Shown here: piece after piece, positions 1-64,000 of the stretch | Position numbering within the stretch: the stretch's first letter is position 1 | How the letters are laid out: each line of letters begins with the position of its first letter | DNA from: an uncultured Gammaproteobacteria bacterium | Lineage (GTDB): Bacteria; Patescibacteriota; Patescibacteriia; Magasanikbacterales; UBA922 | DNA: 64,000 bases | Assembly (NCBI GenBank): GCA_964394405.1 | Contig: CAYMVY010000001.1 | Location: 345,236 to 409,235 of the forward strand | Direction: 5' to 3' | Made by a program: the position numbers and the translations under genes | The notes under the pieces: model-generated | Database searches by the model: none | What the model saw: only the letters and a program-made list of their open reading frames with translations | Told to the model about the DNA's origin: nothing

Positions 1-451
1 CAATCGGATTGGCGACAAGTAGTGAGGGTGGTTTCAAAATATTGTGTACATGAAATCCGAGGTAGGAGAGTAGTCCGAGCATTACCAGTCCGAGCACGCC
101 AAATCTGATTGCTCCAGGAATATCGCTCATCTGGAATGCATGTTTTTGGTGAGTCGGCGCAGTCACATGAGGTTTTTGTGTGACACCGAGCTCTTCATCG
201 GCAAATTGATCTAGATATGGGCGCGGATCACTTCCGACTGCCTGCACATATTTTTTTAAAAAATTTTTAAGATACATGGGAGAAACATTCAGCTTTGCAA
301 AATTACACTCCTCGAGTGCTTCAAGATAGGGACGATTTATTTTTGTCTTATCTGCAAGTTCGTCAAGGCTGATATGAGCATGTTCACGTAATGCTTTGAG
401 TCGAACACACACACGCTCAAGAGGAACTACATTTTTTTTCTTAAAAGCCAT
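1..451 (-). CDS. HTH (XRE-type) domain protein with C-terminal membrane segment, RodZ-like; only the 5' part is in the window
   Basis: Minus-strand ATG at 449-451, open to position 1. My translation is MAFKKKNVVPLERVCVRLKALREHAHISLDELADKTKINRPYLEALEE... (helix-turn-helix pattern) followed by a hydrophobic stretch GVLGLVMLGLLSYLGF. It is absent from the ORF track because it runs off the edge. Confidence 0.5.
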   Translation of the reverse strand, partial: MAFKKKNVVPLERVCVRLKALREHAHISLDELADKTKINRPYLEALEECNFAKLNVSPMYLKNFLKKYVQAVGSDPRPYLDQFADEELGVTQKPHVTAPTHQKHAFQMSDIPGAIRFGVLGLVMLGLLSYLGFHVHNILKPPSLLVANPI

Positions 452-545
452 ACTGCAAAAAGTTCAAAATCAAAATTTCAAAGTTCCAATAAAATGTCAA
501 AATATTTGAATGTAATCCGTGTCATCCGTGTTCTATTGAAAGTTA

Positions 546-2942
546 TTAGAAAGGAATACGGTCACCATTTTTATCTTCCCCTTCTTCTGGAACAGAGGAA
601 TCATCTTCGAGATCAGAGTCTTCATCCGCTGACTCATCTGCTTCATCTTCAATAGATTCATCTTCATCCACATCCTCAGCATCTTCATCTTCAATAGTGG
701 TGACTGAATGTGGTGCTTCAAACACATTATGTTTTGCGCCAGAATCGATTGTACCATGAAGCTCGTCCCTTGTCATGAGAATTTCTCGTGCTTTTGCTCC
801 ACTCCCTGGCCCAATGACACCTGCTTCTTCAAGTTCATCGAGGACCCGCGCAGCTCGCGCATATCCTATCTTCAGTCGTCTCTGTAGTAGAGAAGCACTT
901 GCTTTTCCGCTCGTGATTACTTCTTTTTTTGCCTCTTCAAACAGAGGATCCTGATCATCGCTTGGTCCTCCAAATAGATTCATGGTACCACTTTTTTGCT
1001 GAGAAATAATACTGTCGTCATACTCAGGCTCTTCATCACCTCGGAGATACTCAACCACATCTTTCATTTCTTCTTCAGAAATAAATGCTCCCTGGATACG
1101 CACCGGCTTCCCAAGTTCGGCGGTAAGGTACAACATATCCCCACGACCAATAAGTTTTTCAGCACCCGGACAATCAAGGATGGTGCGGGAATCAATAAGA
1201 GAGGCAACGGAGAATGCGATACGTCCAGGGATATTTGCTTTCATGAGACCGGTGATAACATCAACACTTGGTCGTTGTGTCGCGACAACGAGGTGAATTC
1301 CGACCGCACGCGCCATCTGAGCAAGGCGAATAATTCCTGCTTCAATTTCGTTTGCAGCTGTTGCCATGAGGTCTGCAAGTTCGTCAATAATAAATACGAT
1401 ATGCGGAATTTTATTGTCAGGATGTTTTGCATTATACGACGTAATGTCTCGTGATCCGGCGCTTGCAAGAAGTTCAAATCGTCTTTCCATTTCCCCGATT
1501 GACCATTTGAGTGCATTGATGGTTTGTTGTGTATTAGTAATAACCGGAGTTAGGAGATGTGGAATGCCATTGTAGAGTGTTAGCTCCACGCGTTTTGGAT
1601 CCACCATGATCATGCGGAGAGTTTCTGCAGTGTTTTCAAAAAGCAAACTCATAATAATCGTATTCACACACACTGTTTTTCCAGATCCTGTTGCTCCAGC
1701 AATCAGAAGATGGGGCATGCGTGGTAAATCTGCAAACCATACTTTTCCCGCTACGTCCTTTCCTAGTGCGATTGAAAGATTGTGTGGACGATTTTTGAAT
1801 TCTTTTGATTCAAGCAATTCACGGAATGAAACAAGTGCGGTTTTTTGATTCGGTACTTCAATTCCGACCAGTGCTTGTCCAGGAATTGGAGCCTCAATAC
1901 GGATTGGGTGAGCAGCAAGCGCAAGAGCGAGATCGTTTGAGAGGGCAGTAATGCGGGAGAGTTTAACGCCTTTTGAAGGCTTGAGAGAATACTGAGTCAC
2001 GGTCGGGCCGACGCGAATTTCTCCCATATCAACGTCAATACCAAATTCCGAGAGCGTGCTTTTGATAATTTCTGCATTACCTTTGATGTCTCCGCTGGTA
2101 GGCTTACTTTTTTTATCAACGAGGATATCAAGTGGTGGAAGATTTTTGATAATCACACGCTTACTCCATACATCACCCGAAGATTTTTCTTCCTCTTCTT
2201 CGTCTTCATCTTCAGTATCTTCTTCCTCTGAATCTTCTGTTTCTTCAGTATCATCCTCCTCGTCATCTTCATCTGCTAATTCTCGTGATGCAAATGAACT
2301 CTGTGTTTCTGATGTGTCAGGATCACTCTCCTCGTCATCTGATTCATCGTATGATCCTTTAATCTGCATAGAGTTCTTCTGCCCTCGCATGCGGGTAAAA
2401 GCTCCGTTTGCAACATTTCCTGTAGAAGAGAATAGCGTACGGAGTGTGGTGATAAATACATGCAGGGCGCGCTCAAAAATAAAAAATATTGAAATAATCA
2501 ATATACCTACTAAAATAACGTAACTCGCGATAATTCCCAGATAGGTTGAAACAGGATAGGCGAGCATACCCGCTACACCACCTCCGTTGCCTTCAAGAGC
2601 CTCTCGCCACATGTCAGGCGCCCCGAATTGCATGTGAATAATGCTGGAAACTGAAACAAAAAAGAGAATAAAGCCAAATATTCGAAATCCTCTCCCACCT
2701 TCTTCTTCATCTCGTTCTCTGACTAGGTGCCACGCGCCGAATACAAGTAGTATAGGGGTAATATAGCGTAGTTCCCCAAATAGGAAACTGAGGACATATT
2801 CATTGAGTATTGTTCCGACAACCCCAGCTTTGTTAAAAAAACTAAGGGTGACAATTACGGTTAAAATAAGAAAAATAACCGCAATGACCCCATCTGAGAG
2901 GGTTGGATCAAGCTTTCGTTCGATCTTTTTGCCGCGTGACAT
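546..2942 (-). CDS. ftsK: DNA translocase FtsK/SpoIIIE
   Basis: 798 aa. N-terminal multi-TM region, a long acidic Asp/Glu/Ser/Thr-rich linker, a motor domain with Walker A GATGSGKT and a C-terminal gamma-like winged helix (LLQRRLKIGYARAARVLDELEEAGVIGP). It also has an extra acidic C-terminal tail. Confidence 0.93.
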   Translation of the reverse strand: MSRGKKIERKLDPTLSDGVIAVIFLILTVIVTLSFFNKAGVVGTILNEYVLSFLFGELRYITPILLVFGAWHLVRERDEEEGGRGFRIFGFILFFVSVSSIIHMQFGAPDMWREALEGNGGGVAGMLAYPVSTYLGIIASYVILVGILIISIFFIFERALHVFITTLRTLFSSTGNVANGAFTRMRGQKNSMQIKGSYDESDDEESDPDTSETQSSFASRELADEDDEEDDTEETEDSEEEDTEDEDEEEEEKSSGDVWSKRVIIKNLPPLDILVDKKSKPTSGDIKGNAEIIKSTLSEFGIDVDMGEIRVGPTVTQYSLKPSKGVKLSRITALSNDLALALAAHPIRIEAPIPGQALVGIEVPNQKTALVSFRELLESKEFKNRPHNLSIALGKDVAGKVWFADLPRMPHLLIAGATGSGKTVCVNTIIMSLLFENTAETLRMIMVDPKRVELTLYNGIPHLLTPVITNTQQTINALKWSIGEMERRFELLASAGSRDITSYNAKHPDNKIPHIVFIIDELADLMATAANEIEAGIIRLAQMARAVGIHLVVATQRPSVDVITGLMKANIPGRIAFSVASLIDSRTILDCPGAEKLIGRGDMLYLTAELGKPVRIQGAFISEEEMKDVVEYLRGDEEPEYDDSIISQQKSGTMNLFGGPSDDQDPLFEEAKKEVITSGKASASLLQRRLKIGYARAARVLDELEEAGVIGPGSGAKAREILMTRDELHGTIDSGAKHNVFEAPHSVTTIEDEDAEDVDEDESIEDEADESADEDSDLEDDSSVPEEGEDKNGDRIPF

Positions 2943-2980
2943 AGTAATAATTTAGTCGGTTGAAGGGTTTATTGGTAAGC

Positions 2981-3076
2981 CCAAAACTCAAAGTTCAAAA
3001 CGTAAAACTATAACCAAAAACTCAAAAGTTTTGACATTTGAGATACGGTTTTGACATTTGAGTTTTGAGTTTTGCA
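2981..3076. repeat. AT-rich palindromic intergenic repeat (AAACTCAAAAC family), copy 1
   Basis: ccaaaactcaaagttcaaaacgtaaaactataaccaaaaactcaaaag / ttttgacatttgagatacggttttgacatttgagttttgagttttg: an imperfect long inverted repeat. Related copies are at 13614-13740, 18444-18560 and 42448-42575. Confidence 0.6.
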
Positions 3077-3550
3077 TTTATATACATAACTTCAAGATAG
3101 TATTGTACCATATTTTCACCCTAATACGGAGCTCATACTGGGGTATAGCATAGGAAATGTGTATAAATTTGGCTAAATTAAGGGAACTGTGGATAATTAT
3201 GGGGATAGATAGGGATGAATAGGGGATAAATATAGACTATTTTTATCTTTTTTTAGCCAAAATATGGACTTTCTTGACAAAAAATGAACCCTAGTCTCTC
3301 ATTTGACAATACCATAGAAAAAGAGTATTCTAACGGCATTGTGTTCAAAGGAAAAAAGACAAATAATTCTGGTCTTCTCGCACCTATCTCAAGGGCAGGC
3401 GAATTATCCGGATATCCCATGCCTCGATTCCATATCTACAATTAAATTGTAATTACCTCCTTTTTAATAAAAGGGATTTTTTGTTGTCTTAACTTATCCT
3501 GTGCATCCATTTGGGAATGGAGTGTGCAGTTAATCAATAGTATACAGCGT

Positions 3551-6500
3551 ATGGTACCTCTCTTTCGCCGCCAACCTCTAAAATCGACTGAGCGCACATT
3601 TTTTACCAAACTAAGAGACGCAATCACTGCGCCTGATTTGATTGAGGTACAAAAAAATTCGTATGAGTGGTTTTTCAAAGAAGGACTTCGCGAATTGTTT
3701 GATGAACTGTCTCCAATCACTGATTTCACAGGTCGCGATCTTGAATTGTATTTTGAAGACTACTATCTCGACGAGCCAAAATTTGATGAAGTTACCTGCC
3801 GCAACAAAAATATCACCTACGAAGCACCGCTTCGTGTGAATGTTCGAATGACAAATAAAAGAACCGGAAAATCAGACAAACAGGAAATTTATTTGGGTGA
3901 TGTTCCTCTGATGACTGCTCGCGGTACGTTCATGGTGAATGGAATTGAGCGTGTAATTGTTTCTCAGCTTATTCGAAGCGCGGGAGCATTTTTCACTGCA
4001 GAGATGGTGCGCGGACGACGATTTTACGGAGCAAAGATTATTCCAAACCGCGGTGCGTGGATAGAAATCGAAACTGATCAGAATAATGTGCTCTGGATCA
4101 AGGTTGATCGCAAAAGAAAAGTTGCTGCAACCTCGCTCCTACGGGCATTTGGGTATGCAGACGATGAAAAAATTAAAGCAGCATTTGCTGATGTGAATAC
4201 ACATCCCAATATTGACTATGTGGATGCAACACTCAAAAAAGATACCGCAAAATCTGAAGAGGATGGATTGATCGAAGTGTATCGCCGTATTCGTCCGGGG
4301 GACTTGGCAACTGCAGAAAATGCACGTAGTCTGATTCATGCCATGTTTTTCAATTTTGATCGCTATGATCTCGGCAAAGTGGGTGTCTATAAATTTGATA
4401 CTAAATTTGATTTGGGTTTGACTGAAGAAGCGTATGATTCAAAAGAAGAGCGTGTATTGTCTCCCGAAAAATTATTAAAAGTTCTCAAAGAAGTTATCCG
4501 ATTAAATGTAACCCAGGAAGAAGCAGATGATATTGATCATTTGGGTAATCGTCGTGTACGTGGAGTGGGAGAACTCGTTCAGAATAGATTTAGAATCGGT
4601 CTCGCTCGTATGGAGCGCATTGCAAAAGATCGTATGAGTACGATGGAAGTAGATACGATTGCTCCAAACAAATTAATCAACGCTCGACCAGTGATTTCAG
4701 TGATTCGTGAATTTTTCATGAGTTCACAGCTCTCACAATTCATGGACCAGGTAAACCCGCTTGCTGAACTTGAACACAAACGCCGTGTATCAGCATTGGG
4801 TCCTGGTGGATTGTCTCGTGACCGAGCAGGATTCGAAGTACGTGACGTACACCGTACTCACTATGGACGTATTTGTCCGATTGCAACTCCTGAAGGACCA
4901 AATATCGGTTTGGTAGGACACTTGTCAACGTACGCAAAAGTCAATCGTTTTGGATTCCTTGAAACTCCCTATAGAAAAGTATTGCGCGAAGTTCCTAATG
5001 AAGCAAAATTTACCGAAGGTGAATATTCTCTCGAAGAAATCAAAGGAATGGTAGGCGCAGGAGAAGAGATTACTGCAGCAATTGCCAAGAAATTAGAATC
5101 AGACAAAAAGTTATCTGTAATCAAAGTGAAGCCTCGAGTAACTGATGAAATCGTATACCTGAACTCATTCCAGGAAGAACGATCGATTACTGCATCGGCT
5201 ACTACACGGATGGACGATCGAGGATATTTCCTTGATGAAAAAACTCCTGCTCGTGTGCATGGTGAAGCGCAGGTAACTGAAGTTGCAAGTATCCAGTATA
5301 TTGATGTTGCATCAAACCAGATTTTATCTCTCGCAACAAGTATTATTCCATTTTTGGAACACGATGATGCGACTCGCGCCTTGATGGGAACAAACATGCA
5401 GAGACAGGCAGTGCCTTGTATCAAGCCAGAACCACCACTGGTCGGAACCGGAGTTGAGAAGGCTGCTGCAGAAAATAGTGGGTACGTAGCAAAAGCTCCT
5501 GCTGATGGTGAAATTACCTATGTTGATGGACACCGAATCGAACTCACTGATAAAAAAGGGAAAGTGTATACCTGGGATCTGGGTAAATTCCTCCGCTCAA
5601 ACGCATCAAGCTGTATCAACCAAAAACCAACCGTTACTTTGGGTCAAAAAGTAAAGAAAGGACATCCAATGTCTGATGGACCAAGTATTAAAGATGGTGA
5701 ATTGGCATTGGGACAAAATGTATTGGTAGCCTACATGGTGTGGGATGGATTCAATTATGAAGATGCGGTTATCATCTCTGATCGTCTCGTAAAGGATGAT
5801 CGATACACCTCGATCCATATCGAAGATTATACAATTGATGTTCGTGAAACCAAGCTTGGAGAAGAAGTGATTACCAATGATATTCCGAATGTCAGTGAAG
5901 AAAAATTACGAAATCTTGATTCAGAAGGTATTGTTCGCATTGGTGCTGAAGTTCATTCAGGAGATATTTTGGTCGGAAAAATTACGCCAAAAGGAGAAAC
6001 TGAATTAACCCCTGAAGAGCGATTGCTCCGGGCAATTTTCGGAGAAAAAGCGCGCGATGTTCGTGATTCATCACTCTATCTCGAGCATGGTGAGCAGGGG
6101 AAAGTAATTGATGTAAAAATCTTCTCAGCAGAAGCTGGAGACAAATTACAGCCAGGTGTGATCAAACAAGTTCAGGTCACGGTTGCTGATATGCGAAAAA
6201 TCCAGGTAGGAGACAAAATGGCAGGTCGCCATGGAAACAAAGGTGTCATCTCACGTGTGGTCCCAGCTGAAGATATGCCATTCCTAGAAGATGGAACTCC
6301 GGTAGATATTATCCTCTCTCCATTGGGTGTTATTTCACGTATGAACTTGGGTCAATTGCTCGAGACCCATCTTGGTCTTGCGGCAAATGCGCTTGGGTAC
6401 AAAGCAGCAACACCAGTATTAAATGGAATTTTGGAAAGTCAAATTGAAGAAGAACTCAAAAAAGCAGGATTTCCAACTGATGGAAAATTGCAGCTCTATG

Positions 6501-7009
6501 ATGGACGAACAGGTGATCCATATGAACACAAAACTACCGTCGGGTACAACTACATGTTGAAATTGAATCATATGGTCGAAGATAAGATCCACCAGCGCTC
6601 TATCGGTCCATATAGTTTGATTACTCAGCAGCCATTGGGAGGTAAGGCTCAGTTCGGAGGACAGCGTTTTGGAGAAATGGAAGTATGGGCGCTCGAAGCC
6701 TATGGGGCAGCGCATACACTCCAGGAAATTTTGACCATCAAATCAGACGATGTGCCAGGACGTGCAAAAGCGTATGAGGCTATTATCAAAGGAGAACCAA
6801 TCACGAAGATTAATCTTCCTGAATCATTTAACGTATTGGTGCGTGAAATGAAAGGTCTAGCACTCGATGTAGAACTGTTGAAGCATAATGAAGACGGAAG
6901 TTATTCTCCAGCTGAAGAAGTGGTAGCACAACATCGAGATATGCGCAGCCGTGATTACGGAGTCGCACCCGAAGGCGAGGGTGAGCGTAGAGAAAAGCGC
7001 GATGAATAA
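3551..7009 (+). CDS. rpoB: DNA-directed RNA polymerase subunit beta
   Basis: 1161-aa ORF with RpoB hallmarks throughout, e.g. GDKMAGRHGNKGVIS and NVLVAYMVWDGFNYEDA. The track ORF begins at a GTG at 3524. The first ATG is at 3551 (MVPLF...), which aligns better with the RpoB N-termini I remember, so the start is uncertain by 27 nt. Confidence 0.93.
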   Translation: MVPLFRRQPLKSTERTFFTKLRDAITAPDLIEVQKNSYEWFFKEGLRELFDELSPITDFTGRDLELYFEDYYLDEPKFDEVTCRNKNITYEAPLRVNVRMTNKRTGKSDKQEIYLGDVPLMTARGTFMVNGIERVIVSQLIRSAGAFFTAEMVRGRRFYGAKIIPNRGAWIEIETDQNNVLWIKVDRKRKVAATSLLRAFGYADDEKIKAAFADVNTHPNIDYVDATLKKDTAKSEEDGLIEVYRRIRPGDLATAENARSLIHAMFFNFDRYDLGKVGVYKFDTKFDLGLTEEAYDSKEERVLSPEKLLKVLKEVIRLNVTQEEADDIDHLGNRRVRGVGELVQNRFRIGLARMERIAKDRMSTMEVDTIAPNKLINARPVISVIREFFMSSQLSQFMDQVNPLAELEHKRRVSALGPGGLSRDRAGFEVRDVHRTHYGRICPIATPEGPNIGLVGHLSTYAKVNRFGFLETPYRKVLREVPNEAKFTEGEYSLEEIKGMVGAGEEITAAIAKKLESDKKLSVIKVKPRVTDEIVYLNSFQEERSITASATTRMDDRGYFLDEKTPARVHGEAQVTEVASIQYIDVASNQILSLATSIIPFLEHDDATRALMGTNMQRQAVPCIKPEPPLVGTGVEKAAAENSGYVAKAPADGEITYVDGHRIELTDKKGKVYTWDLGKFLRSNASSCINQKPTVTLGQKVKKGHPMSDGPSIKDGELALGQNVLVAYMVWDGFNYEDAVIISDRLVKDDRYTSIHIEDYTIDVRETKLGEEVITNDIPNVSEEKLRNLDSEGIVRIGAEVHSGDILVGKITPKGETELTPEERLLRAIFGEKARDVRDSSLYLEHGEQGKVIDVKIFSAEAGDKLQPGVIKQVQVTVADMRKIQVGDKMAGRHGNKGVISRVVPAEDMPFLEDGTPVDIILSPLGVISRMNLGQLLETHLGLAANALGYKAATPVLNGILESQIEEELKKAGFPTDGKLQLYDGRTGDPYEHKTTVGYNYMLKLNHMVEDKIHQRSIGPYSLITQQPLGGKAQFGGQRFGEMEVWALEAYGAAHTLQEILTIKSDDVPGRAKAYEAIIKGEPITKINLPESFNVLVREMKGLALDVELLKHNEDGSYSPAEEVVAQHRDMRSRDYGVAPEGEGERREKRDE

Positions 7010-7047
7010 TTTTATACTAACACTCTCTCTAATCTCATAAAAATACT

Positions 7048-10000
7048 ATGGCACGCGATACTCTACATACAATGAACTTCGACGCACTGCGCTTGAAGAT
7101 TGCTTCACCTGAGGTGATCAAAAAATGGTCATATGGTGAAGTCTACAAACCTGAAACGATTAATTATCGAACCCAAAAACCAGAAAAGGGTGGGTTGTTT
7201 GCTGAAGAAATTTTTGGACCTACGAAAGATTGGGAATGTTATTGTGGAAAATACAAAAAAATTCGGTATAAAGGAATTGTGTGTGACAAATGTGGTGTAG
7301 AAGTCACTCACTCATTGGTGCGTCGTGAACGTATGGGACATATCGAGCTTGCAGCTCCGGTTTCTCATATCTGGTTTTTGCGAACTATTCCTTCACGTAT
7401 CGGATTGGTACTTGATTTATCAATTCAGTCGCTTGAAAAAGTAATGTACTTCGCATCATTCATCATCACCCATGTTGATGAGGCAGAAAAAGCAGCAACA
7501 GTCGAAGCGCTGAAGAAAGAATACAAATCGAAGAAAAAACAACTTGAGACCGACGCAGCAAGAAAACTTGAAAACGCAGAAAAGTCAGCGAAGAAAGAAA
7601 TTGAGAGCGAACGCGATCAGAAGCTTGAAGTACTCGAAGAGGATTTCAAGACTGCAGAAGCAGAGCTCAAGGATATTCTGACCATGAATATTATCTCAGA
7701 AGCGTATTATCAGGAGCTCTCAATCCGCTACGGTCATTTATTTGAAGCTGGAATTGGTGCAGGAGCAATCAGAGGACTACTGGAGAGATTGAATATTCCA
7801 GAAACGGTCGCTCGACTTGAGACAGAAATTGGAAAGAGCAAAGGGGCAAAGCGCGAACGCCTCATTCGTCGAGTAAAATTGTTGAAGAGTTTGGATAAAA
7901 ATGACATTAGACCAGAGTGGATGATCATGACTTCGATTCCGGTGATTCCACCAGACTTGCGTCCGATGGTAGCTCTTGATGGAGGACGATTTGCAACTTC
8001 AGATTTGAACGACTTGTATCGCCGTGTAATCAATCGCAACAATCGTTTGAGACGTTTGGTTGAGCTCAATGCTCCTGAAGTAATTTGTAGAAATGAAAAA
8101 CGCATGTTGCAAGAAGCAGTGGATGCGTTGATCGACAACAGTGCTCGTGCATCAAAGACAGTCCGCGCATCGACTGGGCAGAAACGTCAGCTCCGATCTC
8201 TCGCTGATATTTTGAAAGGAAAACAGGGTCGTTTCCGTCAGAATTTGCTTGGAAAACGTGTAGATTATTCTGGCCGTTCAGTTATTGTGGTCGGACCAAC
8301 CCTCAAAATTGATGAATGTGGTATTCCAAAAATTATTGCACTGGAACTCTTCAAACCATTTATCATGGCTGAAATTATCAAACGAGAACTCGCGCACAAT
8401 GTGCGAAGTGCTTCTCGGTTTATTGAAAGCAATGCACCAGAAGTGTGGGATATTCTTGAAGAATTAACCAAAAAAACTCGTGTACTCTTGAACCGTGCGC
8501 CGACACTACATCGTCTCGGTATCCAGGCGTTCAAACCTCGCCTAGTTGAAGGTAAGGCTATCAAACTTCATCCATTGGTATGTCCTGCGTTCAATGCAGA
8601 CTTCGATGGAGACCAGATGGCAGTACATTTACCATTGTCAGAACAGGCAAAATGGGAAGCGGAAAATTTGATGGCAAGTGAGAAAAACTTATTGAAGCCT
8701 GCAACAGGAAGCCCGGTTATCACTCCACAGCAGGATATTGCGCTTGGGTGTTATTATCTGACCAAGTATGATGAGAGTGATACTGCAAAGGTGACCAAAT
8801 TTTACGCAAACGTTACCGAGGCAAAATACGCTTACAAGACTCGCAAAATTACACTCAAAGAGCGTATCAGTGTGCGTCTAGGTGAAGCTGAGATGGCAAA
8901 ATTCCCTGAAGGAACCAAGAGTCTGGTAGAAACTTCAATGGGGCGCATTCTCTTCAATGAGATTCTTCCGGATAAACTCATGTACTATAATGAAGCGATT
9001 ACTAAGAAGTATTTGAGTAATATTATTCAGCTTTTGCTCGAATTATACGGACAGGAAACTACGGCGCATCATCTGGATAAAATCAAAGAACTAGGATTCA
9101 AATATGTAACCAAATCTGGTTACTCACTAGGAAAAGATGATTTTCCTGCAATTCATGCAAAACATGGGTTATTGCTCGCTGCTGATAAACAAGTTGAATT
9201 GGTATACGAACAGTTCAACGAAGGTTTGTTGACTGATTCAGAGCGTCATGCAAAAATCTTGGAAATCTGGGCAGAAGCAAAAGAAAATCTACTTTCAAAC
9301 AGTAAGGATGTACTCAATAAAGACGGATCAGTATTTGCGATGATTGATTCTGGTGCTCGAGGTAGCTGGGCGCAGCTGGGACAGGTTATTGCTATGAAAG
9401 GTCTCGTGGCAAGTCCATCAGGAGATATTATCGAGCTCCCCGTAAAAGGAAACTTCAAAGAAGGATTCGATGTGCTTGAATTCTTTATCTCAAGTCATGG
9501 TGTACGAAAAGGACTCTCAGATACCGCTCTTCGAACCGCAAACGCAGGATACCTGACTCGTCGTCTTGTCGACGTAGCACAAGATGTAGTAGTACGTGCT
9601 GATGATTGTGGAGATACGGTAGGAGAGATGTTTACACGCGAACAATCCGAGCAGATGGGAGAAAAACTATCTGAGCGCGTATTGGGTCGTTTCGTCCTCG
9701 CTGCAGTCAAAATTGATGGAGAAACAATTGTGAAGAAAGGTGAAGTTATCAATGAGCATGCAGCGCGATTAATTGAAAGCAAGGCAGTAGATAATATTCA
9801 CGTGCGTTCAGTATTGCAGTGTCATATTGCAAAAGGAATTTGTGCCAAATGCTATGGATATGACCTTGGAAATCGTCGTGTAGTGGAAAAAGGAGTTGCA
9901 GTTGGTGTTATCGCTGCACAATCAATCGGAGAACCAGGAACTCAGCTCACCATGCGTACCTTCCACCTTGGTGGAGTCGCGGGAGGAGATATTACCCAGG

Positions 10001-10953
10001 GTCTTCCTCGAGTTGAAGAACTCTTTGAAGCACGAACTCCAAAGCGAAAAGCGCTTCTTTCAGAAGTCGCAGGAACAGTTGAAATTGAGGATGCTGATGG
10101 AAAGGTAGTCATGGGTCCGACCGGACGAAAGATTTTTGAAGGTCGCCGTGGACAAAAAATCGTGAAAATTCATCATGATGGCATTGATGAGATTGTATTC
10201 GATGTTCATGGAGAAGATGATTTGAAAGTGGCTGACGGACAAAAAGTAGCTGAAGGGGACGTAATGATTGTGCGTGGATCATCAGGCGAAGAAATCAAAG
10301 CAGAGTTCAATGGAAAAGTAACCGTTGACGGTATGCGTCTGCGCTATGTCTATGATGGTAAAACCACCAAAGAATATATTGTTCCGCTTGGATTTAAACT
10401 CTGGGTCAAAAATGGGGACATGGTTGCCAAGGGAGATCAGCTAACTGAAGGTGCTGTTGATCTAAAAGAACTTTTTGAACTCAAAGGTCAGGATGCGGTA
10501 AAACGGTATGTCTTGGGAGAAATTCAGGAAATCTATGCATCTCAGGGTCAGCGCTTGAACGATAAACATATTGAAATTATTATCAAGCAGATGTTCTCTC
10601 GTGTATTCATCGAAGACGCAGGGGATACTGAACTTATCCCAGGTGAAGTAGTCGAGCGTTCACAGCTCATGCTTGCAAATGCAGAAGCTGAGAAAAACAA
10701 ACAAAAGGTTGCTCATGGTCGCGATATGCTCATGGGTATCAGTAAGATTTCTCTTACCACTCAGAGCTTCCTCTCAAGTGCGTCATTCCAGGAAACATCT
10801 CGCGTATTGGTAAATGCTGCGATCACTGGAAAGATGGATCATCTCGAAGGATTAAAAGAAAACGTCATTATCGGTCGCTTGATTCCAGCCGGAACCGGTA
10901 CCAAGGATCAGGCAATCGAAGTGGTACAAGAAAAAGAAGAAGTGGTGAGTTAA
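7048..10953 (+). CDS. rpoC: DNA-directed RNA polymerase subunit beta'
   Basis: 1301 aa. Zn-binding CYCGKYKKIRYKGIVCDKCG near the N-terminus, the catalytic NADFDGDQMAVH motif, and trigger-loop / C-terminal conserved blocks. Confidence 0.95.
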   Translation: MARDTLHTMNFDALRLKIASPEVIKKWSYGEVYKPETINYRTQKPEKGGLFAEEIFGPTKDWECYCGKYKKIRYKGIVCDKCGVEVTHSLVRRERMGHIELAAPVSHIWFLRTIPSRIGLVLDLSIQSLEKVMYFASFIITHVDEAEKAATVEALKKEYKSKKKQLETDAARKLENAEKSAKKEIESERDQKLEVLEEDFKTAEAELKDILTMNIISEAYYQELSIRYGHLFEAGIGAGAIRGLLERLNIPETVARLETEIGKSKGAKRERLIRRVKLLKSLDKNDIRPEWMIMTSIPVIPPDLRPMVALDGGRFATSDLNDLYRRVINRNNRLRRLVELNAPEVICRNEKRMLQEAVDALIDNSARASKTVRASTGQKRQLRSLADILKGKQGRFRQNLLGKRVDYSGRSVIVVGPTLKIDECGIPKIIALELFKPFIMAEIIKRELAHNVRSASRFIESNAPEVWDILEELTKKTRVLLNRAPTLHRLGIQAFKPRLVEGKAIKLHPLVCPAFNADFDGDQMAVHLPLSEQAKWEAENLMASEKNLLKPATGSPVITPQQDIALGCYYLTKYDESDTAKVTKFYANVTEAKYAYKTRKITLKERISVRLGEAEMAKFPEGTKSLVETSMGRILFNEILPDKLMYYNEAITKKYLSNIIQLLLELYGQETTAHHLDKIKELGFKYVTKSGYSLGKDDFPAIHAKHGLLLAADKQVELVYEQFNEGLLTDSERHAKILEIWAEAKENLLSNSKDVLNKDGSVFAMIDSGARGSWAQLGQVIAMKGLVASPSGDIIELPVKGNFKEGFDVLEFFISSHGVRKGLSDTALRTANAGYLTRRLVDVAQDVVVRADDCGDTVGEMFTREQSEQMGEKLSERVLGRFVLAAVKIDGETIVKKGEVINEHAARLIESKAVDNIHVRSVLQCHIAKGICAKCYGYDLGNRRVVEKGVAVGVIAAQSIGEPGTQLTMRTFHLGGVAGGDITQGLPRVEELFEARTPKRKALLSEVAGTVEIEDADGKVVMGPTGRKIFEGRRGQKIVKIHHDGIDEIVFDVHGEDDLKVADGQKVAEGDVMIVRGSSGEEIKAEFNGKVTVDGMRLRYVYDGKTTKEYIVPLGFKLWVKNGDMVAKGDQLTEGAVDLKELFELKGQDAVKRYVLGEIQEIYASQGQRLNDKHIEIIIKQMFSRVFIEDAGDTELIPGEVVERSQLMLANAEAEKNKQKVAHGRDMLMGISKISLTTQSFLSSASFQETSRVLVNAAITGKMDHLEGLKENVIIGRLIPAGTGTKDQAIEVVQEKEEVVS

Positions 10954-10971
10954 GACAGGTCATGAAAAACA

Positions 10972-11004
10972 AAAACCCCGCCTTTACGAAAGGTGGGGTT
11001 TTTG
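10972..11004. terminator. bidirectional rho-independent terminator between convergent rpoC and ppa
   Basis: aaaaCCCCGCCtttacgaaaGGTGGGGttttt: a GC stem flanked by an A-run and a T-run, so it can terminate both strands. Confidence 0.55.
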
Positions 11005-11020
11005 ATATTACACTAGATTT

Positions 11021-11563
11021 TTATTTTGCGAAGGTCTGGTGGAAGAGCTCCATACTGTCTTTCACTACTTGAATTGCTTTTTGCTTGTCTCCAAATCCAG
11101 TCACCTCGACAACTTTTTTCTTTTCAAGTTTTTTGTACTCTTCGAAGAATTGTTTGATTTCATCGAGGGTATGTTGAGGAATGTCTGAGAGATCATTGAT
11201 ATGCTTCACATTGGGATCTTTGGTTGCGACTGCAATAATCTTATCATCAGCCTCTCCTCCATCTACCATACCCATAACTCCGACTACACGCACTTCGACG
11301 AGACAGAGTGGGGGAAGGACTTCGGAGCAGAGTACGAGTACATCGAGATCGTCTCCATCTTCACAATACGTCTGTGGGATCAGTCCATAGTTTTGTGGAT
11401 AGTGGACTGCAGAATAGAGTACGCGATCGAGCTTAACTAAATTACTACTTTTATCAATTTCAAATTTTGCTTTACTTCCGCGGGGGATTTCAATGATTGC
11501 TTGTACGACTTCAGGAGCTCCTTCTCCGATTGATACTGAATGCCAGGGATTTTTACTTTCCAT
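11021..11563 (-). CDS. ppa: inorganic pyrophosphatase (family I)
   Basis: 180 aa with the classic family I PPase blocks: EIPRGSKAKFEID, YPQNYGLIPQT, DGDDLDVLVL and VVGVMGMVDGGEADDKIIAV. Confidence 0.92.
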   Translation of the reverse strand: MESKNPWHSVSIGEGAPEVVQAIIEIPRGSKAKFEIDKSSNLVKLDRVLYSAVHYPQNYGLIPQTYCEDGDDLDVLVLCSEVLPPLCLVEVRVVGVMGMVDGGEADDKIIAVATKDPNVKHINDLSDIPQHTLDEIKQFFEEYKKLEKKKVVEVTGFGDKQKAIQVVKDSMELFHQTFAK

Positions 11564-11638
11564 AGAATTAATTATTTTGAATATTCATAGCTAGTATCCT
11601 AGCTTAATGATCTGGTTTTGTAAAGGTTTTTAAAAGAG

Positions 11639-11667
11639 TTGATTTTTTCAATATTTTTGTTAAAATC
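11639..11667 (+). promoter_or_regulatory. candidate sigma-70-type promoter for yebC (TTGATT - 16 nt - TAAAAT)
   Basis: -35-like ttgatt at 11639-11644 and -10-like taaaat at 11661-11666, about 30 nt upstream of the yebC ATG. Confidence 0.3.
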
Positions 11668-11695
11668 CTACATATTAAAGACTAAGACTATAGAT

Positions 11696-12427
11696 ATGTC
11701 AGGTCATTCTAAGTGGCATAATATCCAAGGCAAGAAGGGGAAAGCTGATAAAGCTCGAGCAAACGCGTTTACCAAAGTTTCAAAGGCAATTACGGTTGCA
11801 GCACAGAATGGTGGTGGAGATCCTGCCATGAATTTTTCATTGCGTCTCGCAATTGATAAAGCAAAGGAAGTAAACATGCCGAAAGACAATATTGATCGCG
11901 CAGTGAAGAAAGGAACTGGAGAATTAAAAGATGGGGCAGTATTGCAGGAGGTGGTATACGAAGGATATGGACCAGGCGGAGTTGCAATGCTTATTGAATC
12001 AGTCACGGATAATACGAATCGAGCGCTTACTGAAATCAAAAACGCATTTACCAAAATTGGCGGGTCACTCGGGAGCAAGGGCGCAGTTGCGTGGCAATTT
12101 GAGTACAAAGCAGTACTTCGTATTAGTGCTGAGAAAAAACAAGAGATAAAAAACTGGGAAGAACTCGAACTTGCGCTCATGGATGCAGGAGTAGATGATA
12201 TTCGGGAAAGTGAGGATGGTGTCGAGCTTATTGGTCCCAAAGAAAAATTTCAGGCAATGAATGAAGTCCTTCATAAAGCAGGGATTAATCCTGATAGTGC
12301 AGGGCTTGAATGGATGGCAAAAGAGACAATGGAGTTGTCAGAGGAACAGTCACAGGTGCTTACTGAACTGGTTGATGCACTCTATGACCTCGATGATGTA
12401 AAAGAGGTATATACCACTGCTCGCTAA
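11696..12427 (+). CDS. yebC: YebC/PmpR family DNA-binding transcriptional regulator
   Basis: The N-terminus MSGHSKWHNIQGKKGKADKARANAFTK is the signature start of the YebC family. Length is about 243 aa. The track ORF starts 57 nt earlier at an upstream in-frame ATG. Confidence 0.88.
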   Translation: MSGHSKWHNIQGKKGKADKARANAFTKVSKAITVAAQNGGGDPAMNFSLRLAIDKAKEVNMPKDNIDRAVKKGTGELKDGAVLQEVVYEGYGPGGVAMLIESVTDNTNRALTEIKNAFTKIGGSLGSKGAVAWQFEYKAVLRISAEKKQEIKNWEELELALMDAGVDDIRESEDGVELIGPKEKFQAMNEVLHKAGINPDSAGLEWMAKETMELSEEQSQVLTELVDALYDLDDVKEVYTTAR

Positions 12428-12437
12428 TATCAAAACA

Positions 12438-12465
12438 AAAACAGCCTAGTTATAAGCTGTTTTTG
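12438..12465 (+). terminator. rho-independent terminator of yebC, also the left direct repeat of the G+C-rich insert
   Basis: aaaacagc-ctagttataa-gctgttttt hairpin plus a T-run, immediately after the yebC stop. Confidence 0.5.
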
Positions 12466-12945
12466 GTTGGGGTCGTCGCAGGGTTGCTGCGACGACCAGG
12501 ATTGTCACGCGGCCTCGTTTTCGGGCACGCTGATCCTCCAGATATCTTCGGAGGAGCAGGGGTTCCCGTCGGAGTCGAGCGCACAGGCGAAGATCGTGGC
12601 CGACTTCCAACGCTTCAGGACCGCAGTTTTGAGAGACTGAAGGCAGATCCAGCTCAAGGCCGGTCGCTCGATCCTGATCCGCTGGATCTCGTAGCTCTCC
12701 CAGCTGGCGTAGACCTTGTCGTTGACGTCGACCACGGAATCCGTGTGGACCGAGATGAACTCGATCGGACCATCCATGCCGATGATAAGTACGATCGGAC
12801 CCTTCTCGTCCTCATTCCATTGGATTGGAGCGAGAACGCGTTCGGAACGCCCGATACGCACTTCAGCACCTTCTGTGGTTGAACACAGGTGACACATACA
12901 CCCCCCTTATACTATCTACGGCTAGAGGAATTCCAGCCTGGCTAT
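12466..12945. mobile_element. G+C-rich insertion of about 480 bp, bounded by imperfect direct repeats ACAGCCTAGTTATAAGCTG / ACAGCCTAGTAAAAGCTG
   Basis: Abrupt compositional shift: the insert is clearly G+C-rich while the flanks are AT-rich. The direct repeats lie at 12441-12459 and 12946-12963. ORFs are open on both strands, as expected for high-GC DNA. Confidence 0.4.
12505..12897 (-). CDS. hypothetical protein (130 aa) encoded within the G+C-rich insert
   Basis: The minus-strand ORF MCHLCSTTEGAEVRIGRSERVLAPIQWNEDEKGPIVLIIGMDG... has protein-like composition. The overlapping plus-strand ORF (12463..12882) is R/G/P/D-rich and typical of high-GC antisense artefacts. I recognise no domain. Confidence 0.35.
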   Translation of the reverse strand: MCHLCSTTEGAEVRIGRSERVLAPIQWNEDEKGPIVLIIGMDGPIEFISVHTDSVVDVNDKVYASWESYEIQRIRIERPALSWICLQSLKTAVLKRWKSATIFACALDSDGNPCSSEDIWRISVPENEAA

Positions 12946-13076
12946 ACAGCCTAGTAAAAGCTGCACAGCCTGACCGGGATACATAAGAAAAGTAGTACAC
13001 TGTAGAGGATTTCAGTGTTTTTGTCAATACTATGCCCAATAGCAGTTTACATGCTAAAATAAGATCGATACTTGGT

Positions 13077-13592
13077 ATGCCTATCTCCAAACCACAAAAA
13101 ATTACTCGTATTCTCGGTATTGATCCAGGCTTTGGCCGTGTCGGTTTTGGAATTATTGATGTCGCAGGTGATAGATTTCGAGTAGTTGAGTATGGATGTA
13201 TTGAGACTGATACCAAACGGACATTTGTCGAGCGACTGGAAGACATTTCAGATGAGCTGATTACAATTATTCGGAAGCACAAGCCCAATTGTGGGGCAGT
13301 GGAAGAGTTGTTTTTCTACAAAAATGTCACGACTGCTATGAAAGTGAGTCAGGCTAGAGGTGTCATTCTTCTGACCCTGAGAAAAGCCAGACTCCCGATT
13401 CATGAATACACCCCACTACAAGTAAAGCAGAGCCTGACCGGGTATGGAAATGCAGCCAAATCTCAGCTTGAGACTATGGTCAAAGTAATTTTGGGCTTGA
13501 AGAAAAAAATCACTTCAGATGACGCAGCTGATGCCCTTGCTATTGCGCTTACCTGCGCAGCTTCGCGAAAGATGGAGGAACTTACAGGCTAA
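13077..13592 (+). CDS. ruvC: crossover junction endodeoxyribonuclease RuvC
   Basis: The ILGIDPGFGRVGFGIID N-terminal catalytic Asp motif and an RNase H-like fold pattern. An upstream in-frame ATG at 13032 would add 15 aa. Confidence 0.88.
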   Translation: MPISKPQKITRILGIDPGFGRVGFGIIDVAGDRFRVVEYGCIETDTKRTFVERLEDISDELITIIRKHKPNCGAVEELFFYKNVTTAMKVSQARGVILLTLRKARLPIHEYTPLQVKQSLTGYGNAAKSQLETMVKVILGLKKKITSDDAADALAIALTCAASRKMEELTG

Positions 13593-13613
13593 GTGTGCTA
13601 TAATAGATTTGAT

Positions 13614-13740
13614 AAACTCAAAACTCAAATGTCAAAACGCAAAACTATAACTCAAAACTCGAATCTTTCGAGACCTCTGTTGAAATAGGTTTTAAGATTT
13701 AAGTTGATAGTTTTGAACTTTGAGTTTTAAGTTTTGAGAT
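13614..13740. repeat. AT-rich palindromic intergenic repeat (AAACTCAAAAC family), copy 2
   Basis: aaactcaaaactcaaatgtcaaaacgcaaaactataactcaaaactcgaatc ... ttaagatttaagttgatagttttgaactttgagttttaagttttgagat. The arms are approximate reverse complements. Confidence 0.6.
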
Positions 13741-13749
13741 AACATATAT

Positions 13750-14736
13750 ATGAGAATTGCTATCAATGGTTTTGGGAGAATCGGGCGCCATGCATTCAAA
13801 ATTGCGTTTCAGAAAAAACTAGATATCGTCGGGATCAATGATCTGACTGATACGAGAACTTTGGCGCATCTATTGAAGCATGATACTGCGTACAATGATT
13901 TTGAATTTCCAGTTTCTTTTGATGAGAAACATATTATAGTAAAAGGTAAAAAAATTCCGGTCTTTGCTGAGAAAGATCCTGCAATGTTGCCTTGGAAAAA
14001 GCTCAAAGTTGATGTCGTAATCGAATCAACTGGTCGATTTACTGATGCAGAGAGTGCAAAAGCACACATTACAGCTGGAGCGAAGAAAGTGGTGATCTCA
14101 GCTCCGGGAAAAGGTGAGTTGAAAACCTATGTTCGTGGGGTAAATGATAAGGAATACAAAGGTGAACCTATTCTTGATAATGCTTCATGTACCACGAATT
14201 GCGCGGCACCCATGATGCTGGTCTTGGAAAAAGAATTTGGTATAGAAAAGGCAATGCTCACCACTGTTCATTCATATACAGCTTCTCAAGTACTTCAGGA
14301 TGGCCCTTCAAAAGATCTTCGTGAAGCACGTGCTGCTGCGCAAAATATGGTTCCTACCAAAACTGGGGCAGCTGTTGCTGTGACTCGGACCATTCCTCAA
14401 TTGCAGGGGAAATTCGACGGACTTTCAATTCGAGTTCCAACTATTACCGTTTCTCTAACCGACATTACGGTATTATTGAAAAAAAGCACAACAGTGGAAG
14501 AAATAAATAAAGCATATATCAAAGCCTCAAAAACGTACCTCAAAGGAATTCTCGATGTGTCACATGAGCCATTGGTTTCAAGTGATTATATTGGAAATCC
14601 GTATTCAGCAATTGTGGACGCCGAACTCACTCGAGTGGTAGATGGTAATTTGGTGAAAGTCGTTGGATGGTATGACAATGAATGGGGTTATGCAAATCGA
14701 TTGGTGGAGATGGCGGTGATTGCAGGGAAGAAATAA
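13750..14736 (+). CDS. gap: glyceraldehyde-3-phosphate dehydrogenase
   Basis: MRIAINGFGRIGR NAD-binding N-terminus and the catalytic ASCTTNC motif. 328 aa. Confidence 0.95.
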   Translation: MRIAINGFGRIGRHAFKIAFQKKLDIVGINDLTDTRTLAHLLKHDTAYNDFEFPVSFDEKHIIVKGKKIPVFAEKDPAMLPWKKLKVDVVIESTGRFTDAESAKAHITAGAKKVVISAPGKGELKTYVRGVNDKEYKGEPILDNASCTTNCAAPMMLVLEKEFGIEKAMLTTVHSYTASQVLQDGPSKDLREARAAAQNMVPTKTGAAVAVTRTIPQLQGKFDGLSIRVPTITVSLTDITVLLKKSTTVEEINKAYIKASKTYLKGILDVSHEPLVSSDYIGNPYSAIVDAELTRVVDGNLVKVVGWYDNEWGYANRLVEMAVIAGKK

Positions 14737-14740
14737 AACA

Positions 14741-14830
14741 AAGTAAAAAATAAAAAGGAAAAAGGCAAAAGAAAATACAAATTATTTCGAATTTCTTTTT
14801 ACTTTTTACCTTTTTCTTTTGACTTTCAAA
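14741..14830. repeat. AT-rich inverted repeat of the AAAGTAAAAAG family, between gap and pgk
   Basis: aagtaaaaaataaaaaggaaaaaggcaaaagaaaa ... ttctttttactttttacctttttcttttgactttc, arms reverse-complementary. The same motif is found at 16118-16150, 52489-52560 and 56781-56812, and in frame inside valS. Confidence 0.55.
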
Positions 14831-14832
14831 AT

Positions 14833-16029
14833 ATGAAACTTCGCAGTATTACACAGGTTAAAGATCTCGCGGGAAAACGAGTTCTCGTTCGCGTTGACTA
14901 CAATGTACCTATAGTAAAAGGGAAAATAGGGGAAACATTTCGCATCAGGGCCTCGCTTGAAACAATCAATTTTTTGCTTGAGAAAAAAGCATGCGTTCTT
15001 CTGATCGCACATATTGGCAGGCCGGGAGGGAAAGTGGTGAAAGAGTTGCAAATCGATCCAGTTGCAAAAGAATTGGAACGGATGCTCAAAAAGAACGTAC
15101 AAATTATTAGATCAAAAGATTGGTCAGATTTGAAAAAAATAGAAAAAGAAGTTTCAAAAATAAAACAAGAAACAGTAGCTATTTTTGATAATATTCGCTT
15201 TGCTGAAGGCGAAGAAAATAACAAAGAATATTTTTCGAAAGAACTAGCGTCACTAGGTGATATCTTCGTGCTTGATGGATTTGGGGTAGCACATCGATCG
15301 AGTCCTTCAGTCACCGGTATTGCTGGCTATATTCCTTCGTATGCGGGATTGTTGCTTGAAAAAGAAGTCGAGGGGTTGACCCGGGTAATTGAAGCAGGTA
15401 AGAAGAATAGTGTATTAATTATCGGAGGCGCAAAAATAGAAACCAAGCTACCAGTCATCACTCACTTGAAAAATAAAGTTGAAGTGGTGTTGGTAGGTGG
15501 AGGGATTGTGAACACATATCTGAAAGCAGAAGGATTTGGAGTAGGTGCGTCTTTGGTAGACGAAGAATTGATGTCTGAAGCAAAAAAACTTCGCAACATA
15601 CGGTCGATTGAATGGCCTGTAGATGTAGTCGTGGGAAAAAAAGATGGGTCAGGTGCGCGGGTGGTAGAGCTTTCGAAAAAACCTAGTAAAATTTGCGAGG
15701 ATGATGAAGCTATTTTTGATATCGGTCCTGCGACTATCCAACTGTATGCAGAAGATATCAAATTGTCACAGTCAATCATCTGGAATGGGGCTACTGGCTA
15801 TTTTGAACAAAAACCCTATGATGTCGGAACTCTTTCAATTGCTCGACTCGTAGCGTCACGATCAAAAGGAGAGGCTTTTGGTGTGATTGGTGGGGGAGAA
15901 ACAATTCAGGCGATGAATCAAACGGGGATGGAAGAATTTGTTGATTTGGTTTCAACTGGTGGTGGAGCAATGCTCGAATTTCTGGCAGGAAACGTGCTTC
16001 CAGGAGTGGAGATTGTTACAAAAAGATAA
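14833..16029 (+). CDS. pgk: phosphoglycerate kinase
   Basis: 398 aa with N- and C-domain PGK motifs: RVDYNVP, LIAHIGRP, GGGA. Confidence 0.93.
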   Translation: MKLRSITQVKDLAGKRVLVRVDYNVPIVKGKIGETFRIRASLETINFLLEKKACVLLIAHIGRPGGKVVKELQIDPVAKELERMLKKNVQIIRSKDWSDLKKIEKEVSKIKQETVAIFDNIRFAEGEENNKEYFSKELASLGDIFVLDGFGVAHRSSPSVTGIAGYIPSYAGLLLEKEVEGLTRVIEAGKKNSVLIIGGAKIETKLPVITHLKNKVEVVLVGGGIVNTYLKAEGFGVGASLVDEELMSEAKKLRNIRSIEWPVDVVVGKKDGSGARVVELSKKPSKICEDDEAIFDIGPATIQLYAEDIKLSQSIIWNGATGYFEQKPYDVGTLSIARLVASRSKGEAFGVIGGGETIQAMNQTGMEEFVDLVSTGGGAMLEFLAGNVLPGVEIVTKR

Positions 16030-16152
16030 TTTCAACGTATATATCCACAGACGAGTAACGAATAAAAAGTTATTTTGTGCTATACTTCCCTCATTGAATG
16101 AATTTTGAAATTATCTTTTTACTTTTGCCTTTTTAATTTTTACTTTGCACGT

Positions 16153-17049
16153 ATGCCTGTCAAAAAATCATTTACTCGTCCAATGATGGATGAGCCACTA
16201 GCACCGGTTATGCCGGTCATGTCGACAACTGAATCTGATCATTCAATGCATTCATGTAAAAATGAGCGTTGTGAGAAACATGGATGGTGTGGATGGGTAG
16301 GAAAAAAATTGTTAGTAACATTCTTCGGTATTCTTGTCGTGTATTTGATTGTATTTTTGGGAGTTTTGATTCGAAATGAAGTTAGAAAATACGATTTTAT
16401 TGGACAGGCAGACAAAGCTGAGCGTACTATCCGAGTAGAAGCAGAGGGTAAGGTGAGTGTAAAACCAGATGTTGCTATGACTACTATGGGCGTCACCACC
16501 GAATCACCAACTGTTGCTGAAGCACAGCAGAAGAATACTGAGGTCGTAAATAAATTGATTTCCCGAGTGAAAGAATTGGGAGTGGATGCAGCGGATATAC
16601 AGACGCGCGATTATAGTGTCTACCCTGCGTACAATTACCCAACGGACGGGAGCAAACCAGAACTCAGAGGATATACAATTAGTCAGAATGTAGCAATTAA
16701 AATTAGAGATCTTACAAAGTCAAGCGCTGTACTTGCTCTCGCAGGTGAAGTGGGTGCGACCAATGTAAGCGGTCTTGAATTCACGATTGATGACAAGGAT
16801 TCATATCTAGAAGCTGCTCGTACGGATGCGCTTAAAAAAGTAAATGACAAAGCACGAGCTCTTGCGAGTATGCTCGGCCTCAACCTAGCTTCAATCGTAT
16901 CGTATGACGAATATGAGAGTTCTCCTACTCCATATTATGGAGCCAAATTGTATGATATGGGAATGGGAGGAGCAGAATCTATGCCTCAAATCGAAGCTGG
17001 GACCAATGATGTGGTATTGCGGGTTGGCGTCACCTTTGAACTCAAATAA
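16153..17049 (+). CDS. SIMPL (DUF541)-domain membrane-anchored protein
   Basis: N-terminal TM (LLVTFFGILVVYLIVFLGVL) followed by a region matching the SIMPL/26-kDa periplasmic protein pattern: IRVEAEGKVSVKPDVA...GYTISQNVAIKIRDL...GLEFTIDD...AARTDALKKVNDKARALASMLG. The start is uncertain between 16105 and 16153. Confidence 0.65.
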   Translation: MPVKKSFTRPMMDEPLAPVMPVMSTTESDHSMHSCKNERCEKHGWCGWVGKKLLVTFFGILVVYLIVFLGVLIRNEVRKYDFIGQADKAERTIRVEAEGKVSVKPDVAMTTMGVTTESPTVAEAQQKNTEVVNKLISRVKELGVDAADIQTRDYSVYPAYNYPTDGSKPELRGYTISQNVAIKIRDLTKSSAVLALAGEVGATNVSGLEFTIDDKDSYLEAARTDALKKVNDKARALASMLGLNLASIVSYDEYESSPTPYYGAKLYDMGMGGAESMPQIEAGTNDVVLRVGVTFELK

Positions 17050-17064
17050 GAATAATATAGAGCA

Positions 17065-17096
17065 AAAAACGACCTTTTCAAGGTCGTTTTTGTTTG
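17065..17096 (+). terminator. rho-independent terminator
   Basis: aaaaacgacc-ttttcaa-ggtcgttttt followed by gtttg. Confidence 0.6.
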
Positions 17097-17150
17097 ATAT
17101 AATTATTTTCTAGTTCATAGCCAATCCCGATTTAATCGGGATGAACTTAG

Positions 17151-18425
<1,275 letters not shown>

Positions 18426-18443
18426 TATTATATTTTATATAAC

Positions 18444-18560
18444 TGAAAACTTAAATGTCAAAACTTAAAACTATAACTAAAAATTTAAAACTAGTTATTG
18501 AATTTAAAGTTTTTAGATTTAAGTTGCGGTTTTGACTTTTGAGTTTTACGTTTTGAGTCC
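18444..18560. repeat. AT-rich palindromic intergenic repeat (AAACTCAAAAC family), copy 3
   Basis: aaaacttaaatgtcaaaacttaaaactataactaaaaatttaaaac ... aaagtttttagatttaagttgcggttttgacttttgagttttacgttttgag. Confidence 0.55.
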
Positions 18561-18567
18561 GAATACT

Positions 18568-20142
18568 ATGTCTAAAACACAAAAACAACCTAAACAAATA
18601 CCATCCCCTACAGTCCTCATTATTCTCGATGGATTTGGTCTGGCTCCTGAGAAAAACGAAGGGAATGCGATTACCTCAAAAACCGCGCCGAATATTTTTG
18701 GGTATCTAAAAAAATATCCAAATTCAAAACTCAAAACTTCTGGTGAGCAGGTGGGACTGTTTCCCGGACAGATTGGAAATTCTGAGGCAGGACATTTGAA
18801 TATTGGAGCAGGAAGAATTGTAAAACAGGATTTGGTCTGCATTTCAGATTCAATCCATGATGGGACGTTTTTTAAAAATGAAGCATTCAAGCAGGCGCTC
18901 TTCCATGTAAAAAAATATAATTCCGCTGTTCATCTCATGGGACTTCTGACAGATGGGAATAGTGCCCACTCATATCCTGAACATGTCTACGCATTGCTTG
19001 AACTCTGCCGGAGAGAAGGAATTGACCGAGTGTATCTGCATCTATTTACTGATGGTCGTGACTCGGGCCCCCATGCAGCGGCTACATATTTGCATGAACT
19101 TCGTGGTCACATGCTCCATACTGAAAAAATTGCGACTATCATGGGTAGACTGTATGGCATGGATCGAAATAAAATATGGAGTCGTACTGAAGCCGCATAT
19201 GAAGCTATGGTCATGGGTATAGGGCACAAAGTAGCGAGCGCGGAAGAAGCTCTAGAGCAGGCGTATAATCGGGGAGAGACAGATGAATTTGTCACTCCAT
19301 CAGTCATGGTAGATGACAAGGGCAAACCGATTGCGTCAATCAATGACCATGATACTGTTATATTTTTCAATGCGCGGTCTGATCGTGCTCGTCAGATCAC
19401 CAAAGCATTTGTGCAAGATGACTTTAATAAACGGAATCCTGGGTCGTTCAAAAGAGTTAAAGTGCCCAAAAATATCAGATTTGTGGCGCTTACTGATTTT
19501 GGACCGGATCTTGAGCGAATACTCACCGTATTTCCTTCACCTGATGTGTACAATACCTTGCCTTTGGCACTTTCAAATTTTACACAAGTGTATATTGCAG
19601 AATCTGAGAAGTATGCACATGTTACCTATTTTATCAACGGTGGTTATGCTGAACCAGTCAATGGCGAAGATTGGATTAAAATAGAATCAAAGACAGTGGC
19701 TCATCATGATACCAAGCCAGAAATGGCAGCAAAAGAAATTACCAAAAAGGTTGTGGGACTGATGAAGAAAGACGCCTATCAGTTTTACTGTATCAATTAT
19801 GCGAATGCTGATATGGTAGGGCATACAGGCAACCTCAAAGCTGCAAAAACAGCAGTTACGACGATTGATACCTGTGTCGGAGAGATTGTTGATACGACCC
19901 TTGCAAAAGGTGGACAGGTGCTGATTGTCTCGGATCATGGTAATGCGGAAGAAATGAAAAATTTGAAAACAGGAGAAGTGGATACTGAACATAATCTGAA
20001 TCCTGTTCCCTGCATATTGATTCGCAATATAGTCAAGGGAATAAAATTGAAAGATGGTATTCTCGCAGATGTGGCGCCGACGATTATTAAAATGGTAGAA
20101 GGCAGGCAGCCACGAGAGATGACAGGTAAACCTTTATTTTAA
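18568..20142 (+). CDS. gpmI: 2,3-bisphosphoglycerate-independent phosphoglycerate mutase (iPGM), paralogue 1
   Basis: ILDGFG, GNSEAGHLNIGAGR (catalytic Ser), YANADMVGHTG and SDHGNAEE motifs. The track ORF begins 36 nt earlier at an upstream ATG. Confidence 0.9.
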   Translation: MSKTQKQPKQIPSPTVLIILDGFGLAPEKNEGNAITSKTAPNIFGYLKKYPNSKLKTSGEQVGLFPGQIGNSEAGHLNIGAGRIVKQDLVCISDSIHDGTFFKNEAFKQALFHVKKYNSAVHLMGLLTDGNSAHSYPEHVYALLELCRREGIDRVYLHLFTDGRDSGPHAAATYLHELRGHMLHTEKIATIMGRLYGMDRNKIWSRTEAAYEAMVMGIGHKVASAEEALEQAYNRGETDEFVTPSVMVDDKGKPIASINDHDTVIFFNARSDRARQITKAFVQDDFNKRNPGSFKRVKVPKNIRFVALTDFGPDLERILTVFPSPDVYNTLPLALSNFTQVYIAESEKYAHVTYFINGGYAEPVNGEDWIKIESKTVAHHDTKPEMAAKEITKKVVGLMKKDAYQFYCINYANADMVGHTGNLKAAKTAVTTIDTCVGEIVDTTLAKGGQVLIVSDHGNAEEMKNLKTGEVDTEHNLNPVPCILIRNIVKGIKLKDGILADVAPTIIKMVEGRQPREMTGKPLF

Positions 20143-20145
20143 TGT

Positions 20146-21723
20146 ATGTCACGACCAAAACCAGTAGTACTTGCTATACTTGATGGATGGGGAGTCGCAC
20201 CAGCAAGCGACGGGAATGCGATTGAGCGAGCCCTGACGCCGAACATGGATCGTTTTGTACGCGAATACCCAGCCATGACACTCTATGCTTCGGGGAATGA
20301 AGTAGGTTTGTCATACGGAGAAATGGGGAATTCAGAAGTAGGACATTTGAATATCGGTGCTGGTCGCGTATATTATCAGACCTTTCCTCGGATCAATAAA
20401 ACTATTGTTGATGGAACATTTTCTCAAAACAAGGCATTTTTGAGTGCAGTAGAACATGTTCGTGAACATAAATCGAGTCTGCATCTGGTAGGCCTGGTGA
20501 GTCCGGGAAACGTACATGCGAGCCAGGACCATCTCTATGCGTTGCTAGAATTTGCCAAGAAAAATAAAATTAAGAATGTGTTTGTACATGCGATTCTTGA
20601 TGGAAGAGACACGCTGTATAATAGTGGCAAAGATTTTATTGGAAAACTAGAAGAGAAGATGAAAAAGATTGGAGTGGGTGAAATTGCGTCGTTGTCGGGG
20701 CGTTATTATGCAATGGACCGTGATAATCGATGGGATCGAATCGAGCGCGCATATCGAGCGATGGCTGAAGGAGTTTCTGAGACATATCACAAAGATCCTC
20801 GTGAAGCACTCGATATATCATATGAAAAAAAAGTATATGATGAAGAATTCATACCAGTCGTGATTGGAAAAGAAGGGAAGCCCACTGCTCGGATTGAATC
20901 AGGAGACGCGGTGATCTTTTTTAATTTCCGCCCTGACCGTGCCAGACAACTCACCAAAGCATTTGTATTGCCTGGATTTGATAAATTCAAGCGTGAATAT
21001 CTGAAAGATTTGCTTTTTGTAACTATGACTGAATATGAAAAAGAAATTCCCGTCGTAGTCGCATATCCTCCAGTCGTCGTGCATAATTGTCTTGCAGAAG
21101 TAGTGAGTAAAGCGGGGCTCACCCAATTCCACGTGGCAGAAACAGAAAAATACGCGCATATTACGTTCTTTTTGAACGGCACAGTCGAAGAACCTTTTGA
21201 AGGGGAAGAGCGTGCAATTGTACCTTCTCCAAATGTATCTTCGTATGATAAGGCACCAGAAATGTCGGCTGCAGAAGTTACCAAGAAAGTAATTCATGCA
21301 ATTGAATCAGACGCATATGACGTGATTCTGGTAAATTATGCGAATGCTGATATGGTGGGACATACCGGAGATCGTGACGCCACGATTACTGCATGTGAGG
21401 CAGTAGACAAAGGGCTGGGTAAAATTGCTGAATATGTAGAAGCAAAAGGTGGGGTGCTTCTTATCACTGCTGATCATGGAAATGCTGAGGAAGTGGTGAA
21501 TTTGAAGACCGGTGAAAAAGACAAGGAGCATAGTAATAACCCAGTACCACTACTTATTATTGGGAAAGAATTCAGAGGACACGCAGGTCCGGGCGGTGAC
21601 GCTCCTGAGGGTGACTTGAGTCTGGTGCATCCTGTCGGAATTCTTGCTGATGTAGCGCCGACTGTATTAAAAATTCTTGGACTTGAGCAACCGCCGGAGA
21701 TGACGGGGAGATCGTTGATATAA
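20146..21723 (+). CDS. gpmI: 2,3-bisphosphoglycerate-independent phosphoglycerate mutase (iPGM), paralogue 2
   Basis: ILDGWG, GNSEVGHLNIGAGR, YANADMVGHTG and ADHGNAEE. It starts 4 nt after paralogue 1. The two proteins share the catalytic motifs but are otherwise divergent. Confidence 0.9.
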   Translation: MSRPKPVVLAILDGWGVAPASDGNAIERALTPNMDRFVREYPAMTLYASGNEVGLSYGEMGNSEVGHLNIGAGRVYYQTFPRINKTIVDGTFSQNKAFLSAVEHVREHKSSLHLVGLVSPGNVHASQDHLYALLEFAKKNKIKNVFVHAILDGRDTLYNSGKDFIGKLEEKMKKIGVGEIASLSGRYYAMDRDNRWDRIERAYRAMAEGVSETYHKDPREALDISYEKKVYDEEFIPVVIGKEGKPTARIESGDAVIFFNFRPDRARQLTKAFVLPGFDKFKREYLKDLLFVTMTEYEKEIPVVVAYPPVVVHNCLAEVVSKAGLTQFHVAETEKYAHITFFLNGTVEEPFEGEERAIVPSPNVSSYDKAPEMSAAEVTKKVIHAIESDAYDVILVNYANADMVGHTGDRDATITACEAVDKGLGKIAEYVEAKGGVLLITADHGNAEEVVNLKTGEKDKEHSNNPVPLLIIGKEFRGHAGPGGDAPEGDLSLVHPVGILADVAPTVLKILGLEQPPEMTGRSLI

Positions 21724-21724
21724 G

Positions 21725-21815
21725 TTCAAATCTTAAACTTTAAAAAAGACATCCATGTAGGATAGTCTTTTTTATTCATTTGAAATTTTGATTTTGAAAT
21801 TAGTGATTTTGAGTT
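21725..21815. repeat. partial, degenerate copy of the AT-rich palindromic repeat plus a terminator-like hairpin between convergent gpmI and the NrnA-like gene
   Basis: aaaaagacatccatgtaggatagtctttttt hairpin, then tttgaaattttgattttgaaattagtgattttgag. Confidence 0.35.
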
Positions 21816-23008
21816 GCTTGTTTAATATGCGCAATCAATTCATCCTCTGCTTCTTTAAGATTTTTTTCTAAAAGTGTAAACGTCGCGTCATCTTCATCTC
21901 CCACTGCTTCATACTTTTTCATAATTTCAGTCGCATGGAAGTTCGGAATAATTTTGAGCATTCCGTGTACGGCGCCATTGGTTTCAGTTGGGTCTTCATA
22001 TAATACCAGAATAATCCGTGCATCAGGTGAGAATGCGATCAATTCTTCAATAATCAAGGAGAGTTCATCCACTCGGGCATTTGCGCGGATAAAATCATCT
22101 CGAGTAATCGTGGTTGAGATAATACCATGCACTGCGTCAAAAGTAATATGTGAGAGAGCAGTTCCCCATAATTTGAAGGTTGAAATTGATTTGGTCTCAA
22201 ACAATTGTTTGATAATGTATGCGCGGTCTGCTCCGAGTTCGACAAGTTTGCTTGCGACAGTGAGAGTATAGGGGCGCACTTTTTTATTCTTAAAACTATT
22301 GGTTCCTGCAATAATGCCTGTAAGAAGGGCCTGCGCTATCTGAGAATTGATAAGTTCTGGTTTGTAGGCGTTCAGTAATTCATATACCACTTCAGACGAG
22401 GTACTTGCAGGGAGCTCGACTAGATTGATATGTCCGAATAGTTCATTCGAACTTTTGTGATCAATATTAATAATCGGCGTTTTGAAAAAGAATTCCTCAT
22501 TATGGGTATAGATGCTACCGAGTGCGGGAAGGTGTGGGGTATCAATGACAATAATTGCATCATACTTGAATTCACTCTGGGAAGTGCGGATGCGATCTTT
22601 TGAAAAAAATCCGTTCTTTGGGGTGATAAACAATCTGAGTTTCTCATCCTTTACATCATATTTGAGGCTGGAAAGTCCGTTTTTTGAAATATCCATGGTA
22701 ATAACAAATTGATGTAGTCCCCCAAGAGAAGGAGTGATTGTAGTAGAACCAGAGAGAAAACTAAAACGGTCGGATAAGACAAAACCGTCGCATGCAATAT
22801 GCGCTTTTTTGCCGAGCTGCTCGAAGAAGAGTTTGAGGGCGAGCGCGCTACCGATAGCATCACCATCTGCCCCAGCCTTAAAAGTAATAAGCAGGTTCTT
22901 CTTATCCTCAAGCGTCCGTATTACTTGTTGTAGTACATAAAGTCCCATACCTGTATTATAGACAAAAAAGGGATACGCCAGTATATCAGAGGGTAAAATT
23001 AATGTCAA
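21800..23008 (-). CDS. DHH/DHHA1-family phosphoesterase, NrnA-like (nanoRNase / pAp phosphatase family)
   Basis: DHH motif I KAGADGDAIGSALAL, then IDHKSSN where NrnA has DHH, and a C-terminal DHHA1-like region. 402 aa. The start may be the internal ATG 60 nt downstream. Confidence 0.55.
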   Translation of the reverse strand: MTLILPSDILAYPFFVYNTGMGLYVLQQVIRTLEDKKNLLITFKAGADGDAIGSALALKLFFEQLGKKAHIACDGFVLSDRFSFLSGSTTITPSLGGLHQFVITMDISKNGLSSLKYDVKDEKLRLFITPKNGFFSKDRIRTSQSEFKYDAIIVIDTPHLPALGSIYTHNEEFFFKTPIINIDHKSSNELFGHINLVELPASTSSEVVYELLNAYKPELINSQIAQALLTGIIAGTNSFKNKKVRPYTLTVASKLVELGADRAYIIKQLFETKSISTFKLWGTALSHITFDAVHGIISTTITRDDFIRANARVDELSLIIEELIAFSPDARIILVLYEDPTETNGAVHGMLKIIPNFHATEIMKKYEAVGDEDDATFTLLEKNLKEAEDELIAHIKQATQNH

Positions 23009-23122
23009 CAGTGCGGTTTTTGAGACTTTTTGCGTGGTGCAAAGCCCATAATTGAGCCAGATTTAGCCTAATTCTTGCTAAATATAGAAGAGTACGATAG
23101 AATTTTAGGTATACTGAACTTT

Positions 23123-26100
23123 ATGAAAGAACGAGAACTGCCCAAAGCTTACGAACCGCATATATACGAGGATAAGATCTATACACGCTGGGAAAAAGGC
23201 GGTTTTTTTGCGCCTGAGAGCATTCCAGGGTGGGTCAAGGACGATACGAAGAGAGAGTCTTTTAGTATGGTATTACCTCCTCCAAATGTGACTGGAACCC
23301 TCCATATGGGTCATGCGGTCATGCTCGCAGTACAGGATGTGATGGCGCGCTATCATCGGATGAAGGGTGACAAAACCCTCTGGATTCCAGGAACCGATCA
23401 TGCCGCAGTCGCAACTGAGTCAAAAGTAGAAAAAATGTTGATTGAAGGCGGAATGAAAAAACCAAAAGCAGAGCTGGGGCGTGAAAAATTTTTGAAACAC
23501 GTGGAAAAATTTGCGAGTGAATCGCATGACACTATTGTGAACCAAGCAAAAAAAATGGGGGCGTCCCTCGATTGGTCTCGTGAAGCATTTACTCTCGATA
23601 AAGCACGAAATACTGCAGTAAATACCTTATTCAAAATGATGTACGATGACGGGCTTATTTATCGAGGATACCGAGTAATCAATTGGTCAGTCAAAGGGCA
23701 ATCCACCTGCAGTGATGATGAATTGGTCTATGTCGAGCGACCAGGGAAATTATATTATTTCACATACGGACCAGAATGTCCGATTACGATTGCGACAACG
23801 AGACCAGAAACTAAGCTCGGGGATACGGCAATTGCAGTGAATCCAAAAGGAAAATGGAAAAAATATATTGGAAAAACTTTTGTTATAAAAAACTTCGGTC
23901 AAACCGGACATGTTTTAAATTTGAAAGTAATTGCAGATGCGGGAGTTGATGACACATTTGGTACCGGAGCTCTCGGGGTCACTCCGGCGCATAGCCAGAC
24001 TGATTTTGAAATCTATCAGAAGAATAAAGATATTGGTTTGATTCAGGTAATTGGCGAGGACGGGAACATGACTGGTAATGCTGGAAAAGCATATGCAGGT
24101 TTAACAGTTGAAGAAGCCCGAAAGAAAGTAGTTGCGTGGTTGGAAAAGCAAAAACTGCTTGAGAAAACTGAAGATACGATGCAGAATGTGGGAACCAGTG
24201 ATCGCTTCGGTGATGTTGTAGAACCATTACCAAAAACTCAATGGTTTATTGAGGTGAATAAAAAAGTAAAAAGTAAAAACGCAAAAGTAAAAAGTTTTGA
24301 GGGTAATTTGAGTTTGAAAGAGCGGATGCAGCGAGCAGTTCGTGATGGTCATATAAAAATTATCCCTGAGCGATTTGATAAAACCTATTTTCATTGGATT
24401 GATAATTTACGTGACTGGAATATTAGTCGACAGATTTGGTATGGACATCAGATTCCGGTGTGGTACTGCAGAGAAAGTAAAAAGGAAAAAGGTAAAAGTA
24501 AAAACTGTGGCGAAATGTTTGTGTTAACAGAAAAACTTACCCAGTGTCCGAATTGTGGAGGTAGTGTTGAACAAGATTCAGACACACTCGACACGTGGTT
24601 TTCTTCAGGTTCGTGGACATTCTCTACACTTGGTTGGCCCACGACTGAAGTTCAGTTTATTCGTCACGGTGAGGCAGAAAATAGTGTAGAGAAAATAGTA
24701 AGTGATATTAATGATCGAAATGTATACAACCTCACGAAAAAAGGCGAAAAACAAATTCAAGAGTTGGCAAAAATAATGAAAAATAAACCAGAAGTTATTA
24801 TTACTTCCCCAATCGCTCGAGCGAAAGAAACTGCTGAGATTTTGAGTAAGAAATTAGGGAGTACTCTTGTTGAAGATGCACGAATTCGAGAAGTCGGAGT
24901 GGGGGAGTTCAATAGTAAAAGTGAAGATGAATTCGATGAATTCCGTGCAGGCAACAACTGGATGAAGAGTAATCCAAAAGGGATTGAGTCTTATGTTTCA
25001 ATGCGTAAGCGCACCCATGAATTCATGGCAGAAATTCTTGAAAAATATCGAGGTAAACGGATTGCAATTGTTTCGCATGGTGACCCGATTGAAGTTATGA
25101 AGCAATTCGGTACTGAAGTCTATACCAATGAATGGGATATCCAGGATCGGGGCACTCTCGAAACCCGAATGTTTGGCTCTGATAATAAGCAGAATGATGA
25201 TCTTGAAGTATTTCATCCCACCTCAGTTCTTGAAACCGGTTATGATATTCTCTTCTTCTGGGTTGCGCGCATGATTCTCATGAGCACCTACGCACTTGGT
25301 GAAGTACCATTCAAGACCGTCTATCTTCATGGTCTGGTACGTGATGAAGAAGGGAGAAAAATGAGCAAGTCTCTCGGGAACATTATTGATCCTCTCGACA
25401 TGATCAAGAAATATGGAACTGATGCAACCAGACTTTCACTTCTCATTGGCGGAACACCGGGGAATGATATGCGATTGTCAGAAGAAAAGATCGCAGGCTT
25501 TAGAAATTTTACGAATAAACTATGGAATATTAGCCGATTCATGTTGTTAAATATTGAAAAGCCAGTAAGAGATATCAAACAACCTAAGGCAAAAACAGCG
25601 GCAGATGAATGGATTTTGTGGAAATTAAACGAAGTTGTATCAAAAATGAATACATCATTTGATGCATATCAATTCTCAATTGCTGGTGAAACATTGCGTG
25701 ATTTTACCTGGGGAGAGCTTGCTGACTGGTATCTGGAAATTGCAAAAGTGGAAGGTGAGAAGAGTGAGATACTAAATTATATTTTGAATACCATTCTCAA
25801 ACTTTGGCATCCCTTCATGCCCTTTGTCACTGAACAAATATGGCAGGAAATATATGGTGGAACAATGCTTATAGTAGAAGAGTATCCAACAATAGAAAAA
25901 AGCAAGAAAAAGACAAGTGATGTAGTGTTTGTTGATACAACCCTTCGAAATATTATCACCAAGATTCGTTCAATTCGCACTGAATACAAGATCGAGCCAG
26001 CAAAGAAAATAATAGTGAGCATGAAAATGAAAGGCACAAACACATTACTCAAAGAATATTCGCCAGTGTTGATTCGATTGGCAGGGCTCGAAACTATTAC

Positions 26101-26377
26101 ACATGAAAAGATTGAAAAAGCTGTTTCATTTATTGAATCTGGAATAGAGGTAGACATAGATTTGAGCAGTGCAATCGATACGAAGAAAGAAAAAATACGA
26201 ATCGAAAAAGAGATCGCGAGTGTTGAACCATATGTAATACAACTTGAGAAAAAATTAGCAAACAAAGAGTTTGTAAAAAATGCGCCAAAAGCAGTGGTTG
26301 AGATTGAAAAAAAGAAGCTAGAAGAAGCGCGGCAGAAACTAGAGTCATTGAATGGGCAGTTAAAACAACTAACCTAG
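23123..26377 (+). CDS. valS: valine--tRNA ligase with an inserted histidine-phosphatase-like domain
   Basis: Class I HIGH region (PPPNVTGTLHMGHA), CP1 editing domain (TTRPET, GTGALGVTPAHSQTDFE), KMSKS, and C-terminal coiled coil. An in-frame insertion of about 184 aa at nt 24645-25195 carries FIRHGEAEN ... IAIVSHGDPI. Two Lys-rich micro-insertions are also present. The track ORF starts at a TTG at 23075. The ATG at 23123 (MKERELPKAYEP...) matches ValRS N-termini. Confidence 0.9.
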   Translation: MKERELPKAYEPHIYEDKIYTRWEKGGFFAPESIPGWVKDDTKRESFSMVLPPPNVTGTLHMGHAVMLAVQDVMARYHRMKGDKTLWIPGTDHAAVATESKVEKMLIEGGMKKPKAELGREKFLKHVEKFASESHDTIVNQAKKMGASLDWSREAFTLDKARNTAVNTLFKMMYDDGLIYRGYRVINWSVKGQSTCSDDELVYVERPGKLYYFTYGPECPITIATTRPETKLGDTAIAVNPKGKWKKYIGKTFVIKNFGQTGHVLNLKVIADAGVDDTFGTGALGVTPAHSQTDFEIYQKNKDIGLIQVIGEDGNMTGNAGKAYAGLTVEEARKKVVAWLEKQKLLEKTEDTMQNVGTSDRFGDVVEPLPKTQWFIEVNKKVKSKNAKVKSFEGNLSLKERMQRAVRDGHIKIIPERFDKTYFHWIDNLRDWNISRQIWYGHQIPVWYCRESKKEKGKSKNCGEMFVLTEKLTQCPNCGGSVEQDSDTLDTWFSSGSWTFSTLGWPTTEVQFIRHGEAENSVEKIVSDINDRNVYNLTKKGEKQIQELAKIMKNKPEVIITSPIARAKETAEILSKKLGSTLVEDARIREVGVGEFNSKSEDEFDEFRAGNNWMKSNPKGIESYVSMRKRTHEFMAEILEKYRGKRIAIVSHGDPIEVMKQFGTEVYTNEWDIQDRGTLETRMFGSDNKQNDDLEVFHPTSVLETGYDILFFWVARMILMSTYALGEVPFKTVYLHGLVRDEEGRKMSKSLGNIIDPLDMIKKYGTDATRLSLLIGGTPGNDMRLSEEKIAGFRNFTNKLWNISRFMLLNIEKPVRDIKQPKAKTAADEWILWKLNEVVSKMNTSFDAYQFSIAGETLRDFTWGELADWYLEIAKVEGEKSEILNYILNTILKLWHPFMPFVTEQIWQEIYGGTMLIVEEYPTIEKSKKKTSDVVFVDTTLRNIITKIRSIRTEYKIEPAKKIIVSMKMKGTNTLLKEYSPVLIRLAGLETITHEKIEKAVSFIESGIEVDIDLSSAIDTKKEKIRIEKEIASVEPYVIQLEKKLANKEFVKNAPKAVVEIEKKKLEEARQKLESLNGQLKQLT

Positions 26378-26441
26378 TTGCCCACTGTTCTTTATTAGAA
26401 TAATCAGGTAAATTAGTATAATTAGAATAATTTTTATTACT

Positions 26442-26816
26442 ATGGATAAGAAAAAGCAAAATCTCATGTGGTGGCTCGTAGGTATTCTTGTTTTGGCGGG
26501 GATTATCGCGCTTGCAGTCTACAAGAAAAATCAGCCAGGACAGTACGATACCTTTGCTGCATGTATCAAAGATAGTGGAGCAATATTTTATGGCGCGTTC
26601 TGGTGTCCGCATTGTCAATCGCAAAAAGCGTTATTTGGAAAATCGAGCAGACTACTCCCATACGTAGAGTGCTCTACTCCAAGCAAATCACAGACAAAGG
26701 CATGTGATGACGCGGGAGTGACTTCGTATCCGACTTGGAAATTCAAAGATGGAAGTGTAGTGACTGGACAGCAATCATTCCAGCAACTAGCAGAGAAAAC
26801 AAAATGTGAAATATAG
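26442..26816 (+). CDS. membrane-anchored thioredoxin-fold protein with CPHC active site (DsbA-like thiol:disulfide oxidoreductase)
   Basis: N-terminal TM (LMWWLVGILVLAGIIALAVY) and the FWCPHCQ CxxC motif. 124 aa. Confidence 0.55.
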   Translation: MDKKKQNLMWWLVGILVLAGIIALAVYKKNQPGQYDTFAACIKDSGAIFYGAFWCPHCQSQKALFGKSSRLLPYVECSTPSKSQTKACDDAGVTSYPTWKFKDGSVVTGQQSFQQLAEKTKCEI

Positions 26817-26828
26817 TTTAATAAAAAT

Positions 26829-27845
26829 ATGGAGACACTAAGTCCTGGAGCTGCTGAAGTAGATATTTCTGCGTCAGAATTTGCAAAGCAGGAAAAAACA
26901 AAACGAGTTATCAGTGAAATTACCCGTATTCGTGAGTTGTATCATCAAATATGCAACATAGACCAGAAAGTTGCAGCATATAAATCAAAGGTTGGCGCAT
27001 TGCGAGATGACGAAGAAGTGCCAACTGAGTGGGTTGAAGATATGCGAAAGATTGTACATGCTGATCCACATAAAGTGGAAGATTTTATGATGCCGCCCGG
27101 AGCTTTATTTGCTGAAATATATGGGCGTAACATAAGTCATGATATCAAAAACATACAACAGCGGTTAGTTTTTTATCAATTCGCAATTGATTCTCTCGAA
27201 GATGGTGATCTAAGACAATTTGTGAATGATTGGGAATACGCGGCAGCAAATTGGGAAGCGTATTACTATACCATGCTCGATTATGCGGCTCGTGCAAAAA
27301 ATGTGATTGAAGGTGGCAAAGGGGACATTATCGATCCTCGGGTACTGGAGACCGAAGGAAAAAAAGTCGATGCACGTGAATTGTTGGATGTGCTGATAAG
27401 ATTTATCAAAGATAGAACCAAAAAACATGAGGGAGTATCAGTTCACTATCCAGATTCTTTGCCGGATAATATAGTTGCCGATATCGCACCAGGGGTTGTG
27501 TTTAATAAATTAGCGAATATTTTATTAAATCCTATCCGAAAGACTGATACGATCCGGGCAAAAAATGTCTGGATTGAAGTGTCTGTAGACGGTGAGGGTG
27601 AAAAGAAAAATCTGGTAATTACCGTGAGTGATGATGGAATTGGGATGGATGAGGAGATAAAGAGTCATATTTTTGAAGGTGGCTTTAGCACTACCAAAGG
27701 TAAAGGTATTGGTCTTGCATATGCAGACACGCTTTTTAATCAAATGAATTGTACAATACATGTCGAAAGTAACCCTGCGTCTGATCGGGCAGGAAACGGT
27801 GAAGTGCATACCACGTTTACTGTCGTGATTCCGCTTTCTGCTTGA
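26829..27845 (+). CDS. histidine-kinase-like ATPase (HATPase_c) domain protein, soluble
   Basis: The C-terminal region has an N-box (LANILLNPIRKT), G1 (VSDDGIGMD) and G2 (GKGIGL). It has no TM segment and no clear DHp His box. Confidence 0.55.
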   Translation: METLSPGAAEVDISASEFAKQEKTKRVISEITRIRELYHQICNIDQKVAAYKSKVGALRDDEEVPTEWVEDMRKIVHADPHKVEDFMMPPGALFAEIYGRNISHDIKNIQQRLVFYQFAIDSLEDGDLRQFVNDWEYAAANWEAYYYTMLDYAARAKNVIEGGKGDIIDPRVLETEGKKVDARELLDVLIRFIKDRTKKHEGVSVHYPDSLPDNIVADIAPGVVFNKLANILLNPIRKTDTIRAKNVWIEVSVDGEGEKKNLVITVSDDGIGMDEEIKSHIFEGGFSTTKGKGIGLAYADTLFNQMNCTIHVESNPASDRAGNGEVHTTFTVVIPLSA

Positions 27846-27879
27846 TTTTACCCTTTTTCACTGCTATAGTTTCTCCACT

Positions 27880-29061
27880 ATGAAAATTTCTACTGACAAG
27901 AAAAAAATCGATGAATTACTCTCACGAGGAGTCGAGAGCGTGATTGATAAAAATCACTTGAAAAAACGTCTCGAATCAGGAGAAAAGCTTCGGGTAAAGC
28001 TTGGGATTGACCCGACCAGTCCCAATCTCCACCTGGGACGTTCAATTCCACTCCTCAAAATGCGCGATTTCCAGGAGCTTGGACACCAGCTCGTGTTTAT
28101 TGTCGGGGATTTTACCGGTATCATTGGAGATACCTCGGACAAAGATAGTGAGCGCCCCATGCTTGAACGGGAAACAGTGAAGAAAAACATGAAAAATTAT
28201 GTAGCGCAGGCAGGGAAAATTATTGATATCAAGAAAGCAGAAGTTCACTACAATAGTAAATGGTTGTCAAAAGTGAATTATACTGAACTCGGAGAACAGG
28301 CTGGCGCGTTTTCAGTTGCAGAATTTATCGCACGCGACAATATTCGTCGAAGATTGGACGCCGGAACCCGTGTGTCGCTTCGAGAAGTGCTCTATCCACT
28401 CATGCAGGGATATGATTCAGTGGCTGTCAAAGCTGATGTAGAGCTTGGGGGAACTGATCAACGGTTCAATCTACTTGCTGGACGTACACTTCAGGAGAAG
28501 TATGAGCAAGAGCCACAGGATATTATTATGAACCCGCTTGTAGCAGGGACTGATGGTAGAAAAATGAGTTCAAGCTGGGGTAATACCGTGAATCTTACTG
28601 ATACCCCTAATGATATGTTTGGTAAAATCATGAGTATTCCCGATGATTTGATTATTCCTTATTTCACCTACATGACTCGGGTACCCATGGAAACAGTTGC
28701 AGGGTATGCCAAGGAAATCAAAAAAGGTGGGAATCCGCGAGATTTCAAAGTAAAACTAGGAGTAGAGTTAGTTCGTTTTTATCATGGAGAAAAAGAAGCA
28801 GTGAAAGCGCATGAATATTTTGTTGCTACATTTGCAAAAAAAGAAATTCCAACTGACATCACAGAATTAAAACCTTCAAAATACGATATTGTGACTGTGC
28901 TTGTTGATGCTAGATTTGCTACTGGAACGAGTGACGCACGAAGGACAATTGAGGGTGGCGGGGTCAAAATCAATGAGAAAAAAGTGACGTCATATGAAGA
29001 GGTGTGTAGTCCAGGGGATGTAATTCAGAAGGGGAAAAGATTTTTTGTGAAAATTGTATGA
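27880..29061 (+). CDS. tyrS: tyrosine--tRNA ligase
   Basis: A DPTSPNLHLGR HIGH-like motif, FQELGHQLVFIVGDFTGIIGDTSDK (TyrRS-specific), the KMSSSWGN KMSKS variant and a C-terminal S4-like domain. 393 aa. Confidence 0.82.
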   Translation: MKISTDKKKIDELLSRGVESVIDKNHLKKRLESGEKLRVKLGIDPTSPNLHLGRSIPLLKMRDFQELGHQLVFIVGDFTGIIGDTSDKDSERPMLERETVKKNMKNYVAQAGKIIDIKKAEVHYNSKWLSKVNYTELGEQAGAFSVAEFIARDNIRRRLDAGTRVSLREVLYPLMQGYDSVAVKADVELGGTDQRFNLLAGRTLQEKYEQEPQDIIMNPLVAGTDGRKMSSSWGNTVNLTDTPNDMFGKIMSIPDDLIIPYFTYMTRVPMETVAGYAKEIKKGGNPRDFKVKLGVELVRFYHGEKEAVKAHEYFVATFAKKEIPTDITELKPSKYDIVTVLVDARFATGTSDARRTIEGGGVKINEKKVTSYEEVCSPGDVIQKGKRFFVKIV

Positions 29062-30776
29062 TTCAGTACGTTACCGATCATGTGGCAGGATTGCTTGAGA
29101 CATTAGGAATTTCCGAAAAGAATATTTCACTCACTGAGCCGCCAAAACCAGAAATGGGAAATATCGCGTTTCCTGTTTTTCAGTATGCAAAAGAGAATAA
29201 ACTATCTCCAGTTGAAGCTGCAAAGATGCTCGCAGAAAAATTTAACGAGGAAACCGAAGACACACTCGTTGAACGAGCAGAAGCATTTGGACCATACGTT
29301 AATTTTTTCTTGAATGACCGAGAACTGGCACGGATTGTACTCAATCTTTCAGAACATGCCGCATCAGTAGTGCCTGATTCAAAAGGCACGATCATGATTG
29401 AATACGCGTGCCCAAATACGCATAAGGCATTTCATATTGGGCACCTGCGCAATGTAATTCTCGGTGAATCGTTAGTCCGACTTCATGAATATGCCGGGTA
29501 TCGAGTGATTCGGGCAAATTATCAGGGAGATGTGGGGATGCATATTGCAAAATGTCTCTGGGGAATTGAGAAATTACATAGTGAATATGAGGCAATCAAA
29601 AGCGCTCCTCTAAAAGAGAGAATGAAATTCATTGGAAAAGCATATGCTCTAGGTGCTACTGCATTTGAAACTGATGAAAAATCAGCAGAGGAAATCAAGA
29701 GCTATAATGAAATGATTTATGAGAAAAACCAGAGCATTCTCGATGTATATGAGACGACTCGAGGATGGAGCTTGGAGTATCTGGAAAATATATACCAGCT
29801 TCTCGATACCAAATTTGATCGATATTATTTTGAATCAGAAGTATTCGCTCGAGCAGTAGATATCGTGCATGAACAGGTCGTGAAAGGTGTGTTTGTGCAG
29901 AGTGAGGGTGCGGTGATTTTCAAAGGGAGCGAGCATGGACTACATGATCGAGTATTTTTCACTACTGCAGGATTTCCGACCTATGAAGCCAAGGATTTGG
30001 CACTTGCAGAGAAACAGTTTAATGAATTTCATCCAGACGGGGTATATCACGTAATTGGTCCTGAGCAGTCTGATTATTTGAAAGTGTTGTTCAAAGCTCT
30101 GGAATACACACTTCCCGAAAGCACACACAAGGAATTTCATGTGCCCTATGGCTGGGTAACTCTTAAAGGTGGGAAAATGAGTTCACGAACAGGGAATGTC
30201 ATTCCTGCAGAAGATTTGATGAGCGAAGTCGAAAACCTTATTAGAGAGCACATTGAGACAAGTGAAGTCAAAACAACAGTATCTGCTGAGGAAAAGGAAG
30301 ATATAATTAAAAGAGTCGCAATGGGGGCGATAAAGTATGCATTCCTCAAAATTGGTCGTACAAATGACATGGTTTTTGATATGGAAGAATCAGTGTCTAC
30401 TGCGGGAGACAGTGGTCCCTATCTCCTCTATATTGTAGCTCGGTTCAAACGTATCATTGCCAAAAGTACACAAACCAAGATTCAGAATGAACTATATATT
30501 CCAGAAGTTCTAGAAGCAGCTGAACGAGAACTCATAACCAAGCTTGGCGGATTTGAAACAGCAGTCGGCGAAGCAGTTGAAAAACGCGATCCTTCATGTA
30601 TTGCACAGTATCAATTCGAGCTGGCGCAAGCCGGGAGCCGATTTTATCAGGAGTGTCCGGTGTTGGGGAGCGGGGAACAAATACAGGAGTTTAGAATTGC
30701 ATTAATCAAGAAAGTAGTTCATACTATGGAGCGTGGCTTCGACCTTCTCGGTATTACGACCGTCGAGCACATGTAA
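29058..30776 (+). CDS. argS: arginine--tRNA ligase
   Basis: CPNTHKAFHIGHLRNVILGESL (ArgRS HIGH region), the GKMSSRTGNV catalytic loop and a C-terminal DALR anticodon-binding region. Its start overlaps the tyrS stop (ATGA). Confidence 0.88.
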   Translation: MIQYVTDHVAGLLETLGISEKNISLTEPPKPEMGNIAFPVFQYAKENKLSPVEAAKMLAEKFNEETEDTLVERAEAFGPYVNFFLNDRELARIVLNLSEHAASVVPDSKGTIMIEYACPNTHKAFHIGHLRNVILGESLVRLHEYAGYRVIRANYQGDVGMHIAKCLWGIEKLHSEYEAIKSAPLKERMKFIGKAYALGATAFETDEKSAEEIKSYNEMIYEKNQSILDVYETTRGWSLEYLENIYQLLDTKFDRYYFESEVFARAVDIVHEQVVKGVFVQSEGAVIFKGSEHGLHDRVFFTTAGFPTYEAKDLALAEKQFNEFHPDGVYHVIGPEQSDYLKVLFKALEYTLPESTHKEFHVPYGWVTLKGGKMSSRTGNVIPAEDLMSEVENLIREHIETSEVKTTVSAEEKEDIIKRVAMGAIKYAFLKIGRTNDMVFDMEESVSTAGDSGPYLLYIVARFKRIIAKSTQTKIQNELYIPEVLEAAERELITKLGGFETAVGEAVEKRDPSCIAQYQFELAQAGSRFYQECPVLGSGEQIQEFRIALIKKVVHTMERGFDLLGITTVEHM

Positions 30777-30788
30777 TGGTAGTTTAGT

Positions 30789-31280
30789 ATGTTTTCGCTC
30801 ATAAAACAGATATTATCCGATGTCCGTGAAGCCCATTTATCAAAATGGGTATTTAGGTTGATTCTCGTGTGTGCGAGCATCGGCTTTCTTGATGCGACAT
30901 ATTTATCCATAGAGCATTTACTTGGGGTACTGGGGGGAGGAGATGGGTCAGTAAATTGTATCGTAGGGTCTTCGGGAAGCTGCAATATCGTGCTTCAGAG
31001 TATTTATTCTGAAGTATTGGGAATCCCACTCTCATATCTCGGACTGTTCTACTACGCTACGATTCTCACTATCGTCATACTACTGTATAAAAGACGCAAT
31101 ATACGTCTCTGGCATCTATTGCAGGGAATCATCGCATTTGGATTTGTGACCAGTCTCTATCTTGTCTATCTGCAGCTGTTTGTGCTCTATACGGTGTGCC
31201 CGTATTGTATGCTCTCAGCTGCAATGTCAGTACTCATGTTTGGGGGTGTAGTGTGGCAGAGAGTTAAAAATCGTATATGA
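30789..31280 (+). CDS. vitamin K epoxide reductase (VKOR) family membrane protein
   Basis: Four or five TM helices, a loop Cys pair (CIVGSSGSC) and CPYC in the last TM helix, which is the VKOR CxxC active site. Confidence 0.65.
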   Translation: MFSLIKQILSDVREAHLSKWVFRLILVCASIGFLDATYLSIEHLLGVLGGGDGSVNCIVGSSGSCNIVLQSIYSEVLGIPLSYLGLFYYATILTIVILLYKRRNIRLWHLLQGIIAFGFVTSLYLVYLQLFVLYTVCPYCMLSAAMSVLMFGGVVWQRVKNRI

Positions 31281-32389
31281 AAATCCCCGAATTTATTTCA
31301 CTTGCGGATACTAAAAAAATAGAGGGTCTGAGGTCAATAGGTGTTATTATACGTGATGAAATACGAAGTCAGACTGATGAATTATGCGAAATACGCAATC
31401 CACAACTTCGTGATACTCCAGAGGAGTTTGGTCAAAAAAAAGATGAGTTCTTTAAAAACTATCAATCTGAAAGCGTGTACTGTTACTTACCATGGCGAAA
31501 CATTTGTATCCGAATACTTTCCAAAGAATTGTATCATGAATTACATACAGCGCGGAATAAGAATCTAATTACAAAAGACGAACAAAAAAATTTTAGAGAA
31601 GCTCGAGTTGCGATTGCTGGTATGAGCGTGGGGAGTAATATCGCGCGAGTATGTGCTATGCAGGGCGGTCCCTGGCGCCTGAGTTTGGCTGATGCTGATA
31701 CGTACAGTATTTCAAATTTTAATCGGGCACTGGGGGGTATCCATTATATCGATGTCAAAAAGGTAGAGGCAGTCACCGAGCAACTATATGAGATTGATCC
31801 ATTTTTACAGGCCAGTACATTTTCAGAGGGCATAACAGAAACAAATCTTGAGGAGTTTATGACTCTTGATGGTAAGCCAGTGGACATACTTATTGAAGAA
31901 ATCGATTCGCTCACAATTAAAATTGCATTACGTAAATATGCAAGTGCACATCGTATTCCAGTGGTTAGTATTACGGATAATGGGGATGGTGTCTTGGTAG
32001 ATATCGAGAGATATGATGAGGACTATACATTTGAGCAGTTTATGGACCGGTTAAAAGAGGTGAAATTGGGAAATACAGGCGAAAGACCCCGCATCCAAGA
32101 TATTGCACGTGCCGTTACCAATTTTATTGGAGCAGAAGACATTGAGACACGGATGCTCGATTCAGTGGCTCATGTGGGGAAGGATTTATATTCATGGCCA
32201 CAGCTCGGGAATGCTGCAATATTGGCAGGGAGTGTAGGTTCATTTGCAATCCGACATATTGCAAATGGTGGACTCAAAAAAAGTGGTAGAATAGCGATTT
32301 CGCTTTCAAAGATTTTTGGTATCTTTGATAGTGATGAGAAAGAACGAAGAGAATCTTTATTATCGTATTATCATTATGAAAAAAAATAA
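31277..32389 (+). CDS. ThiF/MoeB/E1-like adenylyltransferase-fold protein with an N-terminal extension of about 110 aa
   Basis: Rossmann motif VAIAGMSVGSNIARVCAMQG followed by LSLADADTYSISNFNR, the E1/ThiF signature (D-x-D ... N-L-N-R). 370 aa. Confidence 0.6.
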   Translation: MKIPEFISLADTKKIEGLRSIGVIIRDEIRSQTDELCEIRNPQLRDTPEEFGQKKDEFFKNYQSESVYCYLPWRNICIRILSKELYHELHTARNKNLITKDEQKNFREARVAIAGMSVGSNIARVCAMQGGPWRLSLADADTYSISNFNRALGGIHYIDVKKVEAVTEQLYEIDPFLQASTFSEGITETNLEEFMTLDGKPVDILIEEIDSLTIKIALRKYASAHRIPVVSITDNGDGVLVDIERYDEDYTFEQFMDRLKEVKLGNTGERPRIQDIARAVTNFIGAEDIETRMLDSVAHVGKDLYSWPQLGNAAILAGSVGSFAIRHIANGGLKKSGRIAISLSKIFGIFDSDEKERRESLLSYYHYEKK

Positions 32390-33980
32390 AATAATTATTG
32401 ATGGTGAACACTTGGGACTAGAAGATGTGCATGTGGTGGCGCAGGATTTTGTGCAGGTTGCGGTTTCAAAAGAAAGCAAAAAAAAGATACATTTATCAAG
32501 AAAAATGGTTGATTCCGCAGTGGAAGACGAAAAAGTAGTATATGGAGTTACTACTGGATTTGGACCATTCGTCTCAGTTTTGATCCCCAAAAAATATCAG
32601 ACAGAGTTACAGGAAAATTTGATTAGAAGTCATTCAGCAAACGTAGGACCATTATTTTCTGTTGAAGAAACCCGAGCAGCTATGTTGCTTCGTGTTAACG
32701 CATTTTCAAAAGGATACTCAGGGGTGCGTCATGAATTGGTCGATTTACTCACTGAAATGTTAAATAAAAATATCCATCCATGTATTCCCCAGTGGGGATC
32801 AGTAGGAGCAAGTGGAGACTTAACACCATCATCACATATCGCTCTCGCTATGATGGGGGAAGGAATGGTTGAATATAAGGGTAATATAATTCCTGCAAAA
32901 GAAGCACTCACTCATGCGGGACTTACGCCAATACAGTTTAAGGCAAAAGAAGGGCTGGCATTGATAAACGGTACGACCATGATGACCGGTGTAGCAAGCC
33001 TTCAGTTATACGATTCGTGGAATCTTATAAAAAACGCAGAAATTATTAGTGCGTTATCGATAGAGGCATTACAAGGATCGATGGAGCCATTTTTACCTCG
33101 TGCGCATGCAGTAAAACCACATCCAGGACAGCTAAAGGTGGTTAAAAATTTAAATGCCTTACTGCGTGATAGTAAATTGGTTTGGAATTCAAAAGAAGTA
33201 GACCGTATCAAGAAAGAATTACAGGCAAGAATTAAAGAAAATCAAGAAGTTTTTGAATCCGGTGTACATGTGCAAAATGTCTATTCATTGAGAGCTGTGC
33301 CTCAGATACTTGGCGCTGTACGTGATGCACTTGAATATATAACCAGGCAAATTATTACCGAGATGAATTCAGCAAATGATAATCCGTTATTTTTTCCTGA
33401 TTTAGGTATTTCATACCAGGGCGCACATTTCCATGGACAACCAGTGGCTATTCCAATGGATGTATTATCAATTGTACTTACTGAGATTGGCGTGCTGTCA
33501 GAAAGACGTTTGAATAAAATTCTAGACCCAGTTCGCAATAATGGTCTTGCGCCTTTTTTGGCACGTGGAAAATCAGGTTTGCGCTGCGGACTGGAAGGTG
33601 CGCAATATGTTGCAACCGCACTTGTGGCGGAATGTCGGACTTTGTGTAATCCAGCGTCTATACAGTCTATTCCTTCAAATGGTGAGAATCAGGACGTGGT
33701 GAGTATGGGACTAGTTGCAGCGCGGAAAGCTCGCGATATAAAAGAAAAAATCGAGTATATTTTGGCAGTTGAGCTTCTCGGAGCGTGTGAAGCGATGGAG
33801 GAAAGAGAAAAGAAAAAAATGTCATCTGCAGGACGTATGGTCTATGACCTGGTTCGCAGAAAAATAAAACCATATGACTCCGATCAAATCATGCATACTA
33901 ATATTGAAGAGGTGCGAGACATGATTCATAGCGGAGCTTTAGTCTCTCTAATAGAGAAAAAGCTTAAAATTATTCTTTAA
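32376..33980 (+). CDS. aromatic amino acid ammonia-lyase/aminomutase family (HAL/PAL-type, MIO cofactor)
   Basis: GSVGASGDLTPSSHIA contains the Ala-Ser-Gly triad that forms MIO. The HAL/PAL fold is conserved throughout. The ATG at 32376 is chosen because the track ORF start overlaps the upstream gene. Confidence 0.8.
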   Translation: MKKNKIIIDGEHLGLEDVHVVAQDFVQVAVSKESKKKIHLSRKMVDSAVEDEKVVYGVTTGFGPFVSVLIPKKYQTELQENLIRSHSANVGPLFSVEETRAAMLLRVNAFSKGYSGVRHELVDLLTEMLNKNIHPCIPQWGSVGASGDLTPSSHIALAMMGEGMVEYKGNIIPAKEALTHAGLTPIQFKAKEGLALINGTTMMTGVASLQLYDSWNLIKNAEIISALSIEALQGSMEPFLPRAHAVKPHPGQLKVVKNLNALLRDSKLVWNSKEVDRIKKELQARIKENQEVFESGVHVQNVYSLRAVPQILGAVRDALEYITRQIITEMNSANDNPLFFPDLGISYQGAHFHGQPVAIPMDVLSIVLTEIGVLSERRLNKILDPVRNNGLAPFLARGKSGLRCGLEGAQYVATALVAECRTLCNPASIQSIPSNGENQDVVSMGLVAARKARDIKEKIEYILAVELLGACEAMEEREKKKMSSAGRMVYDLVRRKIKPYDSDQIMHTNIEEVRDMIHSGALVSLIEKKLKIIL

Positions 33981-33990
33981 TTTTTGACCT

Positions 33991-35457
33991 ATGTATACCC
34001 GTGTTCATCAGCTTCAAAAAGATTTAAGAACACGGGATGATCATTTTTGGTTGGATCTGGGGCAAAAACAAGCATTGAGAGTATTTCATAAATCAGCAGA
34101 ACACACACCCGCGTATAAAGATTTTTTGTTGAAAAATGGAATTAAAAATCATAAAAAAATTAGAACTTTTAAAGATTTCATACAGTACGTTCCAGTGAGC
34201 GATAAAGAGAATTACATCAAAAAATATCCAATCAGTGAGTTATGTTATGGGGGAAATCAAGCTGAAGGGAGTATCATTTCTCAAAGTTCAGGAACCATTA
34301 CTGGGAAATCATCTCTATGGCCCCGCTTTAAAAATAGTGAAGAAAGAAGTGGTTTGTTACACGAAGTGTTGTTGAATGAATTTTTTAAACACTCAAAAAT
34401 CAAAACTCTGTATGTAATTTGTTTTCATTTGGGATCACATATTGCAGGATTTATTACGGCTACAAGTATTAGGGAAGTAGTGTACAAGACATCGAAAGGT
34501 ACACTCATGACGCCAGGGCTTGATAAAAAAGATATACTTACAGTACTAAAGAAAGTTTCCCCGCACTACGAGCAGACAGTTCTTATTGGTTATCCTCCTT
34601 TTCTAAAAGATATAATGCGCGATGCAATAGAAGAGAAGATAAGAGTGAATAAATTGAATATTAAATATATTTTTTCAGCAGAGTCCTTTCCGGAGCATTG
34701 GCGTGACTATGTCCATGGACTAGCAGGATATGAGAAGGGGGTAGACTATGCGAGTATTAATATCTACGGTTCAGCTGATGTTGGTTTTATGGCGCATGAA
34801 ACACCAGCCATGATCCGACTACGCCGCCTATTAGCAGAGGATGAGAAGTCGTGCGAAGAATTGAGGATCACTCAAAGTTACATACCAGCATTGTATCAGT
34901 TCCATCCGTGGGCAATTTACTTTGAATCGATAAATAGAGAGTTGGTTTGTTCAGCTGATGCGGGTATACCATTAATACGGTATAATATAAAAGATTTCGG
35001 ACAGGTGTATTCGCTTTCACATAGTAAACAGATAAAAGAAAAAATATTTAATACTGATGACTGGGAGTTACCTATTATTTCAGTGTATGGCCGGAGTAAT
35101 TATAGTGCAACGATATACGGAGTTAATATCTACCCGGAACATATTAGGCAGATTATGACAACTGATGATTTTTTCTCTATTTGCAGTGGTAAATTTTTTT
35201 TGAAAACTACTTTTGGGAAAGAAGATGAGAATCTTGAAATCCATATGGAATTAAACCCAAGAACACGATTTGATAGCAACGTCAGAAGAAGATTACAAAA
35301 AAATATGGTCGAACATCTACAAAAGATTAACTTGGAATATAAAAAATTGTGTAGCGTGGTACAAAAAAAAGCTTACCCGAAACTCATAACCTACAAATTT
35401 GGGTCTCCCGAGTTCAGGGCATTAAAAATGAAGTACAAATATATTGTTACCAATTAA
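33991..35457 (+). CDS. PaaK-like adenylate-forming enzyme (phenylacetate-CoA ligase / F390 synthetase family)
   Basis: IISQSSGTITGKSS (SSGTTGK adenylation motif) and the family-typical N-terminal helical region. 488 aa. Confidence 0.65.
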   Translation: MYTRVHQLQKDLRTRDDHFWLDLGQKQALRVFHKSAEHTPAYKDFLLKNGIKNHKKIRTFKDFIQYVPVSDKENYIKKYPISELCYGGNQAEGSIISQSSGTITGKSSLWPRFKNSEERSGLLHEVLLNEFFKHSKIKTLYVICFHLGSHIAGFITATSIREVVYKTSKGTLMTPGLDKKDILTVLKKVSPHYEQTVLIGYPPFLKDIMRDAIEEKIRVNKLNIKYIFSAESFPEHWRDYVHGLAGYEKGVDYASINIYGSADVGFMAHETPAMIRLRRLLAEDEKSCEELRITQSYIPALYQFHPWAIYFESINRELVCSADAGIPLIRYNIKDFGQVYSLSHSKQIKEKIFNTDDWELPIISVYGRSNYSATIYGVNIYPEHIRQIMTTDDFFSICSGKFFLKTTFGKEDENLEIHMELNPRTRFDSNVRRRLQKNMVEHLQKINLEYKKLCSVVQKKAYPKLITYKFGSPEFRALKMKYKYIVTN

Positions 35458-35463
35458 TGCCGT

Positions 35464-36522
35464 ATGTATCATAAGATTGTACATATCTTAGAGACTGCTG
35501 TATACGCACCATCAGGTGAAAACTCACAACCATGGCGCTTTGAATTTTCTAAAGATGTACTTTCTGTATACAATCTTCCAAAAAGGGATAACGCTATTTA
35601 TAATTATCGTCAACGAGGTTCGTATATTGCGCATGGTGCATTAATACAAAATATCACTATTGCAGCACCATCAGTTGGGCTTATTCCCGAAGTTCACATG
35701 TTCCCGGATCATCATGATACTGACTTGGTTGCAAAAATTTCTTTTCGTGAAGCACGTCCGGTGAGTTCGGAATGGGTGTCTGTAATTAAACAGAGGTCTA
35801 CGAATCGGAAAAAATACAAAAATGAAAAATTAGATCAAGGAACCATAGAAAAACTCAAAAAAAGCACTGAAGACATTGGTCACTGCAAGGTATTGTTTAT
35901 TGAAGATTCTCGAACTATTACAAAAATGGCTTCGTGTATGAGTACTCCAGATAGAATCATGTTGGAATATAAGCCACTTCATGATACAATTTTTGGGAAC
36001 ATCTGCTGGACTGATACTGAGAATGAAAAAAGAAAAATGGGTCTTTTTGTAAAGACCATGGAACTTGCTCCTCCAGAAGAGGTTGTTTTCCGTCTTTTGA
36101 AGCATTGGCCAATTGCGCGGTTCGCACAGTTGATTGGACTCACTAAATTCATCTCACAAGAGAACGCAAAAAAATACAGTAGTGGCTCAGCGTATGCAGT
36201 ATTCGTGGTGGAAAATAAGGATTCTGACTATGTCTATGCTGGTATGGCAATGCAGCAACTTTGGCTCACTGCAATCACCTGTGGGCTAGTAGCCCACCCC
36301 CTCGCGGCACTCCCATATCTATATGAAAATATCCATAATGGTGGGGTGAGTGACCTTTCGGGCAAACATGTGGAACTCATAGACAATGCCTATAAGAGTC
36401 TGTCAGAGGTGTGTGCAATACCAGACTCACACAAAATAGCCATGATTCTCCGTATCGGGAAAGGTGATGCAGTACAAGCTGTGTCCCCCAAACTTAAACC
36501 AGAGATTACCATGCATACATAA
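35464..36522 (+). CDS. nitroreductase-family (FMN-dependent) protein, extended two-lobed form
   Basis: The N-terminal TAVYAPSGENSQPWRF is the nitroreductase FMN-binding signature. 352 aa is longer than the roughly 200 aa of classic nitroreductases, compatible with tandem or SagB-like forms. Confidence 0.6.
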   Translation: MYHKIVHILETAVYAPSGENSQPWRFEFSKDVLSVYNLPKRDNAIYNYRQRGSYIAHGALIQNITIAAPSVGLIPEVHMFPDHHDTDLVAKISFREARPVSSEWVSVIKQRSTNRKKYKNEKLDQGTIEKLKKSTEDIGHCKVLFIEDSRTITKMASCMSTPDRIMLEYKPLHDTIFGNICWTDTENEKRKMGLFVKTMELAPPEEVVFRLLKHWPIARFAQLIGLTKFISQENAKKYSSGSAYAVFVVENKDSDYVYAGMAMQQLWLTAITCGLVAHPLAALPYLYENIHNGGVSDLSGKHVELIDNAYKSLSEVCAIPDSHKIAMILRIGKGDAVQAVSPKLKPEITMHT

Positions 36523-36526
36523 CACT

Positions 36527-38140
36527 ATGCAGCTCCCTAATTTTTTTTCCCTTGAATTTATTTCACTGTTAGTGACATTTTTAGTAAATGGAACACTGAT
36601 TTTTTTGGTGTACAAGGAAGATCGGAAGAATACCACTAATAGGGCGTTTATCGCACTTAATCTATCTATTTCACTGTGGTTGTTCGTACTATACCTTGAT
36701 TCATTGCGGGGACCAAGCCTCAATCTTGCACGCCTGAGTATTTTCTTTGCAGCGCTTATCAGTTTTTTCTTTTTTATCATATCGTTCGTGTTGCCAAAAC
36801 GTAGTTTTAAAATAGGTAAGATACAAAAATACATACTGTATATTTCAACTATTGCAGTCATGGCGGTCACCTTATCACCGTATGCATTTATTGATTTAAA
36901 AATGGTTGATGATAAATTGACCGTGATACCTGGTTTTGGCTTGCTCGTCTTTGGGGTGTATACAGTAGTTTTGAGTATTGGGGCAGTAGTAAATGTAATT
37001 CGAAGATTTGCATCTTCAAAAGGTGATGAGAGAAAACAGCTCCGGATTGTGATTTTTGGCATGTCGCTCATGTTAGCCTTGATCACTACAACCATTTTAT
37101 TACCTATAATATTTTTTTCCAATGCTAATTTTATTGTTTTTGCACCACTTTATGCATTGATATTCCTGATAAGCGTAGCGTTTGCAATTTTAAAGTACCA
37201 CCTATTTGATATTAAAATTATTGCTACTGAATCACTCGTATCAATTATCATTCTAGTGCTCATGGTGGAAGGTCTACTTTCGGGATCGATAACTGAATTA
37301 TTGTATAAAATAGCATTTGCTCTTGCGATTGGAATACTCGGTGTATTTGTGGTACGTAGCGTTGAACGTGAGATTAAACAGAGGGAAGAACTTGGGCGAT
37401 TGGCACATTCTCTCGAAAAAGCAAACATCAAACTCAAAGAACTCGATGACTTAAAAACTGAGTTTCTCTCAATCGCGACACACCAATTGCGCACACCCTT
37501 ATCGATTATCAAGGGGTACATTGAACTAATCGAAGATGGGATCTATGGCAAACCAAGTAAAAAATTGGCAGAAGTACTTCATAACATGGATATAAGCAAT
37601 GAACGTCTGGTTAAACTAGTTGATGAGTTTCTTGATGTGACGAGAATCGAGCAGGGGAGAACACAATATCATTTTGAAAAAATGGACTTCAGTGCGATGG
37701 TGAAGGATGTTCTGAAAGAGCTTACTGAAAAAGCATCTCTCAAGCAGATTGTATTCGAAGATAATGCCTCAAGAAAAATGGAGATTGTCGGAGATATTGA
37801 TCGACTCCGTCATGGAGTATTCAATTTTGTTGATAATGCAATCAAGTATAGTCCGTCTGGATCGACTGTGCAGATTACAGTCTCGAGAGAAAAAGGTGGT
37901 GTTGCCGTACGGGTGAATGACCAGGGACCCGGACTAGACGAGAAAGATATCAATAATCTATTCCAGAAATTTTATCGTTCTCCAAACGTGTCGAGAGATT
38001 TTGAGGGAACAGGATTGGGCATCTATGTCTGTCGCATGTTTATTGAAGCACATGGGGGACGTGTATGGGCAGAGAGCAAAGGGATTGGTCGTGGAAGTGA
38101 GTTTGGATTCTGGGTTCCAGAGAAGCCTCAAAACTCTTGA
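36527..38140 (+). CDS. membrane sensor histidine kinase
   Basis: Six or seven N-terminal TM helices, HisKA (FLSIATHQLRTPLSIIKGY) and HATPase_c (DNAIKYSPSG ... GTGLGIYVCRMFIEAHGG). Confidence 0.85.
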   Translation: MQLPNFFSLEFISLLVTFLVNGTLIFLVYKEDRKNTTNRAFIALNLSISLWLFVLYLDSLRGPSLNLARLSIFFAALISFFFFIISFVLPKRSFKIGKIQKYILYISTIAVMAVTLSPYAFIDLKMVDDKLTVIPGFGLLVFGVYTVVLSIGAVVNVIRRFASSKGDERKQLRIVIFGMSLMLALITTTILLPIIFFSNANFIVFAPLYALIFLISVAFAILKYHLFDIKIIATESLVSIIILVLMVEGLLSGSITELLYKIAFALAIGILGVFVVRSVEREIKQREELGRLAHSLEKANIKLKELDDLKTEFLSIATHQLRTPLSIIKGYIELIEDGIYGKPSKKLAEVLHNMDISNERLVKLVDEFLDVTRIEQGRTQYHFEKMDFSAMVKDVLKELTEKASLKQIVFEDNASRKMEIVGDIDRLRHGVFNFVDNAIKYSPSGSTVQITVSREKGGVAVRVNDQGPGLDEKDINNLFQKFYRSPNVSRDFEGTGLGIYVCRMFIEAHGGRVWAESKGIGRGSEFGFWVPEKPQNS

Positions 38141-38205
38141 TTCCTTGCGAAATATACAAAATTTAGATATACTTAACTATCATGTTTTAACATTAATCTT
38201 CTGCT

Positions 38206-38694
38206 ATGTTTAAAAATTCTTCTGAATTGCAAAAACCTCAAGTGGCTCCGCCAGTGAACACTAGCCGTACTCAGCATGATGAGATTGAAACGGTGGTCGG
38301 TCCGTCAGTTGTGGTTGAAGGTGATTTTTCTTCAGAAGGGAACATTCTCGTAAAAGGTACGGTGTCTGGAAATGTACAGACCGGACGACTGTTGACCGTA
38401 GAAGAAGGGGCAAAAATTCTTGCAAATGTGAAAGCGAGTGATGCTTTGGTAGCGGGTGAAGTAAAAGGAAATATGCGGGTTGAAGAAAAATTACAGCTCA
38501 CCCAGTCTGCGCGCGTACTGGGCGATATTTATTGTAGAGTGCTCGAGGTGGAATCAGGGGCGATCATACATGGAAAAGTTACCATGACTGATATTGAAAT
38601 CGAAGACATCAGGCCTGAGCGCAAACGTGCCGTGAGCCGGGGTAAGTCAAAAGTAGAATTCGCTTCAGAAGAAATGACTGAAGAAGTTTCCTAA
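38206..38694 (+). CDS. bactofilin family cytoskeletal protein
   Basis: A beta-helical repeat core typical of bactofilin (DUF583), VVVEGDFSSEGNILVKGTVSGNV...GEVKGNMRVEEKLQL, with Pro/Glu-rich termini. Confidence 0.75.
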   Translation: MFKNSSELQKPQVAPPVNTSRTQHDEIETVVGPSVVVEGDFSSEGNILVKGTVSGNVQTGRLLTVEEGAKILANVKASDALVAGEVKGNMRVEEKLQLTQSARVLGDIYCRVLEVESGAIIHGKVTMTDIEIEDIRPERKRAVSRGKSKVEFASEEMTEEVS

Positions 38695-38726
38695 CCTCTT
38701 CTGGGAAACTGTTTTTGCGATAGGGT

Positions 38727-39488
38727 ATGTATGTCTATCTATACGACAATTTTTTAAGGCACAAACGGTATCAGACCGTGCTTAAGGCAATGGAGACACG
38801 ACTCACCGACTATGGAATTGCTGGGAAAATTATTCGATTACAGCAATATTCTTCCTCAGATCTCGTAATCCAGGACGAAATTCGTCGAGGTGCAAAGACG
38901 ATTGTAATCGTGGGCAATGACACTACCTTCGGGCACGTGCTCTCCTATGTCGCTTCGTACGATATTACGTTTGCATTTATTCCGATGGGTCCGGATAATA
39001 GCATCGCCCAGGTGCTCGGAATTCCGATTGGTATTGACGCGTGCGATATTCTCGCTCGTCGAAGACGTCTTCGACTTGATGTGGGTTGGATTAATAATCG
39101 GTACTTTATTTCCCAGCTGCATATTCCGCCAAGCCATATTTCAATTCAATATGACGAGCGCTTCACGGTGTCTAGTAAAAGTGGAAAGATGGAGCTCGTA
39201 GTGTGTAATCTTAAACCGTTTGTGTGGACTGGAAAAGGCAAAAGATATATTGCGCATCCGCAGGATAATAAGCTTGAAGCATTTTTGCGTCCAGTAATAA
39301 AAAAGGGGATATTTGGTCGCGATCAATTCGAAGAACCAAGTATTTTTCCATTTGAAGAAATGGTAGTGTGGAGCAAAAAACCATTTGTGGTTGAAGCGGA
39401 TGGGAAAACTACCAAAGAAGTAAAAATTACGATTAGACTTGCCAAAAGCAGGATTGATATGGTGGTGGGGAAGGAGAGAAAGTTTTGA
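38727..39488 (+). CDS. diacylglycerol kinase catalytic-domain family lipid kinase (YegS/DAGK_cat-like)
   Basis: IVIVGNDTTFGHVLSYV ... FAFIPMGPDNSIAQVLGIP matches the GGDGT ... P-G-T-N-D pattern of DAGK_cat. Confidence 0.5.
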   Translation: MYVYLYDNFLRHKRYQTVLKAMETRLTDYGIAGKIIRLQQYSSSDLVIQDEIRRGAKTIVIVGNDTTFGHVLSYVASYDITFAFIPMGPDNSIAQVLGIPIGIDACDILARRRRLRLDVGWINNRYFISQLHIPPSHISIQYDERFTVSSKSGKMELVVCNLKPFVWTGKGKRYIAHPQDNKLEAFLRPVIKKGIFGRDQFEEPSIFPFEEMVVWSKKPFVVEADGKTTKEVKITIRLAKSRIDMVVGKERKF

Positions 39489-39498
39489 ACTATTACGG

Positions 39499-39527
39499 TT
39501 GACAAAACCGTTTTTTTGTGATAGCAT
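39499..39527 (+). promoter_or_regulatory. candidate promoter of rnpB (TTGACA - 17 nt - TAGCAT)
   Basis: A perfect -35 ttgaca at 39499-39504 and tagcat at 39522-39527. The predicted TSS coincides with the start of the P1 helix. Confidence 0.4.
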
Positions 39528-39532
39528 GTCAC

Positions 39533-39978
39533 TGTTTCGTATTACTTGAGATGATCGTCTTATCCTCCGATTCGGAGAGTAGGAAGGAAAGTCCGAACTT
39601 CCCCCGACGTTACGTCGGGGAAAAAGGTAGTGGGTAACACCCACCCCCCGATCCGTGAGGTATTGGGGCGGGAAAGTGCCACAGAGACTATACTACCCTG
39701 CACCAGAAACGGTACAGGGGAAACGTGAAAAGTGTGCTGATGTGTTGATCGGTTCAGCAATTGCGCTTGATCAATGCTACGGTACTAGTCCTATTGTGAA
39801 ATAGGATGTTGGTAAACCCTACCTGAAGAAAGAGCAGCGTTTCCCGACTCAGTCGGGATTCGAAAAGTTAGCTCGTTTTGATCTCACTGGCAACAGTGGG
39901 GCTAGAGAAATGATCATTACTCCCGACGTAACGTCGGGGGATACAGAATTCGGCTTATGAGAGTAGTGCGAAACAAAA
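39533..39978 (+). ncRNA. rnpB: RNase P RNA (bacterial type), with extra hairpin insertions
   Basis: Universal P4 segments GGAAGGAAAGTCCGAAC and ACAGAATTCGGCTTAT, GGTAGTGGGTAACACCCACC (the GGUAAC P5-P7 region), GGGAAACG and GGTAAACCCTACC. The P1 pairing is tgtttcg...cgaaaca. It is followed by the atctgtacc-agaaa-tggtgcagattttttt terminator at 39981-40011. Confidence 0.75.
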
Positions 39979-39980
39979 AG

Positions 39981-40011
39981 ATCTGTACCAGAAATGGTGC
40001 AGATTTTTTTG
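39981..40011 (+). terminator. rho-independent terminator of rnpB
   Basis: atctgtacc agaaa tggtgcagat followed by ttttttt. Confidence 0.55.
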
Positions 40012-40095
40012 TAGAATCGTGAGGTCGTCTATACTAATAAAGTACTACTATACATACTTAGCTTCTAAGAGAAAAGTGTGGTAGAATCACTTTTT

Positions 40096-40806
40096 ATGAA
40101 GAAAATTGTTATTATTACCCTCGCTCTCGTAGTGATACCTGTACTGTTGTCTGGTGTATATTTTTTGTACAACAATTATGTGATTACTCAGTCTTTTAAA
40201 AATGAGGGGGAGTATGTCTTCCTATTACATGGTCTCGGAAGAACCTCGCTCTCAATGCAGCGGATGGGAGTTCGTCTCGCGAATGAGGGATATCGAGTAA
40301 TAAATATCAATTACCCGGGAACTCGTGAGAGTATTGAACATTTGGTAGAGAAAAAATTAAAACCAGTGGTGGAAGAACAATATACGGATAAAAGTACACG
40401 AATTAATTTTGTGACGCATTCGATGGGTGGAATCATGGTCCGATATTTTTTGGCACACCATGAATTGGAAGGGGTGCATCGGTTGGTTATGCTCGCTCCA
40501 CCAAACAAGGGGAGTAAACTTGCAGATCGATGGATAGGGAGTGCATTTATCGGTCGTATTATGGGACCAGCACTTGAGGAGCTTACGACTGATGAAAAAA
40601 GTCTGGTGAATACGCTACCTATTCCAACATATGAAGTGGGAATTATTGCAGGAGCAAATGATGAAAAAGTGTCGCCAGAGCAAGCACAACTCGATGGAGT
40701 GCAAGATTTTTTGGTAGTTCCAAAGGAACATACGTGGATTATGAATGCTCCTGAAGTATTGGATGCAGTAGTGAAATTCTTGAGAGAAGGGAAATTCACA
40801 GAATAG
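40096..40806 (+). CDS. alpha/beta-hydrolase fold esterase/lipase, membrane-anchored
   Basis: N-terminal TM, the VTHSMGG nucleophile elbow (GxSxG) and a downstream Asp/His. The track ORF starts at a GTG at 40078. The ATG at 40096 gives MKKIVIITLALVV. Confidence 0.75.
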   Translation: MKKIVIITLALVVIPVLLSGVYFLYNNYVITQSFKNEGEYVFLLHGLGRTSLSMQRMGVRLANEGYRVININYPGTRESIEHLVEKKLKPVVEEQYTDKSTRINFVTHSMGGIMVRYFLAHHELEGVHRLVMLAPPNKGSKLADRWIGSAFIGRIMGPALEELTTDEKSLVNTLPIPTYEVGIIAGANDEKVSPEQAQLDGVQDFLVVPKEHTWIMNAPEVLDAVVKFLREGKFTE

Positions 40807-40815
40807 AGATATAAT

Positions 40816-40850
40816 AAAAATACCCCTCCAATTCAGAGGGGTATTTTGTA
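40816..40850. terminator. bidirectional terminator between the convergent hydrolase and sigma factor genes
   Basis: aaaaataCCCCTCcaattcaGAGGGGtattttgt. Confidence 0.55.
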
Positions 40851-40997
40851 ATCAGATAGTGCACCCGCAGCACTCTCCTAGTAAATGTTAAAAAGGAGAA
40901 CGCAATAGGGTGATGGAAAGCTGACGGACATGTCCGAACAGGTTTCCATCTTGAGAGGTTAGTGCCCAAGCACACCCCTCTATGTAGGCGAGACGTG

Positions 40998-42017
40998 TCA
41001 TGGCTCATCGTGGGGAGTATACACCCGCTGCAGGTGTTCGATCGCTTTGACTTGGAGTTGTCGTGTGCGTTCGCGGGTCAGATTAAGGAGTGCACCCATC
41101 TCATCGAGAGTCTTGGGACGTTCTCCTTTCAGTCCAAAGCGATGAATGAGGATATAGCGACTGCGGACAGTGAGTCCAGGGTGATCGAGGAGACTCTCGA
41201 CGAATCTCCGTGCATCCAGTTTGTCGAGCAGGACAGTGGGAGGCAGCAGTCCCTCATACCGTTCGGAAATCTCGATAGTATTCCCGAGAAGCATGGTGGT
41301 ATCATCAGGTCTGGATCGAGTAGATTCGAGGCTCTCGATCGAACCGCGGTAGTTCGGATGGTGGATCACTGCTTCGAGTTCTGAATACCGTCTCTTCGAC
41401 ATTCTGAGTGCCTGTCGGATTTCTTCAGAGGAGGCTTCTCGACCGAGCTCTTTCTCGAGCTCTGCTTTGGTGTCCTGGTAGTGTTTGACCATCCGTCGAA
41501 GCTTGATCGGGAATTTCACTGTTCCCAGCCGGAGCAGTCGATGGAAGATCTTTTGACGGAACCAGAACCAGACGTAGCTACCGAATCCAGAACCGCGCGT
41601 TTCGTCATATCCATGGACTGCGTCGATCATCCCTTCGAACATGTCCTGTATGATGTCAGCTTCGTCAAGCATTGGATCCAGTCTGCCGTTGCCGAACATA
41701 TTCAGATAGGAAGTACGATTAAGGAAATCGTGGACCAGTCCTTTGTTCTTCCGGATGAATCCATCCAGGTCTGAAGTGCCATCAGGCATGGTGAGTTCGT
41801 TGGAAGTACAACTCGTGGCGAAGCCGAGGGTGAACAGGCGCCGCCGCACGAATTCATAGACTCCATGAGGAAACCCTTCTTCGAGGATCTCCATCTTGGG
41901 TCGTGCGAGGAACTCTCCGACCGTCGTGATTTTGAGCTTCTTCAGACGGTCAATGATTGATTGGCGGAACTTGAGTTTGTCGAGACGCGTGTGGAGTGAT
42001 TTTTTCTTCTGCTTCAT
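40998..42017 (-). CDS. RNA polymerase sigma-70 family factor (RpoD/SigA-like)
   Basis: A region 2 promoter-recognition block (YVWFWFRQKIFHRL), region 3 and a region 4.2 HTH (TLDEMGALLNLTRERTRQLQVKAIEHL). 339 aa. Confidence 0.82.
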   Translation of the reverse strand: MKQKKKSLHTRLDKLKFRQSIIDRLKKLKITTVGEFLARPKMEILEEGFPHGVYEFVRRRLFTLGFATSCTSNELTMPDGTSDLDGFIRKNKGLVHDFLNRTSYLNMFGNGRLDPMLDEADIIQDMFEGMIDAVHGYDETRGSGFGSYVWFWFRQKIFHRLLRLGTVKFPIKLRRMVKHYQDTKAELEKELGREASSEEIRQALRMSKRRYSELEAVIHHPNYRGSIESLESTRSRPDDTTMLLGNTIEISERYEGLLPPTVLLDKLDARRFVESLLDHPGLTVRSRYILIHRFGLKGERPKTLDEMGALLNLTRERTRQLQVKAIEHLQRVYTPHDEP

Positions 42018-42151
42018 GAGACACCTCTGGTGGTACGGGAAAGAACAATTACCCTCCGTTAGTGAAAAACACTATAGGAAAACAGTAGTACTGTCAAGAA
42101 ATATTAGGGTTAAAAATAGCTTAATGTGGGGATTTTTATTTGAGAAAAATT

Positions 42152-42181
42152 AATAAAACAAAACATCCGTGTGTCGGATGC
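42152..42181 (-). terminator. rho-independent terminator downstream of tRNA-Leu (minus strand)
   Basis: Minus strand reads gcatccg-acacac-ggatg followed by ttttgtttt. Confidence 0.5.
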
Positions 42182-42189
42182 TTTTGTTG

Positions 42190-42271
42190 TGCTCAGGAGA
42201 GGACTCGAACCTCCATGCCTTTCGGCGCTACCACCTCAAGGTAGTGCGTCTACCAATTTCGCCACCTGAGC
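42190..42271 (-). tRNA. tRNA-Leu (anticodon GAG), type II with long variable arm
   Basis: The minus-strand sequence gctcaggtggcgaaattggtagacgcactaccttgaggtggtagcgccgaaaggcatggaggttcgagtcctctcctgagca folds as a cloverleaf. The anticodon loop ttGAGgt gives anticodon GAG. The T-loop is ttcgagt. CCA is not encoded. Confidence 0.85.
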
Positions 42272-42299
42272 ATATTTTGTCCAAAGATCATTTTTTCTA

Positions 42300-42385
42300 A
42301 ATCTCAGGCGAGTGCGTCCCATGTACCACAAGAGTACATGGCCGTGAACCTTTTTGGTTCGCGGTATCAATTTCGCCACCTGAGC
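42300..42385 (-). pseudogene. tRNA-Leu-like 5' fragment (duplicated acceptor/D-arm without a T-arm); not a functional tRNA
   Basis: The minus strand reads gctcaggtggcgaaattgataccgc..., identical to the first about 18 nt of the adjacent tRNA-Leu. It is followed by two unrelated hairpins (gaacc-aaaaa-ggttc and ccatgtac-tcttgtg-gtacatgg). No T-arm or acceptor 3' strand is present. Confidence 0.4.
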
Positions 42386-42447
42386 ATTTATTTGCTTACA
42401 TAGAATGCCATACATTTTGAGCTTAGTCAAGGGTTTGTAAATGCAAT

Positions 42448-42575
42448 AAACTCAAAACGTAAAACTCAAAAGTCAAAACTAGAACTTAAATCTTAAAACT
42501 TTTACCTTGTATTAGTTTTGAATTTTTAGTTACAGTTTTTAGCTTTGAGATTTGAGTTTTAAGTTGTACTATAGT
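42448..42575. repeat. AT-rich palindromic intergenic repeat (AAACTCAAAAC family), copy 4
   Basis: aaactcaaaacgtaaaactcaaaagtcaaaactagaacttaaatcttaaaac ... agtttttagctttgagatttgagttttaagttg. Confidence 0.55.
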
Positions 42576-42622
42576 TTGCTTAGACACTTAATTTTTGCTA
42601 CACTGTACACATATTTTACTTT

Positions 42623-44041
42623 ATGAAACGCTCCGAAGGAATGCTCATGGTACTTCAGGTACCACTCGACTACATTCTCATTCTACTTGCAGCAGTCACG
42701 GCATACGGCATACGTTTTTTGCCATTTTTTGTCGAACTTCGCACCGTGCGTTTTGATCTCACTCTGCCTGACTTTTTTATACGCGCTGCGATCGCAGGAT
42801 TAGGTATCATTCTCATCTTTGCGTTTGATGGGCTCTATAGTCCTGATCCGAATAGAAAACTGTCCGAAGTATTGAGACGTGTCGTGGTTTTGTCTACAGT
42901 GGGTCTTGCATTTGTAGCGCTCGGTATTATATTTCTTTCCGCGCAATTCGAATCACGTTTTTTATTAATCAGTACATGGTTTTTTACGATTGTATTTGTA
43001 TCGAGCGGCAGAATTCTCATGCGCGCTATGCGAGGTATCATGTATCGTCTGGGAGTGGGATTGCGTAATGTAATTATTGTGGGCGACGAACACGTGGGTG
43101 AGCGTATCGGTGAAGAACTCACTCGGAGGCAAGAGCTCGGGTATCGCGTACTCATGATTTCAAAAAATTTCACTGAAACTGATGCACGAAAATTCGGGAA
43201 ACGCGAGATTGATGAAATCATTTTTGCGCATCCGAGAGGTCGTGAAGCAGAAGCTTTGAAAATTATTGAATATTGTACTCGACATCATATTGTATTCAAA
43301 TATTCTGCTGACATGTTTGCAGCGTACGCCGCAAATGCGACGATTACCGCACTCGCAGGAATGCCGATGGTCGAGCTCAAACGCACCCCACTCGAAGGAT
43401 GGGGGAAAGTAATTAAGAGAGTGTCAGATATTGTTTTTAGCCTTCTATTTATTATTTTGCTTTCTCCCGTATTACTGCTCGTAGCATTGATTATTTTTAT
43501 AGAAACAGGCCGGCCGATTTTGTATAAAAACGAACGGGTGGGATATCGCGGGAGAATATTTTTTACATATAAATTCAGATCCATGTACCAGAAAGATAGT
43601 ACAGGTCCGCAATTCGGCAAGTCAGGAAAATTTGCTGAGCAGAGGGAAAAGCAATTGATAGAGAAACAAAATACGCGCACCGGTCCGATCTATAAAATTG
43701 GAAATGATCCGCGCATTACACCAGTGGGGAGATGGATTAGAAAATGGAGTCTTGATGAATTACCCCAGTTTTTCAATGTGTTATCTGGGACTATGAGTAT
43801 TGTGGGCCCCAGACCTCATCAGCCACGAGAAGTGGATCTCTATAAGGACGCATATCCGACGGTGTTTGCGGTAAAGCCAGGAATCACGGGGCTCTCACAA
43901 ATTTCAGGTAGGTCAGATTTGGAATTTGAAGAAGAGATGAGGCTCGATGTACTCTATATTGAGCGCTGGACATTGTTCCTTGATGTGATTATTATGCTCA
44001 AAACTCCGTTTATTTTGTTCAAAAAAAGAAAGGCTGAGTAA
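42623..44041 (+). CDS. polyprenyl-phosphate glycosylphosphotransferase (bacterial sugar transferase, WbaP/WcaJ-like)
   Basis: Four N-terminal TM helices, a central Rossmann-like region and a C-terminal Bac_transf domain (KRVSDIVFSLLFIILLSPVLLLVALIIFIETGRPILYKNERVGYRGRIFFTYKFRSM ... DELPQFFNVLSGTMSIVGPRP). Confidence 0.88.
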   Translation: MKRSEGMLMVLQVPLDYILILLAAVTAYGIRFLPFFVELRTVRFDLTLPDFFIRAAIAGLGIILIFAFDGLYSPDPNRKLSEVLRRVVVLSTVGLAFVALGIIFLSAQFESRFLLISTWFFTIVFVSSGRILMRAMRGIMYRLGVGLRNVIIVGDEHVGERIGEELTRRQELGYRVLMISKNFTETDARKFGKREIDEIIFAHPRGREAEALKIIEYCTRHHIVFKYSADMFAAYAANATITALAGMPMVELKRTPLEGWGKVIKRVSDIVFSLLFIILLSPVLLLVALIIFIETGRPILYKNERVGYRGRIFFTYKFRSMYQKDSTGPQFGKSGKFAEQREKQLIEKQNTRTGPIYKIGNDPRITPVGRWIRKWSLDELPQFFNVLSGTMSIVGPRPHQPREVDLYKDAYPTVFAVKPGITGLSQISGRSDLEFEEEMRLDVLYIERWTLFLDVIIMLKTPFILFKKRKAE

Positions 44042-44137
44042 GTCTCTATAGTAGTGTTACTTCCAGGTAGTTGAAGTATATAGTGAAGAAGTGATAGAGT
44101 AGGGTCTAATTAGTATAGGCTTAGTGTAGACGGATCT

Positions 44138-45247
44138 ATGAAAATCGCCCTGGTACATGATTATTTAGCACAAGACGGAGGGGCAGAACGAGTGCTCCTC
44201 TCCCTCCATCGTATGTGGCCTGAAGCCCCTATTTTTACGTTATTTCATGCCAAAGGATCAGTGAGTGGCTTCGATAATGCAGATATTCGCGAATCATATA
44301 TCGCACGTCTTCCCTGGGGCAGGAAAAAATATCAGTGGTATCTGCCACTCATGCCTCAAGCATTTGAGTCTTTTGATTTTACGGGATTTGATGTCGTTAT
44401 TTCTTCGACGAGTGCGTTTGCAAAAGGGATCATCACTCCGCCTGAAACAGTGCATATCTGCTATTGCCATACACCTACCCGGTATCTCTGGACTGATACA
44501 CAAGAATATATCGCGGATTTGAAATATCCAAAATTAATAAAAATTTTTCTTCCCCGATTATTCCATAAATTACGAGTGGTGGACCAGCTCGCTGCAGAGA
44601 GAGTTGACCAATTTATTGCAAACTCACATACCGTGCAAGAACGAATTCTCAAATATTATCGACGTGAAAGTCAGGTGATATTTCCACCAGTCGATCTGAC
44701 GCGTGCCGCGGTCGCTTCATCGATTGGCGATTATTTTATTTCTGGGGGGAGATTGGTGCCCTACAAACGATTTGATTTGATTATTGAGACATTTAATCGG
44801 CTAAAACAAAAATTAATTATTTTTGGGGATGGTCCAAGTATGACCGAACTCAAACATCGGGCAAAAGAAAATATTACATTTACCGGAAGAATAAGTGAAG
44901 AAGAAAAAATGAAATTGCTTTCACGAGCAAAAGCGTTTATCAATCCGCAGCTCGAAGATTTTGGTATTACCCCGATTGAGTCAATGGCAAATGGGAGACC
45001 CGTCATTGCCTATGGCGCGGGCGGGGCCACTGAAACCATTATCAGTGGAGTGACTGGAGTATTTTTTCACCGACAGTCATGGAATGAATTGTTTGAGACT
45101 ATTCAGAATTTTGATGCTGCGACGTGGGATTCATCAGTGATTCGCGCACATGCGGAAAAATTTTCACAAGCAGTATTTGAAAAGAATATGAAAGATGTGG
45201 TTGAAAATGCATATCACGAACATCAGAAAAATATATATAAAATATAA
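44138..45247 (+). CDS. glycosyltransferase family 4 (GT-B fold)
   Basis: EDFGITPIESMANGRPVIAYGAGGATETI matches the GT4 E-x7-E signature region. Confidence 0.82.
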   Translation: MKIALVHDYLAQDGGAERVLLSLHRMWPEAPIFTLFHAKGSVSGFDNADIRESYIARLPWGRKKYQWYLPLMPQAFESFDFTGFDVVISSTSAFAKGIITPPETVHICYCHTPTRYLWTDTQEYIADLKYPKLIKIFLPRLFHKLRVVDQLAAERVDQFIANSHTVQERILKYYRRESQVIFPPVDLTRAAVASSIGDYFISGGRLVPYKRFDLIIETFNRLKQKLIIFGDGPSMTELKHRAKENITFTGRISEEEKMKLLSRAKAFINPQLEDFGITPIESMANGRPVIAYGAGGATETIISGVTGVFFHRQSWNELFETIQNFDAATWDSSVIRAHAEKFSQAVFEKNMKDVVENAYHEHQKNIYKI

Positions 45248-45249
45248 CT

Positions 45250-46398
45250 ATGGTGGTTGGAGTCGATATACGACCATTGATTGAGGAAACACCGACTGGT
45301 ATCGGACATGCGACGCATGCGCTTATTCATGAAATGATACAAGACAATTCAATCGAATGGTATATGTACTACAATCGAGGAAAGCGATATACCGAACCGC
45401 AGAGCATACAGACGCTTGCTGCGTTTCCTCATGTACACATTATCCGCACGCGATATCCGAATAAGTTGCTCAATCTCGGTCTTCGAAGCGGGATTATTAC
45501 ACTCGACAGAATTATCAAATATGCAGCAAAGATCGAAGCCCTCGACTGGTTGATATTGCCGAATCTGGGTTTTGCGTCGGTTTCAAAAGAAACTCGCATG
45601 ATGCTCATGGTACATGACTTGAGTTTTATGCGTTTTCCGAATTTTTTTTCAAAAAAACGCTTGTGGTGGCATAAAATTTTGGGCCCTAAAAAATTGATTA
45701 CTCAGGCAGATGCAATTATGGTGCCTTCAGAAAATACACGAAGAGATTTGGAAAAAATATATCGCATCGATCCTTCGCGTGTACACACGGTTCCGCACGG
45801 GAGAATAGAAAAAATTGAGAGTGCAACAGACAGCAGAATTGATCCGAACATTCCGAAAGATTTTTTCTTGGCCCTCTCAACTATTGAGCCACGAAAAAAT
45901 TTTGAAGGACTGGTGCATGCGTATAGAGAAAGCGGATTGCGGAGACGGGGGATTGGATTGGTAATTATTGGAGCAAAAGGGTGGAGATATCGTAAAGTGC
46001 TAAAGAGTTTCAAAAATACTCCAGGTGTCATCTATCTCGGATACGTGGATGATGCACAAAAAAGAATGCTTCTGTCAGGCGCCAAAGCTCTGATTTATCC
46101 GAGTTTTTATGAAGGATTCGGTCTTCCGGTTATTGAAGCATTCTCCTGTGGTACACCAGTCATCACCTCTGATCGGTCATCTCTTCCTGATATTAGCGGA
46201 GGAGCAGCATATCTTGTCCGCCCACATATGGTGTCTGATATGGTGCATGCGATGCGGGATATTGCGTTTGGTGAAAAATTGCGAGAATGGTATCGTGAGC
46301 AGGGAATCATGCGTAGCGATTCTTTTTCCTGGAATAAAGCAGCGAGTCAGGTGCTGTCTGTACTACATACTCAGAGTAATCGTAAAGAATACGTATGA
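45250..46398 (+). CDS. glycosyltransferase family 4 (GT-B fold)
   Basis: EGFGLPVIEAFSCGTPVITSDRSSLPDISG. Confidence 0.82.
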   Translation: MVVGVDIRPLIEETPTGIGHATHALIHEMIQDNSIEWYMYYNRGKRYTEPQSIQTLAAFPHVHIIRTRYPNKLLNLGLRSGIITLDRIIKYAAKIEALDWLILPNLGFASVSKETRMMLMVHDLSFMRFPNFFSKKRLWWHKILGPKKLITQADAIMVPSENTRRDLEKIYRIDPSRVHTVPHGRIEKIESATDSRIDPNIPKDFFLALSTIEPRKNFEGLVHAYRESGLRRRGIGLVIIGAKGWRYRKVLKSFKNTPGVIYLGYVDDAQKRMLLSGAKALIYPSFYEGFGLPVIEAFSCGTPVITSDRSSLPDISGGAAYLVRPHMVSDMVHAMRDIAFGEKLREWYREQGIMRSDSFSWNKAASQVLSVLHTQSNRKEYV

Positions 46399-47516
46399 AA
46401 ATCGCTATTGATGCACGAATGTATGGTAAAGGATTTGGGATCGGCAGATATGTTGAGTCTCTGGTTCATGGACTAGAAACATATCCATCAGATATTTCGT
46501 ATGTTCTCTACATGAAGCCTGAATCAATTGAAGCATATCGAAACGCTGGTGGAGGATTCGAGGTGATTGAGGCACCGTATCATTGGTATGGCATAGCAGA
46601 ACAGACTACATTTGCCTCCCTGCTGAATCGCGGTACACATGATCTACTGCATGTTCCGCATTGGAATATTCCAATGCGATATAGACGTCCGTACGTGGTC
46701 ACGATTCATGATCTCACCATGTTTCATTTTCCTCGGTATGAAGCAACTACCCGGAGTTTTCCCGTCTTTTGGGTAAAAGACAAAATACATAGATTGGTCG
46801 TGAGACACGCTGCGCGTCAAGCAGTAGAAATTATTGCAACCAGTCAATTCACCAAAGCCGATATTATGTCTTCACTAGGTATTCCTGAGGGAAAGATATC
46901 AGTCATATACCAGGCTCCGTCGCTCACCGTGAGTCAGAGAGATAACTGGGGAGAAATACAATCCACACATTCTTTGAATAAGCCGTATGTACTGTATGTG
47001 GGAGCAGCGTATCCGCATAAGAATCTCAAACGATTACTTGAGGCATGGAAAGAAGTCTCATTGGAATTTCCCGAACATGAGCTGGTGCTCGCTGGGAATC
47101 CTAGTGTGTTTTATCATGACCTCGAAGCATATGCGCAGAACATGGGTATACCACATACGCGCTGTATTGGCTTTGTTGAGGATGAACAGCTGAGTGCCTT
47201 GTACACCCATGCGCGTGCAGTGGTGTTCCCTAGTCTGTATGAGGGGTTTGGCCTACCTCCGATCGAAGCCTTGTCTCATAATACTCCCGTTATTGCGTCC
47301 AATTCGAGTTGTCTGCCTGAAATATTGGGAGAAGCAGCGTACTATGTCGACCCTCGTGAAGTCAGTCACATAGCGCGGGGAATTTCTACCGTGCTCAGTA
47401 GTGAAGAAGTGAGAATAGAATTAAGACAGGCTGCGAGAGCGCAATTGCAACTATTTTCAAATGAAACATATATTAAGAATACACTCGGGGTATACACAAA
47501 AGCTTTACAGTATTAG
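46395..47516 (+). CDS. glycosyltransferase family 4 (GT-B fold)
   Basis: EGFGLPPIEALSHNTPVIASNSSCLPEILG. Its start overlaps the previous stop (ATGA). Confidence 0.82.
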   Translation: MKIAIDARMYGKGFGIGRYVESLVHGLETYPSDISYVLYMKPESIEAYRNAGGGFEVIEAPYHWYGIAEQTTFASLLNRGTHDLLHVPHWNIPMRYRRPYVVTIHDLTMFHFPRYEATTRSFPVFWVKDKIHRLVVRHAARQAVEIIATSQFTKADIMSSLGIPEGKISVIYQAPSLTVSQRDNWGEIQSTHSLNKPYVLYVGAAYPHKNLKRLLEAWKEVSLEFPEHELVLAGNPSVFYHDLEAYAQNMGIPHTRCIGFVEDEQLSALYTHARAVVFPSLYEGFGLPPIEALSHNTPVIASNSSCLPEILGEAAYYVDPREVSHIARGISTVLSSEEVRIELRQAARAQLQLFSNETYIKNTLGVYTKALQY

Positions 47517-47656
47517 TACAAGCGCATAGAGGATTGTTGAAATCCAAAATGGATGCATCACCTATCAGATACAATAGTGATGCAGAGAGGTAAAAACTTG
47601 TACACAAGAGGTATTCAGAAAGACGTAATCTGCCATAGATTGGGCATTCGTGTATA

Positions 47657-47665
47657 TGGTATACT
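47657..47665 (+). promoter_or_regulatory. candidate extended -10 promoter element (TGgTATACT) upstream of the 896-aa gene
   Basis: tggtatact at 47657-47665, about 24 nt upstream of the ATG at 47689. Confidence 0.25.
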
Positions 47666-47688
47666 GTACCTATGCTTGATGTGTACCC

Positions 47689-64000: not shown

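Follow-up and report, generated by a model that had tools for sequence, protein, structure and literature searches.

The spacer between yebC and ruvC in the DNA analyzed here (64,000 nt, referred to below as the window) probably holds a horizontally acquired, self-contained transcription unit with a single gene, which has the anatomy of a moron, occupies a hypervariable slot in a Magasanikbacteria-like genome of the CPR, and moved by homologous recombination after a first illegitimate placement. The host is called Magasanikbacteria-like on the basis of its genes and its nearest database relatives. The sequence-only reading of the same DNA had proposed an insertion of foreign DNA next to yebC, and this proposal is borne out by composition and by empty sites in relatives. 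On these two grounds, the insert is a genuine insertion of foreign composition. The horizontal origin of its content, termed cassette A, is suggested by composition together with presence and absence among relatives; a search for the donor was negative.

Small orphan genes that were acquired horizontally and lie in an intergenic hotspot are nothing unusual in themselves. What makes the present case moderately interesting is a conserved frame in which unrelated G+C-rich cargo has been swapped. The genomes of CPR/Patescibacteria are tiny and streamlined, and the gain of accessory genes in them is poorly documented at nucleotide resolution. The yebC-ruvC locus offers a clean natural series (empty, A, B, C, D) in at least six species-level lineages with a conserved promoter/terminator frame. 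The series lends itself to studying the entry of single orphan genes into CPR genomes and their movement from one to another, as well as the reason why the G+C content of the cargo exceeds that of the hosts.

Composition and anatomy of the inserted unit

The G+C content is 57.0% across 12460-12945, compared with 42.5% for the whole window, and it drops to 33% (12421-12459) and 35% (12981-13096) in the flanking pieces. The G+C-rich insert of about 480 bp described earlier is therefore real as a compositional feature. The sole stretch of the window with a higher G+C content is the IS110-like island at 54.0-55.6 kb, and the sequence of the insert occurs in a single copy in the window. An assembly artefact had also been considered. 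A 2785-bp Logan contig (run SRR12404947) is an exact substring of the window (10860-13644) and crosses both junctions. Because both junctions were assembled independently into an identical contig by a second assembler, the insert is not an assembly artefact.

Read along the minus strand, the unit consists of a promoter, a leader of about 95 nt, a strong Shine-Dalgarno sequence, a 130-aa ORF, a G+C-rich hairpin, and an intrinsic terminator (Table 1). The -35 element (TTGAC) abuts the ruvC start and is kept in all occupied relatives. As predicted from the consensus matches, the unit is transcribed against both yebC and ruvC.

Table 1. Features of the yebC-ruvC slot in the window, the IS110-like ORF, and the cassettes found in related genomes
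Feature	Position or locus	Strand	Basis or remark
yebC (YebC/PmpR family), left flank	11696-12427	+	Pfam PF20772, PF01709
Whole replaced tract, occupied slot state	12421-13096	.	blastn of L095 against the window
Terminator, A+T-rich 13-bp hairpin and T-run	12436-12465	-	terminator scan, minus strand only
Left direct repeat copy, ACAGCCTAGTTATAAGCTG	12441-12459	+	within the terminator hairpin
Antisense shadow ORF, 139 aa, overlapping the cargo gene	12463-12882	+	G+C by codon position 0.76/0.46/0.54
Perfect 11-bp G+C-rich hairpin, GGTCGTCGCAG/CTGCGACGACC, just past the ORF stop	12471-12497	.	cassette A only
Cargo gene, 130-aa orphan protein, MCHLCSTTEGAEV...	12505-12897	-	ORF list, codon composition, Shine-Dalgarno sequence
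Strong Shine-Dalgarno sequence, AAGGGGGG, 3 nt before ATG	12901-12908	-	read from sequence
Right direct repeat copy, ACAGCCTAG-TAAAAGCTG	12946-12963	+	within the cassette gene's 5' leader, where the G+C-rich DNA ends on the right
16-nt ruvC copy (15/16 match to ruvC codons, 13427-13442)	12963-12978	+	directly abuts the right repeat
Predicted sigma-70-type promoter, TTGACA-17-TACAGT, into the cassette gene	12999-13027	-	promoter scan, 10/12 consensus matches
ruvC, right flank	13032-13592	+	Pfam PF02075
IS110-like ORF, 469 aa	54061-55470	-	PF02371, GC3 0.85
Cassette B	L007/L008, L010	-	ORF of 101/99 aa
Cassette C	L009	-	ORF of 91 aa
Cassette D	L011	-	ORF of 53 aa, hydrophobic

The G+C content of the 130-aa ORF at the three codon positions is 0.53/0.45/0.75. 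Host ORFs of at least 200 aa have GC3 values of 0.31-0.42 with a median of 0.36, and, judged by codon position, the pattern of the cargo ORF is the usual one for a gene from a G+C-rich source. The 139-aa ORF on the plus strand has the mirror image of this codon pattern and is thus an antisense shadow of the 130-aa ORF. Codon-position composition and the Shine-Dalgarno sequence make the minus-strand ORF a plausible gene, in support of what had been suggested for it.

The predicted protein is acidic and soluble-looking, with an N-terminal CxxC. The Pfam, PHROGs, NCBIfam, and PADLOC HMM libraries gave no family match or chance-level matches only. A word-indexed search of 5.8 billion proteins yielded no homologue, and an exhaustive phmmer search of 1.84 billion representatives returned just two short-stretch matches in long repetitive proteins. 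A sequence search of the PDB found no relative, and a search of viral contigs found no match. With profile, protein, and PDB searches all negative, the earlier lack of a family assignment holds. A single-sequence AlphaFold (AF2) model of the protein was unusable (pLDDT 39), and Rfam gave no match in the insert or in the slots of relatives. The protein presumably confers an accessory, strain-specific trait. A free-standing homing endonuclease gene was considered and rejected: no HNH, GIY-YIG, or LAGLIDADG-type domain was found in the ORF with Pfam/NCBIfam at E<=1, where one chance-level match appeared.

An exact-protein look-up has no record of the minus-strand ORF, because gene callers chose the 139-aa shadow on the plus strand. 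In L009, one of the relatives described below, the public gene calls are empty in the occupied spacer (1872-2361). G+C-rich cargo in A+T-rich genomes is systematically mis-called, and protein-database searches undercount such genes. The locus shows this concretely, with an antisense shadow called in the window and nothing in L009; such cargo is under-represented in protein databases.

The yebC-ruvC slot in related genomes

Loci of relatives were gathered by look-up of near-identical YebC and RuvC proteins. In the closest relative (L095/L096), the flanks are 93-98% identical to the window and the spacer is empty, with a length of 27 nt; in L095, it consists of the yebC terminator ACAACTGCAGATAATGCAGTTGT followed by a T-run. 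The slot is also empty in L003-L006, where the spacer measures 47 nt. The outgroups L012-L015 (58-70% YebC identity) have A+T-rich spacers of 64-209 nt in which any trace of the insert is absent. Empty sites of the kind that the sequence-only reading had suggested searching for therefore exist, in L095/L096 and in L003-L006. The empty state appears to be the ancestral one; a loss of the cassette from L095 through import of an empty allele is equally compatible with the tract data.

Comparison with L095 also defines the extent of the event. The last 330 nt of yebC are 98-100% identical between the two genomes. In blastn, homology between L095 and the window ends at 12420 and resumes at 13097, and 676 nt in the window stand against 75 nt (the native terminator and gene ends) in L095. 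The last 7 nt of yebC (12421-12427) lie inside the replaced tract, as do approximately the first dozen codons of ruvC, whose 5' end is included up to 13096. Consequently, the G+C-rich core of about 480 bp stands as originally described, but the event as a whole spans 676 nt (12421-13096) and cuts into the ends of both genes.

At the right edge of the tract, ruvC offers two in-frame ATGCC starts, the first at 13032 (the NCBI choice, giving 186 aa) and the second 45 nt further on at 13077 (the Logan choice, giving 171 aa). Each of them resembles the ATGCC... start found in relatives with an occupied slot. The second start encodes the common MPISKPQK-type N-terminus, and the first has the position of the relatives' start, a few nucleotides from TTGAC. 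The presence of two starts suggests a small duplication at this edge.

Four further species-level lineages have an occupied spacer, with about 80% yebC DNA identity to the window. Their cargo ORFs, assigned to cassettes B, C, and D, can be aligned neither with each other nor with the 130-aa ORF of the window. Their G+C content is 50-58%, compared with 40-43% for their hosts, and their GC3 is 0.64-0.75. The frame around these different genes is shared. Every occupied spacer contains a minus-strand promoter with a TTGAC -35 element 6-10 nt from the ruvC start and a 17-nt spacer, and a strong Shine-Dalgarno sequence corresponding to that of cassette A is present in each of the four other cassette copies. 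The common end on the yebC side reads AAAACAAAAACAGCCTA.T.ATAAGCTG.TTTTG..TGGG and is preceded, in minus-strand order, by a G+C-rich stem-loop. In types B, C, and D, this stem-loop is a common one, different from and longer than the 11-bp hairpin found at the same place in cassette A.

The state of the slot (empty, A, B, C, or D) differs from one close relative to another. Of the six lineages compared, L009 and L011 are the most similar pair (91% yebC DNA identity), yet they carry different cargo in identical frames; the two sequences diverge immediately past the promoter and become similar again near the stop codon and stem-loop. The copies of cassette B in L007 and L010 are 74-80% identical and have diverged as much as the flanking genes, which indicates that cassettes are inherited vertically once acquired. 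Cassette B belongs to a small-protein family of 15 members, found in unrelated contexts in hosts with 38-56% G+C. Its structure was predicted with confidence (pLDDT 86); no significant fold match was found in the PDB, and the model gave no functional clue. A homologue search with cassette C found none. The small family of cassette B and the orphan status of cassette C point to a cargo pool of small, poorly sampled accessory genes.

The relatives also clarify the hairpin at 12436-12465. The sequence-only reading took it for the yebC terminator, in which the insert would be lodged, but it is the minus-strand terminator of the inserted unit. It is conserved in L007/L008, L009, L010, and L011. In these four relatives, a T/C difference within the hairpin gives G-U pairs in the RNA of the minus strand but not in that of the plus strand, and the hairpin folds more stably on the minus strand by approximately 4-12 kcal/mol. 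The shared pattern, AAAACAAAAACAGCCTA.T.ATAAGCTG.TTTT, forms part of the different inserts of the sister species. L007, L009, and L011 keep the true yebC terminator (ACAACTGCAGATAATGCAGTTGT) upstream of it. Because these sister species have their own yebC terminator in addition to the shared hairpin, the hairpin belongs to the inserted unit. The native yebC terminator has been lost in both the window and L010. In the window, the hairpin now probably terminates yebC as well, as its sole remaining terminator.

The hairpin module occurs once in the window, and among about 95 loci searched with an nhmmer profile it occurs only at the yebC-ruvC slot. An exact-pattern scan found it in two genomes of a 185,579-species collection, each time at this slot, and the same type of scan found it absent from metagenome and viral collections.

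Route of insertion and comparison with known systems

In the first step of the proposed route, an illegitimate event, perhaps a template switch, would have brought the G+C-rich core into the slot and left two short local copies at the right junction, namely the hairpin core and the ruvC 16-mer. The occupied slot would then have passed from species to species through homologous recombination within yebC and ruvC on either side, for example after DNA uptake. The alignment of the window with L095 is a mosaic of blocks that are 97-100% identical and blocks that are 78-90% identical, and the first ~200 nt of ruvC past the junction are 89-90% identical. The features of the window that resemble L010 are the 5' end of ruvC, the yebC stop region (..AR*), and ATATCAAA(A)C ahead of the hairpin. 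Exchange by homologous recombination within the two neighbouring genes would account both for a replaced tract that clips the two gene ends and for a ruvC 5' end and yebC stop region that are L010-like rather than like the nearest relative. Taken from one close relative and short diverged tracts, these data point to transfer by this route.

The right junction bears on the first step. The direct repeats of about 19 bp reported at the edges are confirmed: the two copies align at 17/19 positions with one gap, differ by an indel and a mismatch, and bracket the G+C-rich core exactly. Their local-alignment score was reached by 1/5000 shuffles of the right-hand non-coding stretch, and the 9-mer ACAGCCTAG is unique in the window. 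The score of the adjoining 16-nt ruvC copy was reached by 2/2000 shuffles; this patch matches ruvC of the window and of L095, not the ruvC of other species. Both patches begin with ACAGCCT. By their arrangement, the repeat and the adjoining ruvC copy look more like a junction scar than like a target duplication. Two adjacent local copies joined at a microhomology look like the filler of an illegitimate or template-switch junction, not like the signature of a transposase or integrase.

The concept of the moron reportedly goes back to Juhala/Hendrix. The term applies to phage genomes, where it denotes a single ORF with its own promoter and terminator, located between genes that are adjacent in relatives, of foreign composition and with an unknown mechanism of acquisition (PMC4378225). 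Similarly, the cassette ORF has its own predicted sigma-70-type promoter (13027-12999) and factor-independent terminator (12465-12436), lies between genes separated by 27-47 nt in L095/L096 and L003-L006, and differs from its surroundings in G+C content (57% vs 42.5%) and GC3 (0.75 vs a median of 0.36). Unlike a phage moron, it resides in a CPR chromosome with rpoC, ppa, yebC, ruvC, gap, pgk, and eno as neighbours, and searches of PHROGs and viral contigs gave no match that would indicate a phage or prophage setting. A further difference is that the -35 element and terminator are common to the different cargo of the sister species, so that the frame is conserved and the cargo swapped. The slot also resembles recombination hotspots at core genes in its unrelated alternative cargo, its empty and occupied alleles in close relatives, and the signs of homologous exchange in its flanks. 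It differs from them in its very small scale (one ORF of 53-130 aa) and in that all cargo is richer in G+C than the host. No defence or mobility gene was found in the cargo with PADLOC and Pfam. A tRNA-targeted island was rejected, the nearest tRNA lying at 42.2 kb with no integrase present.

An unlikely alternative, suggested in the sequence-only reading, is a site-specific or transpositional insertion into the hairpin. The recombinase or transposase would be encoded elsewhere, for example by the IS110-like gene at 54-55 kb, the insert would be a 486-bp circular or excised element, and the 19-nt repeats would be a duplicated target or att core. The elements IS110/IS1111 target hairpins. An IS110-family gene in the window is consistent with this alternative, as are a repeat well above chance and its exact bracketing of the G+C-rich DNA. 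The variable part of cassettes B, C, and D also has almost the same limits in each, immediately past the promoter on one side and immediately before the base of the shared G+C-rich stem-loop on the other. Such coinciding limits are odd for random illegitimate events and leave room for a site-specific mechanism. However, the far ends of B, C, and D lack a second copy of the hairpin core, so the repeat is not a general signature of target duplication or of an att core. For a target duplication, the repeat is also long and imperfect. Both of its copies fall within the tract in which the window and its empty nearest relative differ, and this tract extends beyond each of them. Target duplication also leaves the ruvC copy directly after the right repeat unexplained.

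The insert was also compared with hairpin-targeting insertion sequences (IS110/IS1111, IS200/IS605) and their non-autonomous derivatives. As in these elements, the foreign DNA abuts a hairpin and has no terminal inverted repeats, and an IS110-family gene lies 42 kb away. Unlike them, the insert has no transposase and no conserved ends at both sides, is present in a single copy, and carries a cargo gene in place of the transposition module. No recombinase was found in or near the insert. A test for an IS or MITE found no end-to-end inverted repeat (two local hairpins only), no transposase domain, and no further copy of the insert in the window; an IS/MITE was rejected for want of terminal inverted repeats, transposase, and multiple copies.

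A bolder and quite unlikely possibility is that the yebC-ruvC spacer of this CPR genus serves as a dedicated gene-capture slot. A resident promoter and a structured terminator/stem-loop module would repeatedly receive unrelated, promoterless G+C-rich ORFs from a common, unsampled pool, site-specifically and with no integron integrase, attC boxes, or transposase. Such a slot would, if real, amount to a new and minimal system of cassette exchange in ultra-small bacteria.

Capture of an integron-like kind, in which a resident promoter and recombination site take up promoterless ORF cassettes that each end in an attC-like G+C-rich stem-loop, is very unlikely. The resemblance lies in a conserved, resident A+T-rich promoter/terminator, in variable content at a fixed site with an imperfect stem-loop after each G+C-rich ORF, and in small, mostly orphan cargo as in chromosomal integrons. 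Against it, the R''/R' core boxes of attC (RYYYAAC ... GTTRRRY, sought as a pair 50-150 nt apart) were not found on either strand of the five cassettes. The slot is flanked by rpoC, ppa, yebC, ruvC, gap, and pgk with no adjacent integrase, and no integron integrase was found among the flanking ORFs of the 64-kb window. Integron cassettes occur in arrays with repeated stem-loops; here, each slot holds at most one cassette, the stem-loop module occurs in a single copy, and the stem-loop of cassette A is unrelated to that of B, C, and D.

It is highly improbable that the insert is ancestral core DNA, that is, a gene old in the lineage and deleted in the relatives that lack the cassette. Occupied slots can be old, since cassette B has persisted for approximately as long as the L007/L010 split. 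However, the GC3 of 0.75 lies far outside the host range of 0.31-0.42, the spacers of the outgroups at 58-70% YebC identity are short and A+T-rich, the nearest relative has an empty slot with the native terminator that is missing from the window, and cassette A was found in no other genome. A chimera or contamination, with a piece of a G+C-rich organism joined into a CPR contig, is hardly credible: the abrupt change of composition and an insert with no homologue would fit it, but the identical 2785-bp contig of an independent assembler covers both junctions, analogous G+C-rich inserts with the same terminator module occupy the same spot in four other species from different samples, and a host-type promoter, Shine-Dalgarno sequence, and terminator are correctly positioned in the unit. 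These two readings, ancestral core DNA and an assembly artefact, are as good as excluded.

Other features of the window and of related loci

In L010, a near-perfect palindrome of about 115 nt (GCTGTCATTCCGAGCGACCGAGTC...GACTCGGGTGCCTCGCTCGGAATGACA; 4772-4885) stands in place of the native yebC terminator, immediately upstream of the hairpin module common to the occupied slots, and it may be a separate small mobile element. The spacer between ppa and yebC is also variable, with ORFs of 464 aa in L095 (677-2071), 161 aa in L007 (3397-3882), and 91 aa in L009 (730-1005). No Pfam family was found for any of them, and the ppa-yebC spacer of the window has no ORF. The ppa-yebC-ruvC-gap neighbourhood as a whole is insertion-prone. 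In a different genome, L093 (GCA_038206135.1), a homologue of cassette B lies within a run of small ORFs (3873-5513). Repeats of about 55 nt precede several of these ORFs (3873-3927/4448-4502 and 4884-4940/5457-5513, 75-77% identical) and contain TTGACA-like boxes, so that an array of small gene units in this genome is possible.

The sequence-only reading had raised the possibility that the insert and the IS110-like island share a donor. The two have no sequence in common and are alike only in being G+C-rich (GC3 0.75 vs 0.85), so a common donor is neither supported nor excluded. The IS110-like ORF is embedded among repeat units of about 170 nt in 52900-56200, for example at 53610-53780, 55590-55760, and 55975-56130. 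Each unit comprises a GTGACCAGTA...TACTGGTC hairpin and a CCTTCTCTCT...AGAGAGAAGG terminator-like hairpin. Rfam gave no match for these units, which could be small RNA genes or element ends.

A third compositional outlier of the window is a 339-aa sigma-70-like ORF on the minus strand (40998-42017), located beside a tRNA-Leu (42189-42271). Its GC3 is 0.585 compared with the host median of 0.36, and PADLOC returned an MzaA-like match (E 1.3e-13). This ORF may also have been acquired. One minor G+C peak is explained by a bacterial class A RNase P RNA at 39539-39973 (Rfam RF00010, 153 bits).

Follow-up and report, generated by a model that had tools for sequence, protein, structure and literature searches.

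A dispersed family of heptad-array palindromes in the intergenic spacers of Patescibacteria

Introduction

Several kinds of short bacterial repeat resemble the element reported here. The REP doublets of Proteobacteria form hairpins and are mobilised by RAYT Y1 transposases, and REP families are specific to a species or genus. The ERIC (IRU) sequences of enterobacteria are 127-bp imperfect palindromes that lie in transcribed intergenic regions. To our knowledge, neither ERIC nor Correia elements have an internal heptad periodicity.

Other systems are built from short units. The STRR sequences of cyanobacteria are heptamer repeats. Omega, the ribbon-helix-helix repressor of pSM19035-type plasmids, has operators of WATCACW heptads that overlap the promoters of a few plasmid genes. 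In integrons, the RYYYAAC and GTTRRRY core sites of attC bound promoterless cassettes beside an integrase. Direct repeats of the heptamer TAACTGA are found in intergenic DNA of Beggiatoaceae, Cyanobacteria, and Bacteroidetes (MacGregor 2015, PMC4679880), which are reported as lineages with few Shine-Dalgarno sequences; these arrays are direct and near-perfect, with 2-6 (up to 43) units (PMC4679880). In a TIGR array, which lies beside a Nop-domain Tas gene, each 36-nt unit has two spacers of 8-10 nt together with box C/D-like repeats (PMC12045711).

We analysed a 64,000-nt stretch of DNA (hereafter the window) from a genome of Candidatus Magasanikbacteria. A sequence-only reading of the window had described a family of AT-rich imperfect palindromes in several spacers, with at least four full copies and two partial ones, and had offered three options for them: bidirectional terminators, promoter-embedded operators, or MITE/REP-like elements.

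Results

Copies in the window

By using a two-arm pattern (AAAACNNAAANNTCAAANNNNAAAAC-N36-66-GTTTTNNNNTTTGANNTTTNNGTTTT, 36 specified bases), we find matches at exactly four sites in the window and none in 100 shuffles, and these four sites are the full copies of the sequence-only reading (Table 1). The word AAACTCAAAAC, with at most one mismatch, has 21 matches in the window against an expectation of 2.6 ± 1.5, and 18 positions are invariant across all eight arms of the four copies. A profile built from 78 arms gives exactly eight arm matches in the window, two per copy, with E = 1e-8 to 4e-12. That reading had also asked whether AT-rich composition could be the whole explanation of the similarity; the shuffling controls show that low complexity does not explain the family, which is therefore clearly real. 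The flanking genes are as it had named them: FtsK and RpoB, RuvC and GAPDH, enolase and iPGM, and tRNA-Leu and a Bac_transf sugar transferase.

The two proposed partial copies are not supported as members of the family, and their arm-profile scores are at chance (E = 12 at 473-485 and E = 15 at 21723-21736). The first region (445-500) consists of related T-rich heptads in one arm only and lies upstream of a start codon on the minus strand; the second (21724-21799) is a bidirectional terminator of the canonical GC-stem type, flanked by short heptad-like sequences.

On both strands, the predicted folds of the four copies are more stable than those of shuffles (z = -3.5 to -5.9). Copy 1 folds with -27.7 and -27.9 kcal/mol on the two strands (z -4.7 and -4.9, respectively), and copy 2 with -36.6 (plus) and -39.3 kcal/mol (minus). 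One public (Logan) contig with this gap gene was found, and it begins within copy 2.

Table 1. Copies of the element, putative promoter elements, and related heptad arrays in the window
Feature	Positions	Strand	Description
Copy 1	2975..3081		A-rich arm 2977-3030, T-rich arm 3026-3079, almost no loop; between divergent ftsK (-) and rpoB (+)
Copy 2	13611..13741		A-rich arm 13614-13665, centre 13666-13687, T-rich arm 13688-13741; occupies ruvC-gap spacer, end 9 nt upstream of gap ATG (13750)
Copy 3	18438..18560		Arms 18440-18492 and 18507-18558; occupies eno-gpmI spacer, end ~9 nt upstream of gpmI ATG (18568)
Copy 4	42446..42567		Arms 42448-42501 and 42514-42565; between tRNA-Leu (-) and sugar-transferase gene (+), upstream of the latter's -10 box
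Extended -10 box TATGGTACAAT	3102..3112	-	Faces ftsK; putative, assigned by motif
Extended -10 box TGTGCTATAAT	13594..13604	+	Directly after ruvC stop; putative promoter, assigned by motif
TGGAGA-18-TATAAT, -35/-10-like pair	18397..18426	+	Overlaps eno stop; 10/12 matches
Extended -10 box TGCTACACT	42596..42604	+	19 nt upstream of sugar-transferase ATG
Distinct heptad palindrome, gap-pgk spacer	14740..14826		AAAAAGG-type arm, then CCTTTTT-type arm
-10 box TGCTATACT	16078-16086	+	Upstream of CTTTTTA array
One-armed T-rich array, CTTTTTA x4.6	16110..16147	+	Upstream of ATG of SIMPL-domain gene; not a member

Anatomy of the element

The arms are tandem heptamers, a feature that the sequence-only reading had missed: TRF assigns them a period of 7 and counts 6.7-7.8 units in each arm. 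Rather than being perfect tandem copies, these units are degenerate (65-75% matches in TRF). Each copy of the element comprises an A-rich array of seven to eight heptads, a variable centre, and an inverted T-rich array, with a total length of 90-130 bp. The heptad consensus of the A-rich arm is AAAACTC. The profile gives the arm consensus nAAAACTCAAAACTCAAAnnTCAAAACTCAAAACTACAACTnAAAACTnAAAA, with the layout (T)AAACTC AAAACTC AAAnnTC AAAnnTC AAAACYR YAACTn AAAACTn AAAA. Heptads 1 and 4 read AAAAC-TC, and heptads 2 and 3 read AAA-nn-TC with a hypervariable dinucleotide; a single 6-nt unit (YRYAAC) then shifts the phase and is followed by two or three more heptads.

The centre ranges from 0 nt (in copies of 92 nt) to ~30 nt and in some copies (L086, L090, L091, and L122) is a GC-rich hairpin. 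Terminal expansions of 7 and 14 nt are seen in L082 and L091. Forward and reverse-complement copies align equally well. The A-rich arm precedes the T-rich arm in 43 out of 43 adjacent arm pairs, of which ~11 were found without this order being imposed, and unrelated heptad palindromes in the window follow this order too. The A-rich-first order hints at a functional rule and is not predicted by a purely selfish model.

Distribution and flanking genes

Scanned with the A-rich arm first, the two-arm pattern occurs in 43 metagenome contigs, which come from many environments and span 27-61% GC. A few exact flanking proteins label some of these contigs as Falkowbacteria, Jacksonbacteria, and Uhrbacteria, and one contig of 56% GC groups with Paceibacterota/Parcubacteria. 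An RpoC that adjoins another copy is 56% identical to the RpoC of the window. The two-arm pattern has no matches in viral contigs and none in phage records. As far as sampled, the family is specific to Patescibacteria.

Genes that flank the copies encode PilB, a beta-CASP RNase, QueA, YceG, UvrD, RNR, a TraG-like ATPase, and DnaJ. We found no association of the flanks with any gene family or function, these being unrelated housekeeping genes, and no small regulator gene recurs among them. The polarity of arm sub-types relative to gene direction is not consistent between lineages.

A search of the whole window against Rfam at the gathering threshold returns only tRNAs and RNase P, and copy 2 searched at E ≤ 10 gives only sub-threshold matches to miRNA hairpins. 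String and keyword searches of the searchable literature found no description of this element, and the repeat family is apparently not yet described.

Position relative to promoters and start codons

The sequence-only reading had placed the copies at operon boundaries. This holds in part: the copies occupy 5' leaders as well as spacers between cistrons. In the window genome, extended -10 boxes have the form TGnTAYAMT. The transcription start predicted from the box behind ruvC (~13611) is the first base of copy 2, which begins ~8 nt past the box, and this box is conserved in the relative L005. Copy 1 lies between the minus-strand box and the ftsK ATG (2942), and copy 3 starts ~12 nt downstream of the TGGAGA-18-TATAAT pair. 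Since copies 1-3 are located between a -10 box and an ATG, three of the four window copies are predicted to lie in 5' leaders. Copy 4 is not in the sugar-transferase leader, because the -10 box of that gene is downstream of the copy; L101 likewise has a copy upstream of a promoter.

Outside the window, -10 boxes are also found upstream of the pilB copies in L129 and L130, whereas in a genome with copies between all genes of a pil operon, the operon has no internal -10 boxes. There is no significant general association with an upstream -10 box (14 out of 25 copies, compared with 10 out of 25 on the control side). Nor do the arms appear to hold outward promoters: the T-rich arm contains TTGAC(A), with no -10 box at 16-18 nt. 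Because the copies follow -10 boxes or lie inside operons, they are probably transcribed, as judged from their positions.

The copies take up entire spacers: the median gap is ~10 nt on the side of the upstream stop codon and ~12 nt before the downstream ATG. Between the end of the T-rich arm and the start codon there are 3-20 nt, and several elements end in a TAA that serves as the stop codon of the upstream gene. A Shine-Dalgarno motif precedes only one of 31 genes in the window genome, and the start codons behind copies 1-3 have none. Co-directional genes are the commonest context; convergent (L086 and L093) and divergent contexts are also seen. In L123, an in-frame copy lies within an ORF (6281-6320).

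Pairing between the arms

We compared the outer 36 positions of both arms in 36 distinct copies with shuffles in which the arms were re-dealt among copies. Paired cells make up 80.0% in the real copies and 81.5 ± 0.6% in the shuffles, of which 499 out of 500 reach or exceed the real value. Covariation scores 0.085 in the real copies and 0.097 in shuffles, and a separate permutation test agrees. Complementarity of the variable dinucleotides is strongly avoided, both in heptad 2 (10 vs. 27.2 ± 4.1) and in heptad 3 (19 vs. 29.5 ± 3.8). There is no excess of G.U pairs (46, against 62 A.C), and sense and antisense RNAs show no difference in stability (n = 23, P = 0.38). The lack of covariation and the avoided complementarity together indicate that what is conserved is the heptad word in register and not a helix, and that the helix is kept imperfect.

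Turnover among relatives

The family turns over fast. At ruvC|gap, L005 retains the same -10 box and the outer T-rich arm only. The 104 nt by which copy 2 and L005 differ have a 10-nt direct repeat (ATAGNTTTGA) at their borders, which fits deletion by slippage. Different palindromes occupy the ruvC|gap leader in L002, L006, and L007. The eno|gpmI spacer is only 7-10 nt long in L003 and L004, and holds a one-armed TTTGAAT array in L006 and (GAAATTA)x11 in L021. The family has no match in 80 enolase loci of Magasanikbacteria relatives (1.34 Mb).

The pil operon shows the same variability. In L128 and L129, almost all spacers of the operon hold a copy, six within ~10 kb. The syntenic operons of other Parcubacteria (L125-L127 and L131) have no copies, and their spacers are 5-110 nt. 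In L130, whose PilB is 88% identical to that of L129, other heptad palindromes replace the family, one of them with the T-rich arm first. L132 and L133, relatives of L101 (at least 90%), do not offer a clean empty site, as the whole upstream region differs. Among close relatives, the family is gained, lost, cut to one arm, or swapped for other heptad palindromes.

Some orthologous copies are strikingly conserved, far more so than expected of a neutral repeat. The copies of L094 and L123 are identical at 91 out of 92 positions, although their flanking proteins are only 64-78% identical, and those of L111 and L112 are similarly highly conserved. The similarity of copies averages 0.80 within genomes and 0.755 between genomes. 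The window copies have a mutual similarity of 0.73-0.83 and so are no more alike than copies from different phyla, which argues for constraint rather than a recent burst.

We found no target-site duplication at the ends of copies, whether of the window or of L129/L103; the 10-nt repeat seen on comparing copy 2 with L005 encloses only part of the element. No arm pair encloses a gene in ~0.4 Mb of element-bearing loci, and the IS110-family gene of the window (54061-55470) has no flanking arms. The sole Y1_Tnp gene seen (L129, 1145-1834) has a different hairpin, TTTGGACATCCGATGTCCAAA, on its flanks and is missing from L128, the sister assembly. We considered this gene as a RAYT-like partner and rejected it, since it has its own, different hairpins. 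With no duplication, no autonomous partner, and a Y1 gene with a different hairpin, mobility is something that we infer.

Related heptad arrays

Other heptad arrays lie near the family without belonging to it. The palindrome in the gap-pgk spacer is related to the AAAACTC family but distinct from it and does not belong to it; it folds with -19.2 kcal/mol (z -4.1), and in L005 this spacer has the A-rich arm alone, compared with two arms in the window. The CTTTTTA array is unstructured (-1.7 kcal/mol) and is also found in L005 and L010. One-armed U-rich or A-rich heptad arrays occur between -10 boxes and ATGs in both the window genome and its relatives. Among ~590 tandem arrays of at least three units in the Patescibacteria loci examined, 316 have a period of 7. 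Among plasmid records, the one find is a one-armed (GTTTTGA)x10 array in a cyanobacterial replicon, which shows that the same word is used outside Patescibacteria.

Discussion

Among the options raised by the sequence-only reading, MITE/REP-like elements provide the best fit, as the family is dispersed, non-coding, multi-copy, and patchy among lineages. Like REP and REPIN sequences, the element is an extragenic, multi-copy, imperfect foldback of ~100 nt with two inverted units and no target-site duplication, and it shares with them lineage-specific sub-families, orthologous copies that persist, and probable co-transcription with neighbouring genes. Unlike REP sequences, in which the unit is a single palindrome of 20-35 nt, its arms are arrays of 7-nt units. 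It also lacks a conserved 5' tetranucleotide of the GTAG type, no RAYT flanked by these repeats was found, and one sequence family extends across several candidate phyla. The resemblance to ERIC/IRU and to MITEs of the Correia/RUP type lies in the 90-130-bp imperfect palindrome, its place in transcribed intergenic DNA near stop and start codons, and its presence or absence between relatives. In contrast to ERIC and Correia elements, however, there is no TA or other target duplication at the heptad element, and no IS partner was found.

With the TAACTGA arrays, the element has in common a 7-nt unit, a similar word (AAACTCA compared with TAACTGA), ends located a few nucleotides before start codons, few Shine-Dalgarno sites, no pattern among downstream genes, and a patchy phylogeny. 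It differs from both the TAACTGA and STRR repeats in having two degenerate arrays that are always inverted in the same order, within a defined architecture whose variable positions are defined as well. The omega operators share its contiguous 7-bp units in direct and convergent arrangement, which suggests one protein dimer per heptad; unlike them, the element occupies dozens of chromosomal sites and lies after promoters or inside operons. Two further systems were considered and rejected. The element is not a TIGR array, since its period is 7, only 2-nt positions vary, and it occurs as single dispersed loci between housekeeping genes. Nor is it an integron attC site: its terminal heptads, (T)AAACTC and GAGTTT(A), do not match the core sites, and it is flanked by core housekeeping genes.

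We tentatively favour, with a probability of roughly 0.45, a dispersed non-coding foldback repeat of the REP/REPIN/MITE kind, located in mRNA leaders and spacers, that is gained and lost at the DNA level and whose hairpin is kept harmless. Copies would arise and vanish in the DNA by slippage, foldback duplication, or deletion within the heptad arrays, perhaps with help from a heptad-recognising enzyme. Their position suggests that they would be carried in mRNA leaders or intercistronic spacers, where they would form a long, deliberately weak A:U hairpin with fixed 2x2 mismatches. Such a hairpin would be tolerated, and may modestly affect protection of the 5' end, processing, or Shine-Dalgarno-independent initiation at the U-rich arm beside the start codon. 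The avoided complementarity would then reflect selection for a harmless palindrome of 45-50 bp, one that does not cause termination, RNase III-type cleavage, or cruciform instability. Selection for harmlessness is, we suggest, the simplest explanation of the mismatches.

The other two options of the sequence-only reading fare less well. Promoter-embedded operators do not fit: the copies are found past the -10 box or within operons, without overlap with promoters. Bidirectional terminators are poorly supported, since the A:U-rich stems carry obligatory mismatches and no U-tract follows the stem base. A more general form of this idea is an intrinsic terminator or leader attenuator with a hairpin on either strand, in which the U4 runs of the 3' arm are serial release sites. 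The A-rich arm precedes the T-rich arm on both strands, as in bidirectional terminators; the apical hairpin is GC-rich in L086, L090, L091, and L122; two copies lie between convergent genes; and the canonical terminator at 21724-21799 has short heptad flanks. However, three window copies out of four follow a -10 box instead of marking the 3' end of a transcription unit, and in the pil operon copies separate all genes with no -10 boxes among them. Ordinary GC-stem terminators are found elsewhere in the genome, a canonical terminator adjoins the element in L093, there is no bias to the sense strand, and a terminator scan of the copies yields nothing beyond a small apical hairpin in copy 2 (minus strand). 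We therefore regard a terminator or attenuator as quite improbable. A structured RNA, either cis-regulatory (for instance a riboswitch-like leader) or small (the product of an sRNA gene), is disfavoured more strongly still and seems to us very improbable: the predicted hairpins are significantly more stable than shuffles and several copies are in 5' leaders, but there is no covariation, both strands fold equally well, Rfam has no match at threshold, and both contexts and orientations vary.

Two further explanations address the heptads themselves. The arrays could be a regulatory platform of the host that is read by a heptad-binding protein. In an RNA version, an OB-fold protein of the cold-shock-protein or S1-like kind would bind one U-rich heptad each, with the A-rich arm as a masking competitor, giving a switch for Shine-Dalgarno-less translation or antitermination that could be titrated by chaperone or temperature; in a DNA version, ribbon-helix-helix-type dimers would polymerise on the convergent 7-bp units. 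The B. subtilis protein CspB binds with one protein per heptamer and prefers TTCTTTT (reviewed in PMC4679880), and by analogy with this one-molecule-per-T-rich-heptamer binding, cold-shock proteins are concrete candidates. A protein reader is consistent with the conservation of heptad word and phase without a pairing constraint, the strictly convergent order, the T-rich arms that end 3-20 nt before ATGs where only one gene in 31 has a Shine-Dalgarno motif, the one-armed heptad arrays between -10 boxes and ATGs, and the conservation of the motif across phyla, with orthologous copies better conserved than the flanking genes. Against this, close relatives with the same genes and promoters lack the element, which is thus dispensable. 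Copies are also found at convergent gene ends, upstream of promoters, and in frame inside an ORF; the functions of the flanking genes show no coherence; and promoter hexamers are not overlapped by the copies, which speaks against the DNA version. We consider this explanation, the main rival, unlikely. Alternatively, the family could be a heptanucleotide microsatellite by-product that grew by slippage from A- and T-tracts and became palindromic by foldback duplication, without mobility or function, the AAAACTC type being the commonest attractor. The dominance of period 7, the many unit sequences at the same spacers in relatives, the terminal expansions of 7 and 14 nt (L082 and L091), the one-armed forms, and the cyanobacterial (GTTTTGA)x10 array all accord with such an origin. 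Independent growth, however, would not repeat one architecture across phyla and from 27% to 61% GC: four heptads, a 6-nt break at AAAACYRYAAC, two to three further heptads, and the same variable positions. The units are also degenerate, and the avoidance of complementarity is non-random. A microsatellite by-product is accordingly distinctly unlikely in our view.

For the biology of these bacteria, a shared non-coding element of 90-130 bp is unexpected in the tiny, tightly packed genomes of Patescibacteria, in which little is known about gene control. The element breaks assemblies and supplies stop codons to upstream genes. The most interesting possibility is a heptad-reading protein. In its broadest form, to which we give only a small chance, the arrays would be a Patescibacteria-wide control layer for mRNAs without Shine-Dalgarno sequences, in which a Csp- or S1-like protein binds each U-rich heptad against an A-rich competitor as a titratable switch. 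If this were true, the fixed mismatches would tune the switch point for translation or read-through, and the same logic would also explain the TAACTGA/STRR-type arrays of cyanobacteria, Bacteroidetes, and Beggiatoaceae. A motif that is conserved without covariation and with enforced mismatches makes the hypothesis that a protein reads the heptads directly testable. The family may thus offer a handle on why 7-nt repeats abound in the intergenic DNA of lineages with few Shine-Dalgarno sequences, and on what replaces Shine-Dalgarno initiation and classical attenuation in Patescibacteria.

Period-7 repeats and expression signals

Tandem arrays with a period of seven bases are abundant well beyond the foldback element, the 90-130 bp inverted repeat built of 7-base units. 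Among about 590 tandem arrays of at least three units in the window and comparison loci L001-L124, 316 have this period. Their units are many and differ from one another (AAAAAGT; GAAATTA in 11 copies in L021; GAGTAAA in nine in L077; TAATTTT in 13 in L010), and they lie mostly in spacers or 5′ leaders. As for signals of expression, a Shine-Dalgarno-like motif precedes only one of 31 start codons in the window, the regions 5′ of these codons being T/A-rich. The window's promoters, as called by motif, resemble extended -10 boxes (TGnTAYAMT), and in many cases no more than 19-32 nt separate them from the ATG.

Positions of the repeats and genes described here
Feature	Sequence	Position	Strand
Palindrome CCCCCGACGTTACGTCGGGGG	window	39590-39624, 39909-39943, 52804-52838	
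Six units of ~380 nt	window	52857-56493	
Transposase gene (IS116/IS110/IS902 domain)	window	54061-55470	-
tRNA-Leu(GAG) 5′ end, exact 18-nt duplication	window	42256-42273, 42370-42387	
Phosphoglycerate mutase genes (cofactor-independent)	window	18568-20142, 20146-21723	
Valyl-tRNA synthetase ORF	window	23075-26377	
Heptad-like arrays in this ORF	window	24261-24295, 24474-24504	
Solo A-rich arm	L123	6281-6320	
(GTTTTGA)x10 array	L134	385-455	
IS200-like Y1 transposase gene	L129	1145-1834	

Heptads within genes and in other genomes

The valyl-tRNA synthetase ORF of the window contains two heptad-like DNA arrays, whose products are the Lys-rich loops KKVKSKNAKVKS and KKEKGKSKN. A histidine-phosphatase domain (His_Phos_1) is also inserted at amino acids 528-675, splitting the catalytic domain into two halves; the same architecture is on record in a public (Logan) contig with an identical gene. 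In L123, the reading frame of a peptidase-C39-like ORF runs through a solo A-rich arm of this family (encoded peptide ...SNSKVKTQKSKL...), and the L102 orthologue has unrelated sequence at that position. A one-armed heptamer array on plasmid pA of Kovacikia minuta (L134; NZ_CP083583.1), located between two cyanobacterial genes, repeats a word that the Patescibacteria element also uses, in its T-rich arm.

Other repeats and mobile genes

Each of the ~380-nt units ends in a 43-nt palindrome (CCTTCTCTCT...AGAGAGAAGG) and encodes a small ORF of 100-115 amino acids without Pfam matches; the array is broken by the transposase gene. Of the CCCCCGACGTTACGTCGGGGG palindromes, two lie within the RNase P RNA gene and the third, 13 kb away, immediately precedes this array. 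The Y1 transposase gene in the pil operon locus L129, flanked by TTTGGACATCCGATGTCCAAA hairpins, is absent from L128 although the assemblies are otherwise collinear, and is therefore an insertion polymorphism; it is unrelated to the heptad element.

Surroundings of individual copies

The duplicate of the tRNA-Leu(GAG) 5′ end, 114 nt from the gene, adjoins copy 4 of the element and looks like an integration (att) scar. The two phosphoglycerate mutase genes are tandem paralogues, and only the first has an element upstream. The sole public contig found with an identical gap gene (L001; Logan SRR12404947_58900) begins inside copy 2, 40 nt 5′ of gap; short-read assemblies appear to be broken by the element.

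Follow-up and report, generated by a model that had tools for sequence, protein, structure and literature searches.

A histidine phosphatase domain inserted in frame into a Patescibacteria valyl-tRNA synthetase

Few enzymes are more strongly conserved than aminoacyl-tRNA synthetases. An additional catalytic domain within the core of one is rare, and such domains have as a rule been signs of new biology, for instance editing or signalling. Patescibacteria genomes are tiny, and the sequence retained in them is unlikely to be idle. Both the CP1 editing domain and inteins are folded domains that interrupt a Rossmann fold and leave it unbroken; CP1 occurs universally, with the aminoacyl ester as its target, and inteins splice themselves out. 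Among curated families, NCBIfam NF040702 (ileS_w_GNAT) offers a precedent for an additional enzyme domain in a class Ia synthetase; there, the host is IleRS and the guest is a GNAT domain. In the RNase H/acid phosphatase of the Rv2228c type (NF005567), a CobC-like His_Phos_1 domain is fused end-to-end to a nucleic-acid enzyme. The small branch-1 histidine phosphatases themselves (~190-210 aa), such as PhoE/YhfR (1H2E, 1EBB), CobC (6E4B, 6NRU), PspA (4IJ5, 4IJ6), Rv2419c GpgP (4PZ9, 4QIH) and the riboflavin-pathway HFP (9MMH), are free-standing.

The protein described here is a valyl-tRNA synthetase (ValRS), an essential translation enzyme, of a Patescibacteria/CPR bacterium, encoded in a window of 64 kb (the whole stretch of DNA that was analysed). 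It has the whole ValRS architecture and the ValRS motifs in common with the T. thermophilus enzyme (1GAX, 1IVS, 1IYW) and bacterial ValRS; however, a 184-aa enzyme domain lies where E471 and E472 are adjacent in canonical ValRS (Table 1). This domain shares its size and catalytic residues with the small branch-1 phosphatases, to which it is 17-29% identical. Unlike CP1, it is a lineage-specific phosphatase, and unlike an intein it stays in the mature protein. The window protein reached 125 bits with the NF040702 profile (1100 positions; cut-off 1999), the post-insert part of which aligned to aa 695-930. The phosphatase half of NF005567 gave 76 bits with the insert (cut-off 326), and the window's fusion differs from the Rv2228c type in being an internal insertion with another partner enzyme. 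One bifunctional RNase H/acid phosphatase was also seen among the loci (L066). No such insert occurred in solved ValRS or IleRS structures among the structure matches found.

Table 1. Features of the chimeric valS gene, with positions in the window
Feature	Position	Strand	Basis
valS CDS, 1084 aa and TAG stop	23123..26377	+	ORF, Pfam/NCBIfam matches, identical database protein
N-terminal ValRS part: first half of Rossmann fold, CP1 editing domain, CP2/CP3 region, DTWFSS helix	23123..24640	+	Aligns to 1GAX 2-471; valS profile
HIGH signature (HMGH), aa 61-64	23303..23314	+	Sequence motif
Editing-domain motifs TTRPET (aa 225-230) and GTGALGVTPAHS (aa 280-291)	23795..23995	+	Motif; positions invariant or nearly so
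Cys-rich hairpin PVWYC...NC...CPNCGG, aa 445-480 (site B), insert-free here	24455..24562	+	ValRS comparison
Helix DTWFSSGSWTFSTLGWP, aa 490-506, ending at the 5' junction of the insert	24590..24640	+	Sequence; predicted helices 491-496 and 498-501
Inserted branch-1 histidine phosphatase domain, aa 507-690 (site A)	24641..25192	+	Pfam, AF2, Foldseek, 1GAX alignment
RHGEAEN, aa 514-520: R514, nucleophile H515, N520	24662..24682	+	Invariant in 14 site-A inserts
SPIARAKETAEI, aa 562-573: second phosphate-binding arginine R566	24806..24841	+	Motif, alignment
REVGVGE: E590, presumed general acid	24887..24907	+	Motif, alignment
VSHGD, aa 650-654: second catalytic histidine H652	25070..25084	+	Motif, alignment
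Resumed ValRS sequence NDDLEVFHPTSVLETGYDILFFWVARM, linker and Rossmann strand	25193..25273	+	1GAX alignment
KMSKS signature, aa 746-750	25358..25372	+	Sequence motif
C-terminal ValRS part: second half of Rossmann fold, anticodon-binding domain, coiled-coil arm	25193..26374	+	Pfam; 1GAX 472-860

The valS open frame (23075..26377, + strand) was called with 1100 aa from a TTG codon, and the ATG at 23123 gives 1084 aa, close to the ~1085 aa of the original prediction. The product is identical to a 1084-aa protein (P0001) found in two sources, NCBI and Logan. Within the window we found no second valS, no second His_Phos_1 and no Nudix box; two iPGM genes lie just upstream of valS. The whole protein exceeded the cut-offs of both NCBIfam valS equivalogs, NF004349 (935.3 bits, cut-off 704) and TIGR00422 (859.2 bits, cut-off 612.1). 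Both profiles matched in two stretches, as did Pfam tRNA-synt_1, the first valS-profile stretch reaching profile positions 2-463/474 (N-terminal part), and Pfam Anticodon_1 and Val_tRNA-synt_C were located at aa 828-963 and 1019-1083, respectively. In the ValRS alignment, H61, G63 and H64 of the HIGH signature (86 ValRS) and K746, S748 and K749 of KMSKS are invariant, and the editing residues also fall in invariant or nearly invariant columns. The full-length AF2 model (pLDDT 86.5, pTM 0.81) matched 1GAX with a target-normalised TM of 0.85. It had been proposed that the reading frame and the flanking ValRS sequence are intact, and all these comparisons agree with it. The dN/dS of the ValRS core was 0.088, and such purifying selection is consistent with a functional ValRS.

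The alignment with 1GAX (562 bits) splits at 471/472, with residues 5-507 of the window protein matching 2-471 and residues 690-1082 matching 472-860; thus, ~183 aa separate two residues that stand side by side in canonical ValRS. Insert-free relatives have a linker of 6-7 aa (KETDDL) in place of aa 507-690, and both insert junctions fall exactly at this canonical linker, in a surface loop that joins the DTWFSS...LGWP helix to the FHPTSVL strand. The first residues of the insert are TTEV and its last are DNKQ, the next residue being N, and in the AF2 model the domain's first strand occupies domain residues 2-8 and its last one 173-178. The original prediction stated that ValRS is normally contiguous at this point, as both comparisons confirmed. 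Its size for the insert, ~184 aa, was retained, but alignment of ValRS orthologues refined its boundaries from nt 24645-25195 to 24641-25192; the residues it gave, 524-707, differ from ours because they were numbered from the TTG start.

Pfam PF00300 (His_Phos_1) matched aa 512-659 of the whole protein (E 3.6e-29), and the match to the insert alone was far above the gathering threshold (E 1.6e-30, 106.7 bits; threshold 21.7). The AF2 model of the insert had a confident fold (pLDDT 94, pTM 0.91). The top Foldseek match was 9mmh (29% identity), and the matches included PhoE 1h2e (TM 0.85, probability 1.00) and PspA 4ij6_B (TM 0.86), the TM values for the PhoE/YhfR, CobC, PspA, GpgP and riboflavin-pathway HFP structures ranging from 0.81 to 0.86. 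All six catalytic residues, R514, H515, N520, R566, E590 and H652 (R8, H9, N14, R60, E84 and H146 of the insert), are kept and are invariant across 14 site-A inserts, which are 42-67% identical to that of the window. The histidine-phosphatase identity, the RHGE...N branch-1 signature with the second His in SHG, and the quoted motifs were therefore all recovered as first described. Judging from the residues and the predicted fold, the insert is a complete and apparently active branch-1 histidine phosphatase. The insert dN was 0.23, with dS saturated, and its amino acid identity was 67%, in comparison to 84% for the core; both parts of the chimera appear to be intact and under purifying selection, and a joint fold is predicted for them. 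With a median pI of 5.8, the site-A inserts are acidic, giving no support to an RNA-binding module, and the free-standing relatives are likewise acidic. A scan of the insert against the PADLOC-DB defence families gave no match at E up to 0.01.

As to the subfamily, the best NCBIfam match of the insert was the archaeal dPGM model (dPGM_arch, NF038349), with 109.9 bits against a cut-off of 225, and the scores with TIGR01258 (pgm_1; 20 against 81.7) and PRK01295 (20.5 against 316) were also too low. Since the dPGM models stayed below cut-off and two iPGM genes lie upstream, the domain is apparently not a mutase. SixA phosphohistidine phosphatase (36.2 bits against 74.5), CobC alpha-ribazole phosphatase (77.7 against 162.9) and PspA phosphoserine phosphatase (61.3 against 350) were rejected in the same way. 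By its model, the insert is structurally closest to the small PhoE/CobC/PspA/GpgP-type phosphatases. The domain had been described as dPGM/SixA-like; the branch-1 membership stood, but dPGM and SixA did not, PhoE/CobC-type enzymes being nearer. Because the insert falls below the NCBIfam cut-off of every characterised subfamily, their substrate specificity is not transferable to it. An intein, also dismissed in the original prediction, was rejected: PF00300 is the sole Pfam family on the insert, there is no Hint domain, and the boundaries lack the Cys/Ser...His-Asn splice-junction residues.

The chimera has many counterparts: a large number of ValRS and IleRS from Patescibacteria carry the domain, at two hot spots on either side of the D-x-W-F-x-S helix. 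These are site A and the site-B hairpin, the latter being the position of the domain in other ValRS and in most IleRS. The domain was present in 35 of the 120 closest ValRS, at site A in ~24 (21 labelled) and at site B in 11. When the best 150 representatives (50% clustering) were considered, 46 had the domain, either in ValRS or in IleRS, with tandem and A+B arrangements among them. About 47 of 80 GTDB loci, which were retrieved with a site-A-only insert alignment, were IleRS with an embedded domain; in all, dozens of Patescibacteria IleRS carry it, some in two copies. A second, apparently active enzyme has been captured repeatedly by two paralogous synthetases across Patescibacteria. In the literature we found no published description of a phosphatase-in-ValRS/IleRS fusion; in automated annotation, such proteins already appear as fusions (JGI: 'valyl-tRNA synthetase/broad specificity phosphatase PhoE'). 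The earlier suggestion that no ValRS with this fusion had been described agrees with the literature searched, but the survey of related genomes showed that the fusion is widespread and not unique.

In neighbour-joining trees of the domains (182 columns, moderate support), the A, B1 and B2 groups were never together in 200 bootstrap replicates, suggesting that domains at different sites are not one clade. Some site-B lineages have lost the Arg of RHG (with a recurrent 'xVH(G/S)TTxDNE'), the second His, or the Glu region by deletion; retention of the domain thus does not always mean retention of catalysis. The loops at both sites also hold unrelated short or unrecognised inserts (17 aa, 83 aa and ~100 aa); loop tolerance together with gene proximity could therefore explain part of the recurrence. 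His_Phos_1 strongly outnumbered any other domain type among the inserts found.

A word-indexed search with the insert only listed 18 free-standing proteins of up to 38% identity, and the ValRS chimeras were absent from that listing. The free-standing relatives are located directly after argS (5/5 loci) and, in two loci, just upstream of ileS; one copy overlaps the ileS start, and the IleRS there has no insert. Among the ValRS, P0002, which has the insert, clusters with the insert-free P0008 and P0010 (100% bootstrap). The P0002-type and insert-free loci share ~93% DNA identity over 9 kb, except for a block that spans the site-B hairpin and the site-A insert, and synteny around valS is conserved among relatives. 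This indicates that near-identical genomes exchange the insert within a recombining cassette, and swapping of this allelic cassette explains the presence/absence difference. With close relatives doing without it, the phosphatase domain is, on this distribution, accessory.

We consider it probable that the window protein is bifunctional, a ValRS that also contains an active phosphomonoesterase module of the PhoE/CobC-like kind, and that this module has a functional tie to class Ia synthetases. Such an enzyme would have two active sites. The phosphatase would form a phospho-His515 intermediate; R514, R566 and H652 would bind the phosphate and E590 would serve as the acid, outside the core aminoacylation chemistry. 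Its substrate would be related to the molecules that IleRS and ValRS handle. In our ranking, a phosphorylated nucleotide or another small phosphomonoester comes first, and a tRNA with a phosphorylated 3' end second. Should the phosphatase act on a nucleotide or on the end of the tRNA, it would add a new accessory step to tRNA charging or repair.

Alternatively, the domain could be an ordinary housekeeping phosphomonoesterase without a mechanistic tie to aminoacylation, fused because its gene lay next to ileS, the loops are tolerant and the domain termini are close, with the D-x-W-F-x-S flanks allowing ileS-valS transfer. We regard this as possible, if on the unlikely side. The free-standing gene between argS and ileS, the other inserts in the loops, the dispensability of the insert in close relatives, the end strands suited to an inserted domain and the acidity shared with free-standing relatives are all in line with it. 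However, domains from several lineages that are not sisters were captured, at two sites of two synthetases and with tandem copies in some, His_Phos_1 is strongly dominant among the insert types, the catalytic residues were kept over a long divergence, and adjacency followed by fusion is classically taken as functional coupling. Should the phosphatase be independent after all, the locus would be a clear example from nature of an essential gene that has taken in a domain and exchanges cassettes, useful for protein engineering.

It seems a good deal more doubtful that the embedded phosphatase is a cis-acting translation repair or immunity module, which strips a blocking phosphate so that charging resumes. 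Its target would be a 3'-phosphate, a 2',3'-cyclic phosphate remnant or (post-Nudix) a 3'-pyrophosphate on the tRNA CCA end or, alternatively, a phospho-Ser/Thr that a toxin kinase has placed on the KMSKS region of the synthetase itself. The fit is circumstantial: the distribution is accessory, patchy and cassette-like, two synthetases recurrently captured the domain beside the helix lining the aminoacylation site, Nudix genes adjoin two free-standing copies, and one IleRS has a Nudix domain inside. This last case looks like a one-off, since a homologue search with a truncated IleRS (L007) gave mostly fragments, and none of these matches had PF00293. If true, repair would mean that the synthetase has a built-in quality-control or anti-toxin step of a kind not known before.

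A non-catalytic module (a ligand sensor, docking surface or structural brace), for which phosphatase chemistry would be irrelevant, is improbable here: site-B lineages that keep the domain after losing catalytic residues would fit it, but every such residue is invariant in the window protein and in 14/14 aligned site-A inserts. It is very improbable that the domain is a selfish or mobile insertion (intein-like or a homing element), or that ValRS houses the cofactor-dependent phosphoglycerate mutase of the cell. Patchy distribution among close relatives and the archaeal dPGM best match might be read that way; yet no Hint/endonuclease domain, splice-junction residues or flanking repeats were found, the cassette swap accounts for presence and absence, and the dPGM scores and the two iPGM genes oppose a mutase. 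Finally, a chimeric join or frameshift merging a phosphatase gene with valS during assembly or annotation has a negligible chance and was excluded, because the identical protein occurs in the two sources and the same in-frame architecture recurs in dozens of independent assemblies (50-82% identity), with both junctions exactly at the canonical linker and synteny conserved.

The valS gene of the window is a single open frame (Table), and its product was identical over 1084 aa to a public protein, P0001 (sources NCBI and Logan). Pfam assigned to this ValRS tRNA-synt_1 (split into two segments), Anticodon_1 and the C-terminal arm of ValRS, together with the branch-1 histidine phosphatase domain His_Phos_1 (PF00300) at aa 512-659 (E 3.6e-29; with the insert as sole query, E 1.6e-30 and 106.7 bits). 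The NCBIfam valS equivalogs matched at 935 and 859 bits (cut-offs 704 and 612), each in two pieces. In the PDB alignment to 1GAX, the canonical T. thermophilus ValRS structure, query 5-507 corresponded to residues 2-471 and query 690-1082 to residues 472-860, so the extra 184 aa lie between residues that are adjacent in canonical ValRS; insert-free relatives carry a linker of 6-7 residues (e.g. KETDDL) at this position. The insert thus delimited was essentially where the original prediction had placed it, and no compositional break was seen across this region.

Features of the window, its ValRS and related loci
Location	Feature	Position	Strand	Remark
Window	iPGM gene	18532-20142		first of tandem pair
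Window	iPGM gene	20146-21723		second of tandem pair
Window	valS open frame	23075-26377	+	single ORF
Window	valS from ATG	23123	+	1084 aa
Window	hairpin upstream of DTWFSS	24455-24562		polymorphic
Window	phosphatase insert	24641-25192	+	
Window	HATPase_c protein	26829-27845		338 aa
Window	aromatic amino acid ammonia-lyase	32316-33980		
Window ValRS	HMGH	aa 61-64		
Window ValRS	KMSKS	aa 746-750		
Window ValRS	TTRPET and GTGALGVTPAHS			editing motifs
Insert	RHGEAEN	R514, H515, N520		
Insert	SPIARAKETAEI	R566		
Insert	REVGVGE	E590		
Insert	VSHGD	H652		
L040	argS, phosphatase, ileS	phosphatase 2974-3540; ileS from 3534		phosphatase stop overlaps ileS start; IleRS without insert
L007	argS, phosphatase, IVP, Nudix, ileS	phosphatase 2953-3546; Nudix 4533-5045; IleRS 5006-6451		ileS within 1.5 kb of phosphatase
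L001	argS, 56-aa ORF, phosphatase, Nudix	phosphatase 1653-2267; Nudix 2285-2689		
L011	argS, phosphatase, hemerythrin-like ORF			
L024	argS, phosphatase			

The flanking ValRS motifs, predicted to be intact, indeed occupied invariant columns in an alignment of 86 ValRS sequences. The six tabulated insert residues were invariant across 14 inserts at the same place (site A, the loop 3' of the DTWFSS helix) that are just 42-67% identical to the window insert. The AlphaFold2 model of the insert alone (pLDDT 94, pTM 0.91) concurred with PF00300 on the predicted histidine-phosphatase identity: its Foldseek matches were small histidine phosphatases, including PspA (4IJ6, TM 0.86), PhoE (1H2E, TM 0.85), the riboflavin-pathway HFP 9MMH (29% identity), Rv2419c GpgP and CobC. 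The full-length model (pLDDT 86.5, pTM 0.81; insert blocks mostly 88-96) kept the ValRS fold, with a target-normalised TM of 0.85 to 1GAX. In the predicted structure the first phosphatase strand starts only two residues past the ValRS helix, making the N-terminal junction tight, and about ten residues join the last strand to the host. Compared with the relative L004, the ValRS core had a dN/dS of 0.088; the insert was faster than the core (dN 0.23; aa identity 67% vs 84%), but its synonymous sites were saturated, so it too is under constraint. The data show the window protein to be a ValRS with a second, complete histidine-phosphatase active-site constellation, both parts being conserved and catalysis being predicted.

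Misassembly was rejected, as the identical protein came from two assembly sources and the same in-frame architecture recurred, with conserved synteny, across dozens of independent assemblies (50-82% identity). The insert matched PF00300 only, begins with TTEV and ends with DNKQ, then N, in line with the earlier statement that it is not an intein. The proposed likeness to dPGM and SixA held as far as the histidine phosphatase superfamily was concerned and failed for both named members: dPGM models scored far under cut-off (110 vs 225 and 20 vs 81.7, NCBIfam), and the cut-offs for SixA, CobC and PspA were not reached either. The insert was also rejected as the cell's phosphoglycerate mutase because valS is closely preceded by two cofactor-independent iPGM genes, which adjoin gap, pgk and eno. 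The same tandem pair, which follows gap, pgk, a SIMPL-domain gene and eno, was found in the relatives L002 and L084.

The named relatives of the window ValRS are 'Candidatus Magasanikbacteria' and Patescibacteria. The fusion, noted in the original prediction for the window ValRS, proved to be widespread in Patescibacteria ValRS and IleRS, and the suggested survey of related genomes gave dozens of carriers with two insertion sites. His_Phos_1 was present in 35 of the 120 best ValRS matches, a list in which carriers are over-represented because the insert raises their score. About 24 of the 120 carry it at site A, after LGWP and 17 residues downstream of DTWFSS (an approximate count; 21 were labelled as such in one classification). 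Another 11 carry it at site B, the Cys-rich hairpin 5' of the DTWFSS helix, between PVWY and QDPDTLDTWFSS, and some of these domains sit between both CxxC halves of the zinc knuckle. P0016 (1184 aa) and P0113 (1155 aa) have, besides the site-A phosphatase, site-B inserts of ~83 aa and ~100 aa of no assigned nature, and five other ValRS show a 17-aa expansion at site A.

Scanning of GTDB species representatives with a site-A profile gave 403 related stretches. Among the best 80, which were analysed, ~47 lay within open frames of 1130-1550 aa that are IleRS by motifs; the four frames compared with TIGR00392 scored 818-882 bits (cut-off 621), with PF00300 once or twice in each. The records were labelled Saccharibacteria, Paceibacterota, Peribacteria, Yonath-, Nomura-, Wolfe-, Taylor- and Buchananbacteria. 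In IleRS the domain generally occupies the counterpart of site B; the Peribacteria enzymes (1500-1550 aa) contain a tandem pair, and in the L055 IleRS (1368 aa) sites A and B hold one copy each, on either side of the helix. L009, L016, L020, L023, L055 and ~40 more of the best 80 loci encode type 2 IleRS with DUF5915, and in these Patescibacteria proteins His_Phos_1 lies within the zinc-knuckle segment that precedes D-x-WF-x-SG. In an exhaustive junction-region search of 1.84 billion cluster representatives, 46 of the best 150 had the domain in ValRS or IleRS, arranged as A, B, tandem A, tandem B or A+B.

Full-text literature searches yielded no account of a ValRS or IleRS with an internal histidine phosphatase, and a PDB sequence search and Foldseek with the full-length model returned canonical ValRS, IleRS and LeuRS only. 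The statement in the original prediction that no described ValRS with this fusion was known agrees with these searches. Automated annotation does have it: the JGI name of one homologue, 'valyl-tRNA synthetase/broad specificity phosphatase PhoE', records the combination. An analogous NCBI-curated family is 'IleRS with N-acetyltransferase domain'. The phosphatase-bearing ValRS and IleRS are class Ia synthetases with an inserted accessory domain, real, widespread and uncharacterised.

At least two events each in ValRS and IleRS are needed to account for the different insertion sites alone. In insert trees, built by neighbour-joining only with 200 bootstrap replicates, site-A inserts formed a clade (68% support) beside free-standing Patescibacteria proteins and site-B inserts divided into B1 (52%) and B2 (100%), while A, B1 and B2, or all embedded domains jointly, were grouped in 0 of 200 replicates. 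With this moderate support, the trees suggest more insertion events than the minimum counts.

In a ValRS core tree built with the insert excised, P0002 (insert) grouped with P0008 and P0010 (no insert) at 100% bootstrap and 93-94% core identity, and P0009 (insert) grouped with P0012 and P0013 (no insert), also at 100%; the four insert-free proteins never clustered jointly. The P0002 and P0008 loci have ~93% DNA identity over 9 kb and perfect synteny, and differ in one block comprising the site-B hairpin (Cys4 knuckle vs short hairpin) and the site-A insert; identity drops also just upstream of this block. We read the difference, from these alignments, as allelic replacement via homologous recombination and not a simple deletion, and the PVWY-to-FHPTS segment behaves as a variable cassette. 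The hairpin upstream of DTWFSS is polymorphic among ValRS 87-94% identical (window vs L002 and L084): the window, P0002 and P0005 have a Cys4 knuckle, P0003 a longer Cys-free hairpin, and P0008 and P0010 a short one. It is swapped jointly with the phosphatase insert.

Among free-standing proteins, the closest relatives of the insert span 188-204 aa at 37-45% identity. Their gene lies directly 3' of argS in 5 of 5 loci examined, and argS is directly 5' of ileS in ~20 loci with domain-bearing IleRS. The gene thus occurs either as a separate ileS neighbour or fused into IleRS/ValRS, which is a classical signature of a functional link, and its adjacency to ileS also provides a straightforward path to capture. 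In L007 and L001 the free-standing phosphatase is followed by a separate NUDIX gene; the L007 IleRS itself contains a NUDIX domain in its CP1/editing region (residues 342-467 of the portion covered), and PF00293 was absent from every other IleRS among 120 matches.

Recurrence and gene linkage suggest that the phosphatase has a job tied to IleRS and ValRS; the main rival explanation is a passenger fusion without coupling between the two activities. The DTWFSS helix presumably starts in the amino-acid pocket, as in class Ia structures, so the distance between the insert junction and the synthetic site should be a few tens of angstroms. Judging by the family, catalysis would proceed through phospho-His515, with R514, R566 and H652 binding phosphate and E590 as the acid. 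As predicted substrate we rank first a small phosphomonoester or a nucleotide, in keeping with PhoE/CobC-like chemistry and the acidic surface, second a phosphorylated tRNA 3' end and third a phosphoprotein. Catalytic residues have been lost in some site-B lineages: in ValRS inserts from several clusters at 50% identity (P0030, P0032, P0149, P0158, P0163, P0166 and P0183) a recurrent 'xVH(G/S)TTxDNE' variant replaces RHGE, with loss of the Arg, P0038, P0051 and P0101 have AHGES and a deleted Glu region, and P0047 and P0052 are without the second His. These variants may be pseudo-phosphatases. Such losses imply a non-catalytic role somewhere in the family, although not obviously for the window insert.

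Other His_Phos_1 arrangements included L068 (Chloroflexota), where a 473-aa frame encodes a free-standing protein with two tandem domains, and L066 (Actinomycetota), where a 647-aa frame joins RNase H to His_Phos_1 in an Rv2228c-type fusion. In the window, tyrS and a thioredoxin-like gene are separated by a gene for a protein whose sole domain is a C-terminal HATPase_c; no gene occupies that position in the syntenic L002 and L084 loci, which indicates a lineage-specific insertion in the window. The ammonia-lyase (PF00221, E 5.6e-173) is a catabolic enzyme that one would not expect in a Patescibacteria genome of small size. Patescibacteria-type ValRS/IleRS genes of L004, L005, L006 and L008 are in GTDB records titled 'uncultured Gammaproteobacteria bacterium', and these MAG titles are probably taxonomic mislabelling.

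Follow-up and report, generated by a model that had tools for sequence, protein, structure and literature searches.

The window analysed here (the whole stretch of 64,000 nucleotides) contains four biosynthetic genes and a sensor kinase gene in close succession:

31277-32389, + strand: ThiF/E1-like gene (putative cyclase), 370 aa
32376-33980, + strand: MIO lyase/aminomutase gene, 534 aa
33991-35457, + strand: PaaK/GH3-fold ligase gene, 488 aa
35464-36522, + strand: nitroreductase-superfamily flavin oxidase gene, 352 aa
36527-38140, + strand: 7TM-receptor histidine kinase gene (HisKA_7TM, HisKA and HATPase_c)

A preliminary description of this DNA had listed the first four as co-directional ORFs with tight boundaries, and all were confirmed on the + strand at these coordinates, with a 14-nt overlap, then a 10-nt gap, then a 6-nt gap between them. 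The motifs that it quoted were also verified: GASGDL, with the MIO triad, at residue 144 of the lyase/aminomutase, the P-loop SSGTITGK at residue 99 of the ligase, and SGENSQPW at residue 17 of the nitroreductase-like protein. Upstream, a VKOR gene overlaps the ThiF-like gene by 4 nt. The longest ORF of the MIO gene begins at TTG 32316, and we preferred ATG 32376 as its start because it fits the lengths of homologues. For the kinase, the most likely start is ATG 36527, 4 nt past the oxidase stop.

We found 85 unique related CPR loci, whose core consists of a divergent PaaK-fold ligase, a ThiF-like protein, a flavin oxidase and a 7TM kinase. Since this gene set recurs across them in shuffled orders (at least 10), the clustering is not due to chance, and the four genes with the sensor kinase are an operon conserved across many bacteria of the ultra-small CPR/Patescibacteria. 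Where the ligase gene had 4.5 kb or more on each side (30 loci), its partners were ThiF (29/30), the kinase (25/30) and the oxidase (24/30). Fusions were of the types ligase-oxidase, ThiF-ligase, ligase-ThiF, dehydrogenase-ligase, dehydrogenase-ligase-ThiF and ThiF-oxidase; the ligase is fused with the oxidase in P0005, with ThiF in P0266 and P0267, and with an amino-acid dehydrogenase in P0354 and P0326.

The front-end gene lies upstream of the ligase gene, usually abutting it, and its type varies. Among 63 loci, 22 had a MIO enzyme, 15 an ELFV dehydrogenase similar to ScyB (Trp dehydrogenase), seven a class I/II aminotransferase and two a class IV aminotransferase, while a deaminating enzyme was absent from 17. 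The four types are mutually exclusive (0/63 loci with two types), and in all related loci bearing a MIO gene this gene is directly upstream of the ligase gene. At the other end of the cluster, the kinase (Pfam PF16927, PF00512 and PF02518) does follow the biosynthetic genes, as previously described, but it is more than the neighbour it was taken for: in 47 of 55 unique loci a co-directional orthologue comes immediately after them (median gap 9 nt), and no other partner of the module is as constant. Its sensor domain showed no co-variation with the type of front-end enzyme beyond phylogeny. No response regulator was found in the window; one flanks the cluster in 19 related loci.

The ThiF-like protein and the oxidase match TrzS (Rv1355c) far above other ThiF or nitroreductase families, which supports reading them as a split TrzS. 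TrzS is a mycobacterial fusion of a ThiF cyclase and a flavin desaturase that makes N-acyl oxazolones, and its cyclisation and desaturation of N-acyl-Trp were shown biochemically (PMC12856293). Against the NCBIfam model NF005901 (“Rv1355c family”), the ThiF-like protein scored 239 bits (E 8.5e-71), with residues 10-357 aligned to model positions 22-349; the runner-up ThiF family in NCBIfam reached 75 bits. The E1-like assignment holds, with Pfam ThiF (PF00899) spanning residues 94-231. The protein also has the N-terminal extension that had been noticed, although of ~90 rather than ~110 aa; since the Rv1355c-family model covers that region, the extension belongs to the architecture of this family. 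Its AF2 model has a pLDDT of 94.5, and a sequence search of the PDB gave TcdA as best match. Across 65 homologues, G115/S117/G119, D139, D141, N147, N149, R150, K162, E208, D210 and K215 are invariant; these include ATP-binding and adenylation positions, D210 being the proposed equivalent of TrzS D217, the adenylation Asp. We thus predict an ATP-dependent cyclase resembling the N-terminal half of TrzS and TyzB. In the oxidase, the nitroreductase-like assignment was weak in Pfam and strong in NCBIfam (PRK14851, 201 bits; Rv1355c family, 192 bits; Acg family, 132 bits), with residues 6-343 aligned to NF005901 positions 378-711, and its best PDB match was Acg of M. smegmatis (2YMV). It is predicted to be a flavin-dependent C-alpha/C-beta desaturase of the Acg/TyzC type. 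A CPR ThiF-oxidase fusion, L097, aligns to the same model over positions 11-645 (381 bits), which also speaks for a split TrzS. The earlier proposal that the E1-like and nitroreductase-like proteins form a functional pair is therefore supported, as they match the two halves of TrzS.

The MIO enzyme (Pfam Lyase_aromatic PF00221, 576 bits) passes the tyrosine 2,3-aminomutase model TIGR03832 (568 bits, cut-off 501), and is 44% identical to SgcC4/SgTAM (tyrosine 2,3-aminomutase, PDB 2OHY) across 516 positions. The ASG triad is present, as are the residues corresponding to SgTAM Tyr63, His93 and Tyr415, whereas the QED of HAL is replaced by NQD and HAL Glu414 by Gln. With 432 bits to SgTAM and 294 to P. 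putida HAL, it is, as judged by sequence, a tyrosine-type ammonia-lyase/aminomutase of the SgcC4/SgTAM kind and not a housekeeping histidase. The view that this is not a hut operon is supported. A second CPR subgroup of MIO enzymes resembles FlxA (TAL). Unlike SgTAM and FlxA (tyrosine ammonia-lyase), the MIO gene here lies outside an enediyne or flexirubin cluster.

The ligase had been called PaaK-like, which is clear at the level of fold but marginal by sequence (TIGR02155, 27.7 bits against a cut-off of 646), and the protein had no Pfam match. Foldseek with its AF2 model (pLDDT 91.2) retrieved BT_0428 and PaaK1/2 at E 1e-23, and among the other top matches were AjiA1, NatL2, ClxA, HCL and GH3 amido synthetases. 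The two-domain adenylate-forming fold is common to NatL2, AjiA1, ClxA and plant GH3 enzymes such as JAR1 (E 1e-18 to 1e-11), but identity to these is just 13-16%, and no Pfam model covers the ligase. Besides the P-loop, Lys481 is nearly invariant in homologues. Some CoA-independent PaaK-family ligases and GH3 enzymes are known to act on aromatic acids and to couple their acid directly to an amine or hydroxyl. From the modelled structure we predict a CoA-independent acyl-acid:amino-acid ligase of divergent PaaK/GH3 fold; the amide-forming role is suggested by fold and gene context, and a CoA ligase is a possible alternative.

Overall, the data support an accessory cluster for small-molecule activation and modification, as originally proposed, and we give about even chances to a five-gene operon whose product is an oxazolone derived from an N-acyl amino acid, or a closely related compound. 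The MIO enzyme would form 4-coumarate from L-tyrosine, whereas an aromatic or branched-chain 2-oxo acid would come from a ScyB-like dehydrogenase or an aminotransferase in other lineages. The PaaK/GH3-fold ligase would then adenylate the acid and couple it, without CoA, to an amino acid through the latter's amino group, thus replacing the acyl-CoA N-acyltransferase of known systems (OxzA/TyzA/TrzA). Judging from homology with TrzS, TyzB and OxzB, the ThiF-like enzyme may adenylate this N-acyl amino acid at its carboxylate, so that attack by the amide oxygen would give a 5(4H)-oxazolone, and by homology to TyzC and the C-terminal half of TrzS, the FMN oxidase may introduce a C-alpha/C-beta double bond. 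The kinase, placed in the same functional unit on account of its conserved, translationally coupled adjacency, would sense the product or regulate it.

Several points count against the oxazolone model. The N-acyltransferase that defines the known systems is missing, and no recurrent OxzA/TyzA-type acyltransferase was found in the related loci. Known desaturases require O2, while many CPR bacteria are anaerobic. Further such points are the 17 of 63 loci that lack a deaminating enzyme, the lack of co-variation of the kinase sensor domain with front-end type beyond phylogeny, the possible CoA-ligase role of the PaaK-fold enzyme, and the sub-cut-off NF005901 scores and the aminomutase match taken up below.

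The same enzymes might make another heterocycle or conjugate from the deaminated aryl acid; we consider this rather unlikely, taking jointly such products as an uncyclised enamide, a six-membered oxazinone from beta-tyrosine, and an ester- or thioester-linked compound. The CPR proteins score below the equivalog cut-off of NF005901 (476), with 239 + 192 bits for the two halves in the window and 381 bits for the L097 fusion, and they form a separate subfamily that could make a different ring. The top score of the MIO enzyme as an aminomutase also makes beta-tyrosine possible, which is incompatible with a five-membered oxazolone; however, the dehydrogenases and aminotransferases that interchange with it in sister loci favour the lyase outcome, as these alternatives all yield a deaminated acid and not a beta-amino acid. 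Distant ligase-oxidase pairs without a ThiF gene occur in Flavobacteriaceae and Saccharibacteria, and NatL2-type PaaK ligases, which match the ligase in fold, make esters. In the CPR clade, on the other hand, ThiF accompanies the ligase more constantly than any other partner, and the ThiF-like protein aligns end to end with the cyclase half of TrzS, with its adenylation residues invariant. TcdA, its closest solved relative by sequence, is a cyclodehydratase that likewise closes a five-membered ring (PMC12596934).

The E1-like protein and the nitroreductase-fold flavoprotein together recall TOMM/LAP systems (E1-like C-protein, YcaO D-protein, SagB B-protein), and had been compared to a C-protein with a B-dehydrogenase. 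In such RiPP-like tailoring, which we judge very improbable, an RRE-like N-terminus would let the E1-like protein bind or activate a precursor peptide, and the oxidase would be a SagB-type dehydrogenase. N-terminal RRE domains are common on ThiF-like proteins of RiPP pathways (PMC12596934), our protein carries an N-terminal domain, and PaaA appears among the structural matches. The comparison nevertheless fails: no YcaO was found in the 85 loci, small ORFs recur in at most four (as lineage-specific overlaps), and the 4-14 nt junctions are too short for a precursor gene; no precursor peptide was found. The TrzS-family model extends over the N-terminal region, and the substrate of TrzS is a small molecule (PMC12856293); the TrzS match is far better, the ATP site of the ThiF domain is intact, as predicted for a catalyst rather than a docking scaffold, and the oxidase matches Acg/TrzS-type families, with no SagB-type family at E <= 0.01 in NCBIfam. 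Catabolism or salvage, with the acid from a deaminated aromatic amino acid converted to a CoA thioester and ThiF, oxidase and kinase accessory or regulatory, appears improbable. It would suit the PaaK fold, the deaminating enzymes (typical first steps of amino-acid breakdown) and the kinase, as catabolic operons are often under two-component control; but no hydratases, thiolases or ring-attacking enzymes recur in the related loci, the sequence likeness to PaaK is marginal, and fusions tie the ligase to ThiF and oxidase, for which such a route has no use. We give hardly any credence to a ThiF-like protein engaged in sulfur-carrier or ubiquitin-like activation or ct6A-type tRNA modification beside unrelated neighbours. 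Generic ThiF, MoeB and TcdA matches, weak E1-E2 matches in PADLOC and adjoining aminoacyl-tRNA synthetase genes in this genome would fit, but the ThiF, MoeB and TcdA models reach only 30-61 bits, against 239 for the TrzS family, no ThiS/MoaD-like small gene recurs, the protein lacks zinc-binding CxxC pairs, the synthetase neighbourhood is confined to close relatives, and ThiF is fused to partner enzymes in other genomes.

Among the closest known systems is TrzAS (Rv1356c/Rv1355c; Mycobacterium, N-acyl tryptazolone), which also combines a ThiF-like ATP-dependent cyclase with an Acg-like flavin oxidase. Here, in contrast, cyclase and oxidase are separate genes with two others between them, a PaaK-fold ligase and a deaminating enzyme stand in place of a TrzA-type acyl-CoA N-acyltransferase, a 7TM kinase is attached, and the hosts belong to the CPR instead of the Actinomycetota. 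In TyzACB (Rv2336-Rv2338c, M. tuberculosis) the oxidase of the nitroreductase superfamily and the ThiF homologue are separate proteins, as here, whereas they are fused in OxzAB (Pseudoalteromonas rubra). Both systems convert an N-acyl aromatic amino acid to a 4-arylidene oxazolone (PMC10404671; bioRxiv 10.1101/2020.06.11.147165), TyzB/TyzC and OxzB cyclising and desaturating N-acyl-Tyr (PMC10404671; PMC12596934), and tyrosine-derived chemistry is plausible in this cluster too. Their transferase, which has an AHL-synthase-like fold, takes a fatty acyl group from acyl-CoA; in this cluster the predicted donor is an aryl acid that derives from an amino acid and is activated as adenylate.

In agrBDCA, cqsA-cqsS and luxM-luxN, signal-synthase genes are co-transcribed with, or lie beside, a polytopic membrane histidine kinase gene. 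Here too, small-molecule biosynthetic genes adjoin a multi-TM sensor kinase gene (4-nt gap), although the ligand-receptor relation is predicted from gene adjacency and the window has no response regulator. The product of the cluster could be a chemical signal, with the kinase as its paired receptor. N-acyl-amino-acid oxazolones are a recently discovered class of small molecules, and compared with the known systems these CPR bacteria would put a different front end before the established ThiF-cyclase and flavin-desaturase chemistry.

The cluster consists of four genes on the forward strand, with a sensor kinase gene behind them:

31277-32389, +, ThiF-like (E1-like) gene, 370 aa
32376-33980, +, MIO enzyme gene, 534 aa; the ATG at 32376 fits the lengths of homologues
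33991-35457, +, PaaK/GH3-fold ligase gene, 488 aa
35464-36522, +, nitroreductase-like flavin oxidase gene, 352 aa
36527-38140, +, sensor kinase gene; the ATG at 36527, 4 nt past the fourth stop codon, is the most likely start

The four co-directional ORFs lie exactly where the preliminary description placed them, and the motifs quoted there are found in the proteins. The first two overlap by 14 nt, 10 nt separate the second from the third and 6 nt the third from the fourth, and no gene of the cluster was left unassigned. No usable operon boundary within the cluster came from a promoter and terminator scan, in which promoter-like sites were fewer than the shuffled expectation. Pfam and NCBIfam backed the ThiF, aromatic-lyase and nitroreductase family assignments. 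The description of the third protein as PaaK-like held for the fold (using Foldseek), but only marginally for the sequence: the protein has no Pfam match, and it scored 27.7 bits against the PaaK equivalog TIGR02155, whose cut-off is 646.

The ThiF-like protein scored 239 bits (E 8.5e-71, model positions 22-349) against the NCBIfam model NF005901 (“Rv1355c family protein”; 722 positions, equivalog cut-off 476 bits), and the next ThiF family scored 75 bits. The oxidase matched positions 378-711 of the same model with 192 bits, and also PRK14851 and the Acg family (132 bits). The first and fourth genes thus match separate halves of NF005901, each corresponding to one half of a protein fused in mycobacteria; for a half-protein, the full-length cut-off is out of reach. 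A fused ThiF-oxidase protein from CPR bacteria (Patescibacteria; locus L097) reached 381 bits, still under 476. Since the CPR proteins score below the cut-off even when fused, we place them in a separate subfamily: judged by sequence, the ThiF-like protein is a homologue of the TrzS/TyzB/OxzB clade but not an NCBI equivalog. The protein is already on record with 100% identity (P0121).

The residues for nucleotide binding and adenylation (G115/S117/G119, D139, D141, N147, N149, R150, K162 and D210) are invariant in 65 ThiF homologues. In an alignment they match the corresponding motifs of TcdA, the closest solved relative by sequence and also a ring-closing ThiF enzyme. We infer that D210 is the equivalent of TrzS D217. 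The N-terminal extension of about 90 aa is covered by the TrzS-family model, and is therefore a feature of the family; with the whole ThiF-like model as query, the Foldseek alignment was confined to the ThiF core, leaving this domain outside. The best structural match was PDB 9EGB (Foldseek E 5e-14, TM 0.75-0.80 on the target), a 2025 entry for AclA of Tenacibaculum discolor titled “AclA in complex with substrate”. We found no paper on the function of this AclA; its structure may bear on the chemistry. For the oxidase, the closest solved relative was Acg of M. smegmatis, the reference also used for TrzS.

The AlphaFold model of the ligase, built with 60 homologues as input, had a pLDDT of 91.2. 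Its Foldseek matches were BT_0428, PaaK1/2, AjiA1, NatL2, ClxA and 2-hydroxyisobutyryl-CoA ligase, then plant GH3 acyl-acid amido synthetases. Judged from this model, the ligase shares with PaaK only the fold, and among its structural relatives are enzymes by which aryl acids are joined directly to an amine or a hydroxyl group. Only 446 family members represent it in a set of 1.84 billion proteins (clustered at 50% identity, E at most 1e-30), Pfam has no model for this small family, and nearly all homologues are from CPR bacteria: Magasanikbacteria, Yanofskybacteria, Nealsonbacteria, Spechtbacteria, Jacksonbacteria and Paceibacterota. Searching for the exact ligase sequence returned no database record; proteins from Candidatus Magasanikbacteria MAGs are 91-92% identical.

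In Saccharibacteria and Flavobacteriaceae, genes of distant ligase relatives (25-29% identity) adjoin an Acg-like flavin oxidase gene, with no ThiF gene (loci L013, 3839-6362; L017; L018; L019, 5796-8374; L022; L023; L025). The ligase-oxidase pair is thus able to stand alone. In L019, a gene of the penicillin-amidase family (N-acyl amidase) lies just upstream.

The MIO enzyme shares 44% identity with SgcC4/SgTAM, a tyrosine aminomutase, to which it scores 432 bits versus 294 bits to the histidase (HAL) of P. putida; residues equivalent to SgTAM Tyr63, His93 and Tyr415 are present. It exceeded the cut-off of the Tyr 2,3-aminomutase model TIGR03832 (568 versus 501 bits), and barely that of the hutH HMM (544.6 versus 539). 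All 20 MIO proteins from CPR clusters have NQD where histidases have QED. We take the Gln of this motif to fall at P. putida HAL Glu414, the residue that a histidase needs for imidazole binding, so that the MIO enzyme would lack it. With the Gln at this position, the higher SgTAM score and hut genes in none of the loci, a hutH histidase was rejected. The earlier view that this is not a histidine-utilization operon is borne out: rather than a housekeeping histidase among unrelated neighbours, we find a tyrosine-type MIO enzyme with conserved partners. The context favours a lyase rather than a mutase outcome.

Across 63 unique loci with sequence upstream of the ligase gene, exactly one amino-acid-deaminating enzyme was found in 46, mostly abutting the ligase gene: an MIO lyase (22), an ELFV-family amino-acid dehydrogenase (15), a class I/II aminotransferase (7) or a class IV aminotransferase (2). 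No locus of the 63 had two of these types together, and 17 had no recognisable front-end enzyme. For the ELFV dehydrogenase the nearest relative is ScyB, which acts as tryptophan dehydrogenase in scytonemin biosynthesis (250-288 bits, versus about 70 for glutamate dehydrogenases). The class IV aminotransferase is IlvE-like, and a second CPR subgroup of MIO enzymes lies nearest to FlxA, the tyrosine ammonia-lyase of flexirubin. The exchange of lyase, dehydrogenase and aminotransferase between loci argues for a deaminated carboxylic acid as their shared output. This would be 4-coumarate in the window. In other loci it would be a 2-oxo acid, aromatic where the dehydrogenase is ScyB-like and, provided that the IlvE-like enzyme is representative of class IV, branched-chain there.

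The related loci were gathered by look-up of five diverse ligase homologues and by scans of genome and metagenome collections; a single-protein genome scan gave mainly distant non-CPR relatives, and an alignment-based metagenome scan supplied the loci needed. All their ORFs were then searched with the window proteins, which gave 85 unique loci of the CPR type. Thirty of these extend 4.5 kb or more to either side of the ligase gene, and their flanks contained the ThiF-like gene in 29, the kinase in 25, the oxidase in 24 and an MIO gene in 11. Gene order varied: ligase, ThiF, oxidase, kinase (11 loci); oxidase, ThiF, ligase, kinase (7); ThiF, MIO, ligase, oxidase, kinase (6); oxidase, ligase, ThiF, kinase (4); and others. 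Such shuffling excludes simple inherited synteny; tRNA-synthetase, bactofilin, DAG-kinase and VKOR neighbours are kept in close relatives only. In addition, independent fusion proteins of six types connect every component.

Fusion proteins among the homologues
Ligase-oxidase: P0005, 837 aa
ThiF-ligase: P0266
Ligase-ThiF: P0267
Dehydrogenase-ligase: P0354
Dehydrogenase-ligase-ThiF: P0326, 1242 aa
ThiF-oxidase: from locus L097

Some CPR versions carry extra domains. In L096/L099 (8521-10551) the oxidase is fused to a domain that has no Pfam hit and whose “NAGCGAM” motif we read as SAM-methyltransferase-like; in L043 (1791-2882) this domain stands by itself. In L100 (9561-11450) the oxidase is joined to an alpha/beta-hydrolase. 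These may be accessory tailoring domains.

Oxazolone formation has been demonstrated for the fused mycobacterial protein. TrzS (Rv1355c) converts N-acyl-tryptophan to N-acyl tryptazolone: its ThiF half catalyses an ATP-dependent cyclisation, lost in the D217A mutant, and its flavin oxidase half the subsequent O2-dependent desaturation, impaired by R540A (Kleetz et al., PMC12856293). TyzB/TyzC of M. tuberculosis (PMC10404671) and OxzB of Pseudoalteromonas rubra (bioRxiv 10.1101/2020.06.11.147165; review PMC12596934) are known to catalyse the same chemistry; by the count of a 2025 review, OxzB is the sole validated non-RiPP ThiF-like enzyme. ThiF-dependent oxazolone biosynthesis was discovered in 2021-2025, and its discoverers liken oxazolones to acyl-homoserine lactones.

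Like the OxzAB, TyzACB and TrzAS systems, the cluster has a ThiF-like cyclase domain with intact ATP-binding and adenylation residues, and in CPR loci an Acg-like flavin oxidase is adjacent to or fused with it. Unlike them, the CPR loci have no adjacent acyl-CoA:amino-acid N-acyltransferase of the OxzA/TyzA/TrzA type, and no acyltransferase-like family was found among the recurrent neighbours of the 85 loci. We propose that in the window the MIO enzyme would supply 4-coumarate as the deaminated acid, and that the ligase would join it to a second amino acid independently of CoA, dispensing with an acyl-CoA N-acyltransferase of that type. By homology, the ThiF-like enzyme would then close the ring of the N-acyl amino acid in an ATP-dependent step, and the flavin oxidase would introduce the C-alpha/C-beta desaturation; known oxazolone desaturases require O2. 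The predicted product is a 4-ylidene-oxazolone derived from an N-(4-coumaroyl)-amino acid. Oxazolone chemistry by a ThiF-like enzyme plus oxidase is already known; we found no literature linking CPR/Patescibacteria, a ligase-type front end or a kinase to it, and none that connects CPR/Patescibacteria with the present cluster.

The most serious rival to this pathway keeps the enzymes but has them make another, related product. Other explanations seem unlikely. The cluster had been likened to a RiPP tailoring locus, which would be of the TOMM/LAP type; however, no YcaO-like protein is a recurrent neighbour in the 85 loci, the small ORFs (20-75 aa) of related loci yielded no conserved or recurrent precursor candidate, and a precursor gene would not fit into junctions of 4-14 nt. 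Nor is the ligase likely to serve a catabolic PaaK route, since recurrent downstream catabolic genes are absent and the ligase is elsewhere fused to ThiF and to the oxidase. A role of the ThiF-like protein with a ubiquitin-like protein (Ubl), in sulfur transfer to a carrier or in tRNA modification is also unlikely, given scores of 30-61 bits to such families versus 239 to the TrzS family, and no carrier gene.

A known anti-phage defence system was also considered and rejected, with no PADLOC system match. Hits of the PADLOC defence models to the E1-like protein were generic and weak (at most 35 bits), those to the HATPase were weak, and the MIO enzyme, ligase and oxidase had none.

The proposed oxazolone pathway is closely associated with the kinase (HisKA_7TM, HisKA and HATPase_c): in 47 of 55 loci the kinase gene is co-directional with the biosynthetic genes and comes after the last of them, a median of 9 nt away. 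From this adjacency we infer that the kinase belongs to the same unit as the biosynthetic genes; the adjacency also suggests that it may sense their product. Comparing the sensor domain with the front-end type, regressed on kinase-domain and ligase identity, left a residual of about zero; this null co-variation test was uninformative. No response regulator was found in the whole 64-kb window, and single-domain response regulators flank the cluster in 19 other loci. We give a rather low probability to the further idea that the operon comprises synthase and receptor of a CPR small-molecule signal, an oxazolone derived from an aromatic amino acid, produced independently of CoA and fatty acids and sensed by the 7TM kinase.

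Several other features of the window were observed. Upstream of the cluster, a VKOR-family membrane protein gene (30789-31280, +) runs 4 nt into the ThiF-like gene; it is adjacent in close relatives only (L001, L003, L010 and L011), and is thus probably outside the module. A thioredoxin-like CPHC protein is encoded 4 kb upstream (26442-26816, +). The valyl-tRNA synthetase (23075-26377, +, 1100 aa) has a phosphoglycerate-mutase-like His_Phos_1 domain (“RHGE”) inserted between its catalytic halves, also present in the close relative L001 and absent from the ValRS of L003 (895 aa) and L004 (919 aa). Between the ValRS and TyrRS genes lies the gene of a soluble 338-aa protein (26829-27845, +) with HATPase_c as sole domain and no HisKA or TM detected, a location kept in Magasanikbacteria relatives. 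A glycolytic run with GAPDH, PGK and enolase includes two tandem paralogues of cofactor-independent phosphoglycerate mutase (18532-20142 and 20146-21723, +). Finally, a GC-rich island (54061-55470, -; GC 0.574 versus about 0.42 for the window) contains a 469-aa ORF with the motif GIGPMISARIIVAIGDIRRFETKEKLKAFLGVH, which reads like an IS110-type transposase, and tRNAs lie nearby (56706-56777 and 56832-56904, -). The island is probably a recently acquired mobile element.

If the proposed pathway is correct, ThiF-dependent oxazolone chemistry would reach CPR bacteria, hosts of minimal biosynthetic repertoires, and N-acyl amino acids would be made there by a new group of PaaK/GH3-fold ligases that needs no CoA and is supplied by deaminating enzymes of four interchangeable types. 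The pathway would be tied in most lineages to a dedicated membrane sensor kinase, so that a defined kinase would make the purpose of oxazolones directly testable. If the tentative synthase-receptor reading also holds, the operon would give these ultra-small, often episymbiotic bacteria their own means of cell-cell or symbiont-host communication. The cluster would be among the few conserved specialised-metabolite operons of CPR bacteria, offering a handle on their interactions with hosts or neighbours, and may represent a dedicated pair of small molecule and sensor.

Follow-up and report, generated by a model that had tools for sequence, protein, structure and literature searches.

A palindromic hairpin shared by two peripheral helices of a Patescibacteria RNase P RNA and a terminator-like sequence

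Members of genomic repeat families are found in the genes of essential RNAs, such as the STRR repeats in P12 of cyanobacterial rnpB, the Rickettsia palindromic elements, and the GC clusters and hairpin elements of organelle rRNA genes. Repeats of this kind lie in peripheral helices, are lineage-specific and abundant, add length to the helix that they occupy, and leave the function of the RNA intact. Hairpin elements of sponge mitochondria are one reported case (PMC2800124). REPs, including the CGTC-tagged families, are short GC-rich palindromes that lie behind genes and are transcribed, and some of them occur in more than one phylum; the CGTC REPs lack a transposase of their own (Di Nocera et al. 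2013, PMC3733652). Replication itself is a further source of such structures, as template-switch mutations give rise to RNA hairpins and preserve them (Monttinen and Loytynoja 2022, PMC8794818).

For RNase P RNA, the helices P16 and P17 together with the P6 pseudoknot are the hallmark of type A (PMC5066622). Type B RNAs are without P6, P16, and P17 and have a hairpin, P5.1, between P5 and P7 (PMC5066622, PMC7191817). P19 is an optional stem-loop between the 3' strands of P2 and P4, where a short linker is found when the helix is absent (PMC9945441), and it is known from both type A and type B RNAs (PMC2858038).

The rnpB gene described here belongs to a Magasanikbacteria-like member of the Patescibacteria (CPR). 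It lies in a window of 64 kb, by which we mean the whole stretch of DNA that was analysed. A covariance-model search with RF00010 (RNaseP_bact_a) found a bacterial type A RNase P RNA gene at 39539-39973 on the forward strand; the hit covers the model in full length (positions 1-367) and scores 153.2 bits against a gathering score of 100, with an E value of 2e-47, which bears out the rnpB call made in the preliminary description. The locus is the normal rnpB of a CPR bacterium, encoding the catalytic RNA of RNase P on a type A scaffold. All helix assignments are those of the covariance-model alignment, and the features discussed below are as follows.

39499-39527, + strand: predicted sigma-70-like promoter of rnpB, TTGACA-17-TAGCAT with TG before the -10 element
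39539-39973, + strand: rnpB, type A scaffold, with P13, P14, and P18 present and the P16 pairs and P6 absent
39602-39620, + strand: hairpin 1, the J5/7 helix, palindrome copy 1, CCCCGACG-uua-CGUCGGGG
39698-39717, + strand: tip of P12, CUGCACC-agaaac-GGUACAG, which contains a C.A mismatch and closely resembles the terminator hairpin of rnpB itself
39843-39857, + strand: tip of the P15-17 arm, CCCGAC-uca-GUCGGG, -13 kcal/mol, placed by the covariance-model alignment
39920-39940, + strand: hairpin 2, P19 (J2/4), palindrome copy 2 with the centre base flipped, CUCCCGACG-uaa-CGUCGGGGG
39981-40011, + strand: predicted intrinsic terminator of rnpB, AUCUGUACC-agaaau-GGUGCAGAU with a run of U behind it
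52812-52838, no strand assigned: palindrome copy 3, a perfect 12-bp hairpin, TATCCCCCGACG-tta-CGTCGGGGGATA

The promoter agrees with the consensus at 10 of 12 positions, a consensus match only, and ends 12 nt upstream of the RNA start given by the covariance model. The terminator is predicted from an inverted repeat (I2) and from reading the sequence; the consensus terminator scan did not list it at 39981-40011. It is kept in L001, a near-identical copy of this rnpB, and in L253, and it is reused behind another gene in L002, the locus of a diverged allele.

The P4 strands and core joining regions (consensus AGGAAAGUCCG ... ACAGAAnnCGGCUUA) are present in the window RNA, where GGAAGGAAAGUCCGAAC and AUACAGAAUUCGGCUUAU are aligned to the conserved P4/core with high posterior probability. 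P14 (GUCCUAUUG-UGAA-AUAGGAU) and P18 (CUCACUG-GCAA-CAGUGGG) are aligned as well and provide the GNRA-loop feature of the S domain in the covariance model, and P13 has an insert of 50 nt. All six pairs of P16 are non-canonical or deleted, both in the window RNA and in its 10 + 6 aligned relatives. Because the P16 pairs are absent, P6 is taken to be absent too, the pseudoknot itself lying outside the covariance model. The loop of the P15-17 arm is the triloop UCA, and no complement to UCA was found in J5/7. In place of the L15 GGU motif, the partner of the tRNA 3'-CCA, the window RNA has AGU, with the consensus CGGGUagg aligned to AAAAGUUAG; variation of this motif is known in some lineages, with Chlamydiaceae mentioned (PMC9945441).

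Hairpin 1 stands at the position of type B P5.1, and the window RNA is like type B RNAs in having neither the P16 nor the P6 pairs. Unlike them, it has P13, P14, and P18 and has no P10.1, P15.1, or P15.2, and its best Rfam family is class A (RF00010). In the alignment there is no helix between P15 and P18 besides the single arm, and the window RNA offers no partner for the L5.1-L15.1 contact. Hairpin 1 is unlikely to be homologous with P5.1 of type B; its position is more plausibly a convergence. These results document a CPR-wide variant of type A that has lost P6 and P16 and often has a hairpin at the P5.1 position, in apparent convergence with type B.

Hairpin 1 is a perfect stem directly 3' of P5, inserted between model positions 62 and 63 of RF00010, after the 5' strand of P5 (CUUC, 39598-39601) and ahead of P7. 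It had been described as a 9-bp stem between the 5' P4 strand and P5; it has 8 bp, because the 3' arm has four G and then A, and the alignment moves it into J5/7. Its fold has an energy of -14.2 kcal/mol (z -3.2). The stem of hairpin 2 consists of seven Watson-Crick pairs, one U.G, and one C-G, and it is flanked by the 3' strand of P2 and by ACAGAA of the 3' strand of P4, so the former placement between P18 and the 3' P4 strand agrees with the P19 site. Hairpin 2 folds with -15.3 kcal/mol (z -4.3) and is identical in L002. It resembles P19 in its site and in that relatives vary its sequence or go without it; unlike an ordinary P19, it has the sequence of another helix of the same RNA, of a terminator, and of helices in other phyla. 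With no U tract behind them, hairpins 1 and 2 are not terminators, and both are predicted to be stable structural stems outside the catalytic core. The related hairpin CCCGAC-uca-GUCGGG that had been reported at 39846-39866 does exist, at 39843-39857. Its counterparts in relatives read CCCGAC-uaa-GUCGGG, CCCGAU-ucc-AUCGGG, and CCUGAU-ucu-AUCAGG, and L001 has GUCAGG; the tip is an ordinary covarying helix of the lineage.

According to the preliminary description, neither of the two hairpin positions normally carries a helix, and both hairpins were insertions into permissive sites. The relatives contradict this. Among 70 related rnpBs, about 37 have a hairpin in J5/7 and about 45 have P19, in both cases with unrelated, covarying sequences. 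In close relatives (DAGK 85-96% identical), J5/7 carries UCUUAUCUA-uuuuu-UAGAUAAGA, CUUGGUGGAA-uuu-UCUACCAAG, CCGUAUCUA-uuu-UAGAUGCGG, or CCUCGACG-uaa-CGUCGGGG, and P19 carries CCCGGC-cua-GCCGGG, CCCAAC-ucg-GUUGGG, or CAGUGC-gaaa-GCACUG. Since relatives bear such different hairpins at both sites, the two helices predate the palindrome, and since both positions carry helices across the lineage, hairpins 1 and 2 are not insertions into helix-free sites. Both are regular variable peripheral helices of this lineage. The simpler possibility named at the outset, that canonical elements of a known subtype account for the two helices, largely holds, with P19 instead of P18 and a helix at the P5.1 position of an RNA whose scaffold is type A.

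The suspicion that recombination acts here was correct, as the alleles of rnpB are mosaic. The window gene has P5.1 and P9 in common with L249, and P14, P18, P19, and the 3' end in common with L002, in which the flanks are 98.6% identical and rnpB is inverted and 81% identical. An assembly or library artefact was rejected, the same rnpB hairpins being present in independent assemblies from different runs (L001, L002, L247, and L249/L250). Copies of the palindrome are also found in long-read or complete assemblies, e.g., OZ246403.1.

Over 20 nt, complementarity between the two rnpB copies is 100%; the triloops UUA and UAA are complementary too, and the nested minimum-free-energy fold of the whole RNA, at -176.2 kcal/mol, pairs both copies. 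They might therefore cooperate, either in a long-range helix of about 20 bp beside P4 or in a UUA-UAA loop-loop kiss, as a new tertiary strut. Such a function is highly improbable and was rejected, since both copies occur together only in the window and L001, and a long helix would have to cross two helices supported by the covariance-model alignment, P2 and P5. L002 and L248 have another hairpin at J5/7 and L249 has another at P19, with loops that are not complementary. Each hairpin also folds locally (-14 to -15 kcal/mol), and transcription reaches hairpin 1 about 320 nt ahead of hairpin 2. With two complementary copies, the RNA also runs a measurable risk of misfolding, which makes it a case in which co-transcriptional folding can be tested.

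Exact matches to the 17-mer CCCGACGTWACGTCGGG number three in the 64 kb (39603-39619, 39922-39938, and 52817-52833); 100 shuffles of the window gave none. The third copy is located between the DUF1653 gene and a repeat array, 24 nt past the DUF1653 stop codon, and so confirms the earlier observation of the same hairpin behind this gene. It has 12 pairs, eight of them GC, with the tails GTTTTGTGTA on the plus and TTTTAATTAC on the minus strand, receives a terminator-like score on both strands, and folds with -21.5 and -22.4 kcal/mol. These characters are those of an intrinsic (Rho-independent) terminator, putative and bidirectional. The copy is identical in L247, an independent assembly. It is about 13 kb from rnpB. 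An IS110-like gene was considered as its mover and rejected, as it is 1.2 kb off, inside an unrelated repeat array, with no link to the hairpin. Copy 1 with 2 nt of flank is identical over 21 nt to the plus strand of copy 3, and copy 2 with its GGAUA flank is identical over 22 nt to the minus strand. A different hairpin shows the same kind of relation: the P12 tip and positions 39983-40002 in the terminator of rnpB agree at 17 of 20 nucleotides in direct orientation, where chance would give 0. P12 varies in every relative, and the terminator family is common to them and ancestral.

Beyond this window, identical copies of (g)CCCCGACG-TWA-CGTCGGGG(c) lie in helices of 16S and 23S rRNA, in other RNase P RNAs, at the apices of REPs, and in terminators. 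Carriers belong to Patescibacteria, Omnitrophota, Planctomycetota, Elusimicrobiota, and other uncultured phyla. The hairpin is thus, as had been proposed for the window, common to structured RNAs and a terminator, and it is a recurrent element in many genomes. As a 19-letter palindrome of many uncultured phyla, it is apparently undescribed. A literature search with a 15-mer of it gave nothing, one with an 11-mer gave primers and unrelated matches only, and among the papers searched none dealt with CPR rnpB structure. Its hosts include h6 and h10 of 16S rRNA, several sites in 23S rRNA, and, in RNase P RNA, P3, the P5.1 site, P8/P9, P14, P18, and P19. In a Brocadiia rnpB, one 8-bp palindrome stem is found in P3, P14, and P18; Microgenomates 16S and 23S rRNAs have at least three copies or variants each; and a tRNA-Val remnant has the palindrome where the anticodon arm should be. 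Pseudogene remnants and REPs carry it as well. Single MAGs have 5 to 17 copies among the matches listed. The two orientations of the centre are nearly equal (72 TTA vs 62 TAA), and both are found in the RNA sense. The centre base is A or T either way round and seldom G or C. The consensus reaches 21 nt, gCCCC...GGGGc, and the flank logo has only stem-extending Y/R and G/C positions. Among the matches listed, the pairs flanking the 17-mer lengthen the stem to CCCC..GGGG in 70% against 25% expected, an excess that stems partly from the scan pattern, in which the fourth G is already fixed on one side.

The preliminary description had explained these copies by a small mobile or recombining hairpin. 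On this view it would be a miniature element of the REP or MITE kind, moved by a transposase in trans and inserted twice in rnpB and once behind the DUF1653 gene. Exact copies are indeed numerous in some MAGs, with at least 17 in one of Omnitrophota and at least 8 in one of Planctomycetia, and in L018 an AbiEi/AbiEii cassette is flanked by 69-nt inverted repeats with the palindrome at their ends. Among the matches listed, 20% of copies sit on three or more further base pairs, as if placed in the loop of an older hairpin. In several phyla the palindrome is the apex of CGTC- or TGTC-tagged REPs, for which families have been described (PMC3733652). However, it has no unpaired GTAG/CGTC tag or A/T-first stem of its own, its copy number is low in most carriers, and, unlike REPs, it is part of helices in rRNA and RNase P RNA, and its sequence varies far less between phyla. 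The signs of transposition are missing. Among 149 ORFs adjoining palindromes, the top Pfam family (methyltransferases) accounts for 4, and neither Y1/RAYT nor any IS family is prominent. Among the matches listed, high copy number is confined to a few other MAGs; in the 64 kb, rnpB apart, the palindrome occurs once, and 663 kb of CPR DNA around related rnpBs lacks it altogether. The flank logo contains no terminal inverted repeats with target duplication, no unpaired tag, and no asymmetry. Filled and empty sites were not seen side by side; at both rnpB sites, palindrome-free relatives have a helix, and hairpins were replaced whole. Viral contigs (IMG/VR) contributed just three matches, on which ground a phage origin was rejected. 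A mobile element is thus an unlikely source of these copies. The palindrome resembles the STRR, Rickettsia, and organelle repeats as a genomic repeat family in peripheral helices, with the function of the RNA kept; it differs in that it rewrites a helix of similar size and spans phyla.

Another view is that AT-rich genomes need short, very stable stems, and that mutation and compensatory change of the ordinary kind have repeatedly led to this palindrome as one good answer to that need, its identities being coincidental or ancestral. CCCGA-type stems are indeed the commonest hairpin arms in the 70 related rnpBs, and part of their excess reflects shared descent, because P12 and P17 inherited such stems from the ancestor of the lineage. 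The exact form is approached by graded variants (CCCCGAUG-uuu-CAUCGGGG, CCCAAC-ucg-GUUGGG, and UCCGACG..CGUCGGA), and in the SSU consensus h10, too, is a GC-rich hairpin of this size. Hairpins with CCGAC arms and other loops number about 33 in 831 kb of palindrome-bearing loci, which is within the range of other GC-rich arms, and a general excess of them was rejected. Against this, equally stable 8-bp stems number in the thousands, and the identity is exact over 17-21 nt in unrelated helices and phyla and over 21-22 nt, flanks included, within one genome. Two control palindromes of the same composition gave 0 exact and 1-2 distant matches vs 127 exact matches in the same 831 kb, where loci had been chosen for bearing the palindrome, and the case for enrichment is an indirect one. 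The identity between the P12 tip and the terminator, moreover, concerns a different and non-optimal hairpin with a C.A mismatch. Pure convergence is therefore quite improbable.

Selection for a recognition site would account for the exactness differently: a protein common to the carriers would bind the palindrome as DNA, as a symmetric dimer, or as an RNA hairpin, and stable RNAs and 3' ends would gain it by selection. The sequence is exact across phyla and drifts in vertical descendants (16S of L107 vs L075; rnpB of the window vs L249 and L182). A two-fold symmetric DNA site would also give a centre of A or T in either orientation, and a consensus out to 21 nt fits such a site. This reading is nevertheless doubtful. 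The copies lie in many unrelated helices, pseudogene remnants, and REPs with no common spatial or functional context, close relatives go without the palindrome at the same helices, and the 149 adjacent ORFs yielded no candidate protein. The half-site CCCGACG is not enriched outside the palindrome (rank 16th of 105 7-mers of the same composition), a result for which the idea of a DNA uptake sequence was rejected too.

The best reading, to which we give about an even chance, is that hairpins are copied onto other hairpins in DNA and then spread by recombination. Now and then, a copy of some other hairpin would replace a terminal hairpin in the DNA, either by ectopic gene conversion or by template switching at a stalled hairpin. 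The result would persist wherever any stable stem suffices for the RNA, and homologous recombination between strains would then shuffle rnpB segments with different caps. We infer this copying from what is observed, namely the helix positions, the conserved helices with changing sequence, the terminator identity over 21-22 nt, the P12 tip, and the mosaic alleles. A DNA-level process is likely because the two centre orientations are near equal and the flanks have no asymmetric signature. As in template switching, replication would write multi-base stem changes into RNA genes at once and leave perfect stems. Classical template switching copies nearby sequence as its reverse complement, whereas the P12 tip matches the terminator in direct orientation and copies 1 and 3 are 13 kb apart. 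No copying event with a clear donor, recipient, and junction was found, and the relations between P12 and the terminator and between copies 2 and 3 are similarities. Copying within a genome is not sufficient for the 17-21-mer identity across phyla, and therefore horizontal spread or convergent selection, e.g., through a shared binding factor, is needed in addition.

A broader form of the hairpin-copying reading, which we put forward tentatively, is that gCCCCGACG-TWA-CGTCGGGGc (19-21 nt) is an actively propagated "helix cap" that overwrites terminal hairpins across many uncultured phyla, in rRNA, RNase P RNA, tRNA remnants, REP elements, and terminators. Its driver would be a DNA-level process targeted to hairpins or a shared factor that recognises the palindrome. 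If this is true, the variable regions of essential RNAs would evolve partly by a selfish or templated hairpin and not by point mutation.

For this organism, the copying of hairpins would mean that three helix tips of one rnpB (J5/7, P19, and P12) are copies of terminator hairpins. If such copying is real, the variable helices of essential RNAs may change in one step, by cassette replacement, with consequences for the interpretation of covariation and of variable rRNA regions in phylogenetics and in the design of probes. A single pool of hairpins would then supply both terminators and the helices of structural RNAs.

Exact copies of the 17-mer CCCGACGTWACGTCGGG are found at three places in the 64-kb window, 39603, 39922 and 52817, and in none of 100 dinucleotide-preserving shuffles, so that the repetition reported in the preliminary description stands. 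Its rnpB call is likewise borne out by a full-length covariance model (CM) match; the gene is an ordinary rnpB and presumably functional. Homologues of the adjoining diacylglycerol kinase (DAGK)-family gene, which is encoded on other public contigs too, are 65-75% identical and named Candidatus Magasanikbacteria; hence, the organism is a member of the Patescibacteria (CPR).

rnpB and palindrome features of the window
39539-39973 (+): rnpB, RF00010 class A, 153.2 bits against a gathering threshold of 100, E 2e-47; a promoter-like site (TTGACA-17-TAGCAT) ends 12 nt upstream of the RNA start, and immediately past the gene comes a hairpin with a T run behind it
39602-39620 (+): hairpin 1 (copy 1), perfect 8-bp stem in J5/7
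39843-39857: the one further site of the looser pattern CCCGAC-N(1-12)-GTCGGG
39920-39940 (+): hairpin 2 (copy 2), P19, with seven Watson-Crick pairs, one U.G and one C-G
52812-52838 (both strands): copy 3, a terminator-like 12-bp perfect palindrome 24 nt past the DUF1653 stop codon

Hairpin 1 had been described as a 9-bp helix between P4 and P5; CM alignment instead inserts an 8-bp helix past the 4-nt P5 5' strand (CUUC), ahead of P7, and so in J5/7. Hairpin 2 is located near the 3' P4 strand as claimed, with the P2 3' strand on one side and ACAGAA (P4 3' strand) on the other. The related CCCGAC hairpin exists at shifted coordinates, and the terminator copy required a corrected span. Folding energies were -14.2 kcal/mol for hairpin 1, -15.3 for hairpin 2, and -21.5 and -22.4 for copy 3, all far better than shuffles. 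Neither rnpB hairpin has a U tract, so no transcription termination is expected there. The preliminary description held that the bacterial consensus has no such helix at either site. In RNAs of both types, A and B, P19 is a known but optional element, and a 4-nt linker stands in for it when missing (PMC9945441; table in PMC2858038), and the P5-P7 hairpin of type B, which goes with loss of P6, P16, and P17, is named P5.1 (PMC5066622, PMC7191817). Of the canonical equivalents considered at the outset, P5.1 and P18, the first matches the position of hairpin 1, while hairpin 2 is P19 and not P18.

In the window RNA, none of the six P16 pairs is formed and P13, P14, and P18 are all there, while a UCA triloop caps the P15-17 arm, so that P6 is unable to form. 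Together with the J5/7 hairpin, this describes a type A scaffold with a type-B-like feature. A type A RNA of this sort, with a J5/7 hairpin but neither P6 nor P16, appears to be the usual form in the CPR lineages compared, and no description of it was found in the literature searched. The rnpB gene itself, P19, and P5.1-like helices are of known kinds. Across this CPR group, the window RNA (39830-39880) included, RNase P RNA has neither P16 pairs nor P6, and AGU replaces the GGU motif of L15. [quoted passage not shown]

From 120 metagenome contigs with the J11/12 motif GTGCCACAGAGACTATAC, 70 distinct full rnpB genes were obtained and 10 were aligned to the Rfam model; six more contigs were reached by DAGK synteny (protein identity 85-96%). 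A hairpin directly past P5 is carried by about 37 of the 70 genes and P19 by about 45, with essentially unrelated sequences and varying lengths, and the P16 pairs are missing throughout the relatives examined.

J5/7 and P19 helices of related rnpB genes
L002: J5/7 UCUUGUCUA-uuuuu-UAGAUAAGA; P19 identical to the palindrome
L248: J5/7 as in L002 with one G.U changed to A-U; P19 CCCGGC-cua-GCCGGG
L249 and L250: J5/7 CCUCGACG-uaa-CGUCGGGG, the palindrome with flipped centre and a single C-to-U substitution; P19 (L249) CCCAAC-ucg-GUUGGG
L251: J5/7 CUUGGUGGAA-uuu-UCUACCAAG
L253: J5/7 CCGUAUCUA-uuu-UAGAUGCGG; P19 CAGUGC-gaaa-GCACUG
L182 (more distant): J5/7 CCCCGAUG-uuu-CAUCGGGG; P19 CCCCGACG-uga-CGUCGGGG

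Hairpins 1 and 2 are thus the J5/7 helix and P19 of the lineage, and the palindrome is one of many occupants. Covariation at the end of the P15-17 arm is of the normal kind (CCCGAC/GUCGGG, CCCGAU/AUCGGG, CCUGAU/AUCAGG). The nested MFE fold of the whole RNA pairs copies 1 and 2 at the cost of P2 and P5, and relatives never keep both in complementary form; pairing of the copies as a functional feature was therefore rejected, and carrying both complementary copies is probably a disadvantage to the RNA.

The rnpB region of L001 is near-identical to that of the window. The flanks of L002 are 98.6% identical, whereas its rnpB is inverted, only 81% identical, has its own promoter and terminator, and adjoins a GC-rich 128-aa ORF that uses the window-type rnpB terminator (L002 1595-2712 against window 39485-39964). 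The interval from the DAGK to the hydrolase gene behaves as a swappable cassette. Helix caps fit no single tree: in P5.1 and P9 the window sides with L249, in P14, P18, P19, and the 3' end with L002. This mosaic distribution and the L002 swap suggest that rnpB alleles have recombined.

Identity between the rnpB hairpins and the terminator-like copy 3 reaches past the palindrome core. Over 21 nt (39600-39620), copy 1 and two nucleotides of P5 match the plus strand of copy 3 exactly, and so does copy 2 with its GGAUA flank over 22 nt (39922-39943) on the minus strand. The P12 tip (39698-39717, CTGCACCAGAAACGGTACAG) matches the gene's own terminator hairpin (39983-40002) at 17 of 20 positions in direct orientation, with 0 such pairs expected by chance; the three differences are all transitions, one giving a C.A mismatch in P12. 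Since this terminator family is common to L001, L002, and L253 while P12 differs in every relative, the likely direction is from terminator to P12. Three helix tips of the window rnpB have twins among terminators, and the rnpB terminator of L251 is CCCGAUA-uc-UAUCGGG. At 17124-17142, ATCCCGAT-tta-ATCGGGAT is another hairpin shared by an intergenic site and an rnpB helix, its core CCCGAUUUAAUCGGG being that of the P17-arm tip in a related rnpB, L189.

Beside copy 3, five tandem units of about 382 nt (52850-54000 and 55548-56350) look like structured RNA genes: several long stems covary between units, for example GACCAGTRGGAC...GTCCYACTGGTC and GGGTGGCTCGACGAC...GTCGTCGAGCCAC, and apical parts vary. 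The array is split by a GC-rich element of ~1.6 kb (0.51 vs 0.42), with an ORF at 54061-55470 (-) encoding 469 aa with an IS110-type Transposase_20 domain. A sub-threshold Rfam match to ncr1175 (46 bits vs 60) covers 52808-52916 (-), including copy 3.

A scan for CCCGACGTWACGTCGGGG over 185,579 species genomes gave at least 120 loci. Listed matches are nearly all MAGs with heavily skewed taxa: Patescibacteria make up about half, besides Omnitrophota, Planctomycetota, Elusimicrobiota, Chlamydiota, Ratteibacteria, WOR-3, and some uncultured Gammaproteobacteria, and several MAGs have 5 to 17 copies each among the matches listed. As about 140 18-mer matches are estimated by chance in the whole collection under uniform composition, the raw count alone is no proof; the case against chance comes from the skewed taxa, the extended stems, the control palindromes and the scarcity in viral contigs. 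A further complementary pair beside the 17-mer (CCCC...GGGG) extends 70% of listed copies against 25% expected, an excess partly built in because one side of the scan pattern already demanded a fourth G. In 20% of them the stem goes on for at least three more pairs, against 1.6% expected. Two control palindromes of the same composition had 0 exact matches against 127 in the fetched loci, which were chosen for the palindrome. In the whole of IMG/VR, the shorter 17-mer turned up just 3 times.

Contexts of the palindrome in other genomes
23S rRNA: L043, three copies or variants; also L064, L065, L066, L075
16S rRNA: three in L075 and three in L107, where the palindrome makes up all of h10 and the tip of h6
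RNase P RNA, L032 992-1414 (-), Candidatus Brocadiia MAG: canonical type A, 250 bits; the same 8-bp stem CCCCGACG/CGUCGGGG in P3 (uaa), P14 (gcaa loop), and P18 (uaa)
RNase P RNA, L044 (Planctomycetota): P9, with a second copy 58 nt downstream of the gene
RNase P RNA, L072: truncated Ratteibacteria rnpB
tRNA-Val fragment, L053 1081-1500, Auribacterota MAG: replaces the anticodon arm of a duplicated tRNA-Val(GAC) 5' part
REP-like elements with CGTC/TGTC tags, Omnitrophota, Planctomycetota, Gottesmanbacteria, and others (L008 7946, L041 584, L054 3374, L087 (-) 1247): often the apex
Terminators: A-tract/T-tract bidirectional type
Inverted repeats, L018 2804-4755, Roizmanbacteria MAG: inner ends of 69-nt, 84% complementary repeats flanking a 1.8-kb AbiEi/AbiEii toxin-antitoxin cassette

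In L053, the fragment is followed by a GIY-YIG-type ORF and then by the intact tRNA-Val, an arrangement that suggests integration of an element into the T-arm. The REP-like forms (GTCATTGCGAGG...CGAAGCAATC, GTCATCCTG...CAGGATC, GTCATTCTGA...GAAGAATC) have a covarying basal stem and a variable apex; CGTC-tagged REP families have been described (PMC3733652). In an Omnitrophota MAG (L006 4028-4653), the palindrome lies between 23S and 5S rRNA genes, beside a LAGLIDADG endonuclease ORF.

The copies are mostly non-coding: open frames covering them have a median of 86 codons, and those at random positions one of 324. At the centre, 72 copies read TTA and 62 read TAA, G or C being rare, and both orientations occur in RNA sense. 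Flanks showed only a stem-extending preference (-1 Y/+1 R, -2 G/+2 C) and no asymmetric signature, and the half-site alone was not enriched. With such a symmetric centre, either a process acting on DNA or a binding site of two-fold symmetry would be compatible. No exact copy was present in 663 kb around 120 related CPR rnpB genes, where 6 of 567 perfect hairpins (stems of at least 7 bp) were CCGAY-armed; among GC-rich hairpins at a 6-bp threshold, 9/296 outside and 30/174 inside rnpB were so armed, a contrast partly due to homologous helices.

We propose that copies of other hairpins may now and then replace terminal hairpins at the DNA level, either by gene conversion or by template switching where the DNA can form a hairpin (compare PMC8794818). 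Such a replacement would be tolerated wherever a stable stem suffices, and recombination would then spread segments with new caps. Acquired helices would afterwards drift like any other, for example window against L249/L182 or L107 against L075. A transposon, or the small mobile element entering permissive sites of the preliminary description, is rated lower: relatives have other hairpins at the same sites, so that whole helices are replaced and not inserted into, no empty sites are found, this lineage has few copies, and among 149 ORFs neighbouring copies no protein family, and in particular no transposase, is enriched.

A full-text literature search for the palindrome sequence gave nothing relevant, and no description was found of one palindrome that caps rRNA helices, RNase P helices and terminators again and again in different phyla. 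The finding belongs with two known kinds, the expansion helices of RNAs and the REP-like palindromes that lie in structural RNA genes. Alignment makes the rnpB part look ordinary, and the palindrome is the surprising part.
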